Shown: one piece after another, positions 1-39,839 of the stretch
How positions within the stretch are numbered: the first letter of the stretch is position 1
Layout of the letters: the number at the start of each line of letters is the position of its first letter
From: Dehalococcoidia bacterium
Lineage (GTDB): Bacteria; Chloroflexota; Dehalococcoidia; SM23-28-2; RBG-16-64-32
Direction of reading: 5' to 3'
DNA length: 39,839 nucleotides
Assembly (NCBI GenBank): GCA_034411955.1
Contig: DAOUMF010000149.1
Coordinates: 1 to 39,839, forward strand
Program-made: the position numbers and the translations under genes
The notes under the pieces: generated by a model
Seen by the model: the letters and a program-made list of their open reading frames with translations, nothing else
Database searches by the model: none
Told to the model about the DNA's origin: nothing

Positions 1-1
1 C

Positions 2-562
2 CTGGTGCCCGGGATAGCTCCCTCACCGGACAAGATGCTACAGGGGCGCCTCTTCAGCTATCACGACACCCATCGCCACCGCCTCGGGCCCAACTATCAT
101 CTCCTGCCCGTGAACTCGGCCAAGGCCGCGCCGGAGAGAAGCTACCAGCGCGATGGCTTCATGCGCTTCGATGCCAACGGCGGCGGCAGCCCTAACTACT
201 ACCCCAACAGCTTTGGAGGCCCCGAGCCTGACCCCGCGGCGGCTGATCCACCATTCGACGTCTCCGGGAAGGCCGCGCGCCAGTCGTACACGCACCCCAA
301 CGACGATTTCGTTCAGGCCGGCGATCTCTACCGAAAGGTGATGTCCGACGAGGACCGAGACCACCTGATCGGCAACATCGTCGCTCACCTGGGCAACGCC
401 CAGAAGCGCATCCAGTTGCGCCAGGCAGCCCTCTTCTACAAGGCCGACGCCGACTATGGCACACGCGTGGCCCAGGGCCTCGGTCTGGACGCGAAGGAGG
501 TCGAGCGGTTGGCGGGGATGTCCCACGAGGAACGGGCCAGGGCCACCGCGATACGAGCCTAG
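2..562 (+). CDS. katA: Catalase (monofunctional heme catalase), C-terminal ~186 aa; 5' end is outside the window
   Basis: The frame is open from the window edge. The translation ...LQGRLFSYHDTHRHRLGPNYHLLPVN... is the conserved catalase region around the proximal Tyr heme ligand. TAG stop at 560-562. Confidence 0.9.
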   Translation: MVPGIAPSPDKMLQGRLFSYHDTHRHRLGPNYHLLPVNSAKAAPERSYQRDGFMRFDANGGGSPNYYPNSFGGPEPDPAAADPPFDVSGKAARQSYTHPNDDFVQAGDLYRKVMSDEDRDHLIGNIVAHLGNAQKRIQLRQAALFYKADADYGTRVAQGLGLDAKEVERLAGMSHEERARATAIRA

Positions 563-608
563 TCGCGAGTAGTGGAGGAGGGGCGCCGGACGCCGCGGGC
601 TTTGGCCC

Positions 609-1478
609 CTAGACGAAGTTGTTCTGGGTCAGGAACTCAAGCAGCCGCTCGGCCACGCTATCTGGCGGCCCCTGGATGACGTCACCGTGCCGCTCCTCCA
701 CGCCGCCGGAGATGACCTGTTGCCAGCGATCCTCCGGCGACAGGCTGCTGTCGGGAATGAACAACCCTCTGGTGATAGGCTTGGGCGGCGACAGGTTCAC
801 TACCTGAGCGCAGGAGCCCGCCTCGCCTGTCTCCTCAGGACGGAGACCCAGGTCGGCGAGGCCGTGCCGGGGGACTTCCGCCCCCAGCGACGCGAGAACA
901 GCCCGTAGCCGCGGATAGCGGGGGCGATTGATCCGCTCCTCGACGGCGAACAGGGCCGGCAAGGGACAGCGGAGCACCTCTCGCCGCCCTCGTTCCAGTC
1001 GGCGATGAACCAGGGCCTCGCTGTCCCTCATCTCCAGCCGCACAACGCCGGTGACCGCCGGTAGGCCGAGAAGCTCGGCCAGTTGAGCGCCCACCTGCCC
1101 CGTATCGCCGTCGCTGGCCCGCTTCCCGCAAAGCACAACATCGGCCCCCACCCGGCGGATGGCGGCGGCCAGAATGCGAGCGGTGGCCAGACTGTCGGAA
1201 CCGCGGAAGGCTTCATCCCACAGGAGCAGAGCCTCGTCCGCTCCGTGGGCCAGGCAGCGGCGGAGAACCGACTCGCTTTCGGGCGGGCCCATGCTGATGG
1301 CCGTCACGCTGCTATCGGCGAAACGATCCTTCAGGCGCAGGCCCTCCTCCAGGGCATGCTGGTCGGCTGGATTGAGGACGCGCCTCACGCCCTCTTCCTC
1401 GAGGTCGGCCTTTCCCAACCTCACCGGCAGCGGCTCGCTCGTATCCACCACCCTGGCGACGCAAACAACGATCTTCAT
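609..1478 (-). CDS. etfB: Electron transfer flavoprotein beta subunit (EtfB/FixA family)
   Basis: MKIVVCVARVVD... N-terminus and overall ETF-beta-like sequence. ATG at 1478 is preceded by GAGGTGAG about 7 nt upstream and lies 13 nt after the etfA stop (1492-1494). Confidence 0.85.
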   Translation of the reverse strand: MKIVVCVARVVDTSEPLPVRLGKADLEEEGVRRVLNPADQHALEEGLRLKDRFADSSVTAISMGPPESESVLRRCLAHGADEALLLWDEAFRGSDSLATARILAAAIRRVGADVVLCGKRASDGDTGQVGAQLAELLGLPAVTGVVRLEMRDSEALVHRRLERGRREVLRCPLPALFAVEERINRPRYPRLRAVLASLGAEVPRHGLADLGLRPEETGEAGSCAQVVNLSPPKPITRGLFIPDSSLSPEDRWQQVISGGVEERHGDVIQGPPDSVAERLLEFLTQNNFV

Positions 1479-1491
1479 CGAGCTTCTCACC

Positions 1492-2565
1492 TCACGAGAC
1501 CTGCCCGGTGACAGGCACGTTGGCCAGCGTTCGCAGGACCTCCTGGTCCTCGGCCGTCCCCCGCTCCTGCCGCAAACGCCGCAGCCGCTCGATCAGCGCG
1601 GGCAGCACGTGGCGCAGGTCGCCCACTATCTTCACGTCGGCGATCTGGAAGATGGGGGCATGGGCATCCAGGTCTATGGCCACTACGGCCCTGGAATCCC
1701 TCATCCCCACGACATGATGATTGGCGCCGGAAATGCCACAAGCGATGTACAGCCTGGGGGCGACGGTCTTGCCGCTGAGCCCCACCTGTCGCTCGTAGGA
1801 AGCCCAGCCGGCGTCCACCACCGGCCTGGAGGCCGCCACGGCGGCGCCCACGAGGTGAGCCAGTTGCTCGATCAGGTGGAACCCCTCCTCGCTGCCAGCG
1901 CCCCGCCCACCAGCGACGATGATATCCGCCTCCGTCACGTCCAGGGCCGAGGGAGGAATCTTGATCACCTCCTCCAGGCGGAGACGCAGGCTTTTGGGGG
2001 ATATGGTCACGTCCACTGCGATCAACTGCGCCTCGCGGCCGGGGTCCGGCTGCTTGGTCGGCGCCGCCCCCGGCTGGATGACGGCCATCTGGGGCCTCGC
2101 CTCAGGGCAGACCACATCACAGGAGGCCTTGCCGCCGTAGGCCGGGCGAGTCATCACCAGCAGCCCATCCTCGTTCAGGTCGACGCGGCTGCAATTGGAG
2201 GCGAGGCCTGTGCCCAGGCGGGCGGCCACCCGCGGAGCCAGGTCGCACCCCTGATCGGTACCGCCCCAGAGCACGATAGAAGGTCGCCCGCGACCGATGA
2301 GATCAGCGAGAACGGGAGCGTAGGCGTCGGGATTGTAGGCCCCCAGGAGCGGGCTTTCGGCCATATACACCGTATCGGCGCCGTACTGGCCGACGAGAGG
2401 CCCTAGGCCACGAACATCATCGCCCAGGAGCACCGCCATCGCGGACAGGCCCAGCCGATCGGCCAGCTCGCGGGCCTGCCCCAGGAGCTCCAGGGCGACA
2501 TCATCTACGTCGTGGGCGCTATGGTCGACGACAACCCATACGCCGCCCGTCTGTCCTGCTCGCAT
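1492..2565 (-). CDS. etfA: Electron transfer flavoprotein alpha subunit (EtfA/FixB family)
   Basis: 357-aa ORF with the C-terminal FAD-binding signature ...PRLYIACGISGANHHVVGMRDSRAVVAIDLDAHAPIFQIAD... It lies directly upstream of etfB on the same strand. Confidence 0.85.
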   Translation of the reverse strand: MRAGQTGGVWVVVDHSAHDVDDVALELLGQARELADRLGLSAMAVLLGDDVRGLGPLVGQYGADTVYMAESPLLGAYNPDAYAPVLADLIGRGRPSIVLWGGTDQGCDLAPRVAARLGTGLASNCSRVDLNEDGLLVMTRPAYGGKASCDVVCPEARPQMAVIQPGAAPTKQPDPGREAQLIAVDVTISPKSLRLRLEEVIKIPPSALDVTEADIIVAGGRGAGSEEGFHLIEQLAHLVGAAVAASRPVVDAGWASYERQVGLSGKTVAPRLYIACGISGANHHVVGMRDSRAVVAIDLDAHAPIFQIADVKIVGDLRHVLPALIERLRRLRQERGTAEDQEVLRTLANVPVTGQVS

Positions 2566-2631
2566 ATCCCCACGCGGTCGCGCCCGCTAGCGGGTCAGCG
2601 TCAGTCTGCGCCCTCTCAACCCTCTTGTGGC

Positions 2632-3342
2632 CTACCTTCCGCCGAGGCTCCAGAAGGGACCCGTCTTCCCCAGCTTCGCCAACGTCATCATCAACTCGGG
2701 CATAAACTGGGGCAGCCGCAGCAGGTAGTCGGGCTGGAGACGCTCGCGGAACAGGTCGGCGCTGAAAAGCGTGGCGTAGTCGGCGAGGGGCATGATGCCG
2801 TCGGCGCTCTCGGGGTCATACAGAGACCAGTTCTGGACGTGCTCTTCCGACCGGAAGAGGTTCATGAGGCTTCAAGCTCTCGCGATGTCTTCACGCCAGC
2901 GTGAGAAGGGAACATTGACGTGGCCGACGATGCCGGGTGGCGAGGCCTCCAGTATCTCACCATCGCGGATCCGCACCCGTATCGGTTCGTTGCAGTCCAG
3001 GCACGGGCAGTCGATCTGAACATGCTTGCCGGGGAAGAGCCAGCTGACTGCCAGCGATTCGAATCCTCACTGACCGTACCATTTCTGTTCGCCCTCCACC
3101 GAGATCAGGTAGTGAGTGGGGATGTTGGAGAACGGCGCGGGGGATGCAACGACGTCGGTGCCTGGGCTGAGCCAGAAGCCCGGGACCCTGCCATCACCGA
3201 GTTCGTGGAGCGCTTCCCGGGCGTCATCTAGGGAGATGCCTAGCTCGGTAGCGAGCTCTGTATAGTGCGGCGCTCGGCCGTCGCGCACGATGCCGCTCAT
3301 GGTGGCATGGTACATCCTTGCCAGGACCTGCGGGTCAGCCAT
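2632..3342 (-). CDS. MerB-like (alkylmercury lyase family) protein with N-terminal HTH; a single frame with two in-frame TGA codons (3069-3067 and 2874-2872), candidate selenocysteines
   Basis: ORFs 3067..3657(-), the unlisted stretch 2875..3066(-) and 2632..2865(-) are all in one frame, separated only by TGA. ATG at 3342 has AAGGAGG 7 nt upstream. By my recalled alignment to MerB, YAWC96ALD99TL aligns with WYGQ[TGA]GFESL, and SFC159CHVHFFAS..AEDW aligns with IARA[TGA]SLMNLFRSEEHVQNW. The TGA-TGA spacing is 65 codons against 63 residues between C96 and C159. Confidence 0.6.
2842..2859 (-). promoter_or_regulatory. Candidate SECIS-like hairpin downstream of the second in-frame TGA
   Basis: On the minus strand: CUCUUCC-GGUC-GGAAGAG, a perfect 7-bp stem with a GGUC tetraloop, starting 12 nt after the TGA. 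As I recall it, the E. coli fdhF SECIS apical loop is also GGUC, with the minimal stem-loop 11 nt from the UGA. Confidence 0.45.
3043..3055 (-). promoter_or_regulatory. Candidate SECIS-like hairpin downstream of the first in-frame TGA
   Basis: On the minus strand: GCUG-GCAGU-CAGC, starting 11 nt after the TGA. The loop carries G-U at positions 22-23 counted from the U of UGA (fdhF has G23 U24). The stem is only 4 bp, with an imperfect lower extension. Confidence 0.3.
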
Positions 3343-3523
3343 GGCGCACCTCCTTTGCCTGTGATGACATACCGACTGCGCCATTCTACCAGAGGCCGAG
3401 CCGATTGACACCTCGATCCGTCGTGCGCAATGATTGGCGCGCCAAGACCGCCCGGAGAGTCGGGCGAGGGCGTTTGGGCCCGCCATGTGGGTTCGGCGGA
3501 GATCGAGAATGGAGGGTGGCAAC

Positions 3524-4750
3524 ATGAGGCAGCCGCTTCTCAATGATCTGGTGACCGAAGAGGAGAGGTTGATGCAGCAGGCGGTGAGGGGCTTTGTGGA
3601 TGGCGAGATCATGCCTGTCCGCCAACAACTGGACGATGACAGGGACCATATTCTCATCGATGGGATATCGGAGAAGCTGAAGAACCTCGGTTTTCAGAAA
3701 AGCATAGTGCCGGAGAGATACGGCGGCCTGCCACAGAGATCGGTGGTTGGTACCAGCATCCTCATGGAGGAGATCGCCCGAGGAGATGTCGGACTGGCCG
3801 TGTCACTAGGGTGCACCGGCTGGTTCATCATGCCGGCGACCCTGGCCAACAATGAAGCGGTACTGCGCAAGGTTGCGGCGGTCTTCTGTGGCGACGAACT
3901 GCGCAGAGGATGCTTCGCCATGACAGAACCCGATGCGGGATGCGATGTTGAAAACCCTGCCCTGTACGGGAAGAAGATCTCTACCAGAGCCATCTTGGAT
4001 GGAGATGAATGGGTTCTGAACGGAAGCAAGAGGTTCCCCAGCAACGCGGGCATCTCCGCCTACTACTGTGTTGTCTCCACCACCGACCCCAATCTGGGAG
4101 ACGAGGGCATCGCATTGATCTACGTGCCTCATCCCAGCGAAGGGCTCTCATTCGGCAAGTTCGAGAACAAGGCGGGCCTGCAGGCGGACAGAAACTGCGA
4201 TATCTATCTGGACAACGTGAGGGTGCCAAAGGAGAACCGCGCCGCAGGCCCCGGAGAGGACGCCAGGCTACTCCACATTAACCTGACCATCGGCAGAATC
4301 GCGAGCGGTGCTCTGGCTGTGGGCGCGGCTCAGGGCGCTTTTGAGACGGTTCTCGAGTACACCGGGAACAGAGTCGTGGCTGGGAAGCCCATCCGGGAGC
4401 ATTCCATCTGTGCAGGGATGCTGGCCGATATGGCTGTTGGCATCGAGACCGCCAGGACGTACTACTTGACCGCGGCCTACATGTTCGACCGCCCCGAGGC
4501 CTATGGGCCTCCGGAGTCATCCGGCCACTTGTCCCGGGGCAGCATTGCCAAGGTCTACGGGACCGAAGTTGCCATCATGGTCACCAACAAGGCCATGGAG
4601 TTGATGGGCTCCTACGGCTACATGCGCGAGTACGACGTGGAGAAGTACTGGCGGGACTGCAAGGAGATCCAGCTCTGGGAAGGAGGAGCTCAACTGGGTA
4701 GATTCGATGTCGTTCGCGGATACTACGACTTCCAGATGGGCGACCGGTGA
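3524..4750 (+). CDS. Acyl-CoA dehydrogenase family protein
   Basis: ACAD-like sequence throughout (..CFAMTEPDAGCDV.., C-terminal ..IQLWEGGAQLGRFDV..). ATG at 3524 is preceded by GGAGGG. The ORF track start at 3434 is probably too far upstream. Confidence 0.85.
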   Translation: MRQPLLNDLVTEEERLMQQAVRGFVDGEIMPVRQQLDDDRDHILIDGISEKLKNLGFQKSIVPERYGGLPQRSVVGTSILMEEIARGDVGLAVSLGCTGWFIMPATLANNEAVLRKVAAVFCGDELRRGCFAMTEPDAGCDVENPALYGKKISTRAILDGDEWVLNGSKRFPSNAGISAYYCVVSTTDPNLGDEGIALIYVPHPSEGLSFGKFENKAGLQADRNCDIYLDNVRVPKENRAAGPGEDARLLHINLTIGRIASGALAVGAAQGAFETVLEYTGNRVVAGKPIREHSICAGMLADMAVGIETARTYYLTAAYMFDRPEAYGPPESSGHLSRGSIAKVYGTEVAIMVTNKAMELMGSYGYMREYDVEKYWRDCKEIQLWEGGAQLGRFDVVRGYYDFQMGDR

Positions 4751-4872
4751 ACCGGGGGCAACGGTTGCTGGCGGGCCGCTCTATCGATCGGAAGCGGAGG
4801 GGAGAGGCTCCGTAGCTGCACCGCCTGCGATCCGGATCCGCCCTGGCAGTCATCAGTGAAGGAGTACTGCTC

Positions 4873-6834
4873 ATGACCACCCGACTAGAAAGAACCGAGG
4901 CGGAGTTCAAGCACCTGTTCACTCCTTTGAAGATCGGCGCATTCACCGTCCGCAACCGCATCGTCAGCACCGCCCACCTCACCGGTTTCGCCGAGGGCGG
5001 CCTTCCAACCGAACGGCACCTGAACTACTGGGCGTCAAAGGCTAAAGGGGGCATCGGCCTCATCGTCACCGAGGATCAGGCCGTCCACCCCACTGCTGCC
5101 ACCGATCCATTCGTTATCCACGCCTACAGGGACGCATGCATCGAGCCCTTCAGGCGCATCGTCTCCGCCGTGCATGAGCACGGCGCCAAGCTAGTCGCCC
5201 CGCTATGGCACCCCGGCAGCGTTTTATACGGGGCGCGAGAGGGTAGCCTGCCCCTGTGGTCCAGCGGGGCCAACCCCGGCTCCTTCCACAGCGAGACCGC
5301 CCACGCCATGGAGCCCGAAGAGGTGAAGGAGGTGGTTCAGGCCTTTGGCGACTCCGCGCGGCGAATGCGAGAGGCCGGCCTGGACGGCGTAGAGCTCATG
5401 GGCACTCATGGCTTCCTGATCGAGCAGTTCATGTCCCCTCGCACCAACGAGCGCAGCGATGAATACGGGGAGACCGAGGAGAACCGCCTTCGCTTCATCC
5501 TGGAGGTGATCGACGCGGTGCGGGCTGATGTGGGTTCCGACTTCACCGTGGGCCTGCGGATTAGCGGTGACCAGTTCCAGGGAGGCGGCCTGGGCCTCCA
5601 GGACATGCTGAAGATCATGCCCAAGGTAACGGCTTCCGGCAAGCTGGACTACGTCAGCGTTACCGTCGGCGGCGGCGGCGCCCCCATCCCGCCCATGTAC
5701 ATGCCCGGCAGCCCCTTCGTCTACCTCGCTGCCGGGATCAAGGGCGTGGTGGACGTGCCCGTGTTCTGCGTCGGCCGCATCACCGACCCCGTAGTGGCCG
5801 AGGACATCCTGGCCAAGAACCAGGCGGACATGGTGGGCATGACCCGGGCCAACCTCTGCGACCCCGAGCTTCCCAACAAGGCGCGGGAAGGAAGGTTGGA
5901 TGAGATCCGCCGCTGTATCGGCTGCAACGAGGGCTGCTGGGGCCGTATCTACCACACCCTGCCCATCACCTGCGCCATTAATCCCAGCGCGGGGCGGGAA
6001 AAGGAGATGGAGATCACCCCCGCTCCCGTGAAGAAGAGGGTGATGGTTATCGGCGCGGGCATCGCCGGCATGGAAGCGGCGCGAGTGGCGGCGCTGCGGG
6101 GCCACTCCGTGTCTCTGTACGATAAGGACGACCAGTTGGGGGGCCAGCTCCAGATCGCGGCCAAGGCTCCCGGCCGGCAGGACATGGCCGAGCCCGTCCG
6201 CTACTACGAATATCAGTTCAAGCTATTGGGAGTCGATCTCCACCTGGGCTCGGCAGTGGACGAAAGGACCGTGGCGGAGGCTAACCCCGATGTCGTCATC
6301 GTGGCCACGGGAGGGCTCCCCGCCCCGGCCACGGTTCCTGGGGCGACCCAGCCCAACGTTGTGCAGGCCCGAGACGTGCTGGCGGGCAAGGCCGAGGCCG
6401 GCAAGAGAGTCGTCCTGTGGGCCCTGGACCGCGGAATGGAGGCCCTTACGACTGCCGATTTCCTGTCCGATCGCGGCTCTGAGGTGGAGGTTCTCGTGCC
6501 TTGGGGGGCGATAGCGGGCTTCCAGGTAGAGCCCCTGACCCTCGCCTTTGTGCTATCGCGGCTCTATACCAAGGGGGTTGCCCTGACCAACAGCATGCAG
6601 ATAAAGGTCATTCAGGAGAACACAGTGATAGCCGCCAACGTCCTCACCCGCCAGGAGCGCACCATCGAAGAAGTGGACACCGTTGTCGTCGCCCTGGGGA
6701 GTGTGGCCAATGATAGCCTGTACAGGGCCCTCAAGGGCAAAGTGCCAGAACTCCACGTTATTGGACAGGCCCTTGCCCCACGCAAGATGCTGGAGTCCAC
6801 CCTGGACGGACTTCGCGTCGGCAGGATGGTGTAG
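4873..6834 (+). CDS. NADH:flavin oxidoreductase / 2,4-dienoyl-CoA reductase-like protein (OYE barrel + Fe-S motif + FAD/NAD(P) domain)
   Basis: 653 aa. N-terminal OYE-like region (FTVRNRIVSTAH), a CIGCNEGCWGRI cysteine motif, then the Rossmann motif VMVIGAGIAGMEAA. AAGGAG RBS precedes ATG 4873. Confidence 0.85.
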   Translation: MTTRLERTEAEFKHLFTPLKIGAFTVRNRIVSTAHLTGFAEGGLPTERHLNYWASKAKGGIGLIVTEDQAVHPTAATDPFVIHAYRDACIEPFRRIVSAVHEHGAKLVAPLWHPGSVLYGAREGSLPLWSSGANPGSFHSETAHAMEPEEVKEVVQAFGDSARRMREAGLDGVELMGTHGFLIEQFMSPRTNERSDEYGETEENRLRFILEVIDAVRADVGSDFTVGLRISGDQFQGGGLGLQDMLKIMPKVTASGKLDYVSVTVGGGGAPIPPMYMPGSPFVYLAAGIKGVVDVPVFCVGRITDPVVAEDILAKNQADMVGMTRANLCDPELPNKAREGRLDEIRRCIGCNEGCWGRIYHTLPITCAINPSAGREKEMEITPAPVKKRVMVIGAGIAGMEAARVAALRGHSVSLYDKDDQLGGQLQIAAKAPGRQDMAEPVRYYEYQFKLLGVDLHLGSAVDERTVAEANPDVVIVATGGLPAPATVPGATQPNVVQARDVLAGKAEAGKRVVLWALDRGMEALTTADFLSDRGSEVEVLVPWGAIAGFQVEPLTLAFVLSRLYTKGVALTNSMQIKVIQENTVIAANVLTRQERTIEEVDTVVVALGSVANDSLYRALKGKVPELHVIGQALAPRKMLESTLDGLRVGRMV

Positions 6835-6850
6835 GACTTGCGCCGGCCCC

Positions 6851-7354
6851 CTACGCGCCCACGATGTCGTTCACGTGCATCTGCACGTGCAGCACCGCGA
6901 CGGAGTAGAAAACGCTGACCAGCGGGCCCGTCACCCCTCCGGCAGAGCGGATGGGCGTGGCGAAAAGCTCCTCGGGGGCGCTCTCCACGGCCGCTATGGT
7001 GGTGGCGCGGTTCTGGCGGAACTCCGCCAGGAGCTCCTCGACCGACGCGTCGGCCCGCTTATCCACCTGCCGCTGGTTGTAGTCGCTGTAGCCGCCGCGA
7101 AAGGAGCGCGTGGGCGGCTCAGGCGATCGCTGCGCGCTGCCCCCCGCCTCCCGCGCGACGTCGATGAGTCGAGGGTAGGTCCACTCTATAGAAGCGATGT
7201 GGGCGAGGATCTGGCGACCGTTCCAGCCACCCTCGTAGCGCCCCCGCTCGAACTCTTCCGCCGGGAGCGCGCCCAGCTTGGCGACGACCTCCCCTTCGCT
7301 CGATCGCAGGGCGTCCAGTAGCTGCGCCTTCGATGGGGTCGTCTGTTGTGCCAC
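6851..7354 (-). CDS. DinB-family (four-helix-bundle, metal-binding) protein
   Basis: ..GWNGRQILAHIASIEW.. and the C-terminal His-rich ..LHVQMHVNDIV.. resemble the DinB/DinB_2 family. GTG at 7354 has AAGGAG 7 nt upstream, preferred over ATG 7399. Confidence 0.5.
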   Translation of the reverse strand: MAQQTTPSKAQLLDALRSSEGEVVAKLGALPAEEFERGRYEGGWNGRQILAHIASIEWTYPRLIDVAREAGGSAQRSPEPPTRSFRGGYSDYNQRQVDKRADASVEELLAEFRQNRATTIAAVESAPEELFATPIRSAGGVTGPLVSVFYSVAVLHVQMHVNDIVGA

Positions 7355-7597
7355 GGCGACGCTCCTTTCGGTTGGGCAGGCGCCTTCCCTCCGGCGCATC
7401 GAGTGTGAGGAGCAGGCATCCTGTGCCGCGATTATACACCGCGACTTGTTGACCCCGACTCGCGCGTCCCTGTACCCTCATCCGAGCCGTCAAACGGTAC
7501 AATATCGCTGGCCATGCGTTCCTTCCGTCTTGGACACAGCAAGCGTCTTCGCTCGACGTGCCATAAGGCCGTGTCGGTGCCGGTTGCGTAGTGTCAG

Positions 7598-8125
7598 ATG
7601 GTGATTGACTTCGGAGTCGCCCAGGGGATCGAGGCCCGTTCGGCCGGTACGCCGGGCCAGCGCACGTTTCACCTGTGCATACTCGGTGAAGCCGGGCAGT
7701 CGGCGTCGCTGAAGCTGGAGAAGCAGCACCTGGTGGGACTGCAAACCGGACTGCGCGCGCTTCTGGCCCAGATCCGCCATCAAGAGGCCCCCGAAGTTAG
7801 GGGAGCCGTGCGGCTGCCGCCGACGGTCGACTACGACTTCCCCGTGGGCCAGCTCGGCATTGGATTCTCGAGTGCAGATAGGACGATCGTCCTCGAAGCG
7901 CGAGAGCTTGAGGTGGAGGACAGTCGGGACGCTGTCACGATTCGCGCCCGGTTCACCCCATCGCAGGGCGCATCGCTCGCGGCCCAGTTGGAGGAGATCA
8001 TCGCCGCCGGAAGGCCGATCTGCCCCCTCTGCTGGGCCCCCATCGATCCTGAGGGGCACGTGTGCGTCAAGTCCAACGGCCACTCCCAGCAACCCATCCC
8101 GCGCGAACCCTCCGATCAGGAGTAG
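7598..8125 (+). CDS. DUF3090-family protein
   Basis: GTPGQRTFHL.., ..LEKQH.., and the C-terminal AAGRPICPLCWAPIDPEGHVCVKSNGH motif match my recollection of the DUF3090/TIGR03847 family. The RBS is weak. Confidence 0.55.
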   Translation: MVIDFGVAQGIEARSAGTPGQRTFHLCILGEAGQSASLKLEKQHLVGLQTGLRALLAQIRHQEAPEVRGAVRLPPTVDYDFPVGQLGIGFSSADRTIVLEARELEVEDSRDAVTIRARFTPSQGASLAAQLEEIIAAGRPICPLCWAPIDPEGHVCVKSNGHSQQPIPREPSDQE

Positions 8126-8214
8126 TGGCGCGGCGCATACGTTGAGTCACCGCGGCGTGTCGGTACTCTCGTCGATGCCAGGAAGCGTCGGACGATCCGT
8201 GGTATCCTCACACC

Positions 8215-9111
8215 GTGAATCTCGCTGAACGCCTCGGCTTCGCCGCCGCCGACCGCGTGCTCATCCTCCACGCCGACGATGTTGCCAGCTCCCACGCTGC
8301 CAACGCCGCCGCCTTCCAGTGCTTGGAGGAGGGCAGTCTCACTTCCGGCTCCGTCATCGTGCCCGCCGCCTGGTTCCCGGAGGCCGCCGCATTCGCCCGC
8401 GAGCACCCCCAGGCGGACCTCGGCGTCCACCTGACCCTGACCTGTGAGTACGATTCGTGTCGCTGGCGCGCGCTCACCGACCGCTCGGCCGGCCCCGGCC
8501 TCTACGACGAAGAGGGCTACCTGTGGCGCACCGTCGAGGAGGCGGTCGAGCACGTCTCTGTCGAGGAGGCCGAGAGAGAGCTGCGCGCCCAGGTCGAGAC
8601 GGCCCTCGCGGCCGGCATCGATCTGACACACCTGGACACGCACATGGGCACGGTCGTTCACCCCAAGTTCATCGAGACGTACGTATCGCTTGGTTTAGAG
8701 TACGCTATCCCCATCTTCGCCTTCCGCCCGAACCCGGAACGGTTGCGTCGCTCCGGCCTGCTCGAATTCTGGGACGCCCTTGAGCCGCAGCTCAAGCGGC
8801 TGGACGACGCGGCCTTCCCCATCCTCGATCACATCCTGGTCAGCACCTTGGAGCACCCGCCGGAGCGGAAAGAGGCGTACTTCAAGGGCCTCTTCGCCGA
8901 GCTCAGGCCGGGCCTGACCCACTTCCTCATCCACCCGGCCGTGCTCTCTGACGAGGTGAGCGCGATGACCGAGAGCGCGCCCCTGCGCGCCAGGGATTAC
9001 GAGCTGTTCCGCGACCGCTCGATGGCCGAGGAGCTGGCGCGGCTTGGCGTGAACACCATCGGCTACCGCCCCATCCGCGACGCCTACCGCTCGGCCGCAC
9101 TTAGGGGCTAA
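8215..9111 (+). CDS. ChbG/YdjC-family carbohydrate deacetylase
   Basis: N-terminal ..VLILHADDVASSHAAN.. and ..GVHLTLT.. are typical YdjC-like metal-site regions. GTG start. Confidence 0.7.
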   Translation: MNLAERLGFAAADRVLILHADDVASSHAANAAAFQCLEEGSLTSGSVIVPAAWFPEAAAFAREHPQADLGVHLTLTCEYDSCRWRALTDRSAGPGLYDEEGYLWRTVEEAVEHVSVEEAERELRAQVETALAAGIDLTHLDTHMGTVVHPKFIETYVSLGLEYAIPIFAFRPNPERLRRSGLLEFWDALEPQLKRLDDAAFPILDHILVSTLEHPPERKEAYFKGLFAELRPGLTHFLIHPAVLSDEVSAMTESAPLRARDYELFRDRSMAEELARLGVNTIGYRPIRDAYRSAALRG

Positions 9112-9149
9112 CGATGCGGGCATAGTTGTCCTCAAATCCCGCGTCAGGC

Positions 9150-9174
9150 CAGCGCAACGAAAGCTGTTGCGCTG
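9150..9174 (+). terminator. Perfect 9-bp hairpin (CAGCGCAAC-gaaagct-GTTGCGCTG) between chbG-like and asd; possibly a terminator without a clear U-tract
   Basis: The inverted repeat was read directly from the sequence. Downstream sequence is CGTCTGGTCTAT, only weakly T-rich. Confidence 0.3.
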
Positions 9175-9263
9175 CGTCTGGTCTATCGAAGACAATCAAG
9201 GCAACCCTTGGCGCGGGTTCTGATGAGCAGCGACATTACTTGTAGCTATCCGGGGAGGTCTAG

Positions 9264-10325
9264 ATGTCCCTGAGAGTTACCGTCGTCGGCGTAGGCATGG
9301 TCGGCGAGGAGATCGTTTCTATCCTGCGAGAACGCGGCTTCCCGATGGAATGGCCCCCGCGGATCTGCGCCACGAGGGCGCGCAGCGAGACGCTTGCCGG
9401 TGAAGGCTTTCAGGTTGAGGAAACCAGCGATCAGTCTTTCGACGATGCGGACGTTGTCTTCTTCGCGGGAAAGGAAGGAGCCAAGGGGGCAAGCGTCCAG
9501 TGGGGCAAAAAGGCGGTCGATGCTGGTGCCGTCTGCGTTGACAACGGGGGCGACTTCCGTCTCGACCCCGCGGTGCCGCTAATCGTCCCCGAAGTGAACC
9601 TCGACGCGGCGACGCCCGAGACGCGCTTCATCGCCAGCCCCAACTGCTCAACGATCCAGATGGTGTTGGTCCTTCATCCCCTCCACCAAGCCGCGAGAAT
9701 CCGCAGGGTCGTCGTATCCACCTATCAGAGCGTATCGGGATGGGGTGTGAAGGCGCAGCAGGAGCTACTGGATCAAACCCCGCATGCCCTCAACTCCCTG
9801 GATAGTGTTCCCTTCGATCCGAGGGTGCTGGCCCGGCCGATAGCGTTCAACCTCTTCCCGCACATCGACAAGTTCACTGAGGACGGCTACACCAAGGAAG
9901 AGATCAAGATGGTGCTGGAGACCCAGAAGATCATGGGGGATGACACCATCAGGATAAGTCCTACCACCGTGCGGGTGCCGGTCTTGGTGGGGCATGGCGA
10001 GAGCGTCAATATCGAGACGGAAAAACACCTGAGCCCTGATGAGGCCCGGCAGATCCTATCGGCGACGCCGGGGATCGTCGTCATCGATGACCCCAACGAC
10101 GGCAACCCCCGAAATGACCCGCACGAGCGCACCTACCCCGTGCCCCTCGACGTGCGAAAACCCGAGTATCGGGACATGGTGCTGGTGGGGCGAATCCGGC
10201 AAGACCAGACCATCGAAAACGGGCTCAACCTGTGGTGCGTGGCAGACAACCTGCGAAAGGGCGCTGCCCTCAACGTGATTCAGATTGCCGAGGGGCTCGT
10301 CGAGCGAGGGAGCCTGAATCCGTAG
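9264..10325 (+). CDS. asd: Aspartate-semialdehyde dehydrogenase
   Basis: 353 aa with the active-site region ..FIASPNCSTIQMVLVLHPL.. GGGGAGG RBS precedes ATG 9264. Confidence 0.9.
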   Translation: MSLRVTVVGVGMVGEEIVSILRERGFPMEWPPRICATRARSETLAGEGFQVEETSDQSFDDADVVFFAGKEGAKGASVQWGKKAVDAGAVCVDNGGDFRLDPAVPLIVPEVNLDAATPETRFIASPNCSTIQMVLVLHPLHQAARIRRVVVSTYQSVSGWGVKAQQELLDQTPHALNSLDSVPFDPRVLARPIAFNLFPHIDKFTEDGYTKEEIKMVLETQKIMGDDTIRISPTTVRVPVLVGHGESVNIETEKHLSPDEARQILSATPGIVVIDDPNDGNPRNDPHERTYPVPLDVRKPEYRDMVLVGRIRQDQTIENGLNLWCVADNLRKGAALNVIQIAEGLVERGSLNP

Positions 10326-10393
10326 GACCGTCCAACGGCGAGACGGGGCGCTCGCCTGCCTCCAGGCGGCGAACCGGAGGGACTGGGGCGCAG

Positions 10394-11128
10394 TTGAGCA
10401 CAGCGGCCGACGCCTGGAAGAGCGAAGAGCTGGTTCGCACCTTCCTCGACGGTATTCGGGGTGGTATTCCCCTTGCCGGAGAGCAGATCGACGTCATGAT
10501 CCGGCTCGTCGAGGCAAGCGGGTCGCCCGTCCAGAGCTTCGCCGACCTGGGCTGCGGCAACGGCGTCCTCTCGCTCGCGATTCTGGAGCGGTACCCCAGC
10601 GCCGCCGCAACCCTGGTCGACCTCTCTGACCCCATGATCGAAGCTGCTCGCGATCACCTGAAACGCTACGCCTCGAACTGCCGATTCGTGACAGCGGACC
10701 TCTCCCACGCTGAGTGGATGAGCATGGTGGCGGACCGAGCCCCTTTCGATCTCGTCCTCTCTGGCTATGCCATCCACCACCTGCCAGACCAGCGGAAGCG
10801 CGAGCTGTATGCGGAGGTATTTGGGCTCCTAAGACCGGGCGCGCTGTTCCTCAACACGGACCACGTGAAGTCCGTCACGCCCTGGATCGAGGGCATCTTC
10901 GATGACCTCCTGATCGACTCCGTGCACGGCCACCATTCGCGGCTTGGGTCAGGCAAGACCCGCGAGGAAGTGGCGAAGGAATACGTCCACAGGCCGGACA
11001 GAGCGGCCGACATGCTGGCTCCTGTCGAAGTTCAGTGTGAGTGGCTTCGTCGCTGTGGCTTCGAAGACGTCGACTGCTACTTCAAGATACTCGAGCTGGC
11101 CATGTTCGGGGGACGCCGACCCAGGTGA
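10394..11128 (+). CDS. Class I SAM-dependent methyltransferase
   Basis: Motif I FADLGCGNGVLS, then ..DLVLSGYAIHHL.. The start is uncertain: TTG 10394 is the first candidate after the asd stop, and the ORF track start 10232 overlaps asd. Confidence 0.65.
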   Translation: MSTAADAWKSEELVRTFLDGIRGGIPLAGEQIDVMIRLVEASGSPVQSFADLGCGNGVLSLAILERYPSAAATLVDLSDPMIEAARDHLKRYASNCRFVTADLSHAEWMSMVADRAPFDLVLSGYAIHHLPDQRKRELYAEVFGLLRPGALFLNTDHVKSVTPWIEGIFDDLLIDSVHGHHSRLGSGKTREEVAKEYVHRPDRAADMLAPVEVQCEWLRRCGFEDVDCYFKILELAMFGGRRPR

Positions 11129-11976
11129 ACGAAATCCTCGAGGACTTGTCCGATGCGGCGCTGCTCGTCGCGATTGAGGACAACCTCTCCGATCAGTTCG
11201 CGATATTGGCCCGCCACATCCCGCAGGCGACGTGGCGCGACGACGGGGAGGCGAAGATTCTTATCACTGGCATCCCTTCTCCGGTGTTCAACGGAGTATT
11301 CCGAGCGCAACTGGATGCCGAGCGGCTAGATGCACGGATAGAGGATGTGATGGCCGTCTTCCGCGCGATCGCAGCGCCGATGTACTGGTGGACCGGCCCG
11401 GCCTCGCGGCCCCCCGACCTCGGGAAGCACCTGCAAGCACACGGGCTCCAGCACGAGTACGACTTTCCGGGAATGGCCATAGATCTGCTCACCCTCGGCG
11501 ATCCCGAACCGCCCGCTGGCCTCACCATCGAGCGCCTCGGCAGCGCCCGATCGCTCACGACATGGTGTGATGTGCTGACCACGGGCTTCGCGATGCCCAG
11601 CTTGGTCGGCGACGCTTTCCTGGATGCCTTTGTCCGAAGCGGCCTGGGTGAGGACCTGCCGTGGCGGTGGTACCTGGGGCTCCTGGAAGGTGAGCCGGTG
11701 GCGACATCGTCCCTGGTGCTCGGCGCGGGGGTTGCGGGCGTCTACTACGTGGCGACGCTGCCGGAGGCGCGGCGACGAGGGATCGGTACGGCCATGTCAC
11801 TGAGGCCCCTGCTCGACGCGCGGCAAATGGGGTACCGGGCCGGTGTCCTCCGCTCGTCAGAGATGGGAGTGAGCGTCTACCGCGCTCTCGGCTTCCGGGA
11901 GTACTGCAAGATCGGCCGCTACGTGTGGACCGGCGAGGGACGGTCTCAGGCGCTCGCCGCGCAGGGCCACACGTAG
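11125..11976 (+). CDS. GNAT-family N-acetyltransferase
   Basis: C-terminal acetyl-CoA motif ..VATLPEARRRGIGTAM..YRALGFREY. GTG 11125 overlaps the upstream stop (GTGA), suggesting translational coupling. Confidence 0.75.
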   Translation: MNEILEDLSDAALLVAIEDNLSDQFAILARHIPQATWRDDGEAKILITGIPSPVFNGVFRAQLDAERLDARIEDVMAVFRAIAAPMYWWTGPASRPPDLGKHLQAHGLQHEYDFPGMAIDLLTLGDPEPPAGLTIERLGSARSLTTWCDVLTTGFAMPSLVGDAFLDAFVRSGLGEDLPWRWYLGLLEGEPVATSSLVLGAGVAGVYYVATLPEARRRGIGTAMSLRPLLDARQMGYRAGVLRSSEMGVSVYRALGFREYCKIGRYVWTGEGRSQALAAQGHT

Positions 11977-12197
11977 ATGTGGCGGGCGATATCGAAGTCC
12001 AGTGCAACTTCGGTCTCGCCCACGCGCACCACCGCCGCCAGCCTGTTCTGGAGTATGTGCAGAGCGACGCCGGGGACGATCCCCAGGCTGCTGAGCTGCT
12101 CCAGGCGACGCCTGTCGTCGGTGCTGACGTAGGCTACATGCCCCTCTTGCCCCGTTCGCAGGCTACTGAGGGGCAGAGCCTTCTTCCGGTCAGACAT
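11946..12197 (-). CDS. feoA: FeoA-family protein
   Basis: MSDRKKALPLSSLRTGQEGHVAYV...LGIVPGVALHILQN... is FeoA-like (SH3-like domain). ATG 12197 has GAGGTGGA upstream. Confidence 0.8.
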   Translation of the reverse strand: MSDRKKALPLSSLRTGQEGHVAYVSTDDRRRLEQLSSLGIVPGVALHILQNRLAAVVRVGETEVALDFDIARHIYVWPCAASA

Positions 12198-12405
12198 CGG
12201 CGTCCACCTCGCGCGGCCGCGAGTGCCCTCCCACCATATCGCGCGCCTTCCGCGCCAGGCGAAGGAGCGTGCTGCGCGACTCGTCCGGTGCGCCGTAGCC
12301 GCAGCGGGGGCAGCAGACAACGGAGCAACTGGCACCAAGGGGGCAGGCCGGGTTGCAGTTGGCGTCCTGCTCGCTGAACTCGTGGCCGCACAGTCCGCAC
12401 TTCAT
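12190..12405 (-). CDS. Small cysteine-rich (9 Cys) protein between feoB and feoA
   Basis: MKCGLCGHEFSEQDANCNPACPLGASCSVVCCPRCGYG... The ORF nearly abuts the feoB stop codon (12412-12410), starting 4 nt after it from ATG 12405 or overlapping it if the alternative TTG start at 12420 is used, and overlaps the feoA start by 8 nt, suggesting a coupled operon. Confidence 0.55.
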   Translation of the reverse strand: MKCGLCGHEFSEQDANCNPACPLGASCSVVCCPRCGYGAPDESRSTLLRLARKARDMVGGHSRPREVDADV

Positions 12406-12409
12406 TTCG

Positions 12410-14377
12410 CTACAGTCCAATGTCCAGCGCCCGCACCGTCACGTTCACGGCGCCGCCGACGAGAAACGCCACCGGCAGGATAAAGGCGCTGACCGCCACC
12501 GCCGTGCGCGAGCCGAACTCCTTGACGATCATCAGGAAATTCGCGAAGCAGGGCATGAACAGCGTGATCACCACCAGGCTCACCAGGGCCTGCAGGGCAT
12601 TGAGCTGGCCGTCTCGCGTCATGTCAAACAGGCCCGCGGCGCCGTAGTCGCGCCGCAGGAACCCCATGATGAACACCCGGGCGGATTCGCCGGGCAGGCC
12701 CAGTAGGCCCTCCACCAGTGGCGACATCGCGACCTCGATGTCGCCCAGCGCTCCCACCCGGTCCAGCACGAACAGGAAGGCGGTGCCGATGATGAACAGG
12801 GGCAGCACCTCCTTGACGTACCACTCCATGCGGGTCACCGTCTTCACCAGCACGTTCGACAGTCGCGGCAGGCGGAGAGGGGGCAACTCCTGGATGAAGT
12901 CGGAGCCCCGGCCGGGCAGTACCCGCGATGCCAGATAGCCGACAACGAACAGCGTCGCGACCACGACCCCGCCCCAGATCAGCACCGCCGTGGCGCTCAG
13001 GCCGCCCATGATCCCGGCGATCACCCCGAGCTGCGCCGAGCAGGGTACGGCCAGCGCCAGCAGGAGCGTCACCTGGAGCCGCTCCTGTCGGGTGTCCAGG
13101 CTGCGCGTCGTCATCGTCGCCATCGTGTCGCAGCCGAGCCCCAACACCATCGGCACCACGGCCTTGCCGTTGAGGCCCATGAGTTTGAAGGGCCGGTTAA
13201 TCATCACCGCCAGGCGCGGCAGGTACCCGGAGTCCTCCAGCAGGCTGAAGGCCAGGAAAAAGGTGCCCACGATGGGCAGGATGATGGCCAGGCCGTAGGA
13301 GAGGGCCATTGTGACCAGGCCGAACTCCCCAACGAAGAAATCCCTGATGATGCTGGCCGGAATCCAGGCGACAGCGTCTGTCACCCAGCCATTGATGTAC
13401 TCCCCGAAGACCACTCCCTCCAGGAAATCGACCAGCGTGCCCGCGCCGAACTGCCCCACGAACCGGTACATGAGGTACAGCACGGCCAGGACCACGGGCA
13501 GCCCCCATACCGGGTGGATGGTGAGGCGGCCAAGCAGGGCGGCCAGCGGCTCTCGCGTGACCGCCCGACCCGAGGAGACCTGGCCGGTGACCCGGCGCAC
13601 CGCCTCCTGCCGCTGGCGCATGATCACGTACCCCAGGGGCTCCCTGTAGCGCGCCTCCAGCCTCTCCCGGATAGTAGCCACCCGCACAGCCAGCGTCGGC
13701 GACGCGGCCTCGACAGCAGCCTCGTGGCCCGCCAGGAGCATCAGCGCCAGCCAGCGGGGGGCGTTCGCGCCTGGGGGAAGGAGGGCCGTCACCTGCCCGA
13801 TCGCCTCCTCGACCTCATCCTCAAGGGTGGCGACGAACCGCGATGGAGGGGAGGGCCGTTCCACGACGTTGCGCAGCTCATCGATGCCTACGGAGCGCGT
13901 AGCGACAGTGCGTACTACCTCCGCCCCCAGGGTCTCCGAGAGGCGTTCGGCGTCGATGCGGATGCCGAGGGCCTGGGCCTCATCGTCCATGTTCAGAGTG
14001 AGCACGAACGGGACCTCCATCTCGGCCAACTGCGTCGCCAGGATGAGCGCCCGCTGAAGGTTCTTCGCGTCGGCTACCAGGACGACGGTCGCGGCTTCTT
14101 CGTGCAGGAGGATGCTGCGGGTGACCCGCTCACACTCGCCGGGGTTCAGCAGGTTGTTCACACCGGGCGTGTCGACGACGGGGCGCTGGTGGCCGTTGAT
14201 ACTGGCCACCCCGCGGGCAACCTCGACGGTGGTGCCCGGGTAGTTCGAGACGGTTACGTAGCGGCGGGTTAGGAGGCCGAAAAGGACGGACTTGCCGACG
14301 TTCGGGTTCCCCACAAGGACGACAGGATCCCCATCGTGCGATGCCGGGGCGGCCTCCTTCTTATCGTGGCAGTGCAT
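12410..14377 (-). CDS. feoB: Ferrous iron transporter FeoB
   Basis: 655 aa. N-terminal G-domain VVLVGNPNVGKSVLFGLLT..., followed by a polytopic membrane domain. Confidence 0.92.
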   Translation of the reverse strand: MHCHDKKEAAPASHDGDPVVLVGNPNVGKSVLFGLLTRRYVTVSNYPGTTVEVARGVASINGHQRPVVDTPGVNNLLNPGECERVTRSILLHEEAATVVLVADAKNLQRALILATQLAEMEVPFVLTLNMDDEAQALGIRIDAERLSETLGAEVVRTVATRSVGIDELRNVVERPSPPSRFVATLEDEVEEAIGQVTALLPPGANAPRWLALMLLAGHEAAVEAASPTLAVRVATIRERLEARYREPLGYVIMRQRQEAVRRVTGQVSSGRAVTREPLAALLGRLTIHPVWGLPVVLAVLYLMYRFVGQFGAGTLVDFLEGVVFGEYINGWVTDAVAWIPASIIRDFFVGEFGLVTMALSYGLAIILPIVGTFFLAFSLLEDSGYLPRLAVMINRPFKLMGLNGKAVVPMVLGLGCDTMATMTTRSLDTRQERLQVTLLLALAVPCSAQLGVIAGIMGGLSATAVLIWGGVVVATLFVVGYLASRVLPGRGSDFIQELPPLRLPRLSNVLVKTVTRMEWYVKEVLPLFIIGTAFLFVLDRVGALGDIEVAMSPLVEGLLGLPGESARVFIMGFLRRDYGAAGLFDMTRDGQLNALQALVSLVVITLFMPCFANFLMIVKEFGSRTAVAVSAFILPVAFLVGGAVNVTVRALDIGL

Positions 14378-14414
14378 CTATTAGGGTCAACGACGTGATT
14401 GTGTCTGCCTTCAC

Positions 14415-14443
14415 ATATTATTATGCTTAGCACCGACTGTCAA
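14415..14443 (-). promoter_or_regulatory. Sigma70-like promoter for the feo operon (-35 TTGACA, 17-nt spacer, -10 TAATAT) inside an AT-rich patch
   Basis: Read on the minus strand: TTGACA (14443-14438) and TAATAT (14420-14415). The -10 region is ATAATAATAT, loosely Fur-hexamer-like. Confidence 0.4.
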
Positions 14444-14625
14444 CACCCTGGCGGTGGGAAAGGTGAAATGTGGCACAATTGTGGACACGGCGACGGCCAG
14501 TTCCGGCCTCTGCGGCGGCGGTCTCGCCCACCATCGCCCCCACGTCACACGTTGGCCGTTCCCGTGCCCTGGATGGTACAATCCTGCCACTGAGCCCTAG
14601 TCTGCCTCGCCCAGGAGGTTCCTCC

Positions 14626-15981
14626 ATGGACATCGAAGCTGCCACTGAACTGCTGCGTCGCCATGACGTGCGGACCGTCCGCATCGGCGGCGCCGACCTG
14701 GACGGCGTCTACCGCGGCAAGCGGGTCAGCGCCGACCACTTCCTGGCCGCCGCCGAGGAGGGCTTCCCCCAGTGCGACGTCCTCTTCGGCTGGGACATCC
14801 AGGACGAGGTCATCGGCTCCCTCCCCTTCTCCAACTGGGAGATCGGCTTCGCTGACGTCGTCATGCGCCCCGACCTCTCTACCCTGGCCGTCGTCCCCTG
14901 GGAGGAGGACAGCGCCGCCGTCGTCTGCGACTTCTGCACCGAGGCCGGCGACCCGCTCGCCTTCTCCCCCCGCTTTGTCCTCCAGCGCGCCGTCCAGCGC
15001 GCCCTGGACGCCGGTTTTCGCTCCATCATGGCCGCCGAGCTCGAGGTGCGCTTCTTCCACGAGGACCAGGAGAGCCTGCGCGCCAAGGACTTCTCCGGCC
15101 TGCGACCCCTCAACCCTGGCCTCAACTGCTACAGCATCCACCACGCCTCCATCGATGAGCCCGTGATCGGCCGCGTCCGCCAGTGCATGAACGACTACGG
15201 CATCCCCGTCGACGCCTACAACCGCGAGCACGGCGCCGGCATGTACGAGATCAACCTCCGCCACGCGGACGCCGTACGCGCCGCCGACCAGACGATGCTC
15301 TACAAGAGCGGTTGTAAGGAGATCGCCGCCCAGATGGGCGCCCTGCCCACCTTCATGGCCAAGCTCGCCGACGATGTTGACGGCTGCGGCGGCCACATCC
15401 ACCAGAGCCTCTGGAGCGCCGATGGCTCCCAGAGCGTCTTCTGGGACGAAGGCGGCGATCACCACCTCTCAAACACGCTGAAGCACTACCTGGCGGGGCT
15501 GCTGGCGACCATCCCAGAGTTCATGCTCATGTACGCCCCCAACGTCAACTCCTACAAGCGCTTCGTCCCCTGGACGTGGGTTCCCGTCAACCTCACCTGG
15601 GCTCTGGACAACCGGACGACCGCCGTGCGCGTCATCGCCTCCAGCCCCACCGCCATCCGTATGGAGAACCGCGTGCCGGGGGCCGACCTCAACCCCTACC
15701 TCGCCTTCGCCGCCTCCCTGGCCGGAGGGCTGCACGGCATCGAGAAGGGACTGGAGCCGCCCCCGCCCACGAAGGGCAACGCCTACGAGTTCGCCGACGC
15801 GGAAGCGCCGCCGCTGTCCCTCCCCGAGGCCCTGGAGCGATTCCGCGCCAGTACGCTGGCACGCCAGTGGTTCGGCGAGGAGTTCGTCCAGCAGTACGCC
15901 GCCTTCCGCCAGTGGGAGGTCGACAAGCACCGCCTCGCCGTCACCGACTGGGAGCGCCGCCGCTACTTCGAGATGGTGTAG
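14626..15981 (+). CDS. Glutamine synthetase family protein (GlnA-like / gamma-glutamyl-amine synthetase-like)
   Basis: GS catalytic-domain similarity (..NREHGAGMYEINLRH.., ..NSYKRF.., ..ENRVPGADLNPYLA..). ATG 14626 has AGGAGG upstream. Confidence 0.85.
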   Translation: MDIEAATELLRRHDVRTVRIGGADLDGVYRGKRVSADHFLAAAEEGFPQCDVLFGWDIQDEVIGSLPFSNWEIGFADVVMRPDLSTLAVVPWEEDSAAVVCDFCTEAGDPLAFSPRFVLQRAVQRALDAGFRSIMAAELEVRFFHEDQESLRAKDFSGLRPLNPGLNCYSIHHASIDEPVIGRVRQCMNDYGIPVDAYNREHGAGMYEINLRHADAVRAADQTMLYKSGCKEIAAQMGALPTFMAKLADDVDGCGGHIHQSLWSADGSQSVFWDEGGDHHLSNTLKHYLAGLLATIPEFMLMYAPNVNSYKRFVPWTWVPVNLTWALDNRTTAVRVIASSPTAIRMENRVPGADLNPYLAFAASLAGGLHGIEKGLEPPPPTKGNAYEFADAEAPPLSLPEALERFRASTLARQWFGEEFVQQYAAFRQWEVDKHRLAVTDWERRRYFEMV

Positions 15982-16175
15982 GGGGTAGGCAATGGGCAGG
16001 AGGGAATGGACCGACGTTCTGTCATTCTGAGGAGCGAGGTCCGCCAGAGGCGGACGGAGCGACGAAGAATCTCGCTGTATGGGCGAGCGCCACGTCCGCT
16101 GGTACCGCGAGATTCCTCTCCGCTCGACCGCCCCGGTAGGACCTCCCGAAGTTGCCCGACACAGGAGATCAGGAG

Positions 16176-16517
16176 ATGGACAAGATAGACGAGATCGTCG
16201 AGGGGAGGAAGGTCGCGCACGACAGGCTAACGAAGGCTGGGTCGAAGGTGTACAAAGCCTTCCTCGCCATGGAGGAGGCCGCCTTCTCCGACGGGGCGCT
16301 GCCGAAGAAAGCCAAAGAACTGATCGCGGTTGGCATATCCGTGGTCATCAACTGCGAATCGTGCATGCAGTGGCACATCGAGCAGGCCGGCAAGGCCGAT
16401 GCCACGAAGGCCGAGATCCTGGAAGCGGTGGAGGTGGGAATCGAGATGGGAGGCGGCCCGGCAACAGTGTCCGCAAGATTCGCTCTAGAGGTGCTGGAGC
16501 GGGTGTTTCCTGAGTAG
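16176..16517 (+). CDS. Carboxymuconolactone decarboxylase (AhpD-like) family protein
   Basis: ..KELIAVGISVVINCESCMQWHIEQA.. carries the CxxC of the AhpD/CMD family. ATG 16176 has CAGGAG 8 nt upstream. Confidence 0.8.
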   Translation: MDKIDEIVEGRKVAHDRLTKAGSKVYKAFLAMEEAAFSDGALPKKAKELIAVGISVVINCESCMQWHIEQAGKADATKAEILEAVEVGIEMGGGPATVSARFALEVLERVFPE

Positions 16518-16554
16518 ACGAAGCCGCAACTCACAGATGGTGTAGGAGGTCCCG

Positions 16555-17319
16555 ATGCGCCTAGCCGACAAGACCGTACTCATCACCGGCGCCGGCAGCG
16601 GCATGGGCCGGCTCGCCTGCCAGGTCTTCGCCCGCGAGGGCGCCCGCATCGTGGCGCTCGACATAACTGAGCCCGCCCTGCGGGAGACCGCCGCCTCCGT
16701 GGAGTCGGAGGGCGGGAGCATCATCGCCGTCCCCGCCGACGTCAGCGTCGGCGCCGACGTGGAGCGCGCCGTCGCGGAGGGCGTGCGCGCCTTCGGCGGC
16801 CTCAACGTCCTTTACAACAACGCCGGCATCTTCCCCGACGACGACACCTCCGTCGTGGACACGGACGAGAGCGTGGTTCAGAGGGTGCTGGACGTGAACT
16901 TCAAGGGGGTCTTCCTGTGCTGCAAGTACGGCATCCCCCGCCTCATCGAGGCCGGCGGTGGCTCCGTCATCAACGTCGCCTCCTTCGTGGCCCTCATGGG
17001 CTGCACCGTCCCCCAGGACGCCTACACCGCCAGCAAGGGCGCCGTACTCTCCCTCACCCGCTCTCTAGCCGTCCAGTACGGCCGCCAGGGCGTCCGCGCC
17101 AACGCCATCTGCCCCGGGCCGATCATGACGCCCCTGCTTGAAGGGCTGTTTCCCAGCGAGGAGGAGCGCCTGAAGCGCCTTAACCGCATCCCTCTTGGCC
17201 GATTCGGCCGCGCTGAGGACGTGGTCTACGCGGCCCTCTACCTCGCCTCCGACGAGTCCTCCTGGACGACCGGCACCACCTTCGTCGTGGACGGCGGCAT
17301 CAACGTCAACTACTTCTGA
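16555..17319 (+). CDS. SDR-family oxidoreductase (FabG-like)
   Basis: TGAGSGMG cofactor motif, NNAG, and Y-x3-K (YTASKGAV). Confidence 0.88.
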   Translation: MRLADKTVLITGAGSGMGRLACQVFAREGARIVALDITEPALRETAASVESEGGSIIAVPADVSVGADVERAVAEGVRAFGGLNVLYNNAGIFPDDDTSVVDTDESVVQRVLDVNFKGVFLCCKYGIPRLIEAGGGSVINVASFVALMGCTVPQDAYTASKGAVLSLTRSLAVQYGRQGVRANAICPGPIMTPLLEGLFPSEEERLKRLNRIPLGRFGRAEDVVYAALYLASDESSWTTGTTFVVDGGINVNYF

Positions 17320-17432
17320 GTGCAGACCCGCTCACCCTGCGTGCCCGCCTCTGGCGGGAGCCCGAGCCGAAGGCGAGTCCGCCTCAGGCGTATGTCGAAG
17401 GGCGAGCGGCACAGCCTATATTCCCCTTCTCC

Positions 17433-17660
17433 TCAGTTGACGCGTCGGGCCGTGCCTAGGCTACCAGAACCAGTCGGCCTCGTTTTGCCGCTTTCCAGAT
17501 TCTGTGATCCGTTGGTGACTCTTCGGCCGTTCGGGAATAGGGAGAAGAACTCATCTCGGCTGGCTACCTTCTGCAAGTACCCACAGAACAGGCACCTGGC
17601 GACGTGAGCTGCGCTGAAGTATTCCAGGCTGTACCGGTCGCACTTCGGACACTTGTTCAT
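17433..17660 (-). CDS. Small Zn-ribbon protein, translationally coupled to the upstream kinase-deaminase gene
   Basis: MNKCPKCD-x15-CLFCGY (CxxC-x15-CxxC). ATG 17660 lies 10 nt after the upstream TGA (17673-17671), with GAGGAGGGAG spanning the gap. The C-terminal half is low-complexity, so the real end is uncertain. Confidence 0.55.
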   Translation of the reverse strand: MNKCPKCDRYSLEYFSAAHVARCLFCGYLQKVASRDEFFSLFPNGRRVTNGSQNLESGKTRPTGSGSLGTARRVN

Positions 17661-17670
17661 GGCTCCCTCC

Positions 17671-18939
17671 TCATACTTGCATGCCGTACTGCTTTTCCAT
17701 TTCCGTTTGGATAGGCGCGAAGAGCCGGTGGAAAGCCCTTGCCTTCACGCCCTCGAACAGTAGAACATCCCGTCCGGCCTTTTCCAGCAGGTCCGCGCCG
17801 TCGCCATCAGGGTAGGGCTCCACGTAGACCACCCGCTTGATTCCCGCGTACGTGATGGCTTTCGCGCAATTAAAGCACGGAAATGTCGTGGTGTACAGGG
17901 TGCAGTCGCGAAGATCCTTCCTGGGAGCTTGACGAATAGCGGCGTCCTCAGCATGTATCGCGGGGCACCACTGCATTCCCCGGTCTGGAAAGAGGACCTC
18001 CTTGAAACTGATCCTGCAGCCAGCGCAAATGTACGGTGCGGAGATCGAGTCCACTTTCTTGCCACACCGAGGGCAATCGGTTCCCTCTAGCGATTCCAGC
18101 TTGCCCAGCATCTTAGAGTCTTTCTCGCAGACTTCCCTTGGCTGACAGGGGTCTATCGGCGGGGGGTTCTCGTTGTACGCCACGGAAACGATGTTGTCGT
18201 CATCGTCAACGATAACTGCCCCCACTTGCCTCTTGATGCATCGTGACTGGGTCGCGTGTATGTATGCGACGCTCATCATGATCTCATCCACGCTCGGATA
18301 GCGCAGCCGCTCTTTGGTGATCAGACCCAAGTACGGTTCTGCACGTGACCTGATGACGCGAATGGCCTCTTGCCTTGAATGACAAAATTGCTGATTGCTG
18401 ATCACAATGTCGGCATCATCGACGCAGAGCTGCACTTGCTGGCCGTGCGGCAGGTCGGACTCGATCTGGTCTCTAATGTCATCCATCCGGAACTCTTCGT
18501 CCCCTAGCCCCCGCGCCTTGTAGTGCCGTTCCACGCGTTTCCATCGCTGATCAGAGGAGCATTGAACTGCCACCAAGAAGAAGCGCGGAAATGATTGCCG
18601 GAAGAAATCCACCTCCCCCAAATTCCTAATGCTGTCAAACACCACGCGGTTGCCGCTATTCTCTCGGTTAGCCAGGTCAACCGCCGCCCGTGCCAGAACG
18701 TCTCGGCCTTGCGAGGCTCTAAGCTCGTTGCCGAAATCTTGGAGTTCTCGCCGAGTGGGTTCCCTTTCAGCTTGCGCCGTGCTACCAATACTGCGCTTCC
18801 ACTCATTCTTGAGCGCGGTGGACAGAGAGATCACCGCGAAGCCGTCGTTGGGCTTCCTCGATCTCAGCGCCTCGCCAAGAGTGCTGCATCCGCTGCCGAA
18901 AGACCCCGTGAGACCAATAACCAATGCATCATTGTTCAC
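17671..18939 (-). CDS. P-loop kinase-like domain fused to a dCMP/cytidine deaminase domain (AvcD / dCTP-deaminase anti-phage defence architecture)
   Basis: N-terminus VIGLTGSFGSGCST (Walker A-like, with Cys in place of Lys). The C-terminus has the deaminase zinc motifs CPAIHAEDAAI (HAE) and TTFPCFNCAKAI (PCxxC). A CPRC-x12-CAGC Zn-ribbon is inserted between the deaminase N-terminal strand and the HAE motif. GTG 18939 has GAGGGGGAG 5 nt upstream. The region is visibly AT-richer than its flanks. Confidence 0.8.
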   Translation of the reverse strand: MNNDALVIGLTGSFGSGCSTLGEALRSRKPNDGFAVISLSTALKNEWKRSIGSTAQAEREPTRRELQDFGNELRASQGRDVLARAAVDLANRENSGNRVVFDSIRNLGEVDFFRQSFPRFFLVAVQCSSDQRWKRVERHYKARGLGDEEFRMDDIRDQIESDLPHGQQVQLCVDDADIVISNQQFCHSRQEAIRVIRSRAEPYLGLITKERLRYPSVDEIMMSVAYIHATQSRCIKRQVGAVIVDDDDNIVSVAYNENPPPIDPCQPREVCEKDSKMLGKLESLEGTDCPRCGKKVDSISAPYICAGCRISFKEVLFPDRGMQWCPAIHAEDAAIRQAPRKDLRDCTLYTTTFPCFNCAKAITYAGIKRVVYVEPYPDGDGADLLEKAGRDVLLFEGVKARAFHRLFAPIQTEMEKQYGMQV

Positions 18940-19197
18940 CGTGACTCCCCCTCGTCAACGACTCTAACGTCAGTTGTTTAGCACATTTGTACGATCACGT
19001 CAAGTGCTGGCTCCGTACAATCTAATCGGCGGGGCTTTCGCATGCTTTGCAGATATCCTAACTCATACCTCGTTCCCAAGTGAAACACTTCTTCCATGAG
19101 TGCGACGTCAGGATCTTTGTCGGACGCAGAGCCCCGCCATCCTCGCCTTCTGAACCAACCACTCCTTGGCTACGGCGAACCCTGCCGCCCCGTCCCC

Positions 19198-20085
19198 CTA
19201 GCGCACCTCCACGCCCGCCAGCTTCTCCAGCGCCTTAATCAGCGCCTGCGTCCCCTCCTCGCCCAGCCCCTCCGCCTCCAGCGCCGAGAAGAGCTGCTGC
19301 ACCAGGCTCGTCCCCGGCAGGGGCAGCCCCAGCTTCTCCGCCGCCTCCAGGGCTAGCCGTAGGTCCTTCCGCTGGTGCGCCACCTTGAACCCCGGCCGGA
19401 AGTCCCGCTGCACCATGCGCGGGGCCAGGTTCTGGAGCTGCCAAGACGTCCCCGCCCCCGCGCTCACCGCCTCGATCATCACCCGCGGGTCGATGCCGGA
19501 GCGGGCGGCCAGCACCAGCGCCTCGCACACGCCCAGGTTCGTCAGCACCACCGCCACCTGGTTGCACAGCTTCACCGTCTGTCCGGCGCCGCTGGGCCCG
19601 CAGTGCACGATCTTCCGGCCCATCGCCTCGAGCACCGCCCGGTAGCGCTCCAGCGTCTTCTTCTTGCCGCCCACCATGATGGAGAGCGTGCCGTCGATGG
19701 CTCCCTGCTGGCCCCCGCTCACCGGCGCGTCCAGCATCTCGACACCCGCCTCGGCCAGCCGCTCCGCAATCCGACGCGTCACCTGCGGCGACATCGTCGT
19801 CATGTCCACATGCACCAGCCCGGCGTGCGCCCCCTCGATGATCCCCGCCGGGCCCAGCGCCACCGCCTCCACGTCCGGCGAGTCGCCCACGATCGTGATC
19901 ACTACGTCGGAGCGCGCGGCGACGTCGGCGGGGCTGCTCCCCTCGGCCGCGCCCTCCCTCGCCAGCTCGTCGATGCCCGGCCGGCTACGGTTCCAGACGG
20001 TGAGGGGGAAGCCCGTCTTCATCAGGTTGCGGGCCATCGGCCGCCCCATTATCCCCAGCCCGATGAAGCCCACGCGGTCAGTCAC
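19198..20085 (-). CDS. NAD(P)-dependent 3-hydroxyisobutyrate / 2-hydroxy-3-oxopropionate reductase family dehydrogenase
   Basis: VGFIGLGIMGRPMARNL... Rossmann N-terminus and beta-hydroxyacid dehydrogenase-like body. GTG 20085 overlaps the upstream stop by 8 nt. Confidence 0.85.
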   Translation of the reverse strand: MTDRVGFIGLGIMGRPMARNLMKTGFPLTVWNRSRPGIDELAREGAAEGSSPADVAARSDVVITIVGDSPDVEAVALGPAGIIEGAHAGLVHVDMTTMSPQVTRRIAERLAEAGVEMLDAPVSGGQQGAIDGTLSIMVGGKKKTLERYRAVLEAMGRKIVHCGPSGAGQTVKLCNQVAVVLTNLGVCEALVLAARSGIDPRVMIEAVSAGAGTSWQLQNLAPRMVQRDFRPGFKVAHQRKDLRLALEAAEKLGLPLPGTSLVQQLFSALEAEGLGEEGTQALIKALEKLAGVEVR

Positions 20086-21088
20086 GGCGTTGCTCCAGCG
20101 GCACCTGTGGCTTCACGCTCGGGTTCGCCACGTACTTGGGCCAGCGCCCGCGCAGCACGTCCGCCGCCGCCCGGCCCACCTCCTGTCGGAGCTGTCGCAT
20201 CGCCTCCGGCGAGACCGACCCCACGTGTGGCGTCAGCACCACATTGTCCAGGCGGCACAGAGGGCTATCCGGCGGCAGCGGCTCCTCCTCGAACACGTCC
20301 AGCCCGGCCGCGGCGATCTCGCCGTTGGACAGCGCCTCCACCAGGGCCGGCTCGTCCACCACCGGCCCTCGCGCGGTGTTGATGAGCACCGCCGTCGGCT
20401 TCATCGCCTTCAGCTCGGCCGCCCCGATGAGGTGTCGCGTCTCCGGCGTGAGGGGCGTGTTCAGGGAGACGTAGTCGGCCTCCGCCAGCAGTTCGTCCAG
20501 CGGCACCAGCTTCACACTCATCTCCTCGGCCGCCTTGGGGTCGCAGTAGGGGGCGTGGGCCAGCACCCGCAGGCCGAAGGCCAGCGCCTTGCGGCCCACC
20601 GCCCGGCCGATGTTCCCGAACCCGATGATACCGAGCGTCTGCCCGTGCACGGGCGCCATACCCGAGGCGTGCGCGCTCCGCCAGCGCCCCGCGGCGATGT
20701 CCTGGTGCAGCGGCAGCAGCCTGCGGGCCATGGCCAGCAGCAGCGCGATGGCGTGGTTGGACACCTCCTCCGAGCAGAAGTCCAGCACGTGCGCCACCAC
20801 TATGCCCTGGTCCGTGGCCGCCTCCAGGTCCACGTTGTCCAGGCCGATCCCGTAGCGAACCACGCAGCGGCACTGGGGGAGGTTCTCCAGAACCCGACGC
20901 GTGATCTGGGCCCCGGCCACCAAGACTACGTCCGCGTCCCTGACGTTGGCGATAAGCTCGTCCTCGCTGCTGGCCCTGGTGGCCACCAGTTTGCAGTCCA
21001 AGTCGCCCAGGGCCCGGCGCTCCTCGCCCAACTGCGAGCCGGGCCGGGCGTCGGCGTGGACTATCAGCGGGCGCCTGTCAACGGTCAT
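20078..21088 (-). CDS. D-isomer-specific 2-hydroxyacid dehydrogenase family protein
   Basis: ..LGIIGFGNIGRAVGRKA.. NAD-binding motif, ..LINTARGPVVDE.., ..VVLTPHVGS.. Confidence 0.85.
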   Translation of the reverse strand: MTVDRRPLIVHADARPGSQLGEERRALGDLDCKLVATRASSEDELIANVRDADVVLVAGAQITRRVLENLPQCRCVVRYGIGLDNVDLEAATDQGIVVAHVLDFCSEEVSNHAIALLLAMARRLLPLHQDIAAGRWRSAHASGMAPVHGQTLGIIGFGNIGRAVGRKALAFGLRVLAHAPYCDPKAAEEMSVKLVPLDELLAEADYVSLNTPLTPETRHLIGAAELKAMKPTAVLINTARGPVVDEPALVEALSNGEIAAAGLDVFEEEPLPPDSPLCRLDNVVLTPHVGSVSPEAMRQLRQEVGRAAADVLRGRWPKYVANPSVKPQVPLEQRRD

Positions 21089-21107
21089 CGACGAGCGCCG
21101 TGGCTGC

Positions 21108-21938
21108 TTATTTCACGGTGGCGGCGGCGTTGCTAATCACCACGTCGCCGCGCTGCGTCTTGGCTTGGAGGACGATGCGACCCCCGCCCTCGTCCCACAT
21201 CTCCGTGATGACGTTGTCGCCCGGGAAGACGACGCCGGAAAACCGGACCTCCAGCCCCGTCATCCGAGCGGGGTCGTTGTCGCAGTACTCTCTGAGCACG
21301 GCGCGGCCGACGTGGCCGTATGTGCACAGCCCGTGCAGGATCGGCGTATCGTAGCCCGCCATCTTCGCGAACCCCGGGTCTATGTGCAGCGGGTTGCGGT
21401 CTCCGGACAGGCGGTAGATCATCGCCTGGATGGGCAGCGTCTGCATCTCCACGGTCTTGTCGGGTGCCCTTTCCGGCGCCTTGTTCCCGGCCTCCGGGCC
21501 GCGCTCCCCGCCGAAGCCGCCCGCCCCTCGCACGAACACCCCGGCCTCATTGGTGAACAGCACTTCGCCCTGCTCGTCCTTCGTTTCCGCCTCGACCACC
21601 AGCAGGGCGCCTTTGCCCTTGTCGTAGACGCCGGTCACCTTACCGGCCGTGGTCAGGTTCCCCTTCGGGGGAATCGGCTTGTGGAGCTTGATGCGCTGCT
21701 CGCCGTGGAGCAGCATCACGGGGTTTATCTCCACACTGGCGGCAAGCCCCATCATCGCTGGGAAACCCGGGATCACCGCGAACGTGGGGAGCACCTTCAG
21801 GTTGCGCTCGAAGACGAAGTCGAGCTCCGTGGCGCCCACGCCCACGGCGTACAGCATCACGTCGCGGTCGTCGTACTCGAAACTCGTCGGCGACAGCTCG
21901 ATACCTAAGGCTTCGGGAATAGCGACTCGTGTCGTCAT
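21108..21938 (-). CDS. MaoC-like (R)-specific enoyl-CoA hydratase, double hot-dog fold
   Basis: ..YRLSGDRNPLHIDPGFAKMAGYDTPILHG.. hydratase-2 motif. ATG 21938 has GGAGGAGGG upstream and lies 5 nt after the SDR stop. Confidence 0.85.
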   Translation of the reverse strand: MTTRVAIPEALGIELSPTSFEYDDRDVMLYAVGVGATELDFVFERNLKVLPTFAVIPGFPAMMGLAASVEINPVMLLHGEQRIKLHKPIPPKGNLTTAGKVTGVYDKGKGALLVVEAETKDEQGEVLFTNEAGVFVRGAGGFGGERGPEAGNKAPERAPDKTVEMQTLPIQAMIYRLSGDRNPLHIDPGFAKMAGYDTPILHGLCTYGHVGRAVLREYCDNDPARMTGLEVRFSGVVFPGDNVITEMWDEGGGRIVLQAKTQRGDVVISNAAATVK

Positions 21939-21943
21939 TGCGC

Positions 21944-22858
21944 CTACCCTCCTCCCAGGTGGGGGAAGATGCGGCCCATGCCCTCGGCGTTGGCGTTGGC
22001 GAACTCCTCGGCGCCGCTCATGTCCTTGATCTTCCCCAGGTTGTCGCGCACCTGCTCGATGTTGACCCCGCCGCTGGGGTCGAGGAAGACGCCTTTCCCC
22101 TCCACCACCGCCACCCGGCCGAAGTAGCCGCCGCCGGCCGACCATACGCTCCCTGTCTCCGTGCACTCCTCCGAGCAGAGGTAGGCCACCATCGGCGACA
22201 CCAGCTCTGGCACCAGCTTCTCCAGTGCGGTGGGCGGCATGATGTCCTCGGTCAGGCGTGAGGCCGCCAGGGGGGCGATGGTGTTGGCGAGGATGCTGTA
22301 CTTCTGCCCCTCTATCTTGATCACGTTCATCAGGCCCACCAAACCCATCTTCGCCGACCCGTAGTTGGTCTGGCCGAAGTTGCCAAACAGCCCTGCCGCC
22401 GACGTCGTGAACACAATGCGCCCGTAGCTGTTCTGCCGCATCACGCGAAGGGCTGGCTGGGTGACGCAGAAGGCGCCCCGCAGGTGCACCGCCTGCACCT
22501 TGTCCCAGTCTTCCGCTGTCAGGTTGTGGAAGGCGCGGTCGCGCAGGATACCGGCGTTGTTGACGAGGATGTCCACCTTGCCGTAGGCGTCCAGCGCCGT
22601 TTTGACGAGCGACTCTCCACCTTCCACCGTGTCCACGCCGTCGTAGTTCGCCGTTGCCTCCCCTCCGGCGGCCCGGATCTCCTCCACCACCTGGTCGGCC
22701 ATGGCGGTGCCGGCGCCGGTGCCGTCGCGGGCGCCGCCCAGGTCGTTCACCACCACCTTTGCGCCGCGCGAGGCGAGGAGCAGGGCGTGAGCCCGGCCCA
22801 ATCCACCTCCGGCCCCCGTCACGATCGCCACTCGGTCGTCAAACCGAACTTCACTCAT
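21944..22858 (-). CDS. SDR-family 3-hydroxyacyl-CoA dehydrogenase-like protein (MFE-2 N-terminal-domain-like)
   Basis: VAIVTGAGGGLGRAHALLLASRGAKVVVNDLGG, NNAG, and Y-x3-K (YGSAKMG). Together with the downstream MaoC gene it forms a split MFE-2-like pair. Confidence 0.85.
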   Translation of the reverse strand: MSEVRFDDRVAIVTGAGGGLGRAHALLLASRGAKVVVNDLGGARDGTGAGTAMADQVVEEIRAAGGEATANYDGVDTVEGGESLVKTALDAYGKVDILVNNAGILRDRAFHNLTAEDWDKVQAVHLRGAFCVTQPALRVMRQNSYGRIVFTTSAAGLFGNFGQTNYGSAKMGLVGLMNVIKIEGQKYSILANTIAPLAASRLTEDIMPPTALEKLVPELVSPMVAYLCSEECTETGSVWSAGGGYFGRVAVVEGKGVFLDPSGGVNIEQVRDNLGKIKDMSGAEEFANANAEGMGRIFPHLGGG

Positions 22859-22969
22859 CTGCGACCTCCATTCGTCTGTGGGCGGAATTCCTCGTTATTA
22901 ATTTCACATTTCCCCGCCCCTGTCAATTCATGTCTCCGCGAGCGTCCGATGTGGACCTGACCGTACCCG

Positions 22970-22998
22970 ATTCCTTGACCACCACATTCCTTGACCAC
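22970..22998 (+). repeat. Tandem direct repeat ATTCCTTGACCAC (x2, 16-bp period), duplicating a -35-like TTGACC
   Basis: Copies at 22970-22982 and 22986-22998, read directly from the sequence. Confidence 0.6.
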
Positions 22999-23020
22999 GT
23001 TCTGCGCCACGTGCTAGACT
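22991..23020 (+). promoter_or_regulatory. Candidate promoter for tRNA-His (-35 TTGACC, 18-nt spacer, -10 TAGACT)
   Basis: Hexamers at 22991-22996 and 23015-23020, about 45 nt upstream of the tRNA. Confidence 0.35.
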
Positions 23021-23065
23021 TCGCTTGCTGCCCCGTATGGCTCGGGGCTTTTCTATCGCTAGAGT

Positions 23066-23143
23066 GGTGGGCGTCGCCTAGCGGTCTAAGGCGCCAGGTT
23101 GTGGCCCTGGAGATCGAGGGTTCGAATCCCTCCGTCCACCCCA
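23066..23143 (+). tRNA. tRNA-His (anticodon GUG) with encoded G-1 and CCA
   Basis: Manual cloverleaf. G-1:C73. Acceptor stem GTGGGCG/CGTCCAC with one G-U pair. Anticodon arm CCAGG-TTGTGGC-CCTGG. T-arm GAGGG-TTCGAAT-CCCTC. CCA at 23141-23143. Confidence 0.9.
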
Positions 23144-23176
23144 CCCCCTCCCTTCTTCACTCGGCGCTGCCCCTTC

Positions 23177-24529
23177 CTACGTGAGCTTGTCGATCAGGAG
23201 CGCTCCCAGGCCTAGCAGGAACAGGAAGACGAGCACGTCCGTGAAGGTGGTGAGGAAGATACCAGACGCGATTGCCGGGTCCAGCTTCAGGGCCCGCAGG
23301 CCCAGCGGGATGACCGCTCCCAGGAGGCCTGCCACCAGCATGTTCAGCATCAGCGCCAGCCCCACCACCAGCCCCCACCACGGCTCCCCCTGCCAGACCC
23401 AGGCGCTGACCCCGATGAGGGTGCCGAAGATCAGGCCCTTCACCAGTCCGATCGCTAGTTCCTTGGCCAGCACCCACCTGGCGTCTTCCAGTTCGATCTC
23501 GCCTACCGCCAGCCCCCTGACCACTATCGTGATGCTCTGGATGCCGGAGTTGCCTCCCTGACCGGCCACCACCGGCATGAAGACCGCCAGAGCGGCCGCC
23601 TTTTCTATCGTGCCCTCGAAAGCGGCCACCATCGCCGCCGCCAGGAAGGCCGCCACCAGGTTTATGCCCAGCCACGGTATCCGCCGCCGCGCTGATACCA
23701 TCACCGGGGCGGACACGCTGTCGTCCGAGAGGAGCCCCACCATGCGGTACATGTCCTCGGTGGCCTCCTCGCTCGCCACCTCCATAGCGTCGTCGGCCGT
23801 CACGATGCCGCTCAACACCCCATGCTCGTCCACCACCGGCAGGGCCCGTAGCCGGTAGTGCTGGATCAGGCGGGCCACCTCCTCCTGGTCCGTGTTTGGC
23901 TGGACCGCTATCGAGTCCTTGGTCATCACGTCCACGATCGGGGTATCGAGCTCCGAGATGAGCAACTCGCGCAGGTTCACCACCCCCAGCAGCCGGTTGG
24001 CAGCGTCGAGGACGTACAGGTAGTACGCCTCATCCACCACAGGCTTCCGCAGGCGCAGGAAGGTGATCGCCTGCTGGGCCGTCATCTCTGGGTGCAGGGC
24101 CACATAGCCCCGCGTCATCAGCCCGCCCGCGCTCTCATCGGCGTGCTCCAGAAGCGGCGTTATCTCCGAGGCGCTCGTCATGGTGGACAGCACGCGCGCC
24201 ATCTCGGCCGGGCCCAGCGTTCGCAGCACGTCCACCGCTGTGTCATGGCTGGTCTTGTCTAGGACACGGGCCAGGCTGGCCCGGGGCATGCGACCCACCA
24301 CCTTCTCGCGCACCTCCTCCTCCAGGTACTCCAGCAACTCCCCTATCTGCTCGCTGGAGAGGATCGAGAGAAACGCCTCGCGCAGCTCCGGTTCCAGACG
24401 CTCGTACAGGTCGGCCCGGTCAGCCGGGTGTGTGGACGCGATCGCCTCCGCCGCCTTCTCGATGTCAGGGCCGCGGAGGATCTCCTCAATCCTGTCTGTC
24501 AGTTCGGATGTATCCTGCTCGGTAGTCAT
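23177..24529 (-). CDS. mgtE: Magnesium transporter MgtE
   Basis: 450 aa. N-terminal MgtE_N region, tandem CBS region (..YYLYVLDAANRLLGVVNLRELL.., ..ALPVVDEHGVLSGIVTADD..), and a C-terminal 5-TM domain. Confidence 0.92.
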   Translation of the reverse strand: MTTEQDTSELTDRIEEILRGPDIEKAAEAIASTHPADRADLYERLEPELREAFLSILSSEQIGELLEYLEEEVREKVVGRMPRASLARVLDKTSHDTAVDVLRTLGPAEMARVLSTMTSASEITPLLEHADESAGGLMTRGYVALHPEMTAQQAITFLRLRKPVVDEAYYLYVLDAANRLLGVVNLRELLISELDTPIVDVMTKDSIAVQPNTDQEEVARLIQHYRLRALPVVDEHGVLSGIVTADDAMEVASEEATEDMYRMVGLLSDDSVSAPVMVSARRRIPWLGINLVAAFLAAAMVAAFEGTIEKAAALAVFMPVVAGQGGNSGIQSITIVVRGLAVGEIELEDARWVLAKELAIGLVKGLIFGTLIGVSAWVWQGEPWWGLVVGLALMLNMLVAGLLGAVIPLGLRALKLDPAIASGIFLTTFTDVLVFLFLLGLGALLIDKLT

Positions 24530-24684
24530 CTCTTACCTGCGTGCGGTCTCGTCCATTAGAGCACAGCGTTCCCCCTGTCACAACGCGCCACGGCCGTTCC
24601 TGTTTGCCGCCCCGTCGGCGCCGGTGCTACACTGAACCTGCCCGCCGGCAGGCAGGCCTGCCCGCCCGGCGGCGGGTCTGCAGT

Positions 24685-24761
24685 GCCCCCGTAGCTCAAT
24701 TGGATAGAGCGCCTGGCTTCGGACCAGTAGGTTGTGGGTTCGAGTCCTACCGGGGGCGCCA
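24685..24761 (+). tRNA. tRNA-Arg (anticodon UCG) with encoded CCA
   Basis: Manual cloverleaf. Acceptor GCCCCCG/CGGGGGC. D-arm GCTC-AATTGGATA-GAGC. Anticodon loop CT-TCG-GA. T-arm GTGGG-TTCGAGT-CCTAC. Discriminator G followed by CCA. Confidence 0.88.
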
Positions 24762-24868
24762 GCCTTATTCCTACCTCAGATTTGGCACCTCCGCTCAGCT
24801 AGCCATGCCCCGCTACGCGTATGGCATCGGTTTGAGCGCATGGTTTCGGTCACAAGAGGAGGTGTCCG

Positions 24869-25360
24869 ATGACAGGCGAAACCATCCACTCGACCGTTGA
24901 GGCGTGGCTGACCACCATCGGGGCTGAGGGCGTCAGAGGCTTGTCGGCTCTCGGTCTCTGACCTCAGCGAGGGAATGGCGGTGGTCAGGCAAACCAAGAC
25001 GGGCCGCATCCGCAGCGTGCCCCAGGGCCAGAAAGCGCAGAGGGCCAGCTACACTCACTTGGCAACGGGAAGGCCCAGGTGTGAGAACCTGCCGGTCAGT
25101 CGTGATGGCCTCCCCCTGCGCCGGAACACTGTTCGCCTGGCGCCCGACCGTCCGTCCCAGAAGCTGGGGTTTAGGTTGAGCGCCCACGGGTTCCGCCGCA
25201 GCTTCACTACGATGATGCTACGGCGGGGCTGCGACCTTGAGACGCTGAGACAGATGGGAGGGTGGTCTAGCTACGCGATGTTGATGACCTACGCCCACCT
25301 GGCGGCAGATGACCTGAAACGGCCGCACGCCACAAGGAGTCCGCTGGACAACCTATATTA
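24869..25360 (+). pseudogene. Tyrosine recombinase (phage-type integrase) remnant: short N-terminus, frameshift or internal deletion, then the catalytic domain
   Basis: ATG 24869 with a GAGGAGG RBS gives MTGETIHSTVEAWLTTIGAEG..., which stops at 24959-24961. A second frame, open from 24912, reads GLRASEACRLSVSDL..VVRQTKTGRIRSVP...HGFRRSFTTMMLRRGCDLETLRQMGGWSS..MTYAHL (box I Arg, HxxR, catalytic Tyr). The core-binding domain is missing. It lies 108 nt downstream of tRNA-Arg. Confidence 0.65.
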
Positions 25361-25446
25361 CGGATTGAGCCGTAACACGCTCGCGGGTCGCTCGTCTCCA
25401 TGTAATAGGAAGGCAGCTGACAGCCGATTAGGAGTTTTGCCAACCG

Positions 25447-26208
25447 GTGGGCTTCGTCAAAGGAGCGCAATCGGGCTCGTCCCGTTCCAGAGAACCGCGC
25501 CGCGTGCTCCTGGTAGAGGAGGATGGGGAGACCCTGCGCCTAGCGCGCCAGGCGCTTGAGGCGTTCAAAAGGGCCGAGTTCGTTATCGAGACGGTCACTT
25601 CCTCGCGGGAGCTACGAGATGCACTCGCAGCGCGTGCCTTCGAGGACGAGCTGACCGGCCTCTACAGCAAGCCATTCTTCGTTGAAGCGCTCCGGAACGA
25701 GACTCGCAGGCTCCTGCGGTATGAACGTGACCTCTCGTGTATGATGCTTGCCCTAGATGGCTTGGCGTTGGTCCGCGAGGCTCACGGCCAAGAAACTGCG
25801 GACACAGCACTGAAGCAGGTTGCCGCGTTCGTCCTGAATTCGATTCGCGAGGGGGACGTCGTTGCCCGCTGGGGGCCGGATGAGTTGGGTGTCTTGCTCG
25901 TCGAGACGCCGGCGAGCTTGGGGCGTCGAGTAGCCGAACGCCTCAGATTTGGCATCGCTGGCAGCGCCGTGATCGTAGAGGACCAGCCGCGGTCCATGAC
26001 CGTCAGCGTCGGCATCTGCGCAATCAATCGCCATCATCATCTCCAACCGGACGCGATCCTCGATCGTGCCGTCGCCGCTCTTCGAGAGGCAATGGCCACC
26101 GGCGGGAACCGCGTCTGTTTGGATGCGAATGCCGTAGAAAGCGATCAAGAAGGGCCGGAACGCCGGACGGTCGATCTCGGGCAGCAGTCCGATGTTCAGT
26201 CAGCCTGA
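25447..26208 (+). CDS. Degenerate GGDEF-domain protein with a truncated receiver-like N-terminus
   Basis: RVLLVEEDGETLRLARQALE.. looks like the beginning of a REC domain but runs directly into the GGDEF linker DELTGLYSKPFF. The active site reads GPDEL instead of GG[DE]EF. An RxxD (REGD) is present 5 residues upstream, the I-site position. The start codon is uncertain (GTG 25447). Confidence 0.65.
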   Translation: MGFVKGAQSGSSRSREPRRVLLVEEDGETLRLARQALEAFKRAEFVIETVTSSRELRDALAARAFEDELTGLYSKPFFVEALRNETRRLLRYERDLSCMMLALDGLALVREAHGQETADTALKQVAAFVLNSIREGDVVARWGPDELGVLLVETPASLGRRVAERLRFGIAGSAVIVEDQPRSMTVSVGICAINRHHHLQPDAILDRAVAALREAMATGGNRVCLDANAVESDQEGPERRTVDLGQQSDVQSA

Positions 26209-26320
26209 CGCCGAGCGTCTAACGCACTTCGCTCCAAACTGGCGTAATGGGCGTACGCGAGCCACGCCGGTCACGCCGTTGGGGGCTCACTGACCAACCT
26301 GCAATACGCACCCTCCCGTA

Positions 26321-26349
26321 TTGACAATCCGCCCGCACACAGGTGTAGT
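26321..26349 (+). promoter_or_regulatory. Candidate promoter (-35 TTGACA, 17-nt spacer, -10 TGTAGT), overlapped by the 7-bp inverted repeat CAATACG-N8-CGTATTG (26302-26323)
   Basis: Read directly from the sequence. It lies about 115 nt upstream of the AAGGAGAG-ATG of the 26465 ORF. Confidence 0.35.
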
Positions 26350-26464
26350 GTGAGGCGCCCACTCCCTTTGGGTCTGGTGCGAGGGCTCTCGCCGCACCCC
26401 GCTCTCGCACCAGCTTCTGCTTTACGGGCATCCGCAACGACATTCCCCCAGAAGGGAAGGAGAG

Positions 26465-26701
26465 ATGGCTGGTCAGACATCCCTCCGGCTCGTCTGCTCC
26501 CACGGTGCTGCACTGTTCTACATCGCTCAGCACCCCGACTGCACCATAAGCGACCTGGCCGAAGCATTGGTGGTCACGCGGCGGACGGACAGTTGGGCGC
26601 GTACCATAGGCGCACTGATAACCAGCCGCGTTTTCGCGCGGCGGATCGCTGCCCGCCCCGTTGACACCGGCCCGCCCCGGGGCACAATCGCGGCTCCCTG
26701 A
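26465..26701 (+). CDS. Small winged-HTH-like protein (hypothetical regulator)
   Basis: Strong RBS GAAGGAGAG immediately before ATG 26465. ..ALFYIAQHPDCTISDLAEALVVTRRT.. looks like an HTH motif. The C-terminal half is not recognisable. Confidence 0.4.
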   Translation: MAGQTSLRLVCSHGAALFYIAQHPDCTISDLAEALVVTRRTDSWARTIGALITSRVFARRIAARPVDTGPPRGTIAAP

Positions 26702-26758
26702 GCAGCACCCCGCATAATAGCCACGCGAAAGTCAGCATCAGTTGAGAGGGGTGCTCTG

Positions 26759-27118
26759 ATGGACGACAGTCTTACCCTTGAGCAGAAGAAGTCTCGCCGT
26801 GGCCTGCTGGCCCAGGTGGGGGCGGGAGGAGCAGCCGCAGTGGCCGCACTGTTGGGTCGCAGCAACGGGGCCGAGGCAGTGGCCCCCCTTTTTGGCTACA
26901 GCGCCGATGTAGGGGTGGCAGGCGTACAGGGCGACAACGCCGCTGGCGGTGTAGGCGTTAGGGGTGAGAGCATCGGCGGTCAGTCCTCAATGTCCACCGT
27001 CGACGCTCCCTGTGGGGACGTTGGAGTCTATCGAGCCTCCCCACGTTACCGCCGGTCTCCATCACTCATGCGTTGGCGTTGGGTGAAGCTGATCAGCCCA
27101 GGGTCTTCACTCCGCTGA
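26759..27118 (+). CDS. Hypothetical secreted protein with a twin-arginine (Tat) signal
   Basis: KKSRRGLLAQVGAGGAAAVAALLG is a Tat-type signal, followed by Gly/Val-rich repeats (GVAGVQGDNAAGGVGVRGES). The C-terminus looks non-native and overlaps the convergent gene by 12 nt, so it may be truncated. Confidence 0.35.
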   Translation: MDDSLTLEQKKSRRGLLAQVGAGGAAAVAALLGRSNGAEAVAPLFGYSADVGVAGVQGDNAAGGVGVRGESIGGQSSMSTVDAPCGDVGVYRASPRYRRSPSLMRWRWVKLISPGSSLR

Positions 27119-27487
27119 GTAGTGCCCCACAAAGTACAAGAAAATGATCACAATCCCCGCCAACGATGACCCAGCAGCAGCCAGCACCCAGCGCCGGACC
27201 GCCACGTCGTTGTCCTGCTGGCGTGCCAGAGGCACGGCGCTGATCAGCCAGGCCGCCACGAAAGCGCCGAAGGCGATAAGCCCCTTCGCCACCCAGTGGT
27301 GGCCAGCCATGTCCGTCAGGCTGTCCTTGAACCCCGGGCTCACCTCCGACAGGATGGTCATGATCACGATGGCGATCACGGTCACGATCAGCGCGAATGA
27401 CAGCGAGGGTACGCCTATCAAGCGCTCCGTGTCCACATCCTGCCTGGCCATTGCGGGAGTCGCGTCGCGATTCTCTGTCGTTTGCAT
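27107..27487 (-). CDS. Integral membrane protein (about 3 TM), function unknown
   Basis: GGAGGGAG RBS upstream of ATG 27487. Hydrophobic segments LSFALIVTVIAIVIMTIL, GLIAFGAFVAAWLISAV and LAGIVIIFLYFV. Confidence 0.6.
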   Translation of the reverse strand: MQTTENRDATPAMARQDVDTERLIGVPSLSFALIVTVIAIVIMTILSEVSPGFKDSLTDMAGHHWVAKGLIAFGAFVAAWLISAVPLARQQDNDVAVRRWVLAAAGSSLAGIVIIFLYFVGHYSAE

Positions 27488-27521
27488 CTGTCTCCCTCCT
27501 GCGGTTCTTGCGCCTCCGGCC

Positions 27522-27986
27522 TTACGCCGAGACGGCCTCCCTGAAGCCAGCGGATACCAGGTAGCCCATGACTGTCATCAGAAGCCCAATGAGGACGACC
27601 ACGCCACCGAGAGTGTAAACTGCAAACCTCATCAGGCGGTCTTCCTTGAGTCTGTCCGCGTACTGCCACACCAGAGCGGCGGTCACGATGGCAAGGAACG
27701 GCAGGAACAGGAAGAGGTGCTCCTTGGTCTCCATGAACACACCGTGGGCCCACGGCCAAGGGCCTTCGTTGATCACGGGCTTGACCTCATCCCCGTAGTG
27801 GATGACGTAGTACATCCCACCCACCAGCCAGGCTCCGAAGAACATGGCAGTCCCCGCCAGGGCCGCCGCCCGTGCCCTGACGACCGCAGCTCCGCTGGGG
27901 CCCTGCACCACCTCCATCAATACCCAGATGAAGGCCAGGATGCCCAGTTCGCCCAGGCCTATGTGCGCCGCCTTGATGATCTCCAT
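27522..27986 (-). CDS. Integral membrane protein (about 4 TM), function unknown; first gene of a putative CsoR-controlled operon
   Basis: AAAGGAGGGTAGG-ATG at 27986. Hydrophobic segments throughout. A CsoR-box-like palindrome lies about 52 nt upstream. Confidence 0.6.
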   Translation of the reverse strand: MEIIKAAHIGLGELGILAFIWVLMEVVQGPSGAAVVRARAAALAGTAMFFGAWLVGGMYYVIHYGDEVKPVINEGPWPWAHGVFMETKEHLFLFLPFLAIVTAALVWQYADRLKEDRLMRFAVYTLGGVVVLIGLLMTVMGYLVSAGFREAVSA

Positions 27987-28037
27987 CCTACCCTCCTTTC
28001 GGCAGACCGCTCGCCCTAGGTTAATTGTGATACAGTA

Positions 28038-28052
28038 TACTACCAGGCAGTA
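28038..28052. promoter_or_regulatory. CsoR-operator-like pseudo-palindrome TACTACCAGGCAGTA
   Basis: 12 of 15 positions are self-complementary. It shares TACTACCA..AGTA with the box at 29603-29617 and lies in the divergent region between the membrane-protein operon and csoR. Confidence 0.4.
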
Positions 28053-28227
28053 CACGTCGCAACATCATGCACCTCTGGCCATGCAGCTGTTCGTCGACAA
28101 TGCAGCTCCGCGCCGCGGGACGGGTTGGCGAGCTTGGGACTGTATGGACATGACTCGTGATCCGATCGGGAGGCGGGATACCCGTGCCGCGGGAGCCAAC
28201 GAATGGTTGCGTTGGGGGCAAGATGAT

Positions 28228-28244
28228 ATACTACTACTGGGTAT
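28228..28244. promoter_or_regulatory. CsoR-operator-like element ATACTACTACTGGGTAT
   Basis: ATAC-N9-GTAT symmetry, 18 nt upstream of the csoR ATG (28262). It shares the TACTAC core with the other two boxes. Confidence 0.35.
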
Positions 28245-28261
28245 CGACGGAGGTTCTTATC

Positions 28262-28564
28262 ATGGCTCAGGCAGCTCACCACACGCATCAATACCTCTAC
28301 AGCAAGGACAAAGATGTTCTTCTGGCCCGCATGGGCCGCATCGAGGGGCAGGCCCGCGGCATCCGCAAGATGATCGAAGATAACCGCTACTGTCCCGAGA
28401 TCATCCAGCAGCTCACGGCCCTCTCCAGGGCTGCCGGAGAAGTATCACTGCTACTGCTCCAGGACCACATCGAGGGGTGCGTCACGGACGCCATCCAGCA
28501 CGGCCACGGCGAGGAGATGGTCAAGGAGCTCATCTCGGTGGTCCGGCGCGGGCTGCGGACCTAG
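28262..28564 (+). CDS. csoR: CsoR-family copper-sensing transcriptional repressor
   Basis: ..LLARMGRIEGQARGIRKMIEDNRYCPEIIQQL...LLQDHIEGCV.. carries the C-H-C metal-ligand pattern. GGAGG RBS precedes ATG 28262. Confidence 0.88.
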   Translation: MAQAAHHTHQYLYSKDKDVLLARMGRIEGQARGIRKMIEDNRYCPEIIQQLTALSRAAGEVSLLLLQDHIEGCVTDAIQHGHGEEMVKELISVVRRGLRT

Positions 28565-28614
28565 GTAGGAAACGGCGCCGGCTCGGCCCCCTTGCAGCGC
28601 CTTCTCCGGGGCGC

Positions 28615-28875
28615 TCAGGGACCTTCCAGGTCTCTGCTGATCTGCTCGAACTCCTCGCGGCTGATCTCGCCCAGGGCATAGCGCTCCTTGGTGATGTCCA
28701 GAGGGGTCCGAGCCGAGGGGTTGGGCTGCGGGACGTGTGCCTGCCCGGACTCCCGTCGCGTCACGCTCTGGATCGCCCAGACTATTAGCGCGATGATCGC
28801 ACCCCAGAACAGGATCATCATCAGCCCGCCCCACAGCATCCACCAACCCATGCCGTCACCGGTGTGCCACATCAC
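28615..28875 (-). CDS. SHOCT-domain membrane protein
   Basis: N-terminal Trp/Gly-rich TM segment. C-terminal ..DITKERYALGEISREEFEQISRDLE is the SHOCT motif. Confidence 0.7.
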   Translation of the reverse strand: MMWHTGDGMGWWMLWGGLMMILFWGAIIALIVWAIQSVTRRESGQAHVPQPNPSARTPLDITKERYALGEISREEFEQISRDLEGP

Positions 28876-29566
28876 TCGTCACCTCCTGTGTTGGCGGGTC
28901 GTGCTCCCCCTGGTCGGACGGTCGCTGCCCGGCCGACCCTCGAATTAGCTTGATGATCCCGAACCCCCGGGACTCGACGGCATCGAGGGATATGCCTGCC
29001 TTGGCCACGTTGGACACCGTGTCCCGATTGACATTGGCCCCGGTCAGGCGAACCGCTATCGGGTTCGCCAGATCCATCAGCCGCCCGACGACGGGGTTGC
29101 GGGCCCGCACGTGCTCTAGGAGGTGGACGCGCCCGCCGTCACGGACGACGCGGCGCACCTCCTGAAGGCCGGCGATGGGGTCCGGGACGGAGCAGAACAC
29201 GAAGGTATCGGCTGCCGCGTCGAAGGCGTCGTCGCGGAAGGGCAGGTGCTCGGCGTCGGCCAGCACGAGGTCCGCGCCACGTCTCAGCCGCTGGGCCCGG
29301 CGGGCGGCCCGCCGCAGCATGCGGGGGCTGATGTCAACGGCCACGGTCCGTGCGCTGTCCGAGTGGTGCGGCATGTTCTTGCCGGTGCCCACACCAATCT
29401 CTAGGACGACCGCCCCGTCCACCTCGCGCCAGAGCCTCCGGCGCAGCTTCCCGAACGCCAGGAGTTCAACGGGGACCTCCATCAGATCGTAGAGGGTCGC
29501 CTGTCGGTCGTAGCGGCGCTGAGTTGCCAGGCTGTCTTCGGTTTGGATCGGCGGGGAAACGGGCAT
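28856..29566 (-). CDS. Class I SAM-dependent methyltransferase
   Basis: Motif I VLEIGVGTGKN, ..DAFDAAADTFVFCSVPD.., ..GGRVHLLEH.. ATG 29566 has AAGGAG 7 nt upstream, preferred over 29623. Confidence 0.75.
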   Translation of the reverse strand: MPVSPPIQTEDSLATQRRYDRQATLYDLMEVPVELLAFGKLRRRLWREVDGAVVLEIGVGTGKNMPHHSDSARTVAVDISPRMLRRAARRAQRLRRGADLVLADAEHLPFRDDAFDAAADTFVFCSVPDPIAGLQEVRRVVRDGGRVHLLEHVRARNPVVGRLMDLANPIAVRLTGANVNRDTVSNVAKAGISLDAVESRGFGIIKLIRGSAGQRPSDQGEHDPPTQEVTSDVAHR

Positions 29567-29602
29567 GTCAGGGCTCCTTGATTGCGCTCGAAGGGTGCTC
29601 CG

Positions 29603-29617
29603 TACTACCACGGAGTA
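29603..29617. promoter_or_regulatory. CsoR-operator-like element TACTACCACGGAGTA
   Basis: It sits in the 55-nt divergent gap between the methyltransferase (29566) and the second csoR (29622). TACT..AGTA symmetry, and near-identical to the box at 28038-28052. Confidence 0.4.
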
Positions 29618-29621
29618 TATC

Positions 29622-29945
29622 ATGACGAGACTGTATATGACTACACCCAGGCTGTCAAAGTCCTACGCCGCCGACAAGGCTTCCCTCATCGGGCGGCTGA
29701 ACAGGATGGAGGGCCAGGTGGGAGGCCTCCGGCGCGTGGCGGAGGAGGACCGGTACTGCGTGGACGTCCTCCAGCAGATATCGTCCGCGCGCTCCGCGGC
29801 CGATGCCGTTGCGGGAATCCTTCTGGAGGACCACATCCGTGGCTGCGTGGCCGACGGCATCCACAGCAGGGAGGGTGACGGTGATGGCCGAGGAGATCCT
29901 TGGCGAACTGATGTCGGTGGTCCGGCGCGGCGAGAGCTTAGGTAG
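29622..29945 (+). CDS. csoR: Second CsoR-family paralog, apparently frameshifted in its C-terminal helix
   Basis: ..LIGRLNRMEGQVGGLRRVAEEDRYCVDVLQQI...LLEDHIRGCV.. (C-H-C intact). After ..GIHSREG the expected C-terminus AEEILGELMSVVRRGESLG is found in the +1 frame (from about 29875). The 3' nucleotide sequence TCGGTGGTCCGGCGCGG...TAGGTAGG is shared with csoR at 28262. Confidence 0.65.
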   Translation: MTRLYMTTPRLSKSYAADKASLIGRLNRMEGQVGGLRRVAEEDRYCVDVLQQISSARSAADAVAGILLEDHIRGCVADGIHSREGDGDGRGDPWRTDVGGPARRELR

Positions 29946-30230
29946 GCCCATCGTTCAAGACCGGGTCCCCTAGGCCGACTTGCTGAGCATTCAATCGCAC
30001 GGGTCGGCAACCAGCCTGCGTGGGCTTCCCAGAGAGCTTGTCGGTAGCAGGCTCGCGCTCCGTCCTGTTCCAGCTCTGGCTTGCTGAGCGCGGTGTCGCA
30101 GGCCTGCAGAAGAGAACCCCCCGGCGTGGCAGGGGATGGGTCGGCGTCAACCGGCCACGTCGAGGGGCTACCGGGGAGGGTCAGCGCGACTGCTGTCCCA
30201 AATGCAACAACGCGACTGCGCAGCTTTTGG

Positions 30231-30413
30231 TTAGCGAGGAAGCGTTCGGCGTACGAATCCTCTCGCGGTTTCTTCAGGCCACCCGGCCCGAATTAGCTCC
30301 TCCACGATCTCCTGTTTGCTCTTGCCTTTCGCGAGAGCAGCGGCCATCACTCTCGCCATCTCGCGAATGGCCTGTCGCTCGTCATGCTCCTGTTGTGATG
30401 ACAGTTCTGTCAT
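30231..30413 (-). CDS. Hypothetical small protein (60 aa)
   Basis: ORF with GAGGGGG about 9 nt upstream of the ATG. Helical, charged sequence with no recognisable family. Confidence 0.3.
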   Translation of the reverse strand: MTELSSQQEHDERQAIREMARVMAAALAKGKSKQEIVEELIRAGWPEETARGFVRRTLPR

Positions 30414-30890
30414 AGCCGGATGCCCCCTCGTAAGTATGCCCTACCAACGGGATTCTGCCCCGACCCTGTCGCGTTGTCAACCAGCCGTCTCTTCAATTGT
30501 CCGCTATTTCAGCCAGCACCTCCTCGCCAGCCTTGAGACGCCATCGGCGGCGGACGGCCACGTGACATGTTCTGGTAGCGGACTATAATGCCGCTTCCCG
30601 CATGGGGAATCGCAGCGAGAGCGTCTCCTCGGCTCGCTGCATTCTGCCTGGTTCGCCGATGCAGCAGTGCAGGAGTACCGCAATCGAGGGGCCTGATGCC
30701 TGCCGTTGCACTCACCTGCCAAGCCGGGGGGCTACTCCGCCGTCGCCAACGCGGCAATCCCTGGACACGATCGAAGCGAATGTCGCATCGCCACAGTCTT
30801 GCGAGCAACCGTTGGCATTCCCCGTGCCCCGTCCTCTATACTAGAGTCGCTTTGCTGGGGCCCGCGAAAGAACCGTCCGAGCGTGATGAT

Positions 30891-31670
30891 ATGCAAGACT
30901 CGGCTCCCATACTTGAAGCCCAGGGCGTCACCAAGTCCTTTGATGGCGTCCGCGCCGTCAACAACTGCACGCTATCTGTCAAGCGGGGCACCATCACCGG
31001 CCTCATCGGACCCAACGGCGCTGGCAAGACCACCCTCTTCAACCTAGTCACCGGTTTTCTCAGGCCCTCTGCCGGCCGCATCCTGTTCCGGGACGAACGC
31101 ATCGATGGACTGCCCCCGCACCGCATATTCCATCGCGGCATCGTCCGCACCTTCCAGATTCCGCGCGAGCTCAAGACGATGACCGTCTTGGAGAACCTCA
31201 TGCTCGTGCCGGCCCATCAGGTCGGCGAGCGCATCTGGAACCCTTGGCTGTTCAGCTTCCGCGTCTCCCGCCAGGAGCGGCGCATATACGAGAAAGCCCT
31301 GGAAGTCCTGGAGTTCGTCAATCTCCTCCATCTCCGCGACGAGTACGCTGCAAACCTTTCGGGGGGCCAGAAGAAGCTGCTGGAACTGGCCCGCACTCTC
31401 ATGTGCGACCCCCAGATGATACTCTTGGACGAGCCCGGCGCCGGCGTCAACCGGGTCCTCATGCGCAGGCTGGTGGAGAACATCGAGACGCTGTGCCGTG
31501 ACCGCGGCATCACCTTCTTCGTCATCGAGCACGATATGGACCTGATCACCCGCCTCTGCAACCCCGTTATCGTCATGAGTCAGGGGGAGTGGCTTGCCGA
31601 AGGATCCCCTGAGGAGATCAAGCGGGACGAGCGGGTGCTGGAGGCCTACCTGGGCGGGCAGTACCGATGA
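30891..31670 (+). CDS. livG: Branched-chain amino acid ABC transporter ATP-binding protein (LivG-like)
   Basis: MQDSAPILEAQGVTKSFDGVRAVNN.., Walker A GPNGAGKTT, signature LSGGQKKLLELAR, Walker B ILLDEP. The ORF track start 30588 is too far upstream. Confidence 0.88.
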   Translation: MQDSAPILEAQGVTKSFDGVRAVNNCTLSVKRGTITGLIGPNGAGKTTLFNLVTGFLRPSAGRILFRDERIDGLPPHRIFHRGIVRTFQIPRELKTMTVLENLMLVPAHQVGERIWNPWLFSFRVSRQERRIYEKALEVLEFVNLLHLRDEYAANLSGGQKKLLELARTLMCDPQMILLDEPGAGVNRVLMRRLVENIETLCRDRGITFFVIEHDMDLITRLCNPVIVMSQGEWLAEGSPEEIKRDERVLEAYLGGQYR

Positions 31671-32374
31671 CGTCCGTGCTCCAAGCTGAAGGCGTGGTCG
31701 CCGGCTACGGAGAAGTGGAGATCCTCCACGGCGTCTCCATTGCCCTCAACGAGGGTGAGATCGTGGCCGTCATCGGCCCCAACGGTGCAGGCAAGTCCAC
31801 CCTCCTCAAGGCCGTCTTTGGCCTGCTCTCCGTCCGCAGCGGGAGCGTCCAACTGCTGGGCCGGGAGGTAACAAACCTCTCTCCGGATCGCATAGTCCAG
31901 GGCGGCATGTCCTACGTCCCCCAGGTTGACAACGTCTTCCCCAGCCTCACCATCAACGAAAACCTGGAGATGGGTGCCTTCGTCCGCCGCGATGGCCTGC
32001 GAGAGCGTCTGGAGCGCGTCTACGGCCTCTTCCCTGACCTCACCGACCGCCGCGGCGAGCGCGCCGGTGGGCTCTCCGGCGGCCAGCGCCAGATGCTGGC
32101 CCTCGCTCGCGCCCTCATGCTCGACCCCAAGGTCCTCCTCCTCGACGAGCCCTCCGCCAGCCTCTCACCCATCATGGTCGAGTCCATCTTTGAGAAGATC
32201 GGCGAAATCAACCGCTCCGGCACCGCTATCCTCCTTGTGGAACAGAACGCCAAGGAAGCCCTCAGCTTCAGCAGTCGCGCCTACGTCCTGGCTATGGGCG
32301 AGAACCGGATCGAAGGCGAAGCCGCCAGCCTTCTGGACAACGAAGAGGTGGGTAAGCTCTACCTGGGCGCGTAA
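31667..32374 (+). CDS. livF: Branched-chain amino acid ABC transporter ATP-binding protein (LivF-like)
   Basis: Walker A GPNGAGKST, signature LSGGQRQMLALAR, Walker B LLLDEPS. The ATGA overlap with livG indicates coupling. Confidence 0.9.
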   Translation: MTSVLQAEGVVAGYGEVEILHGVSIALNEGEIVAVIGPNGAGKSTLLKAVFGLLSVRSGSVQLLGREVTNLSPDRIVQGGMSYVPQVDNVFPSLTINENLEMGAFVRRDGLRERLERVYGLFPDLTDRRGERAGGLSGGQRQMLALARALMLDPKVLLLDEPSASLSPIMVESIFEKIGEINRSGTAILLVEQNAKEALSFSSRAYVLAMGENRIEGEAASLLDNEEVGKLYLGA

Positions 32375-32377
32375 GGC

Positions 32378-33652
32378 ATGGCCACGATCGAACTCACCTA
32401 CGACCGGCTCCTAGACCGACTCCGTGGCCTCGGCGACGTCATTATTGGCACAATCGTCTGGGTTGTCGCCCTCTCCTTCGCGGCCTGGGCTGTCGTAGCC
32501 GAAACGGACGGACCCGTGGCCGTCGGCTGGGCTGCGGTGATTGTCCTGCTCCTGGGAGCCGGGGGCCTCATGTTCAGATACGCCGATACCCTCCGGGCGC
32601 GGGGCGACGACCTCATCATCACCGGCTTGTGGGCCAACATCGTTGTCTTCGGTATCTGGGCCATCCTTACCAGGACCGACGCCTTCGCCGTTGGCGTGGT
32701 CACCGGTAGCGTCCTCGCTCTTGGAGCCATCGGCCTCACCCTCATCTACGGCATCCTCAAGTTTGCCCATTTCGCCCACGGCGACTCAATGATGCTCGCC
32801 GCCTACATCGCCTTCTTCGCCCTCACCGGCATCGTTGTCGGAGACAGGGCGGACACTCGGCCCCTGCCCTGGAGCCTCAACGATCTGCCAGGAGCCACCG
32901 ACAGCATCCCCTGGCCCGACCAGCTCGGCGGCGGCGATTTCTCATTCGGCTACGGCCTCATTATCGCCATGGCTGTGGCCGCCGTTGCCATGGCGCTGGT
33001 GTTTGTTCTCCTGGATTTCCTTGTCTATCGGCCTCTGCGCCGCCGCGGCAGTGGCATCGTCATCTTCGCCATCGCCTCCCTCGGCATCGCCATCGCCATG
33101 CGCAGCCTCATGCTCATGCTCTGGGCCTCTTTTCGCCGCTTGTACGTTCCCGGAATCCGTCCCACGACAGACCTCCCCTTTGGCGTCCGCATCGTCACAG
33201 ATCAGATATTCATTTTCATCACTGCCATGATTCTTGCTGCTCTCGTCTATGTTCTGCTTTTCCGCACCAAGCTCGGCAAGGCGATGCGCGCTGTGTCCGA
33301 CAATCCGGACCTGGCCGAAGTTAGCGGCATAAACCCGGAACAGATCATCAGGTGGACCTGGCTCATCGGCGGTGTCCTGGTGGCGGTTGCCGGCGTCATG
33401 CTGGCCTTGCAGGCCCAGCTCAAGCCCGAACTGGGGTTCGTCCTCCTCCTGCCCCTGTTCGCGGCAACTATCCTAGGGGGCATCGGCAGCCCCCAGGGCG
33501 CCTTTGCAGGCGGCATGATCGTGGGCATCACCCAGGAGGTCGCCGTCACCCTGGGCTTTCTCAGTCCCGGCTACAAGTTCTCTATCGCTTTCATCATCCT
33601 GATCCTGATCCTGCTGCTACGGCCCCGCGGCCTGCTCGGAGCGAAGACGTGA
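32378..33652 (+). CDS. livH: Branched-chain amino acid ABC permease (LivH-like) with an N-terminal extension of about 100 aa
   Basis: The LivH core begins around ..VVTGSVLALGAIGLTLIYGILKFAHFAHGD.. The preceding ~100 aa contain extra hydrophobic segments. The start is uncertain; an alternative Met is at 32570. Confidence 0.8.
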   Translation: MATIELTYDRLLDRLRGLGDVIIGTIVWVVALSFAAWAVVAETDGPVAVGWAAVIVLLLGAGGLMFRYADTLRARGDDLIITGLWANIVVFGIWAILTRTDAFAVGVVTGSVLALGAIGLTLIYGILKFAHFAHGDSMMLAAYIAFFALTGIVVGDRADTRPLPWSLNDLPGATDSIPWPDQLGGGDFSFGYGLIIAMAVAAVAMALVFVLLDFLVYRPLRRRGSGIVIFAIASLGIAIAMRSLMLMLWASFRRLYVPGIRPTTDLPFGVRIVTDQIFIFITAMILAALVYVLLFRTKLGKAMRAVSDNPDLAEVSGINPEQIIRWTWLIGGVLVAVAGVMLALQAQLKPELGFVLLLPLFAATILGGIGSPQGAFAGGMIVGITQEVAVTLGFLSPGYKFSIAFIILILILLLRPRGLLGAKT

Positions 33653-34890
33653 TGAAGCTGCCGGCGGTGCTCAGCGCGCACGGCCTGCGCGCGCGCCTAG
33701 ACTGGGGCCGGCTCCTCACGCCGCTCACATTCCTGATTATCACTCTGGCCATCGTCGTGATACCTGCCGAGCGCTCCGGCTGGGACTTTCACGTCGACCT
33801 ACAGTTCGGCGTGATCCCGACATTCGGCGGCGGCGCCATCAACTTCCTGACTTTCTTCGCCACCTTTGTCGCCATCTACGGCCTTCTGACCCTGGGCCTC
33901 AACGTCCAGTGGGGCTATACTGGCGTCTTCAACTTTGGCGTCATGGCCTTCTTCCTGGTCGGCGCCAACACCGCTGCTATCATCACCAAACCCCCCGCCA
34001 GCGGCGAGTACGTTGAGTACGTGGGAGGTTTCGGCGACGCGCTGAACATAATCCCGGCCCTGGACAGCGGACAGTGGTTCCCTTTCCTGGTCGGCATCAT
34101 TGGCGCCGCCGTGGCTTGCGGTATCCTGGCCTTCTTCCTCTCGATCCCCGCCCTGCGACTGCGCGAAGACTACCTGGCCATCACCACCATCGGCATCGCG
34201 GAATTCCTGCGTCGGATCACCATCGAGGAGCGGTGGCTCGTCAACGGCACCCGCGGCCTCCCGGGCATCCCCCGCCCCCTAAGCGGCTGGATCGGACTGG
34301 ACGAGTACCGGTTCGTCATCTTCGGCATCGCCGTCGCTGTCCTCATCCTCGTCTTCTTGGCCGTCGAGCGGGGAATCCGCTCACCCTGGGGCCGTGTCCT
34401 GCGTGCCCTACGCGAGGATGAGCTGACCACCGCCGCCAGCGGTAAGAACGTCTTCGCTTTTAAGTCCCAGGGCTTCGTAGTGGGAGCGATGATCATGGGC
34501 ATCGGCGGCGCCATGTACGGCTACGCCAACAGCTCCATCTCCCCCGACACCTTCACCCACTTCTTCGCCACCTTCATCTTCTGGGCCATGCTCATGGTCG
34601 GCGGCAGCGGCAACAACAAGGGCGCCATCCTCGGCGCCTATATCGTCTGGGGACTCTGGAACATCACCCTCCAGCTCCAGGGATACGATCTCCCCACCGC
34701 CATCGGCAGCCGCATCTTCTTCATCCGCGACTTCGTGCTGGGCGCCCTAATCGTCATTGTCCTTCTTCTGCGCCCGCAGGGCCTCATCCCGGAGGAGCGG
34801 CGGGTCTCCATCTGGGTGGAGCGCCATGCGAGGCGCCTACGTAGACCGGAGCAGCCATCGCCGGGAGAGGCAGACCTGCCCGCCGAGTAG
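33652..34890 (+). CDS. livM: Branched-chain amino acid ABC permease (LivM-like)
   Basis: ATG 33652 overlaps the livH stop (GTGATG). ..LGLNVQWGYTGVFNFGVMAFF.., ..LRLREDYLAITTIGIAE.. are LivM-like. Confidence 0.85.
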   Translation: MKLPAVLSAHGLRARLDWGRLLTPLTFLIITLAIVVIPAERSGWDFHVDLQFGVIPTFGGGAINFLTFFATFVAIYGLLTLGLNVQWGYTGVFNFGVMAFFLVGANTAAIITKPPASGEYVEYVGGFGDALNIIPALDSGQWFPFLVGIIGAAVACGILAFFLSIPALRLREDYLAITTIGIAEFLRRITIEERWLVNGTRGLPGIPRPLSGWIGLDEYRFVIFGIAVAVLILVFLAVERGIRSPWGRVLRALREDELTTAASGKNVFAFKSQGFVVGAMIMGIGGAMYGYANSSISPDTFTHFFATFIFWAMLMVGGSGNNKGAILGAYIVWGLWNITLQLQGYDLPTAIGSRIFFIRDFVLGALIVIVLLLRPQGLIPEERRVSIWVERHARRLRRPEQPSPGEADLPAE

Positions 34891-34911
34891 ACTGTTTGCC
34901 GTATACAAACT

Positions 34912-34938
34912 GGGAGGCCTCTCTTGAAGAGGCCCCCC
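34912..34938. terminator. Hairpin between the convergent livM and binding-protein genes (GGGAGGCCTCT-cttga-AGAGGCCCCCC)
   Basis: 7-bp perfect core stem plus a GGG/CCC extension. On the minus strand it is followed by CAGTTTGT, and there is no U-tract on the plus strand. Confidence 0.45.
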
Positions 34939-34974
34939 AGCGCTTGCCAACAGGGCAATTTGGCCTAGACGCGC

Positions 34975-36294
34975 TTACTCGATCTTGGTGACCTCCCCGG
35001 TGTTCAGGTCGACCTTGAACACTTCGTCCGTTATCAGATCCTCAGCCGCGGCGTCCACATGCCAGGTCTCGATGGCGCCGATCAGTACGTCCCCGTTCTC
35101 GTCCAGATCCACGGGTCCGGCCGCGCCCTCGTAGTTGATGTCATTGCCGGCGGCGATGGCGGCCAGGGCGGTCGTGAAGCCTTCGGTGCCCGGGTTGACT
35201 GTATCTCCCGGCGGGTTCGCGATATCCCGCAGGGCGTCTCGGATGGCTGTGGAGTCGGTCGAGCCGGCCTTCTCTGCTGCCAGAGCCACTAGGTACACCG
35301 CGTCGTACATCTCCCGCATGAACGGCAGCGGCGGGGTAGAGCCGTACTCAGCCTCATAGGCGGTCTCGAAGGCCGCGCCGGTGGGCAGGTCCAGCGCGCT
35401 CGGCGCTGTGCCGTGCATCCCGTCGAAGTTCGCCCAGCCCAGATCGGCAAACTGGTCTGAGGACTTCGTGCCGTCCACGAACAGGTACGTGTCCACGTTC
35501 CCTGCCTCCACCGATTCCCTCAGGAACACGCCTGCGCTCTCAGGGTAGGCAATGGCTGCCAGCGCCTCCGGATTATCGGCGGTGCAGGTGCTCAGCTCCG
35601 ACGCGTACGTGGCCTGCTCCGACTCATGCGGCACGGCAGCGGTTATCGTGCCGCCCGCAGCCTCGAAGTTCGTCTTGAAGGAGTCGGACAGACCTTCACC
35701 GTACGCGTTGTTGATGTACATGTTGCAGACGGTGGTTAGGTCTAGGTCGCCGGCCAACTGAGCCAGAATGACGCCCTGAGCCGCGTCGGAGATGGTCGTT
35801 CGGAACAGGAAGTCGTTGTCGATCGCCTCGGTCAGACCCGGCGACGTAGACGCTGGCGATATCTGTAGAATGTTGCCGGGCCCTGTCACTGACTCTGCTA
35901 TCTGCAGCGTCACGCCGCTGGACAGCGCCCCCAGGATCGCGTCTACGTTCTCCACCTCAACTAAGCGGGTGGCTTCCGTGGCCCCCTGCGAAGGGTCCGT
36001 GCCCGTGTCGCCCGTCACGATCTCGATGTCCTGGCCCAGGACGCCGCCCGCGGCGTTGATCTCCTTCGCCGCCAGCCGTGCTGCGTTCTCGTGCGCAGGG
36101 CCGAAGTCCGATAGGTCGCCGGTGAACGCCACCAGCACCCCGATCTTCAGCGGCCCGGCCGCTGTCGGCGTCTCGCCGGCCGCGGGCGTCTCGCCCTCCT
36201 TCTCCTCCTCCCCGCAGGCGGCAAAGGCGAGGAGGACTACCAGGGCTGCCGCTGCTATCAAGAGCCACTTGTGGCGTGTCAACCACTGTGGCAT
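34975..36294 (-). CDS. ABC transporter substrate-binding lipoprotein (branched-chain amino acid / Peripla_BP_6-like)
   Basis: ATG 36294 has AAAGGAGGGAAATT upstream. Signal peptide LLIAAAALVVLLAFAAC with a lipobox-like Cys. The LivJ/K-like body contains ..LKIGVLVAFTGDLSDFG.. Confidence 0.85.
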   Translation of the reverse strand: MPQWLTRHKWLLIAAAALVVLLAFAACGEEEKEGETPAAGETPTAAGPLKIGVLVAFTGDLSDFGPAHENAARLAAKEINAAGGVLGQDIEIVTGDTGTDPSQGATEATRLVEVENVDAILGALSSGVTLQIAESVTGPGNILQISPASTSPGLTEAIDNDFLFRTTISDAAQGVILAQLAGDLDLTTVCNMYINNAYGEGLSDSFKTNFEAAGGTITAAVPHESEQATYASELSTCTADNPEALAAIAYPESAGVFLRESVEAGNVDTYLFVDGTKSSDQFADLGWANFDGMHGTAPSALDLPTGAAFETAYEAEYGSTPPLPFMREMYDAVYLVALAAEKAGSTDSTAIRDALRDIANPPGDTVNPGTEGFTTALAAIAAGNDINYEGAAGPVDLDENGDVLIGAIETWHVDAAAEDLITDEVFKVDLNTGEVTKIE

Positions 36295-36499
36295 AATTTC
36301 CCTCCTTTCGCGATATAGGAAACTGCCCCGTGCAAATCTGTCCGATAGCTTAACTAGTTGTCTTCTCTTCGTCAAGAGAATTGCGGTACATAAGCAGATG
36401 ATTGTGTCTGGAGATAAGCCCGCCGATTCTCCCTGATTTGCTCCTAGCCCCGCCCTGTCCTAACCTAGCCGTCGGCAGGCCACCCCGCTGGAGGCCTAC

Positions 36500-37447
36500 A
36501 TGCAGAGCGACTGTTCACCCTTGCGGTTGGGATGCCCCGTCCGGTTCCGCGACCGCTGGCAGGGCCGTCTTGCCGCCCTGGAGACCGATGCCCAATGGCT
36601 GATCCTCAACCTTGTGCTCTCCCGCGGCATCTTTCGCCCCCTGGAAGTCAAACTTCCCTTCTCCACCGCCAACCAGTGGGACGATGATTCCCTCTCCCTC
36701 GACTGCACCAGCCACGAGGCGTTCGGCCGCCAGGTTCCCCCTGTGGCTGTTCCGCCCAGGCCTCTTTCGGCCAGGACGCCTCTCTCCGCCAGCGACGCCA
36801 GGCTGGCCGGCGCCCTGGTTCACAGGGCCTCCCGGCAGGCCAGCCACCTCCTCCTGAGATGGGGCCTGTTCGCCTCAGAACTGCTCATCATCCCGGTCCA
36901 GGATGTCACCCTGGAGGGTGGCGCGATCAGGCTCGCGGTTCAGACGGACGCTCTAGCCGTCTACCGTCCCGACTCCGAACTCGCGGAGGCCGTGCGCGGC
37001 GCCCTCGCCGCCCATCGCTACCTGACCGCGGACGACCGCCGCACCCTCAACGTCGCGGTCGTGGACGAGGTCGCCCATCTATCGGGAAACGTCCGCACGC
37101 CCCAGGCTAAGGCCTACGTCCACGCCACGGCGGCCTCCGTGCCCGGCGTCACTGCCCTCATCGACACCGTTGTCGATGATCACCAACTGGAGATCGATGT
37201 CGGCCGCGCCCTCGACGCCGCCGGCCTCTTCCGCTACGGACGTATCTACGTGCGGTCTGCCCTCGGCGACCTCACTCTCTGCGGCTCCGTCAGGGCCGAG
37301 GCCGCAGTCGCCGACATCGTGAAGACCGCGTCGGCGGTCCCCGGCGTGCGCTCCGTGGCCAGCCGCATGGACGTGGCGGGGAGTCCTCCGCCTGCGACCG
37401 CGCCGTCGCACCCTGCGACCACCGGTCGGGACTCCCGCAAGAGCTAG
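36500..37447 (+). CDS. BON-domain protein (two BON-like repeats) with an uncharacterised N-terminal domain
   Basis: ..VVDEVAHLSGNVRTPQAKAYVHATAASVPGVTALIDTV.. and ..GDLTLCGSVRAEAAVADIVKTASAVPGVRSVASRMDV.. are BON-like. GGAGG RBS. Confidence 0.6.
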   Translation: MQSDCSPLRLGCPVRFRDRWQGRLAALETDAQWLILNLVLSRGIFRPLEVKLPFSTANQWDDDSLSLDCTSHEAFGRQVPPVAVPPRPLSARTPLSASDARLAGALVHRASRQASHLLLRWGLFASELLIIPVQDVTLEGGAIRLAVQTDALAVYRPDSELAEAVRGALAAHRYLTADDRRTLNVAVVDEVAHLSGNVRTPQAKAYVHATAASVPGVTALIDTVVDDHQLEIDVGRALDAAGLFRYGRIYVRSALGDLTLCGSVRAEAAVADIVKTASAVPGVRSVASRMDVAGSPPPATAPSHPATTGRDSRKS

Positions 37448-37511
37448 CCCCCGCACGCCCTGTCCGGTCCCCGTCAACCGCTGACCGCGTGCTATCATTG
37501 ATTCGAGCCGA

Positions 37512-38252
37512 ATGCTTCTCTTTCGCTACTTGGACCGACTGGAAAACGACCCACTAGTCGCCCTTGTCGTCTTCGGAGCCCTCGTAACGGCCCTCGTTGT
37601 CGGCATCTCCGTTCACGAGTTCTCCCACGCCTACGTAGCCGACAGAATGGGCGACCGTTTGCCCCGCAGCCTCGGCCGCGTCACCCTCAACCCCCTGGCG
37701 CACCTTGACCCCGCCGGCACCATCCTCCTCTTCCTGGTCGGCTTCGGCTGGGGGAAGCCGGTGCCGGTGAACCCCAACGTCGCCCGCGACCCCAAGGCGG
37801 CGATGGCCATCATCGCCGGTGCCGGGCCATTCTCCAACTTCCTCGTCGCCGCCGTCGCCGGCCTGCCCCTCCGGCTGGGACTGGTGCATTGGCTGTCGCC
37901 CTTCAACTTGGCTGACATCGATCTCCATATCTTCTTCGGCTTCGACGCCGTCGACTACCTGGGCCTTTATCTGAGCGCTATCGTCCTCATCAGCATCATC
38001 CTCGGCGTCTTCAACCTCCTTCCCATCTTCCCCCTGGACGGCCACCGCCTCGTCCCCGCCTTCCTCACCGACGACGCTGCCCGCTCCTACATGCAGTTCC
38101 AGGCCCGCTACGGCCTCATTATCCTCATCGTCCTCATCGCCCTGCCCTTCCTCACCGGCGGCCAGTTCGGCATACTGTTCGAGGTCATGAGCCCCATCAT
38201 CAACGTCCTCGCCCGCCTCTTCGCCGGTATAGACCAGAACGTCTTCGGCTAG
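37512..38252 (+). CDS. Site-2 protease family (peptidase M50) membrane metalloprotease
   Basis: HEFSHAYVA (HExxH) lies within a TM segment. ..FNLLPIFPLDGHRL.. is the second metal-ligand motif. Confidence 0.85.
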   Translation: MLLFRYLDRLENDPLVALVVFGALVTALVVGISVHEFSHAYVADRMGDRLPRSLGRVTLNPLAHLDPAGTILLFLVGFGWGKPVPVNPNVARDPKAAMAIIAGAGPFSNFLVAAVAGLPLRLGLVHWLSPFNLADIDLHIFFGFDAVDYLGLYLSAIVLISIILGVFNLLPIFPLDGHRLVPAFLTDDAARSYMQFQARYGLIILIVLIALPFLTGGQFGILFEVMSPIINVLARLFAGIDQNVFG

Positions 38253-38300
38253 CGGTGCTTTCCCTGCCCCAGCCGCTCGTGCTAAGCTCATGACGCCATC

Positions 38301-39398
38301 ATGAAGGAAGCCCAGGAACGCAAACGTATCACCATAATTGGCCTCGGCCTCATCGGCGGCTCGCTCGGCCTCGCCATAAAGGCTGCCCGCCTCCCGGAGG
38401 TGGAGGTCGTCGGCCACTCCCGCCGCCGCGAGTCCGCCAACAAGGCCCGCAAGATCGGCGCCATCGATCGGGCGGAGCACAACCTGCCGCGGGCTGTGGA
38501 GCGGGCCGGTATCGTCATCATCGCCACCCCCATCCTCGCCATACGCGAGGTCATGGAGCAGATTGCTCCCCACCTGCCGGAGGGCTGCGTCGTTACCGAT
38601 ACCGGCAGCACCAAAGAGCGGATCATGGAGTGGGCGGCGCAGCTCCTGCCCCCCTCCGTGAGCTTCGTTGGAGGGCACCCCATGGCCGGCAAGGAGACGC
38701 AGGGGATCGACAATGCGGAGGAGGGCCTCTTCCGCCAGCGCCCCTACTGCATATGCCCCGCCGTGGACGCTCATGAGGGCGCCGTGCGCGCCGTCATCGG
38801 CATAGTGCGCCTCGTGGGCGCCGAGCCCATGTTCCTGCACCCCAAGGAGCACGACCAATACGCCGCCGCCGTCAGCCACCTTCCATTGCTGCTCTCCACC
38901 GCCCTGTTCACCCTCCTCCGTGCCAGCCCTGCCTGGAGCGACCTCTCTCCCATGGCCTCTTCCGGCTTCCGCGACGTCACCCGCCTCACCTCCGGCGACC
39001 CCCGGATGAGCCACGATATCTTCCTCACCAATCGTGACGCCGCCATCCACTGGCTGGACCGAATGGGTGACGAACTGCGGCGCTACCGCGACCTCCTGGA
39101 GGGCGACGAAGAGGAACTGCTGGAGACCTTCGCCAGGGCCCAGATGGATCGCGATACCTTCATCGCCGAGCCCCGCCCCCGGCGCCTCGAAGTCGATCAG
39201 CCCGACGTTCGCCGGGAGCTCATGAACTCCCTCATCGGCGGCTGGATTTCCGACCGCATCAAGAAGGCCCAAGAGTTGCCCGGCCTCTTGCGGGAGGCGG
39301 ACGAGGCCCGCGCCAAGGACAAGCGCAGCCGATCCCAGCGCATCGCTGAGGACATCCGGCGCGACCTGGAAAAGCTCGAGCGTAAAGACCGCGGGTGA
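38301..39398 (+). CDS. tyrA: Prephenate/arogenate dehydrogenase with a charged C-terminal extension
   Basis: ITIIGLGLIGGSLGLAIK Rossmann motif, ..FVGGHPMAGKE.. catalytic region, ..SSGFRDVTRLTSGDP.. Confidence 0.88.
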   Translation: MKEAQERKRITIIGLGLIGGSLGLAIKAARLPEVEVVGHSRRRESANKARKIGAIDRAEHNLPRAVERAGIVIIATPILAIREVMEQIAPHLPEGCVVTDTGSTKERIMEWAAQLLPPSVSFVGGHPMAGKETQGIDNAEEGLFRQRPYCICPAVDAHEGAVRAVIGIVRLVGAEPMFLHPKEHDQYAAAVSHLPLLLSTALFTLLRASPAWSDLSPMASSGFRDVTRLTSGDPRMSHDIFLTNRDAAIHWLDRMGDELRRYRDLLEGDEEELLETFARAQMDRDTFIAEPRPRRLEVDQPDVRRELMNSLIGGWISDRIKKAQELPGLLREADEARAKDKRSRSQRIAEDIRRDLEKLERKDRG

Positions 39399-39404
39399 CC
39401 TCCC

Positions 39405-39839
39405 GTGCAGCGCCAGGTTCGCCCCGCTCGCACCCTCCGCGGCACCATCGTGCCCCCCGGCGACAAGTCCATCTCCCACCGCGCCGCCATCCTGAACGCC
39501 ATCGCCGATGGCCACGCCCTCGTCCACGGCTTCCAGCGCGCCGCTGACTGCCTCGCCACCCTCCGCTGCCTGCGTATCCTCGGCGTCCCATGGTCGTGGC
39601 ACGACGAAGCGACCCTGGCCATACACGGCCGCGGTCGCCACGGCCTCTCGGAGAGCGACCGCGTCCTCGACTGCCGCAACTCCGGCACCACCATGCGTCT
39701 CCTGGCTGGCCTCCTGGCCCCGCAGCCCTTCTTCTCCGTCCTCAGCGGTGACCGTTCCCTCCGCTCGCGCCCCATGGCCCGCGTCGTCCAGCCCCTCCGG
39801 CGAATGGGGGCCAACATCTCCGGCCGCGCGGGGGGCACC
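39405..39839 (+). CDS. aroA: 3-phosphoshikimate 1-carboxyvinyltransferase (EPSP synthase), N-terminal 145 aa; continues beyond the window
   Basis: GTG 39405. ..LRGTIVPPGDKSISHRAAILNAIADG...LDCRNSGTTMRLLAGLL..LSGDRSLRSRPM.. are canonical AroA motifs. Confidence 0.9.
   Translation, partial: MQRQVRPARTLRGTIVPPGDKSISHRAAILNAIADGHALVHGFQRAADCLATLRCLRILGVPWSWHDEATLAIHGRGRHGLSESDRVLDCRNSGTTMRLLAGLLAPQPFFSVLSGDRSLRSRPMARVVQPLRRMGANISGRAGGT

Follow-up and report, generated by a model that had tools for sequence, protein, structure and literature searches.

The question raised by this locus is whether a merB-like gene with two in-frame TGA codons is broken, or whether it is intact and both codons are read as selenocysteine (Sec). 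The gene lies in a stretch of 39,839 nucleotides, referred to here as the window (about 40 kb; GC content, 65%). An earlier note on this DNA had described a single minus-strand frame of 236 codons with a ribosome-binding site, starting at ATG 3342 and split only by the two TGAs, and the sequence reproduced this description: the frame runs from ATG at 3342-3340 to TAG at 2634-2632, and its sole interruptions are TGA at 3069-3067 (codon 92) and TGA at 2874-2872 (codon 157). Gene callers divide it into three ORFs. The N terminus of the protein lines up with residue 1 of its homologues. The gene and its putative expression signals are as follows.

2632 to 3342, minus strand: merB-like gene, predicted selenoprotein with two in-frame UGA (Sec) codons; 236 codons plus TAG.
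3349 to 3355, minus strand: Shine-Dalgarno sequence AAGGAGG, 6 nt ahead of the ATG at 3342, read from the sequence.
3383 to 3411, minus strand: sigma-70-like promoter match, GTGTCA-17-TAGAAT, with TG ahead of the -10 element; a consensus match only.

The window protein matches the Pfam MerB model PF03243 over residues 71-192 with 73.1 bits (cutoff, 27), and all database homologues carry this domain. The earlier note had aligned the two TGAs with the catalytic cysteines of MerB, and HMMER alignments against PDB chains gave the same picture: codon 92 falls on MerB C96, Glu95 on D99 (a change of Asp99 to Glu), and codon 157 on C159, with 65 codons between the two sites here versus 63 residues in MerB. 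The Pfam/HMM alignment that the note had proposed as a check likewise placed both TGAs at catalytic Cys columns, at which Cys-containing homologues have Cys. The positions of interest in and around the predicted active site are the following.

3067 to 3069, minus strand: UGA codon 92, predicted Sec, aligned with MerB Cys96.
3058 to 3060, minus strand: Glu95 codon, aligned with the position of MerB Asp99 (proton donor).
2992 to 3003, minus strand: conserved Cys114-x-x-Cys117 motif (PCLDC), with Cys114 aligned with MerB Cys117.
2872 to 2874, minus strand: UGA codon 157, predicted Sec, aligned with MerB Cys159.

Glu (GAA or GAG) occupies the Glu95 column in 164/164 orthologous loci, and the Cys114 and Cys117 columns are almost invariant in family alignments. 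The test for a MerB fold was run on an AF2 model of P0026, a natural Cys/Cys homologue with 47% identity to the window protein, for which it serves as a stand-in. This model reached a pLDDT of 93.8, and the top 11 hits of a Foldseek search against the PDB were all MerB or MerB2, with a probability of 1.00 and TM scores of up to 0.69. Membership in the canonical enzyme group is a different matter, since the window protein scores 23.6 and 32.2 bits against the canonical MerB equivalogs NF033555 and NF009710, below their respective cutoffs of 200 and 193, and natural family members obtain similar sub-cutoff scores with these models (24-32 bits; cutoffs, 193-200). The canonical Cys96/Asp99/Cys159 triad is absent as residues, its positions holding Sec(UGA)/Glu/Sec(UGA). 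The model of SaoL (NF040728; cutoff, 140 bits), a MerB-like organometallic lyase selenoprotein with one Sec (Haft & Gwadz 2022, bioRxiv 10.1101/2022.07.06.499078), gives the window protein 38 bits and the best of 25 natural members 45.3. Judged by these profile scores, the family is neither SaoL nor canonical MerB.

The two TGAs were compared across 164 orthologous loci, with identities down to about 45-50%, from at least five phyla (Chloroflexota, Desulfobacterota, Nitrospirota, Nitrospinota, and Acidobacteriota). Both sites are TGA in 127 of these loci, and 32 combine Cys at site 1 with TGA at site 2. Every internal stop in the set is a TGA and lies in the codon-92 or codon-157 column (289/289), with no TAA or TAG. 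Site 1 (codon 92) is TGA in 130/164 loci and Cys (TGC or TGT) in the other 34/164, a distribution from which we infer at least seven independent Sec/Cys switches, and at site 2 (codon 157) each of the 159 loci with sequence in this column has TGA. Natural C/C and C/U forms occur, with Cys at site 2 confined to rare relatives (P0026, P0079, and P0005). Among distant full-length relatives, Cys is found at site 2 in 14/14 and at site 1 in 13/14. Complete genomes with TGA/TGA copies include CP070630.1, OY969584.1, and OY969814.1.

Each UGA is followed within the coding sequence by a short hairpin resembling a bacterial SECIS element.

3039 to 3055, minus strand: SECIS-like hairpin 1; arms 3055-3050 and 3044-3039 (GCUGGC/GCUGGC), loop 3049-3045 (AGUCA).
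2842 to 2859, minus strand: SECIS-like hairpin 2; arms 2859-2853 and 2848-2842 (CUCUUCC/GGAAGAG), loop 2852-2849 (GGUC).

Hairpin 1 begins 11 nt past its UGA. The earlier note had placed a hairpin 11-12 nt after each TGA, but the 4-bp stem with a GCAGU loop that it gave for the first did not hold up: the conserved form has 6 bp, two of them G.U pairs in the window, and the loop AGUCA. Its pairing is kept in 99.8% of cells over 79 distinct sequences, and codons within it are practically frozen (S96 as TCG in 61/61, S100 as AGC in 55/56). The full stem is present in 110/110 distinct TGA forms versus 13/28 Cys forms (Fisher p 8.6e-13) and the GU loop in 110/110 versus 14/28 (Fisher p 7.6e-12), both p values ignoring phylogeny. 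Double-sided covariation was not found in hairpin 1, where only one-sided changes that keep pairing occur. For hairpin 2, the note's perfect 7-bp stem with a GGUC loop was confirmed, beginning 12 nt past the UGA. Pairing is kept in 98.3% of cells, and the closing pair changes from C-G to U-A in 11 distinct sequences, a compensatory exchange; among 129 distinct segments, all 7 bp can form in 114 and 6 of the 7 in 15, and the GGUC loop is kept in 123. Here, too, codon choice is nearly fixed (CTC 64/64, TTC 79/79, CGG 75/76, TCG 77/77, and GAA 76/79). In the 12-codon stretch behind each UGA, synonymous entropy falls short by 0.73 bits at site 1 and 1.15 bits at site 2, compared with 0.10-0.15 elsewhere. 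Single-sequence fold z-scores are not exceptional (+0.24 and -0.68 for 40 nt; -1.65 and -2.82 for the minimal hairpins), and since they are not significant, we left fold energy out of the evidence; the case that recoding goes beyond chance instead draws on the comparison, in which 289/289 internal stops are TGA at two columns. A lower CAUG/CAUG helix beneath hairpin 2 was dropped as a candidate, as only 73% of its cells are paired. An Rfam scan of the merB-like gene and of two orthologous loci (L063 and L162) returned no match, which is uninformative for short bacterial SECIS elements. Taken together, the alignments show that selection at the RNA level acts on both hairpins and that it goes along with whether UGA is present.

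The SECIS element of Escherichia coli fdhF is a hairpin within the coding sequence, about 11 nt after the UGA, and SelB contacts the G and U of its apical loop, GGUC. The loop of hairpin 2 is identical to that of this element but lies one nucleotide further from the UGA, and the GU of hairpin 1 lies one nucleotide closer to it; in contrast, no bulged U was seen in either stem here, the stems are short (6-7 bp), and there are two elements per mRNA. By analogy with fdhF, each hairpin, with its 6-7 bp stem and GU in the apical loop, would recruit SelB with Sec-tRNA(Sec) to the ribosome, so that each UGA would be recoded by its own SECIS element 11-12 nt downstream and selenium would be incorporated at residues 92 and 157. 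We regard it as very likely, on comparative sequence grounds, that the gene encodes a 236-residue MerB-fold protein with Sec92 (the equivalent of Cys96), Sec157 (the equivalent of Cys159), and Glu95 in place of Asp99, each UGA being recoded by its own hairpin.

As for the machinery that such recoding would use, selA, selB, selD, and tRNA-Sec are absent from the 40-kb window, and a search for tRNA-Sec in the window and 120 loci found none. In locus L063, the order of genes, all on one strand, is selA, selB, orf155, and the merB-like gene; in L162, a selD that itself contains Sec, with TGA at the Cys17 position, lies near the orthologue. The most selenoprotein-rich bacteria include Dehalococcoidia, Nitrospinota, and the Olavius Delta-1 symbiont (PMC13326102).

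The neighborhood of the gene in the window consists of etfA, etfB, an acyl-CoA dehydrogenase, and an OYE-type flavoenzyme. Pfam annotation of these neighbors bore out the context claimed in the earlier note, etfAB and an acyl-CoA dehydrogenase without a mer operon.

609 to 2565, minus strand: etfA (1492-2565) and etfB (609-1490), Pfam ETF and ETF_alpha; directly downstream on the same strand.

No terminator-like site was found between the merB-like gene and etfA, and the genes are probably cotranscribed; etfAB is context and lies outside the Sec system, its linkage recurring only in about 10-12 close Chloroflexota loci. Clustering of flanking ORFs over about 160 loci revealed no conserved operon and no neighbor family that is kept. 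The top neighborhood clusters consist of large families of paralogs or of ORFs in the wrong frame. None of merR, merT, merP, and merA was found among the window neighbors, and these are also unrelated to the nine-gene SAO neighborhood (SaoA, B, C, E, P, T, X, and others), of which flank clustering shows no conserved set.

Could the TGAs be something other than Sec codons? The three ORFs returned by gene callers, stored in databases as fragments of about 90, 64, and 77 aa, are what a plain pseudogene would leave, that is, a MerB-like gene killed by two nonsense mutations. The earlier note had considered two chance hits at exactly both Cys positions improbable, and the recurrence of the same two TGAs in 127 loci across phyla agrees with it. 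Scattered stops or frameshifts in relatives, which it had named as the mark of a pseudogene, were not found in the loci compared. Instead, dN/dS is 0.04-0.47 in all three segments delimited by the TGAs (N-terminal, middle, and C-terminal), hence also downstream of both, and the hairpins covary with the presence of UGA. These comparative data indicate that purifying selection acts on the entire ORF; they already refute the pseudogene, to which we assign next to no probability. An alternative genetic code with UGA as Trp or Gly (code 4 or 25) would account for the W found at both columns in many database proteins, which are JGI calls that render the UGAs of the family as Trp. These residues arise because gene callers pick code 4 on short contigs; in locus L001, the database translation has W at both columns and the DNA has TGA at both. 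Against such a code, TGA is an ordinary stop in the window, where it ends 16 of 41 long ORFs at a GC content of 65%, in-frame TGAs are restricted to the two Cys columns, and the host lineages are standard-code bacteria, so that this explanation is equally close to negligible. When the window was crudely screened for further genes interrupted by TGA, only antisense shadows of known genes came up. Finally, only UGA-157 might encode Sec, as in SaoL, with UGA-92 a genuine or regulated stop at which translation would end in a 91-residue N-terminal winged-helix protein, apart from occasional read-through. The evolutionary lability of site 1 (Cys in 34 loci and at least seven switches), the weaker hairpin 1 with its G.U pairs and lack of compensatory changes, and the demands of efficiently decoding two UGAs per bacterial mRNA would all fit. 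Yet the segment behind UGA-92 is the most conserved of the three (dN/dS, 0.04-0.10), UGA-92 alternates specifically with Cys, and hairpin 1 with its GU loop accompanies all 110 UGA forms and decays in Cys forms, which makes a terminator very improbable. We conclude from these comparisons that the gene is intact rather than broken and that its TGAs almost certainly encode selenocysteine at both metal-binding catalytic positions.

What such a protein does is a separate question. By homology with MerB, the bis-selenolate site would carry out a MerB-type protonolysis of a carbon-metal(loid) bond, in which Sec92 and Sec157 would bind the metal and Glu95 would protonate the leaving carbon; the simplest guess at a substrate for this stand-alone gene, which has no mer operon, would be an organomercurial, for example methylmercury. 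Hg-Se bonds are very strong and could keep a bis-selenolate site from releasing its product. This possible brake on turnover is one of several observations that would suit a two-Sec protein that is no carbon-metal lyase and instead binds or traffics metal(loid)s or selenium, or performs diselenide or selenenylsulfide redox chemistry together with the CxxC motif. Others are the lack of a mer operon and of any conserved neighborhood, the change of Asp99 to Glu in all members, the extra invariant C114-x-x-C117, the company of redox flavoproteins (etfAB, acyl-CoA dehydrogenase, and the OYE-type enzyme) in Chloroflexota, and the solved structures of MerB2, which has Ser for Asp99, and of mercury-bound MerB D99S (PDB 5c17 and 5c0t). 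On the other side, the full MerB fold is kept, with two chalcogen ligands and a carboxylate three residues past the first, and the nearest selenoprotein relative, SaoL, is likewise read as an organometallic lyase. We thus consider a function other than carbon-metal cleavage possible but on the unlikely side.

The family predicted here and SaoL have several features in common: both are Pfam MerB proteins of anaerobes, with Sec at the Cys159-aligned position, and both are truncated at UGA in databases. SaoL is the marker of a conserved SAO locus of nine genes, found mainly in Firmicutes, and its substrate is perhaps not mercury (10.1101/2022.07.06.499078). Its single Sec lies in a Cys-Sec dipeptide, and it keeps Cys99 and Asp102. 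In contrast, the window protein has Ala-Sec-Ser and its orthologues A/T/S/R-U-S/A/T, never C-U; the family has Glu for Asp and usually a second Sec at the Cys96 position, and it occurs mainly in Chloroflexota, Desulfobacterota, and Nitrospirota without a conserved neighborhood. Relative to MerB (plasmid R831b; PDB 3F0P, 3F2F, and 1S6L) and MerB2 (PDB 5C17), the fold is the same by the P0026 model and the active-site positions are aligned, but identity to MerB is only about 18-20%, the site would be Sec/Glu/Sec rather than Cys/Asp/Cys, and the family has the extra CxxC, is longer by about 45 residues at the C terminus, and lacks a mer operon. Prokaryotic proteins with two Sec residues are known from archaeal FrhD/VhuD and an FmdB-family UxxU protein (PMC13188914, PMC1976440). 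As predicted here, these have two UGA-encoded Sec residues per polypeptide, with Cys and Sec interchangeable at either position from lineage to lineage; they are, however, redox or Fe-S associated, whereas the two Sec residues here, 65 residues apart, would by MerB homology come together in a single catalytic site that binds metal. Searches of the literature for a MerB-like selenoprotein with two Sec residues, or for one other than SaoL, turned up SaoL alone, and an earlier sighting is still possible. A MerB-like selenoprotein as such is therefore already known, and what is new is a separate clade with predicted Sec at both catalytic positions.

This clade is not small. The 185,579 species-representative genomes searched contain 443 matches, and there are at least 554 metagenomic contigs as well. 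NCBI records label a 155-aa stump "organomercurial lyase," and roughly one in three of the best library representatives ends exactly at the first UGA. The same design recurs in hundreds of anaerobic bacteria, in a sizeable selenoprotein family overlooked by current annotation. Its members would be natural enzymes in which both catalytic metal-ligating cysteines are swapped for selenocysteine, encoded by mRNAs with two compact in-frame bacterial SECIS elements each, the first with an evolutionary on/off control for comparison, as hairpin 1 decays once UGA becomes Cys. The natural Sec/Sec, Cys/Sec, and Cys/Cys versions offer a ready system for studying the role of Sec in carbon-metal cleavage and metal binding. 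It is tempting to speculate, though we think it doubtful, that mer-less anaerobes use a two-Sec MerB-like enzyme for methylmercury demethylation or for other carbon-metal(loid) cleavage; the anaerobes meant are Dehalococcoidia, sulfate reducers, syntrophs, and Nitrospirota. Such a route through a bis-selenolate and glutamate site, which we hold to be similarly improbable, would have stayed hidden because the gene is stored as fragments and mistranslations. The family provides a concrete, testable candidate for the transformation of organometals and methylmercury in anoxic settings, where the responsible genes are poorly known.

The merB-like gene is very probably a genuine selenoprotein gene, encoding a MerB-like enzyme with two selenocysteine (Sec) codons that each have their own SECIS. 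This two-Sec reading had been proposed in the earlier note, and it is supported by recurrent TGAs, dN/dS ratios, the cysteine columns of relatives and conserved hairpins. The sequence confirmed a single minus-strand frame with a good ribosome-binding site, in which TGA at codons 92 and 157 (sites 1 and 2) are the sole interruptions:

3355-3349, minus strand: strong Shine-Dalgarno sequence AAGGAGG, read from the sequence, before the merB-like ATG
2632-3342, minus strand: merB-like gene, one frame from ATG at 3342 to TAG at 2634-2632
3069-3067, minus strand: in-frame TGA, codon 92, on MerB Cys96 in the HMMER alignment
3055-3039, minus strand: hairpin 1, 6-bp stem GCUGGC/GCUGGC with loop pattern N-G-U-N-N, 11 nt after UGA-92
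2992-3003, minus strand: CxxC motif Cys114-Leu-Asp-Cys117 (PCLDC), nearly invariant in the two-Sec merB-like family
2874-2872, minus strand: in-frame TGA, codon 157, on MerB Cys159 in the HMMER alignment
2859-2842, minus strand: hairpin 2, stem CUCUUCC/GGAAGAG with loop GGUC, 12 nt after UGA-157

With Cys written at both TGAs, the protein scores 73.1 bits against Pfam MerB (PF03243; gathering score, 27). HMMER alignment to solved MerB structures reproduced the correspondence that the earlier note had given, with codon 92 on Cys96, Glu95 on Asp99 and codon 157 on Cys159. MerB does not have the CxxC motif of the two-Sec family; only Cys114 has a partner there (MerB Cys117). The CxxC pair could serve as a resolving or hand-off dithiol.

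A homologue search with the merB-like protein returned 265 proteins in three forms: full-length proteins with “W” at both columns, proteins of about 155 amino acids with Cys at column 1 that end exactly at column 2, and a few full-length Cys/Cys proteins. At the DNA level, the “W” in locus L001 is TGA, the gene callers having chosen code 4 on short contigs, and the 155-amino-acid form in L002 runs on in frame past a TGA into a conserved MNLFRSEEH motif. Both UGAs are given as Trp in JGI gene calls (again a code-4 choice on short contigs), and NCBI records contain a truncated 155-amino-acid product named “organomercurial lyase” or “hypothetical protein”; the database proteins P0001-P0024, P0117 and P0090 thus show systematic annotation artefacts. 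Codons were read from 80 loci in species-representative genomes (of 443 matches) and 80 loci in metagenomes (of at least 554 matches). TGA/TGA was found in 127 loci and TGC or TGT at column 1 with TGA at column 2 in 32; 5 loci stop short of site 2. Glu95 is invariant across the loci. Those 72 to 91% identical to the window come from Dehalococcoidia and other Chloroflexota, and loci about 50% identical come from Desulfobacterota and Syntrophales, Nitrospirota, Nitrospinota, Acidobacteriota and the Olavius Delta-1 symbiont. The expectation that both TGAs fall on conserved cysteine columns was borne out by distant full-length relatives (20 to 40% identity), which carry Cys at site 1 in 13/14 cases and at site 2 in 14/14. 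A rough neighbor-joining tree of 151 distinct sequences implies at least seven Sec/Cys switches at site 1.

A gene with two internal stops could be a plain pseudogene, for which the earlier note would have expected scattered stops or frameshifts in relatives. None were seen: all 289 internal stops in the merB-like loci are TGA, at the same two columns only, with no TAA or TAG and no frameshifts. Against 11 close orthologues, dN/dS of the window gene is 0.06 to 0.30 in the N-terminal, 0.04 to 0.10 in the middle and 0.08 to 0.47 in the C-terminal segment, showing that the parts 3' of each TGA are translated and constrained. We therefore reject decay, given the same TGAs in 127 loci, the lack of other lesions and the low dN/dS past both TGAs. 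A reassigned genetic code would likewise let both TGAs be read through, but TGA closes 16 of the 41 long ORFs of the window (65% GC) and is thus an ordinary stop in this organism, which excludes reassignment and leaves Sec insertion as our preferred reading.

Hairpin 2 was seen as previously described, with a 7-bp stem and GGUC loop. Among 75 distinct sequences, 98.3% of its stem cells are paired and the closing pair changes from C-G to U-A in 11; in the full set of loci, 7/7 pairs form in 114 of 129 distinct segments and 6/7 in the other 15, and 123 of 129 carry the GGUC loop. A hairpin after UGA-92 had also been noticed, although the 4-bp stem assigned to it did not hold: what is conserved is a stem of 6 bp, paired in 99.8% of cells, with the sole broken cell in a Cys form. 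Its changes are all one-sided and keep pairing (G.U to A-U, G-C to G.U).

Two controls were run, since constraint on the coding sequence could by itself produce a similar pattern. In a codon alignment of 79 distinct merB-like genes, frozen synonymous codons occur only in hairpin codons, both after site 1 (S96 TCG 61/61, S100 AGC 55/56) and after site 2 (L162 CTC 64/64, F163 TTC 79/79, R164 CGG 75/76, S165 TCG 77/77), with entropy deficits of 0.73 and 1.15 bit, respectively, versus 0.10 to 0.15 elsewhere in the gene. In the other control, the full hairpin-1 stem and GU at loop positions 2-3 were present in 110/110 distinct TGA forms, versus 13/28 (stem) and 14/28 (GU) distinct Cys forms, whose codon usage is relaxed (Fisher p of 9e-13 and 8e-12, respectively, with phylogeny not corrected for). 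Among these sequences, hairpin 1 is linked to the presence of the UGA. The stem at site 1 is broken in P0026, a natural Cys/Cys homologue. In the gene for P0005 (L166, 563-1273), site 1 is TCA (Ser) and site 2 is TGT (Cys); either codon differs from TGA by a single base, and the two hairpins are nearly intact. Sec appears to have been lost here very recently. Both cases fit a coupling between hairpin and UGA. An active enzyme with Ser in place of its first nucleophile would be unusual; the P0005 cluster has 25 member sequences. The argument for putative SECIS elements comes from comparison between sequences; fold energies of both hairpins are unremarkable for the window sequence alone, and the window gene has no Rfam match. 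In their spacing and GU-presenting loops, the hairpins resemble the fdhF SECIS of E. coli and the SECIS in SelB-SECIS structures.

No sel genes or tRNA-Sec lie within the 40-kb window. Using tblastn with E. coli SelA, SelB and SelD (annotated K-12 record) to search the window together with 1.58 Mb of fetched loci, we found candidates in L063, a Nitrospirota MAG locus (QKDO01000041.1) whose positions 5683-10699 contain, in this order on one strand, selA, selB, a small ORF and a TGA/TGA merB-like gene, and in L162, where about 5 kb separate selD from a TGA/TGA merB-like gene:

L063, 5683-7092, same strand as the merB-like gene: selA (Pfam SelA, 524 bits)
L063, 7216-9099, same strand as the merB-like gene: selB, with SelB-specific winged-helix domains
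L063, 9245-9712, same strand as the merB-like gene: unannotated 155-amino-acid ORF, no Pfam match
L162, 5983-6873: selD, with TGA at the E. coli Cys17 position, truncated by the locus edge

The SelD of L162 is, as predicted from this codon, Sec-containing. By tblastn, neither SelA nor SelB was matched in L064 or L071, which are related Nitrospirota loci. According to BSepDB, Dehalococcoidia MAGs, with 46 to 49 selenoproteins, are among the selenoprotein-richest bacteria, as are Nitrospinota and the Olavius Delta-1 symbiont (PMC13326102).

MerB-like selenoproteins and two-Sec prokaryotic proteins are already known. SaoL (NF040728), which anaerobes encode in a nine-gene SAO locus, contains one Sec, as part of a Cys-Sec dipeptide that aligns with Cys159, and keeps Cys99 and Asp102 (Haft & Gwadz 2022); recent reviews name it as the sole MerB-like selenoprotein, with one Sec (PMC13188914, PMC9312934). 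In contrast, the two-Sec family fails every SaoL criterion tested, scoring 38 to 45 bits (cutoff, 140) and having neither the CU dipeptide nor an SAO neighbourhood. It also reaches only 24 to 32 bits against canonical MerB equivalog cutoffs of 193 to 200, and on both comparisons it therefore forms a third PF03243 clade. This clade is not modelled in NCBIfam release 20, and we found no description of it in the searchable literature, including the Olavius selenoproteome paper, although the Delta-1 symbiont has a TGA/TGA copy. An exhaustive profile search gave 1,100 representatives (E <= 1e-3). Among the best 150 of these, about 43 stop at profile position 89-90, immediately ahead of site 1, many stop at about 153-154, immediately ahead of site 2, and 9 start at position 159, just after it, indicating that the family is represented in databases mainly by fragments. 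This clade, and a catalytic site with both ligating cysteines as selenocysteine, appear to be undescribed.

Several loci had further features. Two single-chromosome Chloroflexota MAGs, OY969584.1 (L007/L008) and OY969814.1 (L018/L019), each hold two TGA/TGA copies far apart, those of OY969584.1 with identical scores. A phage-type integrase and a DDE transposase flank the Cys/Sec copy on JGI contigs (L002-L004, 6100-13174), which hints that some copies are in mobile contexts. The 89-nt “tRNA-Lys” called by ARAGORN within the merB-like coding region of L139 (3345-3433) is probably a false positive. Elsewhere in the window, an ORF of the phage-integrase family (24975-25559), truncated and matching just the C-terminal portion of the Pfam profile, directly follows a tRNA-Arg (24685-24761), and 24685-25559 may be the remnant of an integrated element; a tRNA-His lies at 23067-23143. 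The ORFs at 7490-8092 (200 aa), 16079-16513 (144 aa) and 19664-21136 (490 aa) have no Pfam match.

The etfAB and acyl-CoA dehydrogenase neighbours named in the earlier note were confirmed. In the window, as in about 10 to 12 close Chloroflexota relatives, the merB-like gene lies 5' of etfA-etfB; it is transcribed away from the acyl-CoA dehydrogenase gene and that of an OYE-type reductase. In the window, a promoter-like site lies upstream of the gene and no terminator-like site separates it from etfA. The etfAB linkage is specific to that Chloroflexota lineage and may be incidental. The predicted structure of P0026, which stood in for the window protein, is of high confidence (pLDDT 93.8), and MerB and MerB2 are the only PDB structures significantly similar to it. 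By homology with MerB, Sec92 and Sec157 would converge on one metal site, with Glu95 at the place of MerB's proton donor, and the most economical mechanism would be cleavage of a carbon-metal(loid) bond by MerB-type protonolysis at a bis-selenolate site. The invariant Asp-to-Glu replacement and the extra CxxC, together with the lack of a mer operon around the window gene, on which the earlier note was right, and of a conserved neighbourhood across the merB-like loci, suggest that the physiological substrate or hand-off chemistry differs from that of plasmid MerB.

Follow-up and report, generated by a model that had tools for sequence, protein, structure and literature searches.

Nucleotide depletion by AvcD or dCTP deaminase is an established defence, described by Tal et al. 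as the work of a single gene and by Hsueh et al. as that of a protein restrained by an RNA. AvcID (DcdV–DifV) is known from VSP-1 of Vibrio cholerae, with homologues in V. parahaemolyticus, Proteus mirabilis, and ETEC. Its effector AvcD (532 aa) joins a P-loop-kinase-like domain to a deaminase domain with HAE and PCxxC motifs. In the tested systems, AvcD is inhibited by the sRNA AvcI (152–174 nt), which is encoded immediately 5' of the deaminase gene in the operon. AvcD requires this inhibitor, and a shut-off of transcription releases the enzyme. The AvcI RNAs lack sequence conservation even between the tested systems. The defensive dCTP deaminase of E. coli AW1.7 (576 aa) has the same kinase plus deaminase architecture and was described as a single-gene system. 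Tal et al. reported that the mutations G29A and C30A in the nucleotide-binding motif of this enzyme abolish defence.

We analysed a locus in a 39,839-nt stretch of DNA (the window) from an uncultured Dehalococcoidia bacterium. It encodes a 422-aa protein that combines the two domains and motifs of AvcD and also contains a Gly-Cys pair in the P-loop, the probable counterpart of that in the AW1.7 enzyme. Like AvcID, the cassette is a mobile two-component operon with its own promoter and a patchy distribution, and its expected output would be the depletion of dC nucleotides. In contrast to AvcID, the effector is shorter, the predicted leader comprises only ~30 nt, and the second component is a protein gene at the 3' side. 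This partner gene also sets the locus apart from the AW1.7 system, and a Cys4 ribbon inserted into the deaminase domain distinguishes the window protein from AvcD. On balance, we favor the reading of a self-contained mobile two-gene nucleotide-depleting defence cassette, with the small protein partner as its control subunit.

Results

Boundaries and genomic slot of the cassette

The window flanks of the cassette are metabolic genes. The flanking genes encode an SDR, a protein with NAD_binding_2/NAD_binding_11 domains (3-hydroxyisobutyrate-dehydrogenase-like, HIBADH-like), and a D-2-hydroxyacid dehydrogenase. The original prediction had pointed to an AT-richer, horizontally acquired segment at this place, with undefined boundaries and with neither an integrase nor flanking repeats. 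The G+C content of the inserted segment was 0.565, compared with 0.653 for the rest of the window. Calculated over 500 nt at a time, the values were 0.55–0.58 between 17.5 and 19.2 kb and 0.66–0.72 in both flanks. The contrast was strongest at the third codon positions: GC3 was 0.676 for the deaminase gene and 0.697 for the zinc-ribbon ORF, as compared with 0.80–0.95 for ten neighbouring genes. The windowed G+C and codon usage checks suggested along with the prediction, once run, confirmed both the dip in G+C and the lower GC3. The boundaries could now be set at the homology breaks 19187/19188 and 17406/17407, relative to contigs L093, L178, and L108. No integrase or recombinase was found in or beside the cassette, no flanking repeats were convincing, and no phage genes flanked it. 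The positions of all features are collected in Table 1.

Table 1. Features of the cassette, with positions in the window, strand, and supporting evidence
Feature	Position	Strand	Evidence
Inserted cassette, ~1.78 kb: promoter, deaminase gene, zinc-ribbon gene	17407..19187	-	homology breaks; G+C
Promoter-like block: -35 TTGACG (19003-18998), 17-nt spacer, -10 TAAACA (18980-18975)	18975..19003	-	conservation
Gene for P-loop-kinase-like and zinc-dependent dCMP/dCTP-deaminase fusion, 422 aa, GTG start (AvcD-like effector)	17671..18939	-	domains, profiles, fold
P-loop GSFGSGCS, residues 12-19, Cys18 replacing the Walker A lysine	18883..18906	-	conservation
Cys4 zinc-ribbon insert within the deaminase domain: C289, C292, C305, C308	18016..18075	-	invariant in alignment A1
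Catalytic zinc site: H329-A-E331 and P354-C355-x-x-C358	17866..17955	-	invariant alignment columns
Shine-Dalgarno GGAGGG of the partner gene	17665-17670	-	sequence
Gene for 75-aa partner, ATG start: N-terminal Cys4 zinc ribbon (C4, C7, C23, C26), short helix (residues 35-41), disordered tail	17433..17660	-	conservation, dN/dS, model

Related contigs revealed the slot in several states. The HIBADH-like and SDR genes are separated by 166 bp in contig L093 and by 217 bp in the NCBI MAG contig L178, neither of which has the deaminase. This is the outcome of the synteny comparison that had been proposed earlier: the two genes are adjacent where the deaminase is absent. Other cargo occupies the slot in L108, L095, L098, and L099, and a sister strain carries a PIN-domain cassette there. 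The deaminase was present at none of 80 HIBADH-like loci and is therefore not a conserved housekeeping gene. Cassettes with 62–80% identity sit in unrelated neighbourhoods. The compositional contrast and the cassette-free related contigs both back the predicted horizontal acquisition. The cassette is almost certainly a horizontally acquired insert, and the slot that it occupies between the two conserved dehydrogenase genes is variable.

The deaminase protein

Pfam assigned AAA_18 to residues 8–142 and dCMP_cyt_deam_1 to residues 217–373 of the 422-aa protein. The AlphaFold model (pLDDT 92, pTM 0.90) consisted of two domains, the first predicted to be nucleotide-kinase-like and the second a dCMP deaminase. 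The best Foldseek matches of the C-terminal domain were stand-alone dCMP deaminases (human, S. mutans, phage T4, cyanophage S-TIM5, and chlorovirus bi-DCD), with E about 1e-10. For the N-terminal domain, the best match was the Sulfolobus adenylate-kinase-related protein SSO1041 (target TM-score 0.79, 29% identity). Unlike the window protein, these are single-domain metabolic enzymes that lack the combination of the two domains and the Cys-substituted P-loop. Pfam and the predicted fold thus agree with the fusion of a P-loop kinase-like and a dCMP-deaminase domain that had been read from the DNA. Tal et al. define the superfamily by an N-terminal P-loop kinase-like domain, a C-terminal cytidine/deoxycytidylate deaminase domain, and a length of >350 aa, and the 422-aa protein has this composition.

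The PADLOC dCTP-deaminase (dCTPase) model PDLC02373 matched with E = 2.8e-91 (305 bits). The match spans model positions 151–521 of 630, and the 422-aa protein is without the N- and C-terminal tails. Alignment to anti-phage dCTP deaminases named by PGAP covered 95% of the protein, with 27–29% identity to the named members. Against the NCBIfam equivalog NF041025 ('anti-phage dCTP deaminase'), the score was 228.8 bits (E = 1.1e-67), whereas the curated cut-off is 400. The relatives P0004, P0025, and P0039 scored 219–248 bits; the PGAP-named proteins in L085 and L086 scored 488 and 483. Since its score is far under the cut-off, the protein represents a separate subfamily and is not a straightforward member, and any function is therefore transferred across the above identity. 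As judged from these profile scores, the protein belongs to a shorter, divergent subfamily of the AvcD / dCTP-deaminase superfamily. The AvcD / dCTP-deaminase identity in the original prediction is supported by the PADLOC match and the length of the alignment, but it does not extend to the curated family.

The HAE and PCxxC motifs were present in nearly all 80 genome loci and were invariant in the alignments of the relatives and the named deaminases. P-loop residue C18 was nearly invariant among 31 relatives, and of 66 genome loci with a recognised motif, 54 had Cys in place of the Walker A lysine. Residues G29-C30 of the AW1.7 enzyme probably correspond to G17-C18 here, as inferred from the motifs. 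The Cys4 insert was absent from the PGAP-named anti-phage dCTP deaminases of L085 and L086. A link between this insert and the presence of the partner was considered and rejected: Firmicutes-type proteins are without the insert according to a motif search, yet they have the partner. By analogy with the tested enzymes, to which both the enzyme activity and the defence role are traced, the 422-aa protein is likely to be a nucleotide-depleting defence effector.

The zinc-ribbon partner and its co-inheritance

The partner gene begins 10 nt past the TGA of the deaminase gene (stop codon at 17671–17673). Its GGAGGG motif stands directly behind this stop codon, which suggests translational coupling; the partner is probably coupled to the deaminase in this way. 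The partner was 72% identical to an ORF at the same position in L002, the ORF was present in all close relatives, and dN/dS values ranged from 0.05 to 0.16. The 75-codon ORF is a real gene. The gap, the identity in L002, and the retention along with the deaminase substantiate the coupled zinc-ribbon ORF of the original prediction. All four ribbon Cys residues were invariant in 36 partners. The structure model, built from an alignment of database proteins, showed a folded ribbon and a disordered tail at residues 49–75. Pfam, PADLOC, and NCBIfam searches with the partner returned nothing significant, and the fold search returned only generic zinc ribbons, all with E above 0.1. The nearest of these were nucleic-acid- or RNA-polymerase-associated ribbons (TFIIB, ribosomal proteins), none of them significant, and we rejected the fold as a functional clue.

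Of 76 genome loci from bacterial and archaeal phyla, 37 had a zinc-ribbon ORF on the 3' side of the deaminase, and 34 did when only ORFs of ≤110 aa were counted. The background was 12 of 1318 random anchors (0.9%). The divergence of the partner correlated with that of the deaminase (Mantel r = 0.71; 0 of 2000 permutations reached this value), and a search begun from the partner homologue P0144 led back to a deaminase. Type II toxin–antitoxin pairs are characterized by a small same-operon protein that is conserved with the toxin, and the 10-nt gap, the frequency at the 76 loci, and the Mantel correlation reproduce this pattern. In about half of the related loci from genomes, no zinc-ribbon ORF could be recognised, and the partner is therefore not obligatory for the fold. 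Other clades contain different small ORFs at the partner position, which encode short, hydrophilic, non-zinc proteins.

No deaminase–partner fusions occurred among the best 150 of 381 partner-like representative clusters, and so nothing directly supports physical contact. Longer partner homologues were inspected as candidate fusions and were rejected as mis-called N-terminal extensions. The weak homologue P0160 was also discarded: it does not adjoin a deaminase and is therefore probably an unrelated zinc ribbon. Literature searches of incomplete coverage yielded nothing relevant on protein partners for AvcD or for dCTP deaminase. As far as these searches reach, a role of the zinc-ribbon partner in dCTP-deaminase systems is undescribed.

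Promoter and upstream region

The spacer of the promoter-like block contains the invariant pattern G.ACA.A.GTGCTA. The putative promoter is ~30 nt before the deaminase start codon, which gives a 5' UTR of only ~30 nt. The block is kept in six relatives in which the surrounding intergenic DNA is unalignable. The pattern occurs once in the window; it was found upstream of every close relative and in none other of 200 loci. The promoter call is based on conservation alone, and a simple sigma-70 scan did not flag the block (-10 being TAAACA). According to these alignments, the promoter-like block travels with the cassette.

Rfam, folding, and conservation revealed no AvcI-like RNA upstream of the deaminase. 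Rfam at the gathering threshold returned two distant tRNAs only, with nothing upstream of the deaminase. The upstream 258 nt folded no better than shuffles (z = -0.71), and no conservation was seen upstream of the promoter block. Since AvcI sequences are unconserved, an upstream RNA could have escaped recognition.

Distribution and neighbours of the relatives

The deaminase subfamily has a patchy distribution over many bacterial and archaeal phyla, and one copy with the partner resides on an IMG/VR viral contig. Most viral matches are limited to the deaminase domain and lack the kinase domain (18 of 20 on IMG/VR viral contigs and 302 of 303 in GenBank phage records). Among 115 immediate neighbours at 61 loci, we found mad2 (four), mad8 (two), SspH (two), HerA (two), type I RM, PD-T4-6, and integrases/transposases. 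Defence genes were a minority of these neighbours. The scan comprised the two nearest genes only and gives raw counts without a genome-wide baseline; the defence location criterion of Tal et al. is a defence score above 0.33. This large and phylogenetically broad subfamily scores under the curated threshold for annotation and has a small protein partner that travels along with it.

Discussion

In the proposed mechanism, a cassette with its own promoter has landed between two dehydrogenase genes of the uncultured Dehalococcoidia bacterium. The activated effector would deaminate dCTP/dCMP, by analogy with the tested enzymes, and the loss of dC nucleotides would starve the replicating phage. The effector would need the zinc-dependent deaminase domain as well as the kinase-like domain that holds the Gly-Cys P-loop. 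The ~30-nt leader would leave no room for an AvcI-type RNA, and the partner protein would take the control role instead. The partner would most likely be a labile protein inhibitor that needs constant resupply. Phage-induced shut-off of host gene expression would lead to the loss of the partner and thereby release the deaminase. That the partner is an inhibitor of the deaminase is a tentative assignment, at somewhat less than even chances. Slightly more tentative still is the broader view of a protein-controlled AvcD branch, in which the 3' zinc-ribbon protein replaces the AvcI RNA as labile inhibitor or infection sensor, and unrelated short proteins do likewise in other clades.

MqsR–MqsA, a toxin-first type II toxin–antitoxin pair with a zinc-binding antitoxin, provides an analogy and not a homology. 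In both arrangements, the effector comes first and is followed by a small protein, here probably coupled, that contains a Cys4 zinc module along with a flexible stretch. They differ in that no sequence or significant structural similarity was detected between MqsA and the partner, and the partner is without a helix-turn-helix domain.

With the same effector and defence role, the partner could instead be a sensor or activator that responds to a phage protein or nucleic acid, or an autoregulator acting on the promoter element. Such a spacer is unusual in its invariance and looks operator-like, and the nearest folds of the partner, none significant, are associated with nucleic acids or RNA polymerase. 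The lack of the partner in half of the loci would also fit an accessory sensor better than an essential antitoxin. However, a ~30-residue ribbon that has no helix-turn-helix makes a weak candidate for a sequence-specific DNA binder, and only the closest clade has the promoter element, whereas the partner spans phyla. Moreover, its exchange for short hydrophilic non-zinc proteins in other clades is expected of interchangeable inhibitors. We consider the sensor or autoregulator role rather unlikely.

Two further explanations dispense with phage defence. A selfish toxin–antitoxin (addiction) module, kept because its loss is harmful, would be compact, with two genes in one operon under their own promoter, and would move between genomes, as observed, and it would share its slot with cargo such as the PIN-domain cassette of the sister strain. 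Against this stand the tested relatives of the effector, which protect against phage, and the copies that adjoin MADS, Ssp, and restriction-modification genes or reside on a viral contig; addiction and defence are also not mutually exclusive. A purely selfish module is improbable in our view. The deaminase domain is similar to the dCMP deaminases of cells and phages, both in sequence and in fold, and JGI annotates relatives as 'deoxycytidylate deaminase'; this would suit a bifunctional housekeeping enzyme for pyrimidine salvage (dCMP deaminase and nucleotide kinase) or a leftover phage gene of nucleotide metabolism. The closest relatives of the host are without the deaminase at this site, and this synteny result comes close to refuting the metabolic explanation; the foreign composition of the cassette and the replacement of the Walker A lysine by Cys point the same way. 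Further points against it are the viral matches, which mostly comprise the deaminase domain only, and the lack of flanking phage genes. Such a metabolic explanation is very improbable.

In this uncultured lineage, the slot is a 'hotspot' for defence or toxin–antitoxin cargo, and metagenomes contain it near-empty, with the PIN-domain cassette, and with the deaminase. If the favored reading of a two-gene defence cassette is confirmed, many systems, among them archaeal and Dehalococcoidia ones, escape annotation by the curated NCBIfam model, and the restraint and release of the enzyme differ between branches. The locus would then offer a simple system of two proteins in which to ask how effectors of this type sense infection. 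If the protein-controlled branch is real, bacteria, archaea, and prophages would have repeatedly paired one nucleotide-depleting effector with small 'safety catches' that are interchangeable.

Insertion site

Cassette G+C was 0.55–0.58 between 17.5 and 19.2 kb, as compared with 0.66–0.72 on both flanks (500-nt windows). The contrast was greatest at third codon positions, where the two ORFs had values of 0.676 and 0.697 versus 0.80–0.95 in ten neighbouring genes. These data and the ORFs agree with the two-ORF, low-G+C segment of the original prediction. Elsewhere in the window, 3001–5000 and 9001–10000 have a G+C of 0.60–0.61, below the window mean of 0.65.

The metabolic neighbours are a CMD-family gene, an SDR, a 3-hydroxyisobutyrate-dehydrogenase-like (HIBADH-like) NAD_binding_2/NAD_binding_11 dehydrogenase, a D-2-hydroxyacid dehydrogenase, a MaoC hydratase, and a second SDR. 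We gathered 80 loci from metagenomes using the HIBADH-like protein adjoining the cassette as the query; none encoded the deaminase. The DNA of one related locus, L093, was 90.6% identical to the window. Its blastn homology ran up to 19188 on one side and restarted at 17349 on the other, leaving only 166 bp between the blocks, and inspection of the junction showed shared sequence as far as 17406. In L178, an NCBI MAG contig (GCA_034408935.1), the order is SDR2, MaoC, 2-hydroxyacid dehydrogenase, HIBADH-like, a 217-bp gap, SDR, and CMD. The HIBADH-like and SDR genes therefore adjoin without the deaminase in both relatives, as the proposed synteny comparison had anticipated. The homology breaks in L093 and the cassette-free order in L178 place the insert at the boundaries listed in the table. 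Cassettes 62–80% identical to that of the window occupy unrelated neighbourhoods, namely DsbA/DUF421 (L002) and Iso_dh (L089). Neither an integrase nor convincing flanking repeats were found in the window, in line with the first reading.

Two tRNA genes lie on either side of the MgtE gene, ~4 kb from the cassette; they were rejected as attachment sites, since neither adjoins the insertion. The named relatives of MgtE (64–82% identity) all come from Dehalococcoidia MAGs, so the host probably belongs to this class. The longest MaoC-like hydratase ORF overlaps the upstream SDR gene by ~220 nt; its true start is probably near 21938, because relatives call a 276-aa product (L178).

Sequence comparison indicates that the slot between the HIBADH-like and SDR genes is variable. 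L108, from a sister strain 94% identical to the window in DNA at the HIBADH-like gene, carries other cargo, which may be a toxin–antitoxin or defence module; its 158- and 222-aa proteins had no PADLOC or Pfam matches. A DinB-family gene occupies the slot in L095, L098, and L099, with or without further genes. The L178 spacer retains ~150 nt of the L108 cargo, corresponding to the 3' end of the PIN gene; the site is therefore a deletion remnant rather than a pristine empty state. In L093, the 3' end of the HIBADH-like gene is directly duplicated over 51 bp, second stop codon included. The copies are ~70 nt apart, with a GTCGGGGTCT/AGACCCCGAC hairpin between them. This duplicate resembles a scar left by a previous insertion or excision aimed at the end of the HIBADH-like gene.

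Features of the cassette and related loci
Feature	Location	Strand	Description
Insert	window 17407–19187		~1.78 kb
Deaminase gene	window 17671–18939	minus	422 aa; GTG start preceded by GAGGGGGAG
Zinc-ribbon partner gene	window 17433–17660	minus	75 aa; ATG preceded by GGAGGG, 10 nt past the deaminase TGA
Promoter-like block	window 18975–19003		TTGACG, 17-nt invariant spacer, TAAACA
MaoC-like hydratase, longest ORF	window 21108–22166		352 aa
tRNA-His(GTG)	window 23067–23143
tRNA-Arg(TCG)	window 24685–24761
Slot cargo	L108:638–2312		PIN-domain protein, 189 aa; two unknown proteins, 158 and 222 aa
Spacer	L178:20074–20290		217 bp
Cassette-free site	L093:2067–2220		51-bp duplicate
Viral-contig pair	L181:4983–6373		386-aa deaminase, 76-aa zinc-ribbon ORF
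Long partners (Planctomycetota)	L036:2535–3125, L037:2733–3323, L051:7185–7766		193–196 aa
Type B replacement ORF	L021, L023, L029		C-terminal ...GPxxN[IV]YV[FY]G
Type C replacement ORF	L055, L062, L063, L074, L083		contains G[AT]S[VI][RT][IMV][HR]xQ
CDS ahead of plasmid deaminases	L085:2645–2815, L086:705–887		56–60 codons, same orientation
P0160 neighbourhood	L176:1927–7696		P0160, 53 aa

The deaminase

The 422-aa protein combines Pfam AAA_18 and dCMP_cyt_deam_1 and matched the PADLOC dCTPase model with E = 2.8e-91. Against NCBIfam NF041025 ('anti-phage dCTP deaminase') it scored 229 bits (E = 1.1e-67), below the curated cut-off of 400 bits; three relatives scored 219–248 bits, and PGAP-named anti-phage dCTP deaminases from Photobacterium and E. 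coli plasmids reached 488 and 483 bits. The two groups share 27–29% identity over an alignment spanning 95% of the window protein. Unlike the window group, the PGAP-named proteins have additional N- and C-terminal tails and lack the Cys4 insert (C289, C292, C305, C308) inside the deaminase domain. The HAE and PCxxC motifs were invariant in alignments of relatives and PGAP-named members. In the P-loop, GSFGSGCS, Cys replaces the Walker A lysine. The validated E. coli AW1.7 enzyme loses defence on mutation of its nucleotide-binding motif (G29A, C30A); this Gly-Cys pair probably matches G17–C18 of the window protein.

The AlphaFold model was confident (pLDDT 92, pTM 0.90), and its predicted halves resemble dCMP deaminases and a Sulfolobus adenylate-kinase-related protein; a PDB search found no AvcD structure. 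More than 1460 relatives were scored. Genome matches came from archaea (Bathyarchaeia, Thermoplasmatales, DPANN) and from bacteria, among them Dehalococcoidia, Actinomycetota, Nitrospirales, Planctomycetota, Acidobacteriota, and Bacillota. The similarity of phage dCMP deaminases is restricted to the C-terminal domain. Architecture, motifs, and PADLOC profile thus assign the cassette to the AvcD/dCTP-deaminase superfamily. The predicted AvcD-type fusion stands at this level; the protein falls outside the NF041025 equivalog. Overall, the first interpretation was supported by the insertion as well as by these features.

The zinc-ribbon partner

The coupled 75-codon ORF is, by its conservation, a real gene, as first proposed. 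Every close relative has a 67-aa ORF in the same position (58–67% identity over the whole ORF; 72% to the L002 ORF over the conserved first 57 residues), and dN/dS was 0.05–0.16 over the first 47 codons. Downstream sequence was long enough for the comparison at 76 genome loci; a zinc-ribbon ORF lies 3' of the deaminase at 37 of them (start −14 to +159 nt from the deaminase stop). Such ORFs of up to 110 aa occurred at 34 of the 76 loci, as compared with 12 of 1318 random anchors. Identities among the partners correlate with those among the deaminases (Mantel r = 0.71). The only invariant columns are four Cys. The model predicts a three-stranded ribbon (residues 1–31, pLDDT ~90), a short helix, and a disordered tail; a structural search returned generic zinc ribbons only, none significant. 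The family is unnamed in databases and has no Pfam model, with one member giving a TFIIB-type zinc-ribbon match.

An exhaustive profile search gave 381 representative clusters; the best 150 were nearly all stand-alone (39–130 aa), with no deaminase–partner fusion among them. Starting from the homologue P0144, we arrived again at a kinase-deaminase, 386 aa long, with a stop codon that overlaps the P0144 start. The pair is also present on L181, a 23-kb IMG/VR viral contig, with the ATG overlapping the stop, which suggests that prophages spread the cassette. P0160, a weak homologue, lies away from any deaminase, and the genes around it encode SLFN_AlbA_2/HATPase_c_4, HipA_C, and AAA_14 domains. 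Either this zinc ribbon is unrelated to the partner, or it serves a different effector.

Loci without the zinc-ribbon ORF often have another short hydrophilic ORF in its place (52–79 aa, directly 3' of the deaminase), and at least two of these types have recurring motifs. Many Firmicutes zinc-ribbon partners finish in short strand-like motifs like those of types B and C. The long Planctomycetota partners join the ribbon to a conserved C-terminal domain (FDfGl.EPtfdLPdpDGRmiWkiGr) with no Pfam match. In L048, a 133-aa ORF 26 nt past the deaminase stop consists of this domain without the ribbon.

Control of the enzyme

Tested AvcD enzymes are toxic unless inhibited by AvcI, a 152–174-nt sRNA encoded in the same operon immediately 5' of AvcD; they are freed when phage shuts off host transcription and the labile AvcI decays. 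The window cassette appears to lack such a 5' RNA gene, the defining feature of AvcID. The promoter-like block that travels with it lies only ~30 nt ahead of the deaminase start codon, the 258 nt upstream were neither conserved nor unusually structured, and an Rfam search upstream of the deaminase gave no match. Ahead of the plasmid PGAP-named deaminases, L085 and L086 carry 'hypothetical protein' CDS, which may be mis-annotated RNA genes, because AvcI occupies that position in tested systems.

The simplest interpretation has the 3' protein partner assuming control of the deaminase. No protein partner of AvcD/dCTP deaminase is described in the literature that could be searched. The 3' partner could possibly be a sensor or activator, or might exert autoregulation through the invariant promoter spacer. 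We favour a labile inhibitor because AvcI offers an analogy, the tail is disordered, and other small proteins seem able to take the partner's place. By analogy, the cassette would work like AvcID or a defensive dCTP deaminase, with the partner as its proposed labile inhibitor.
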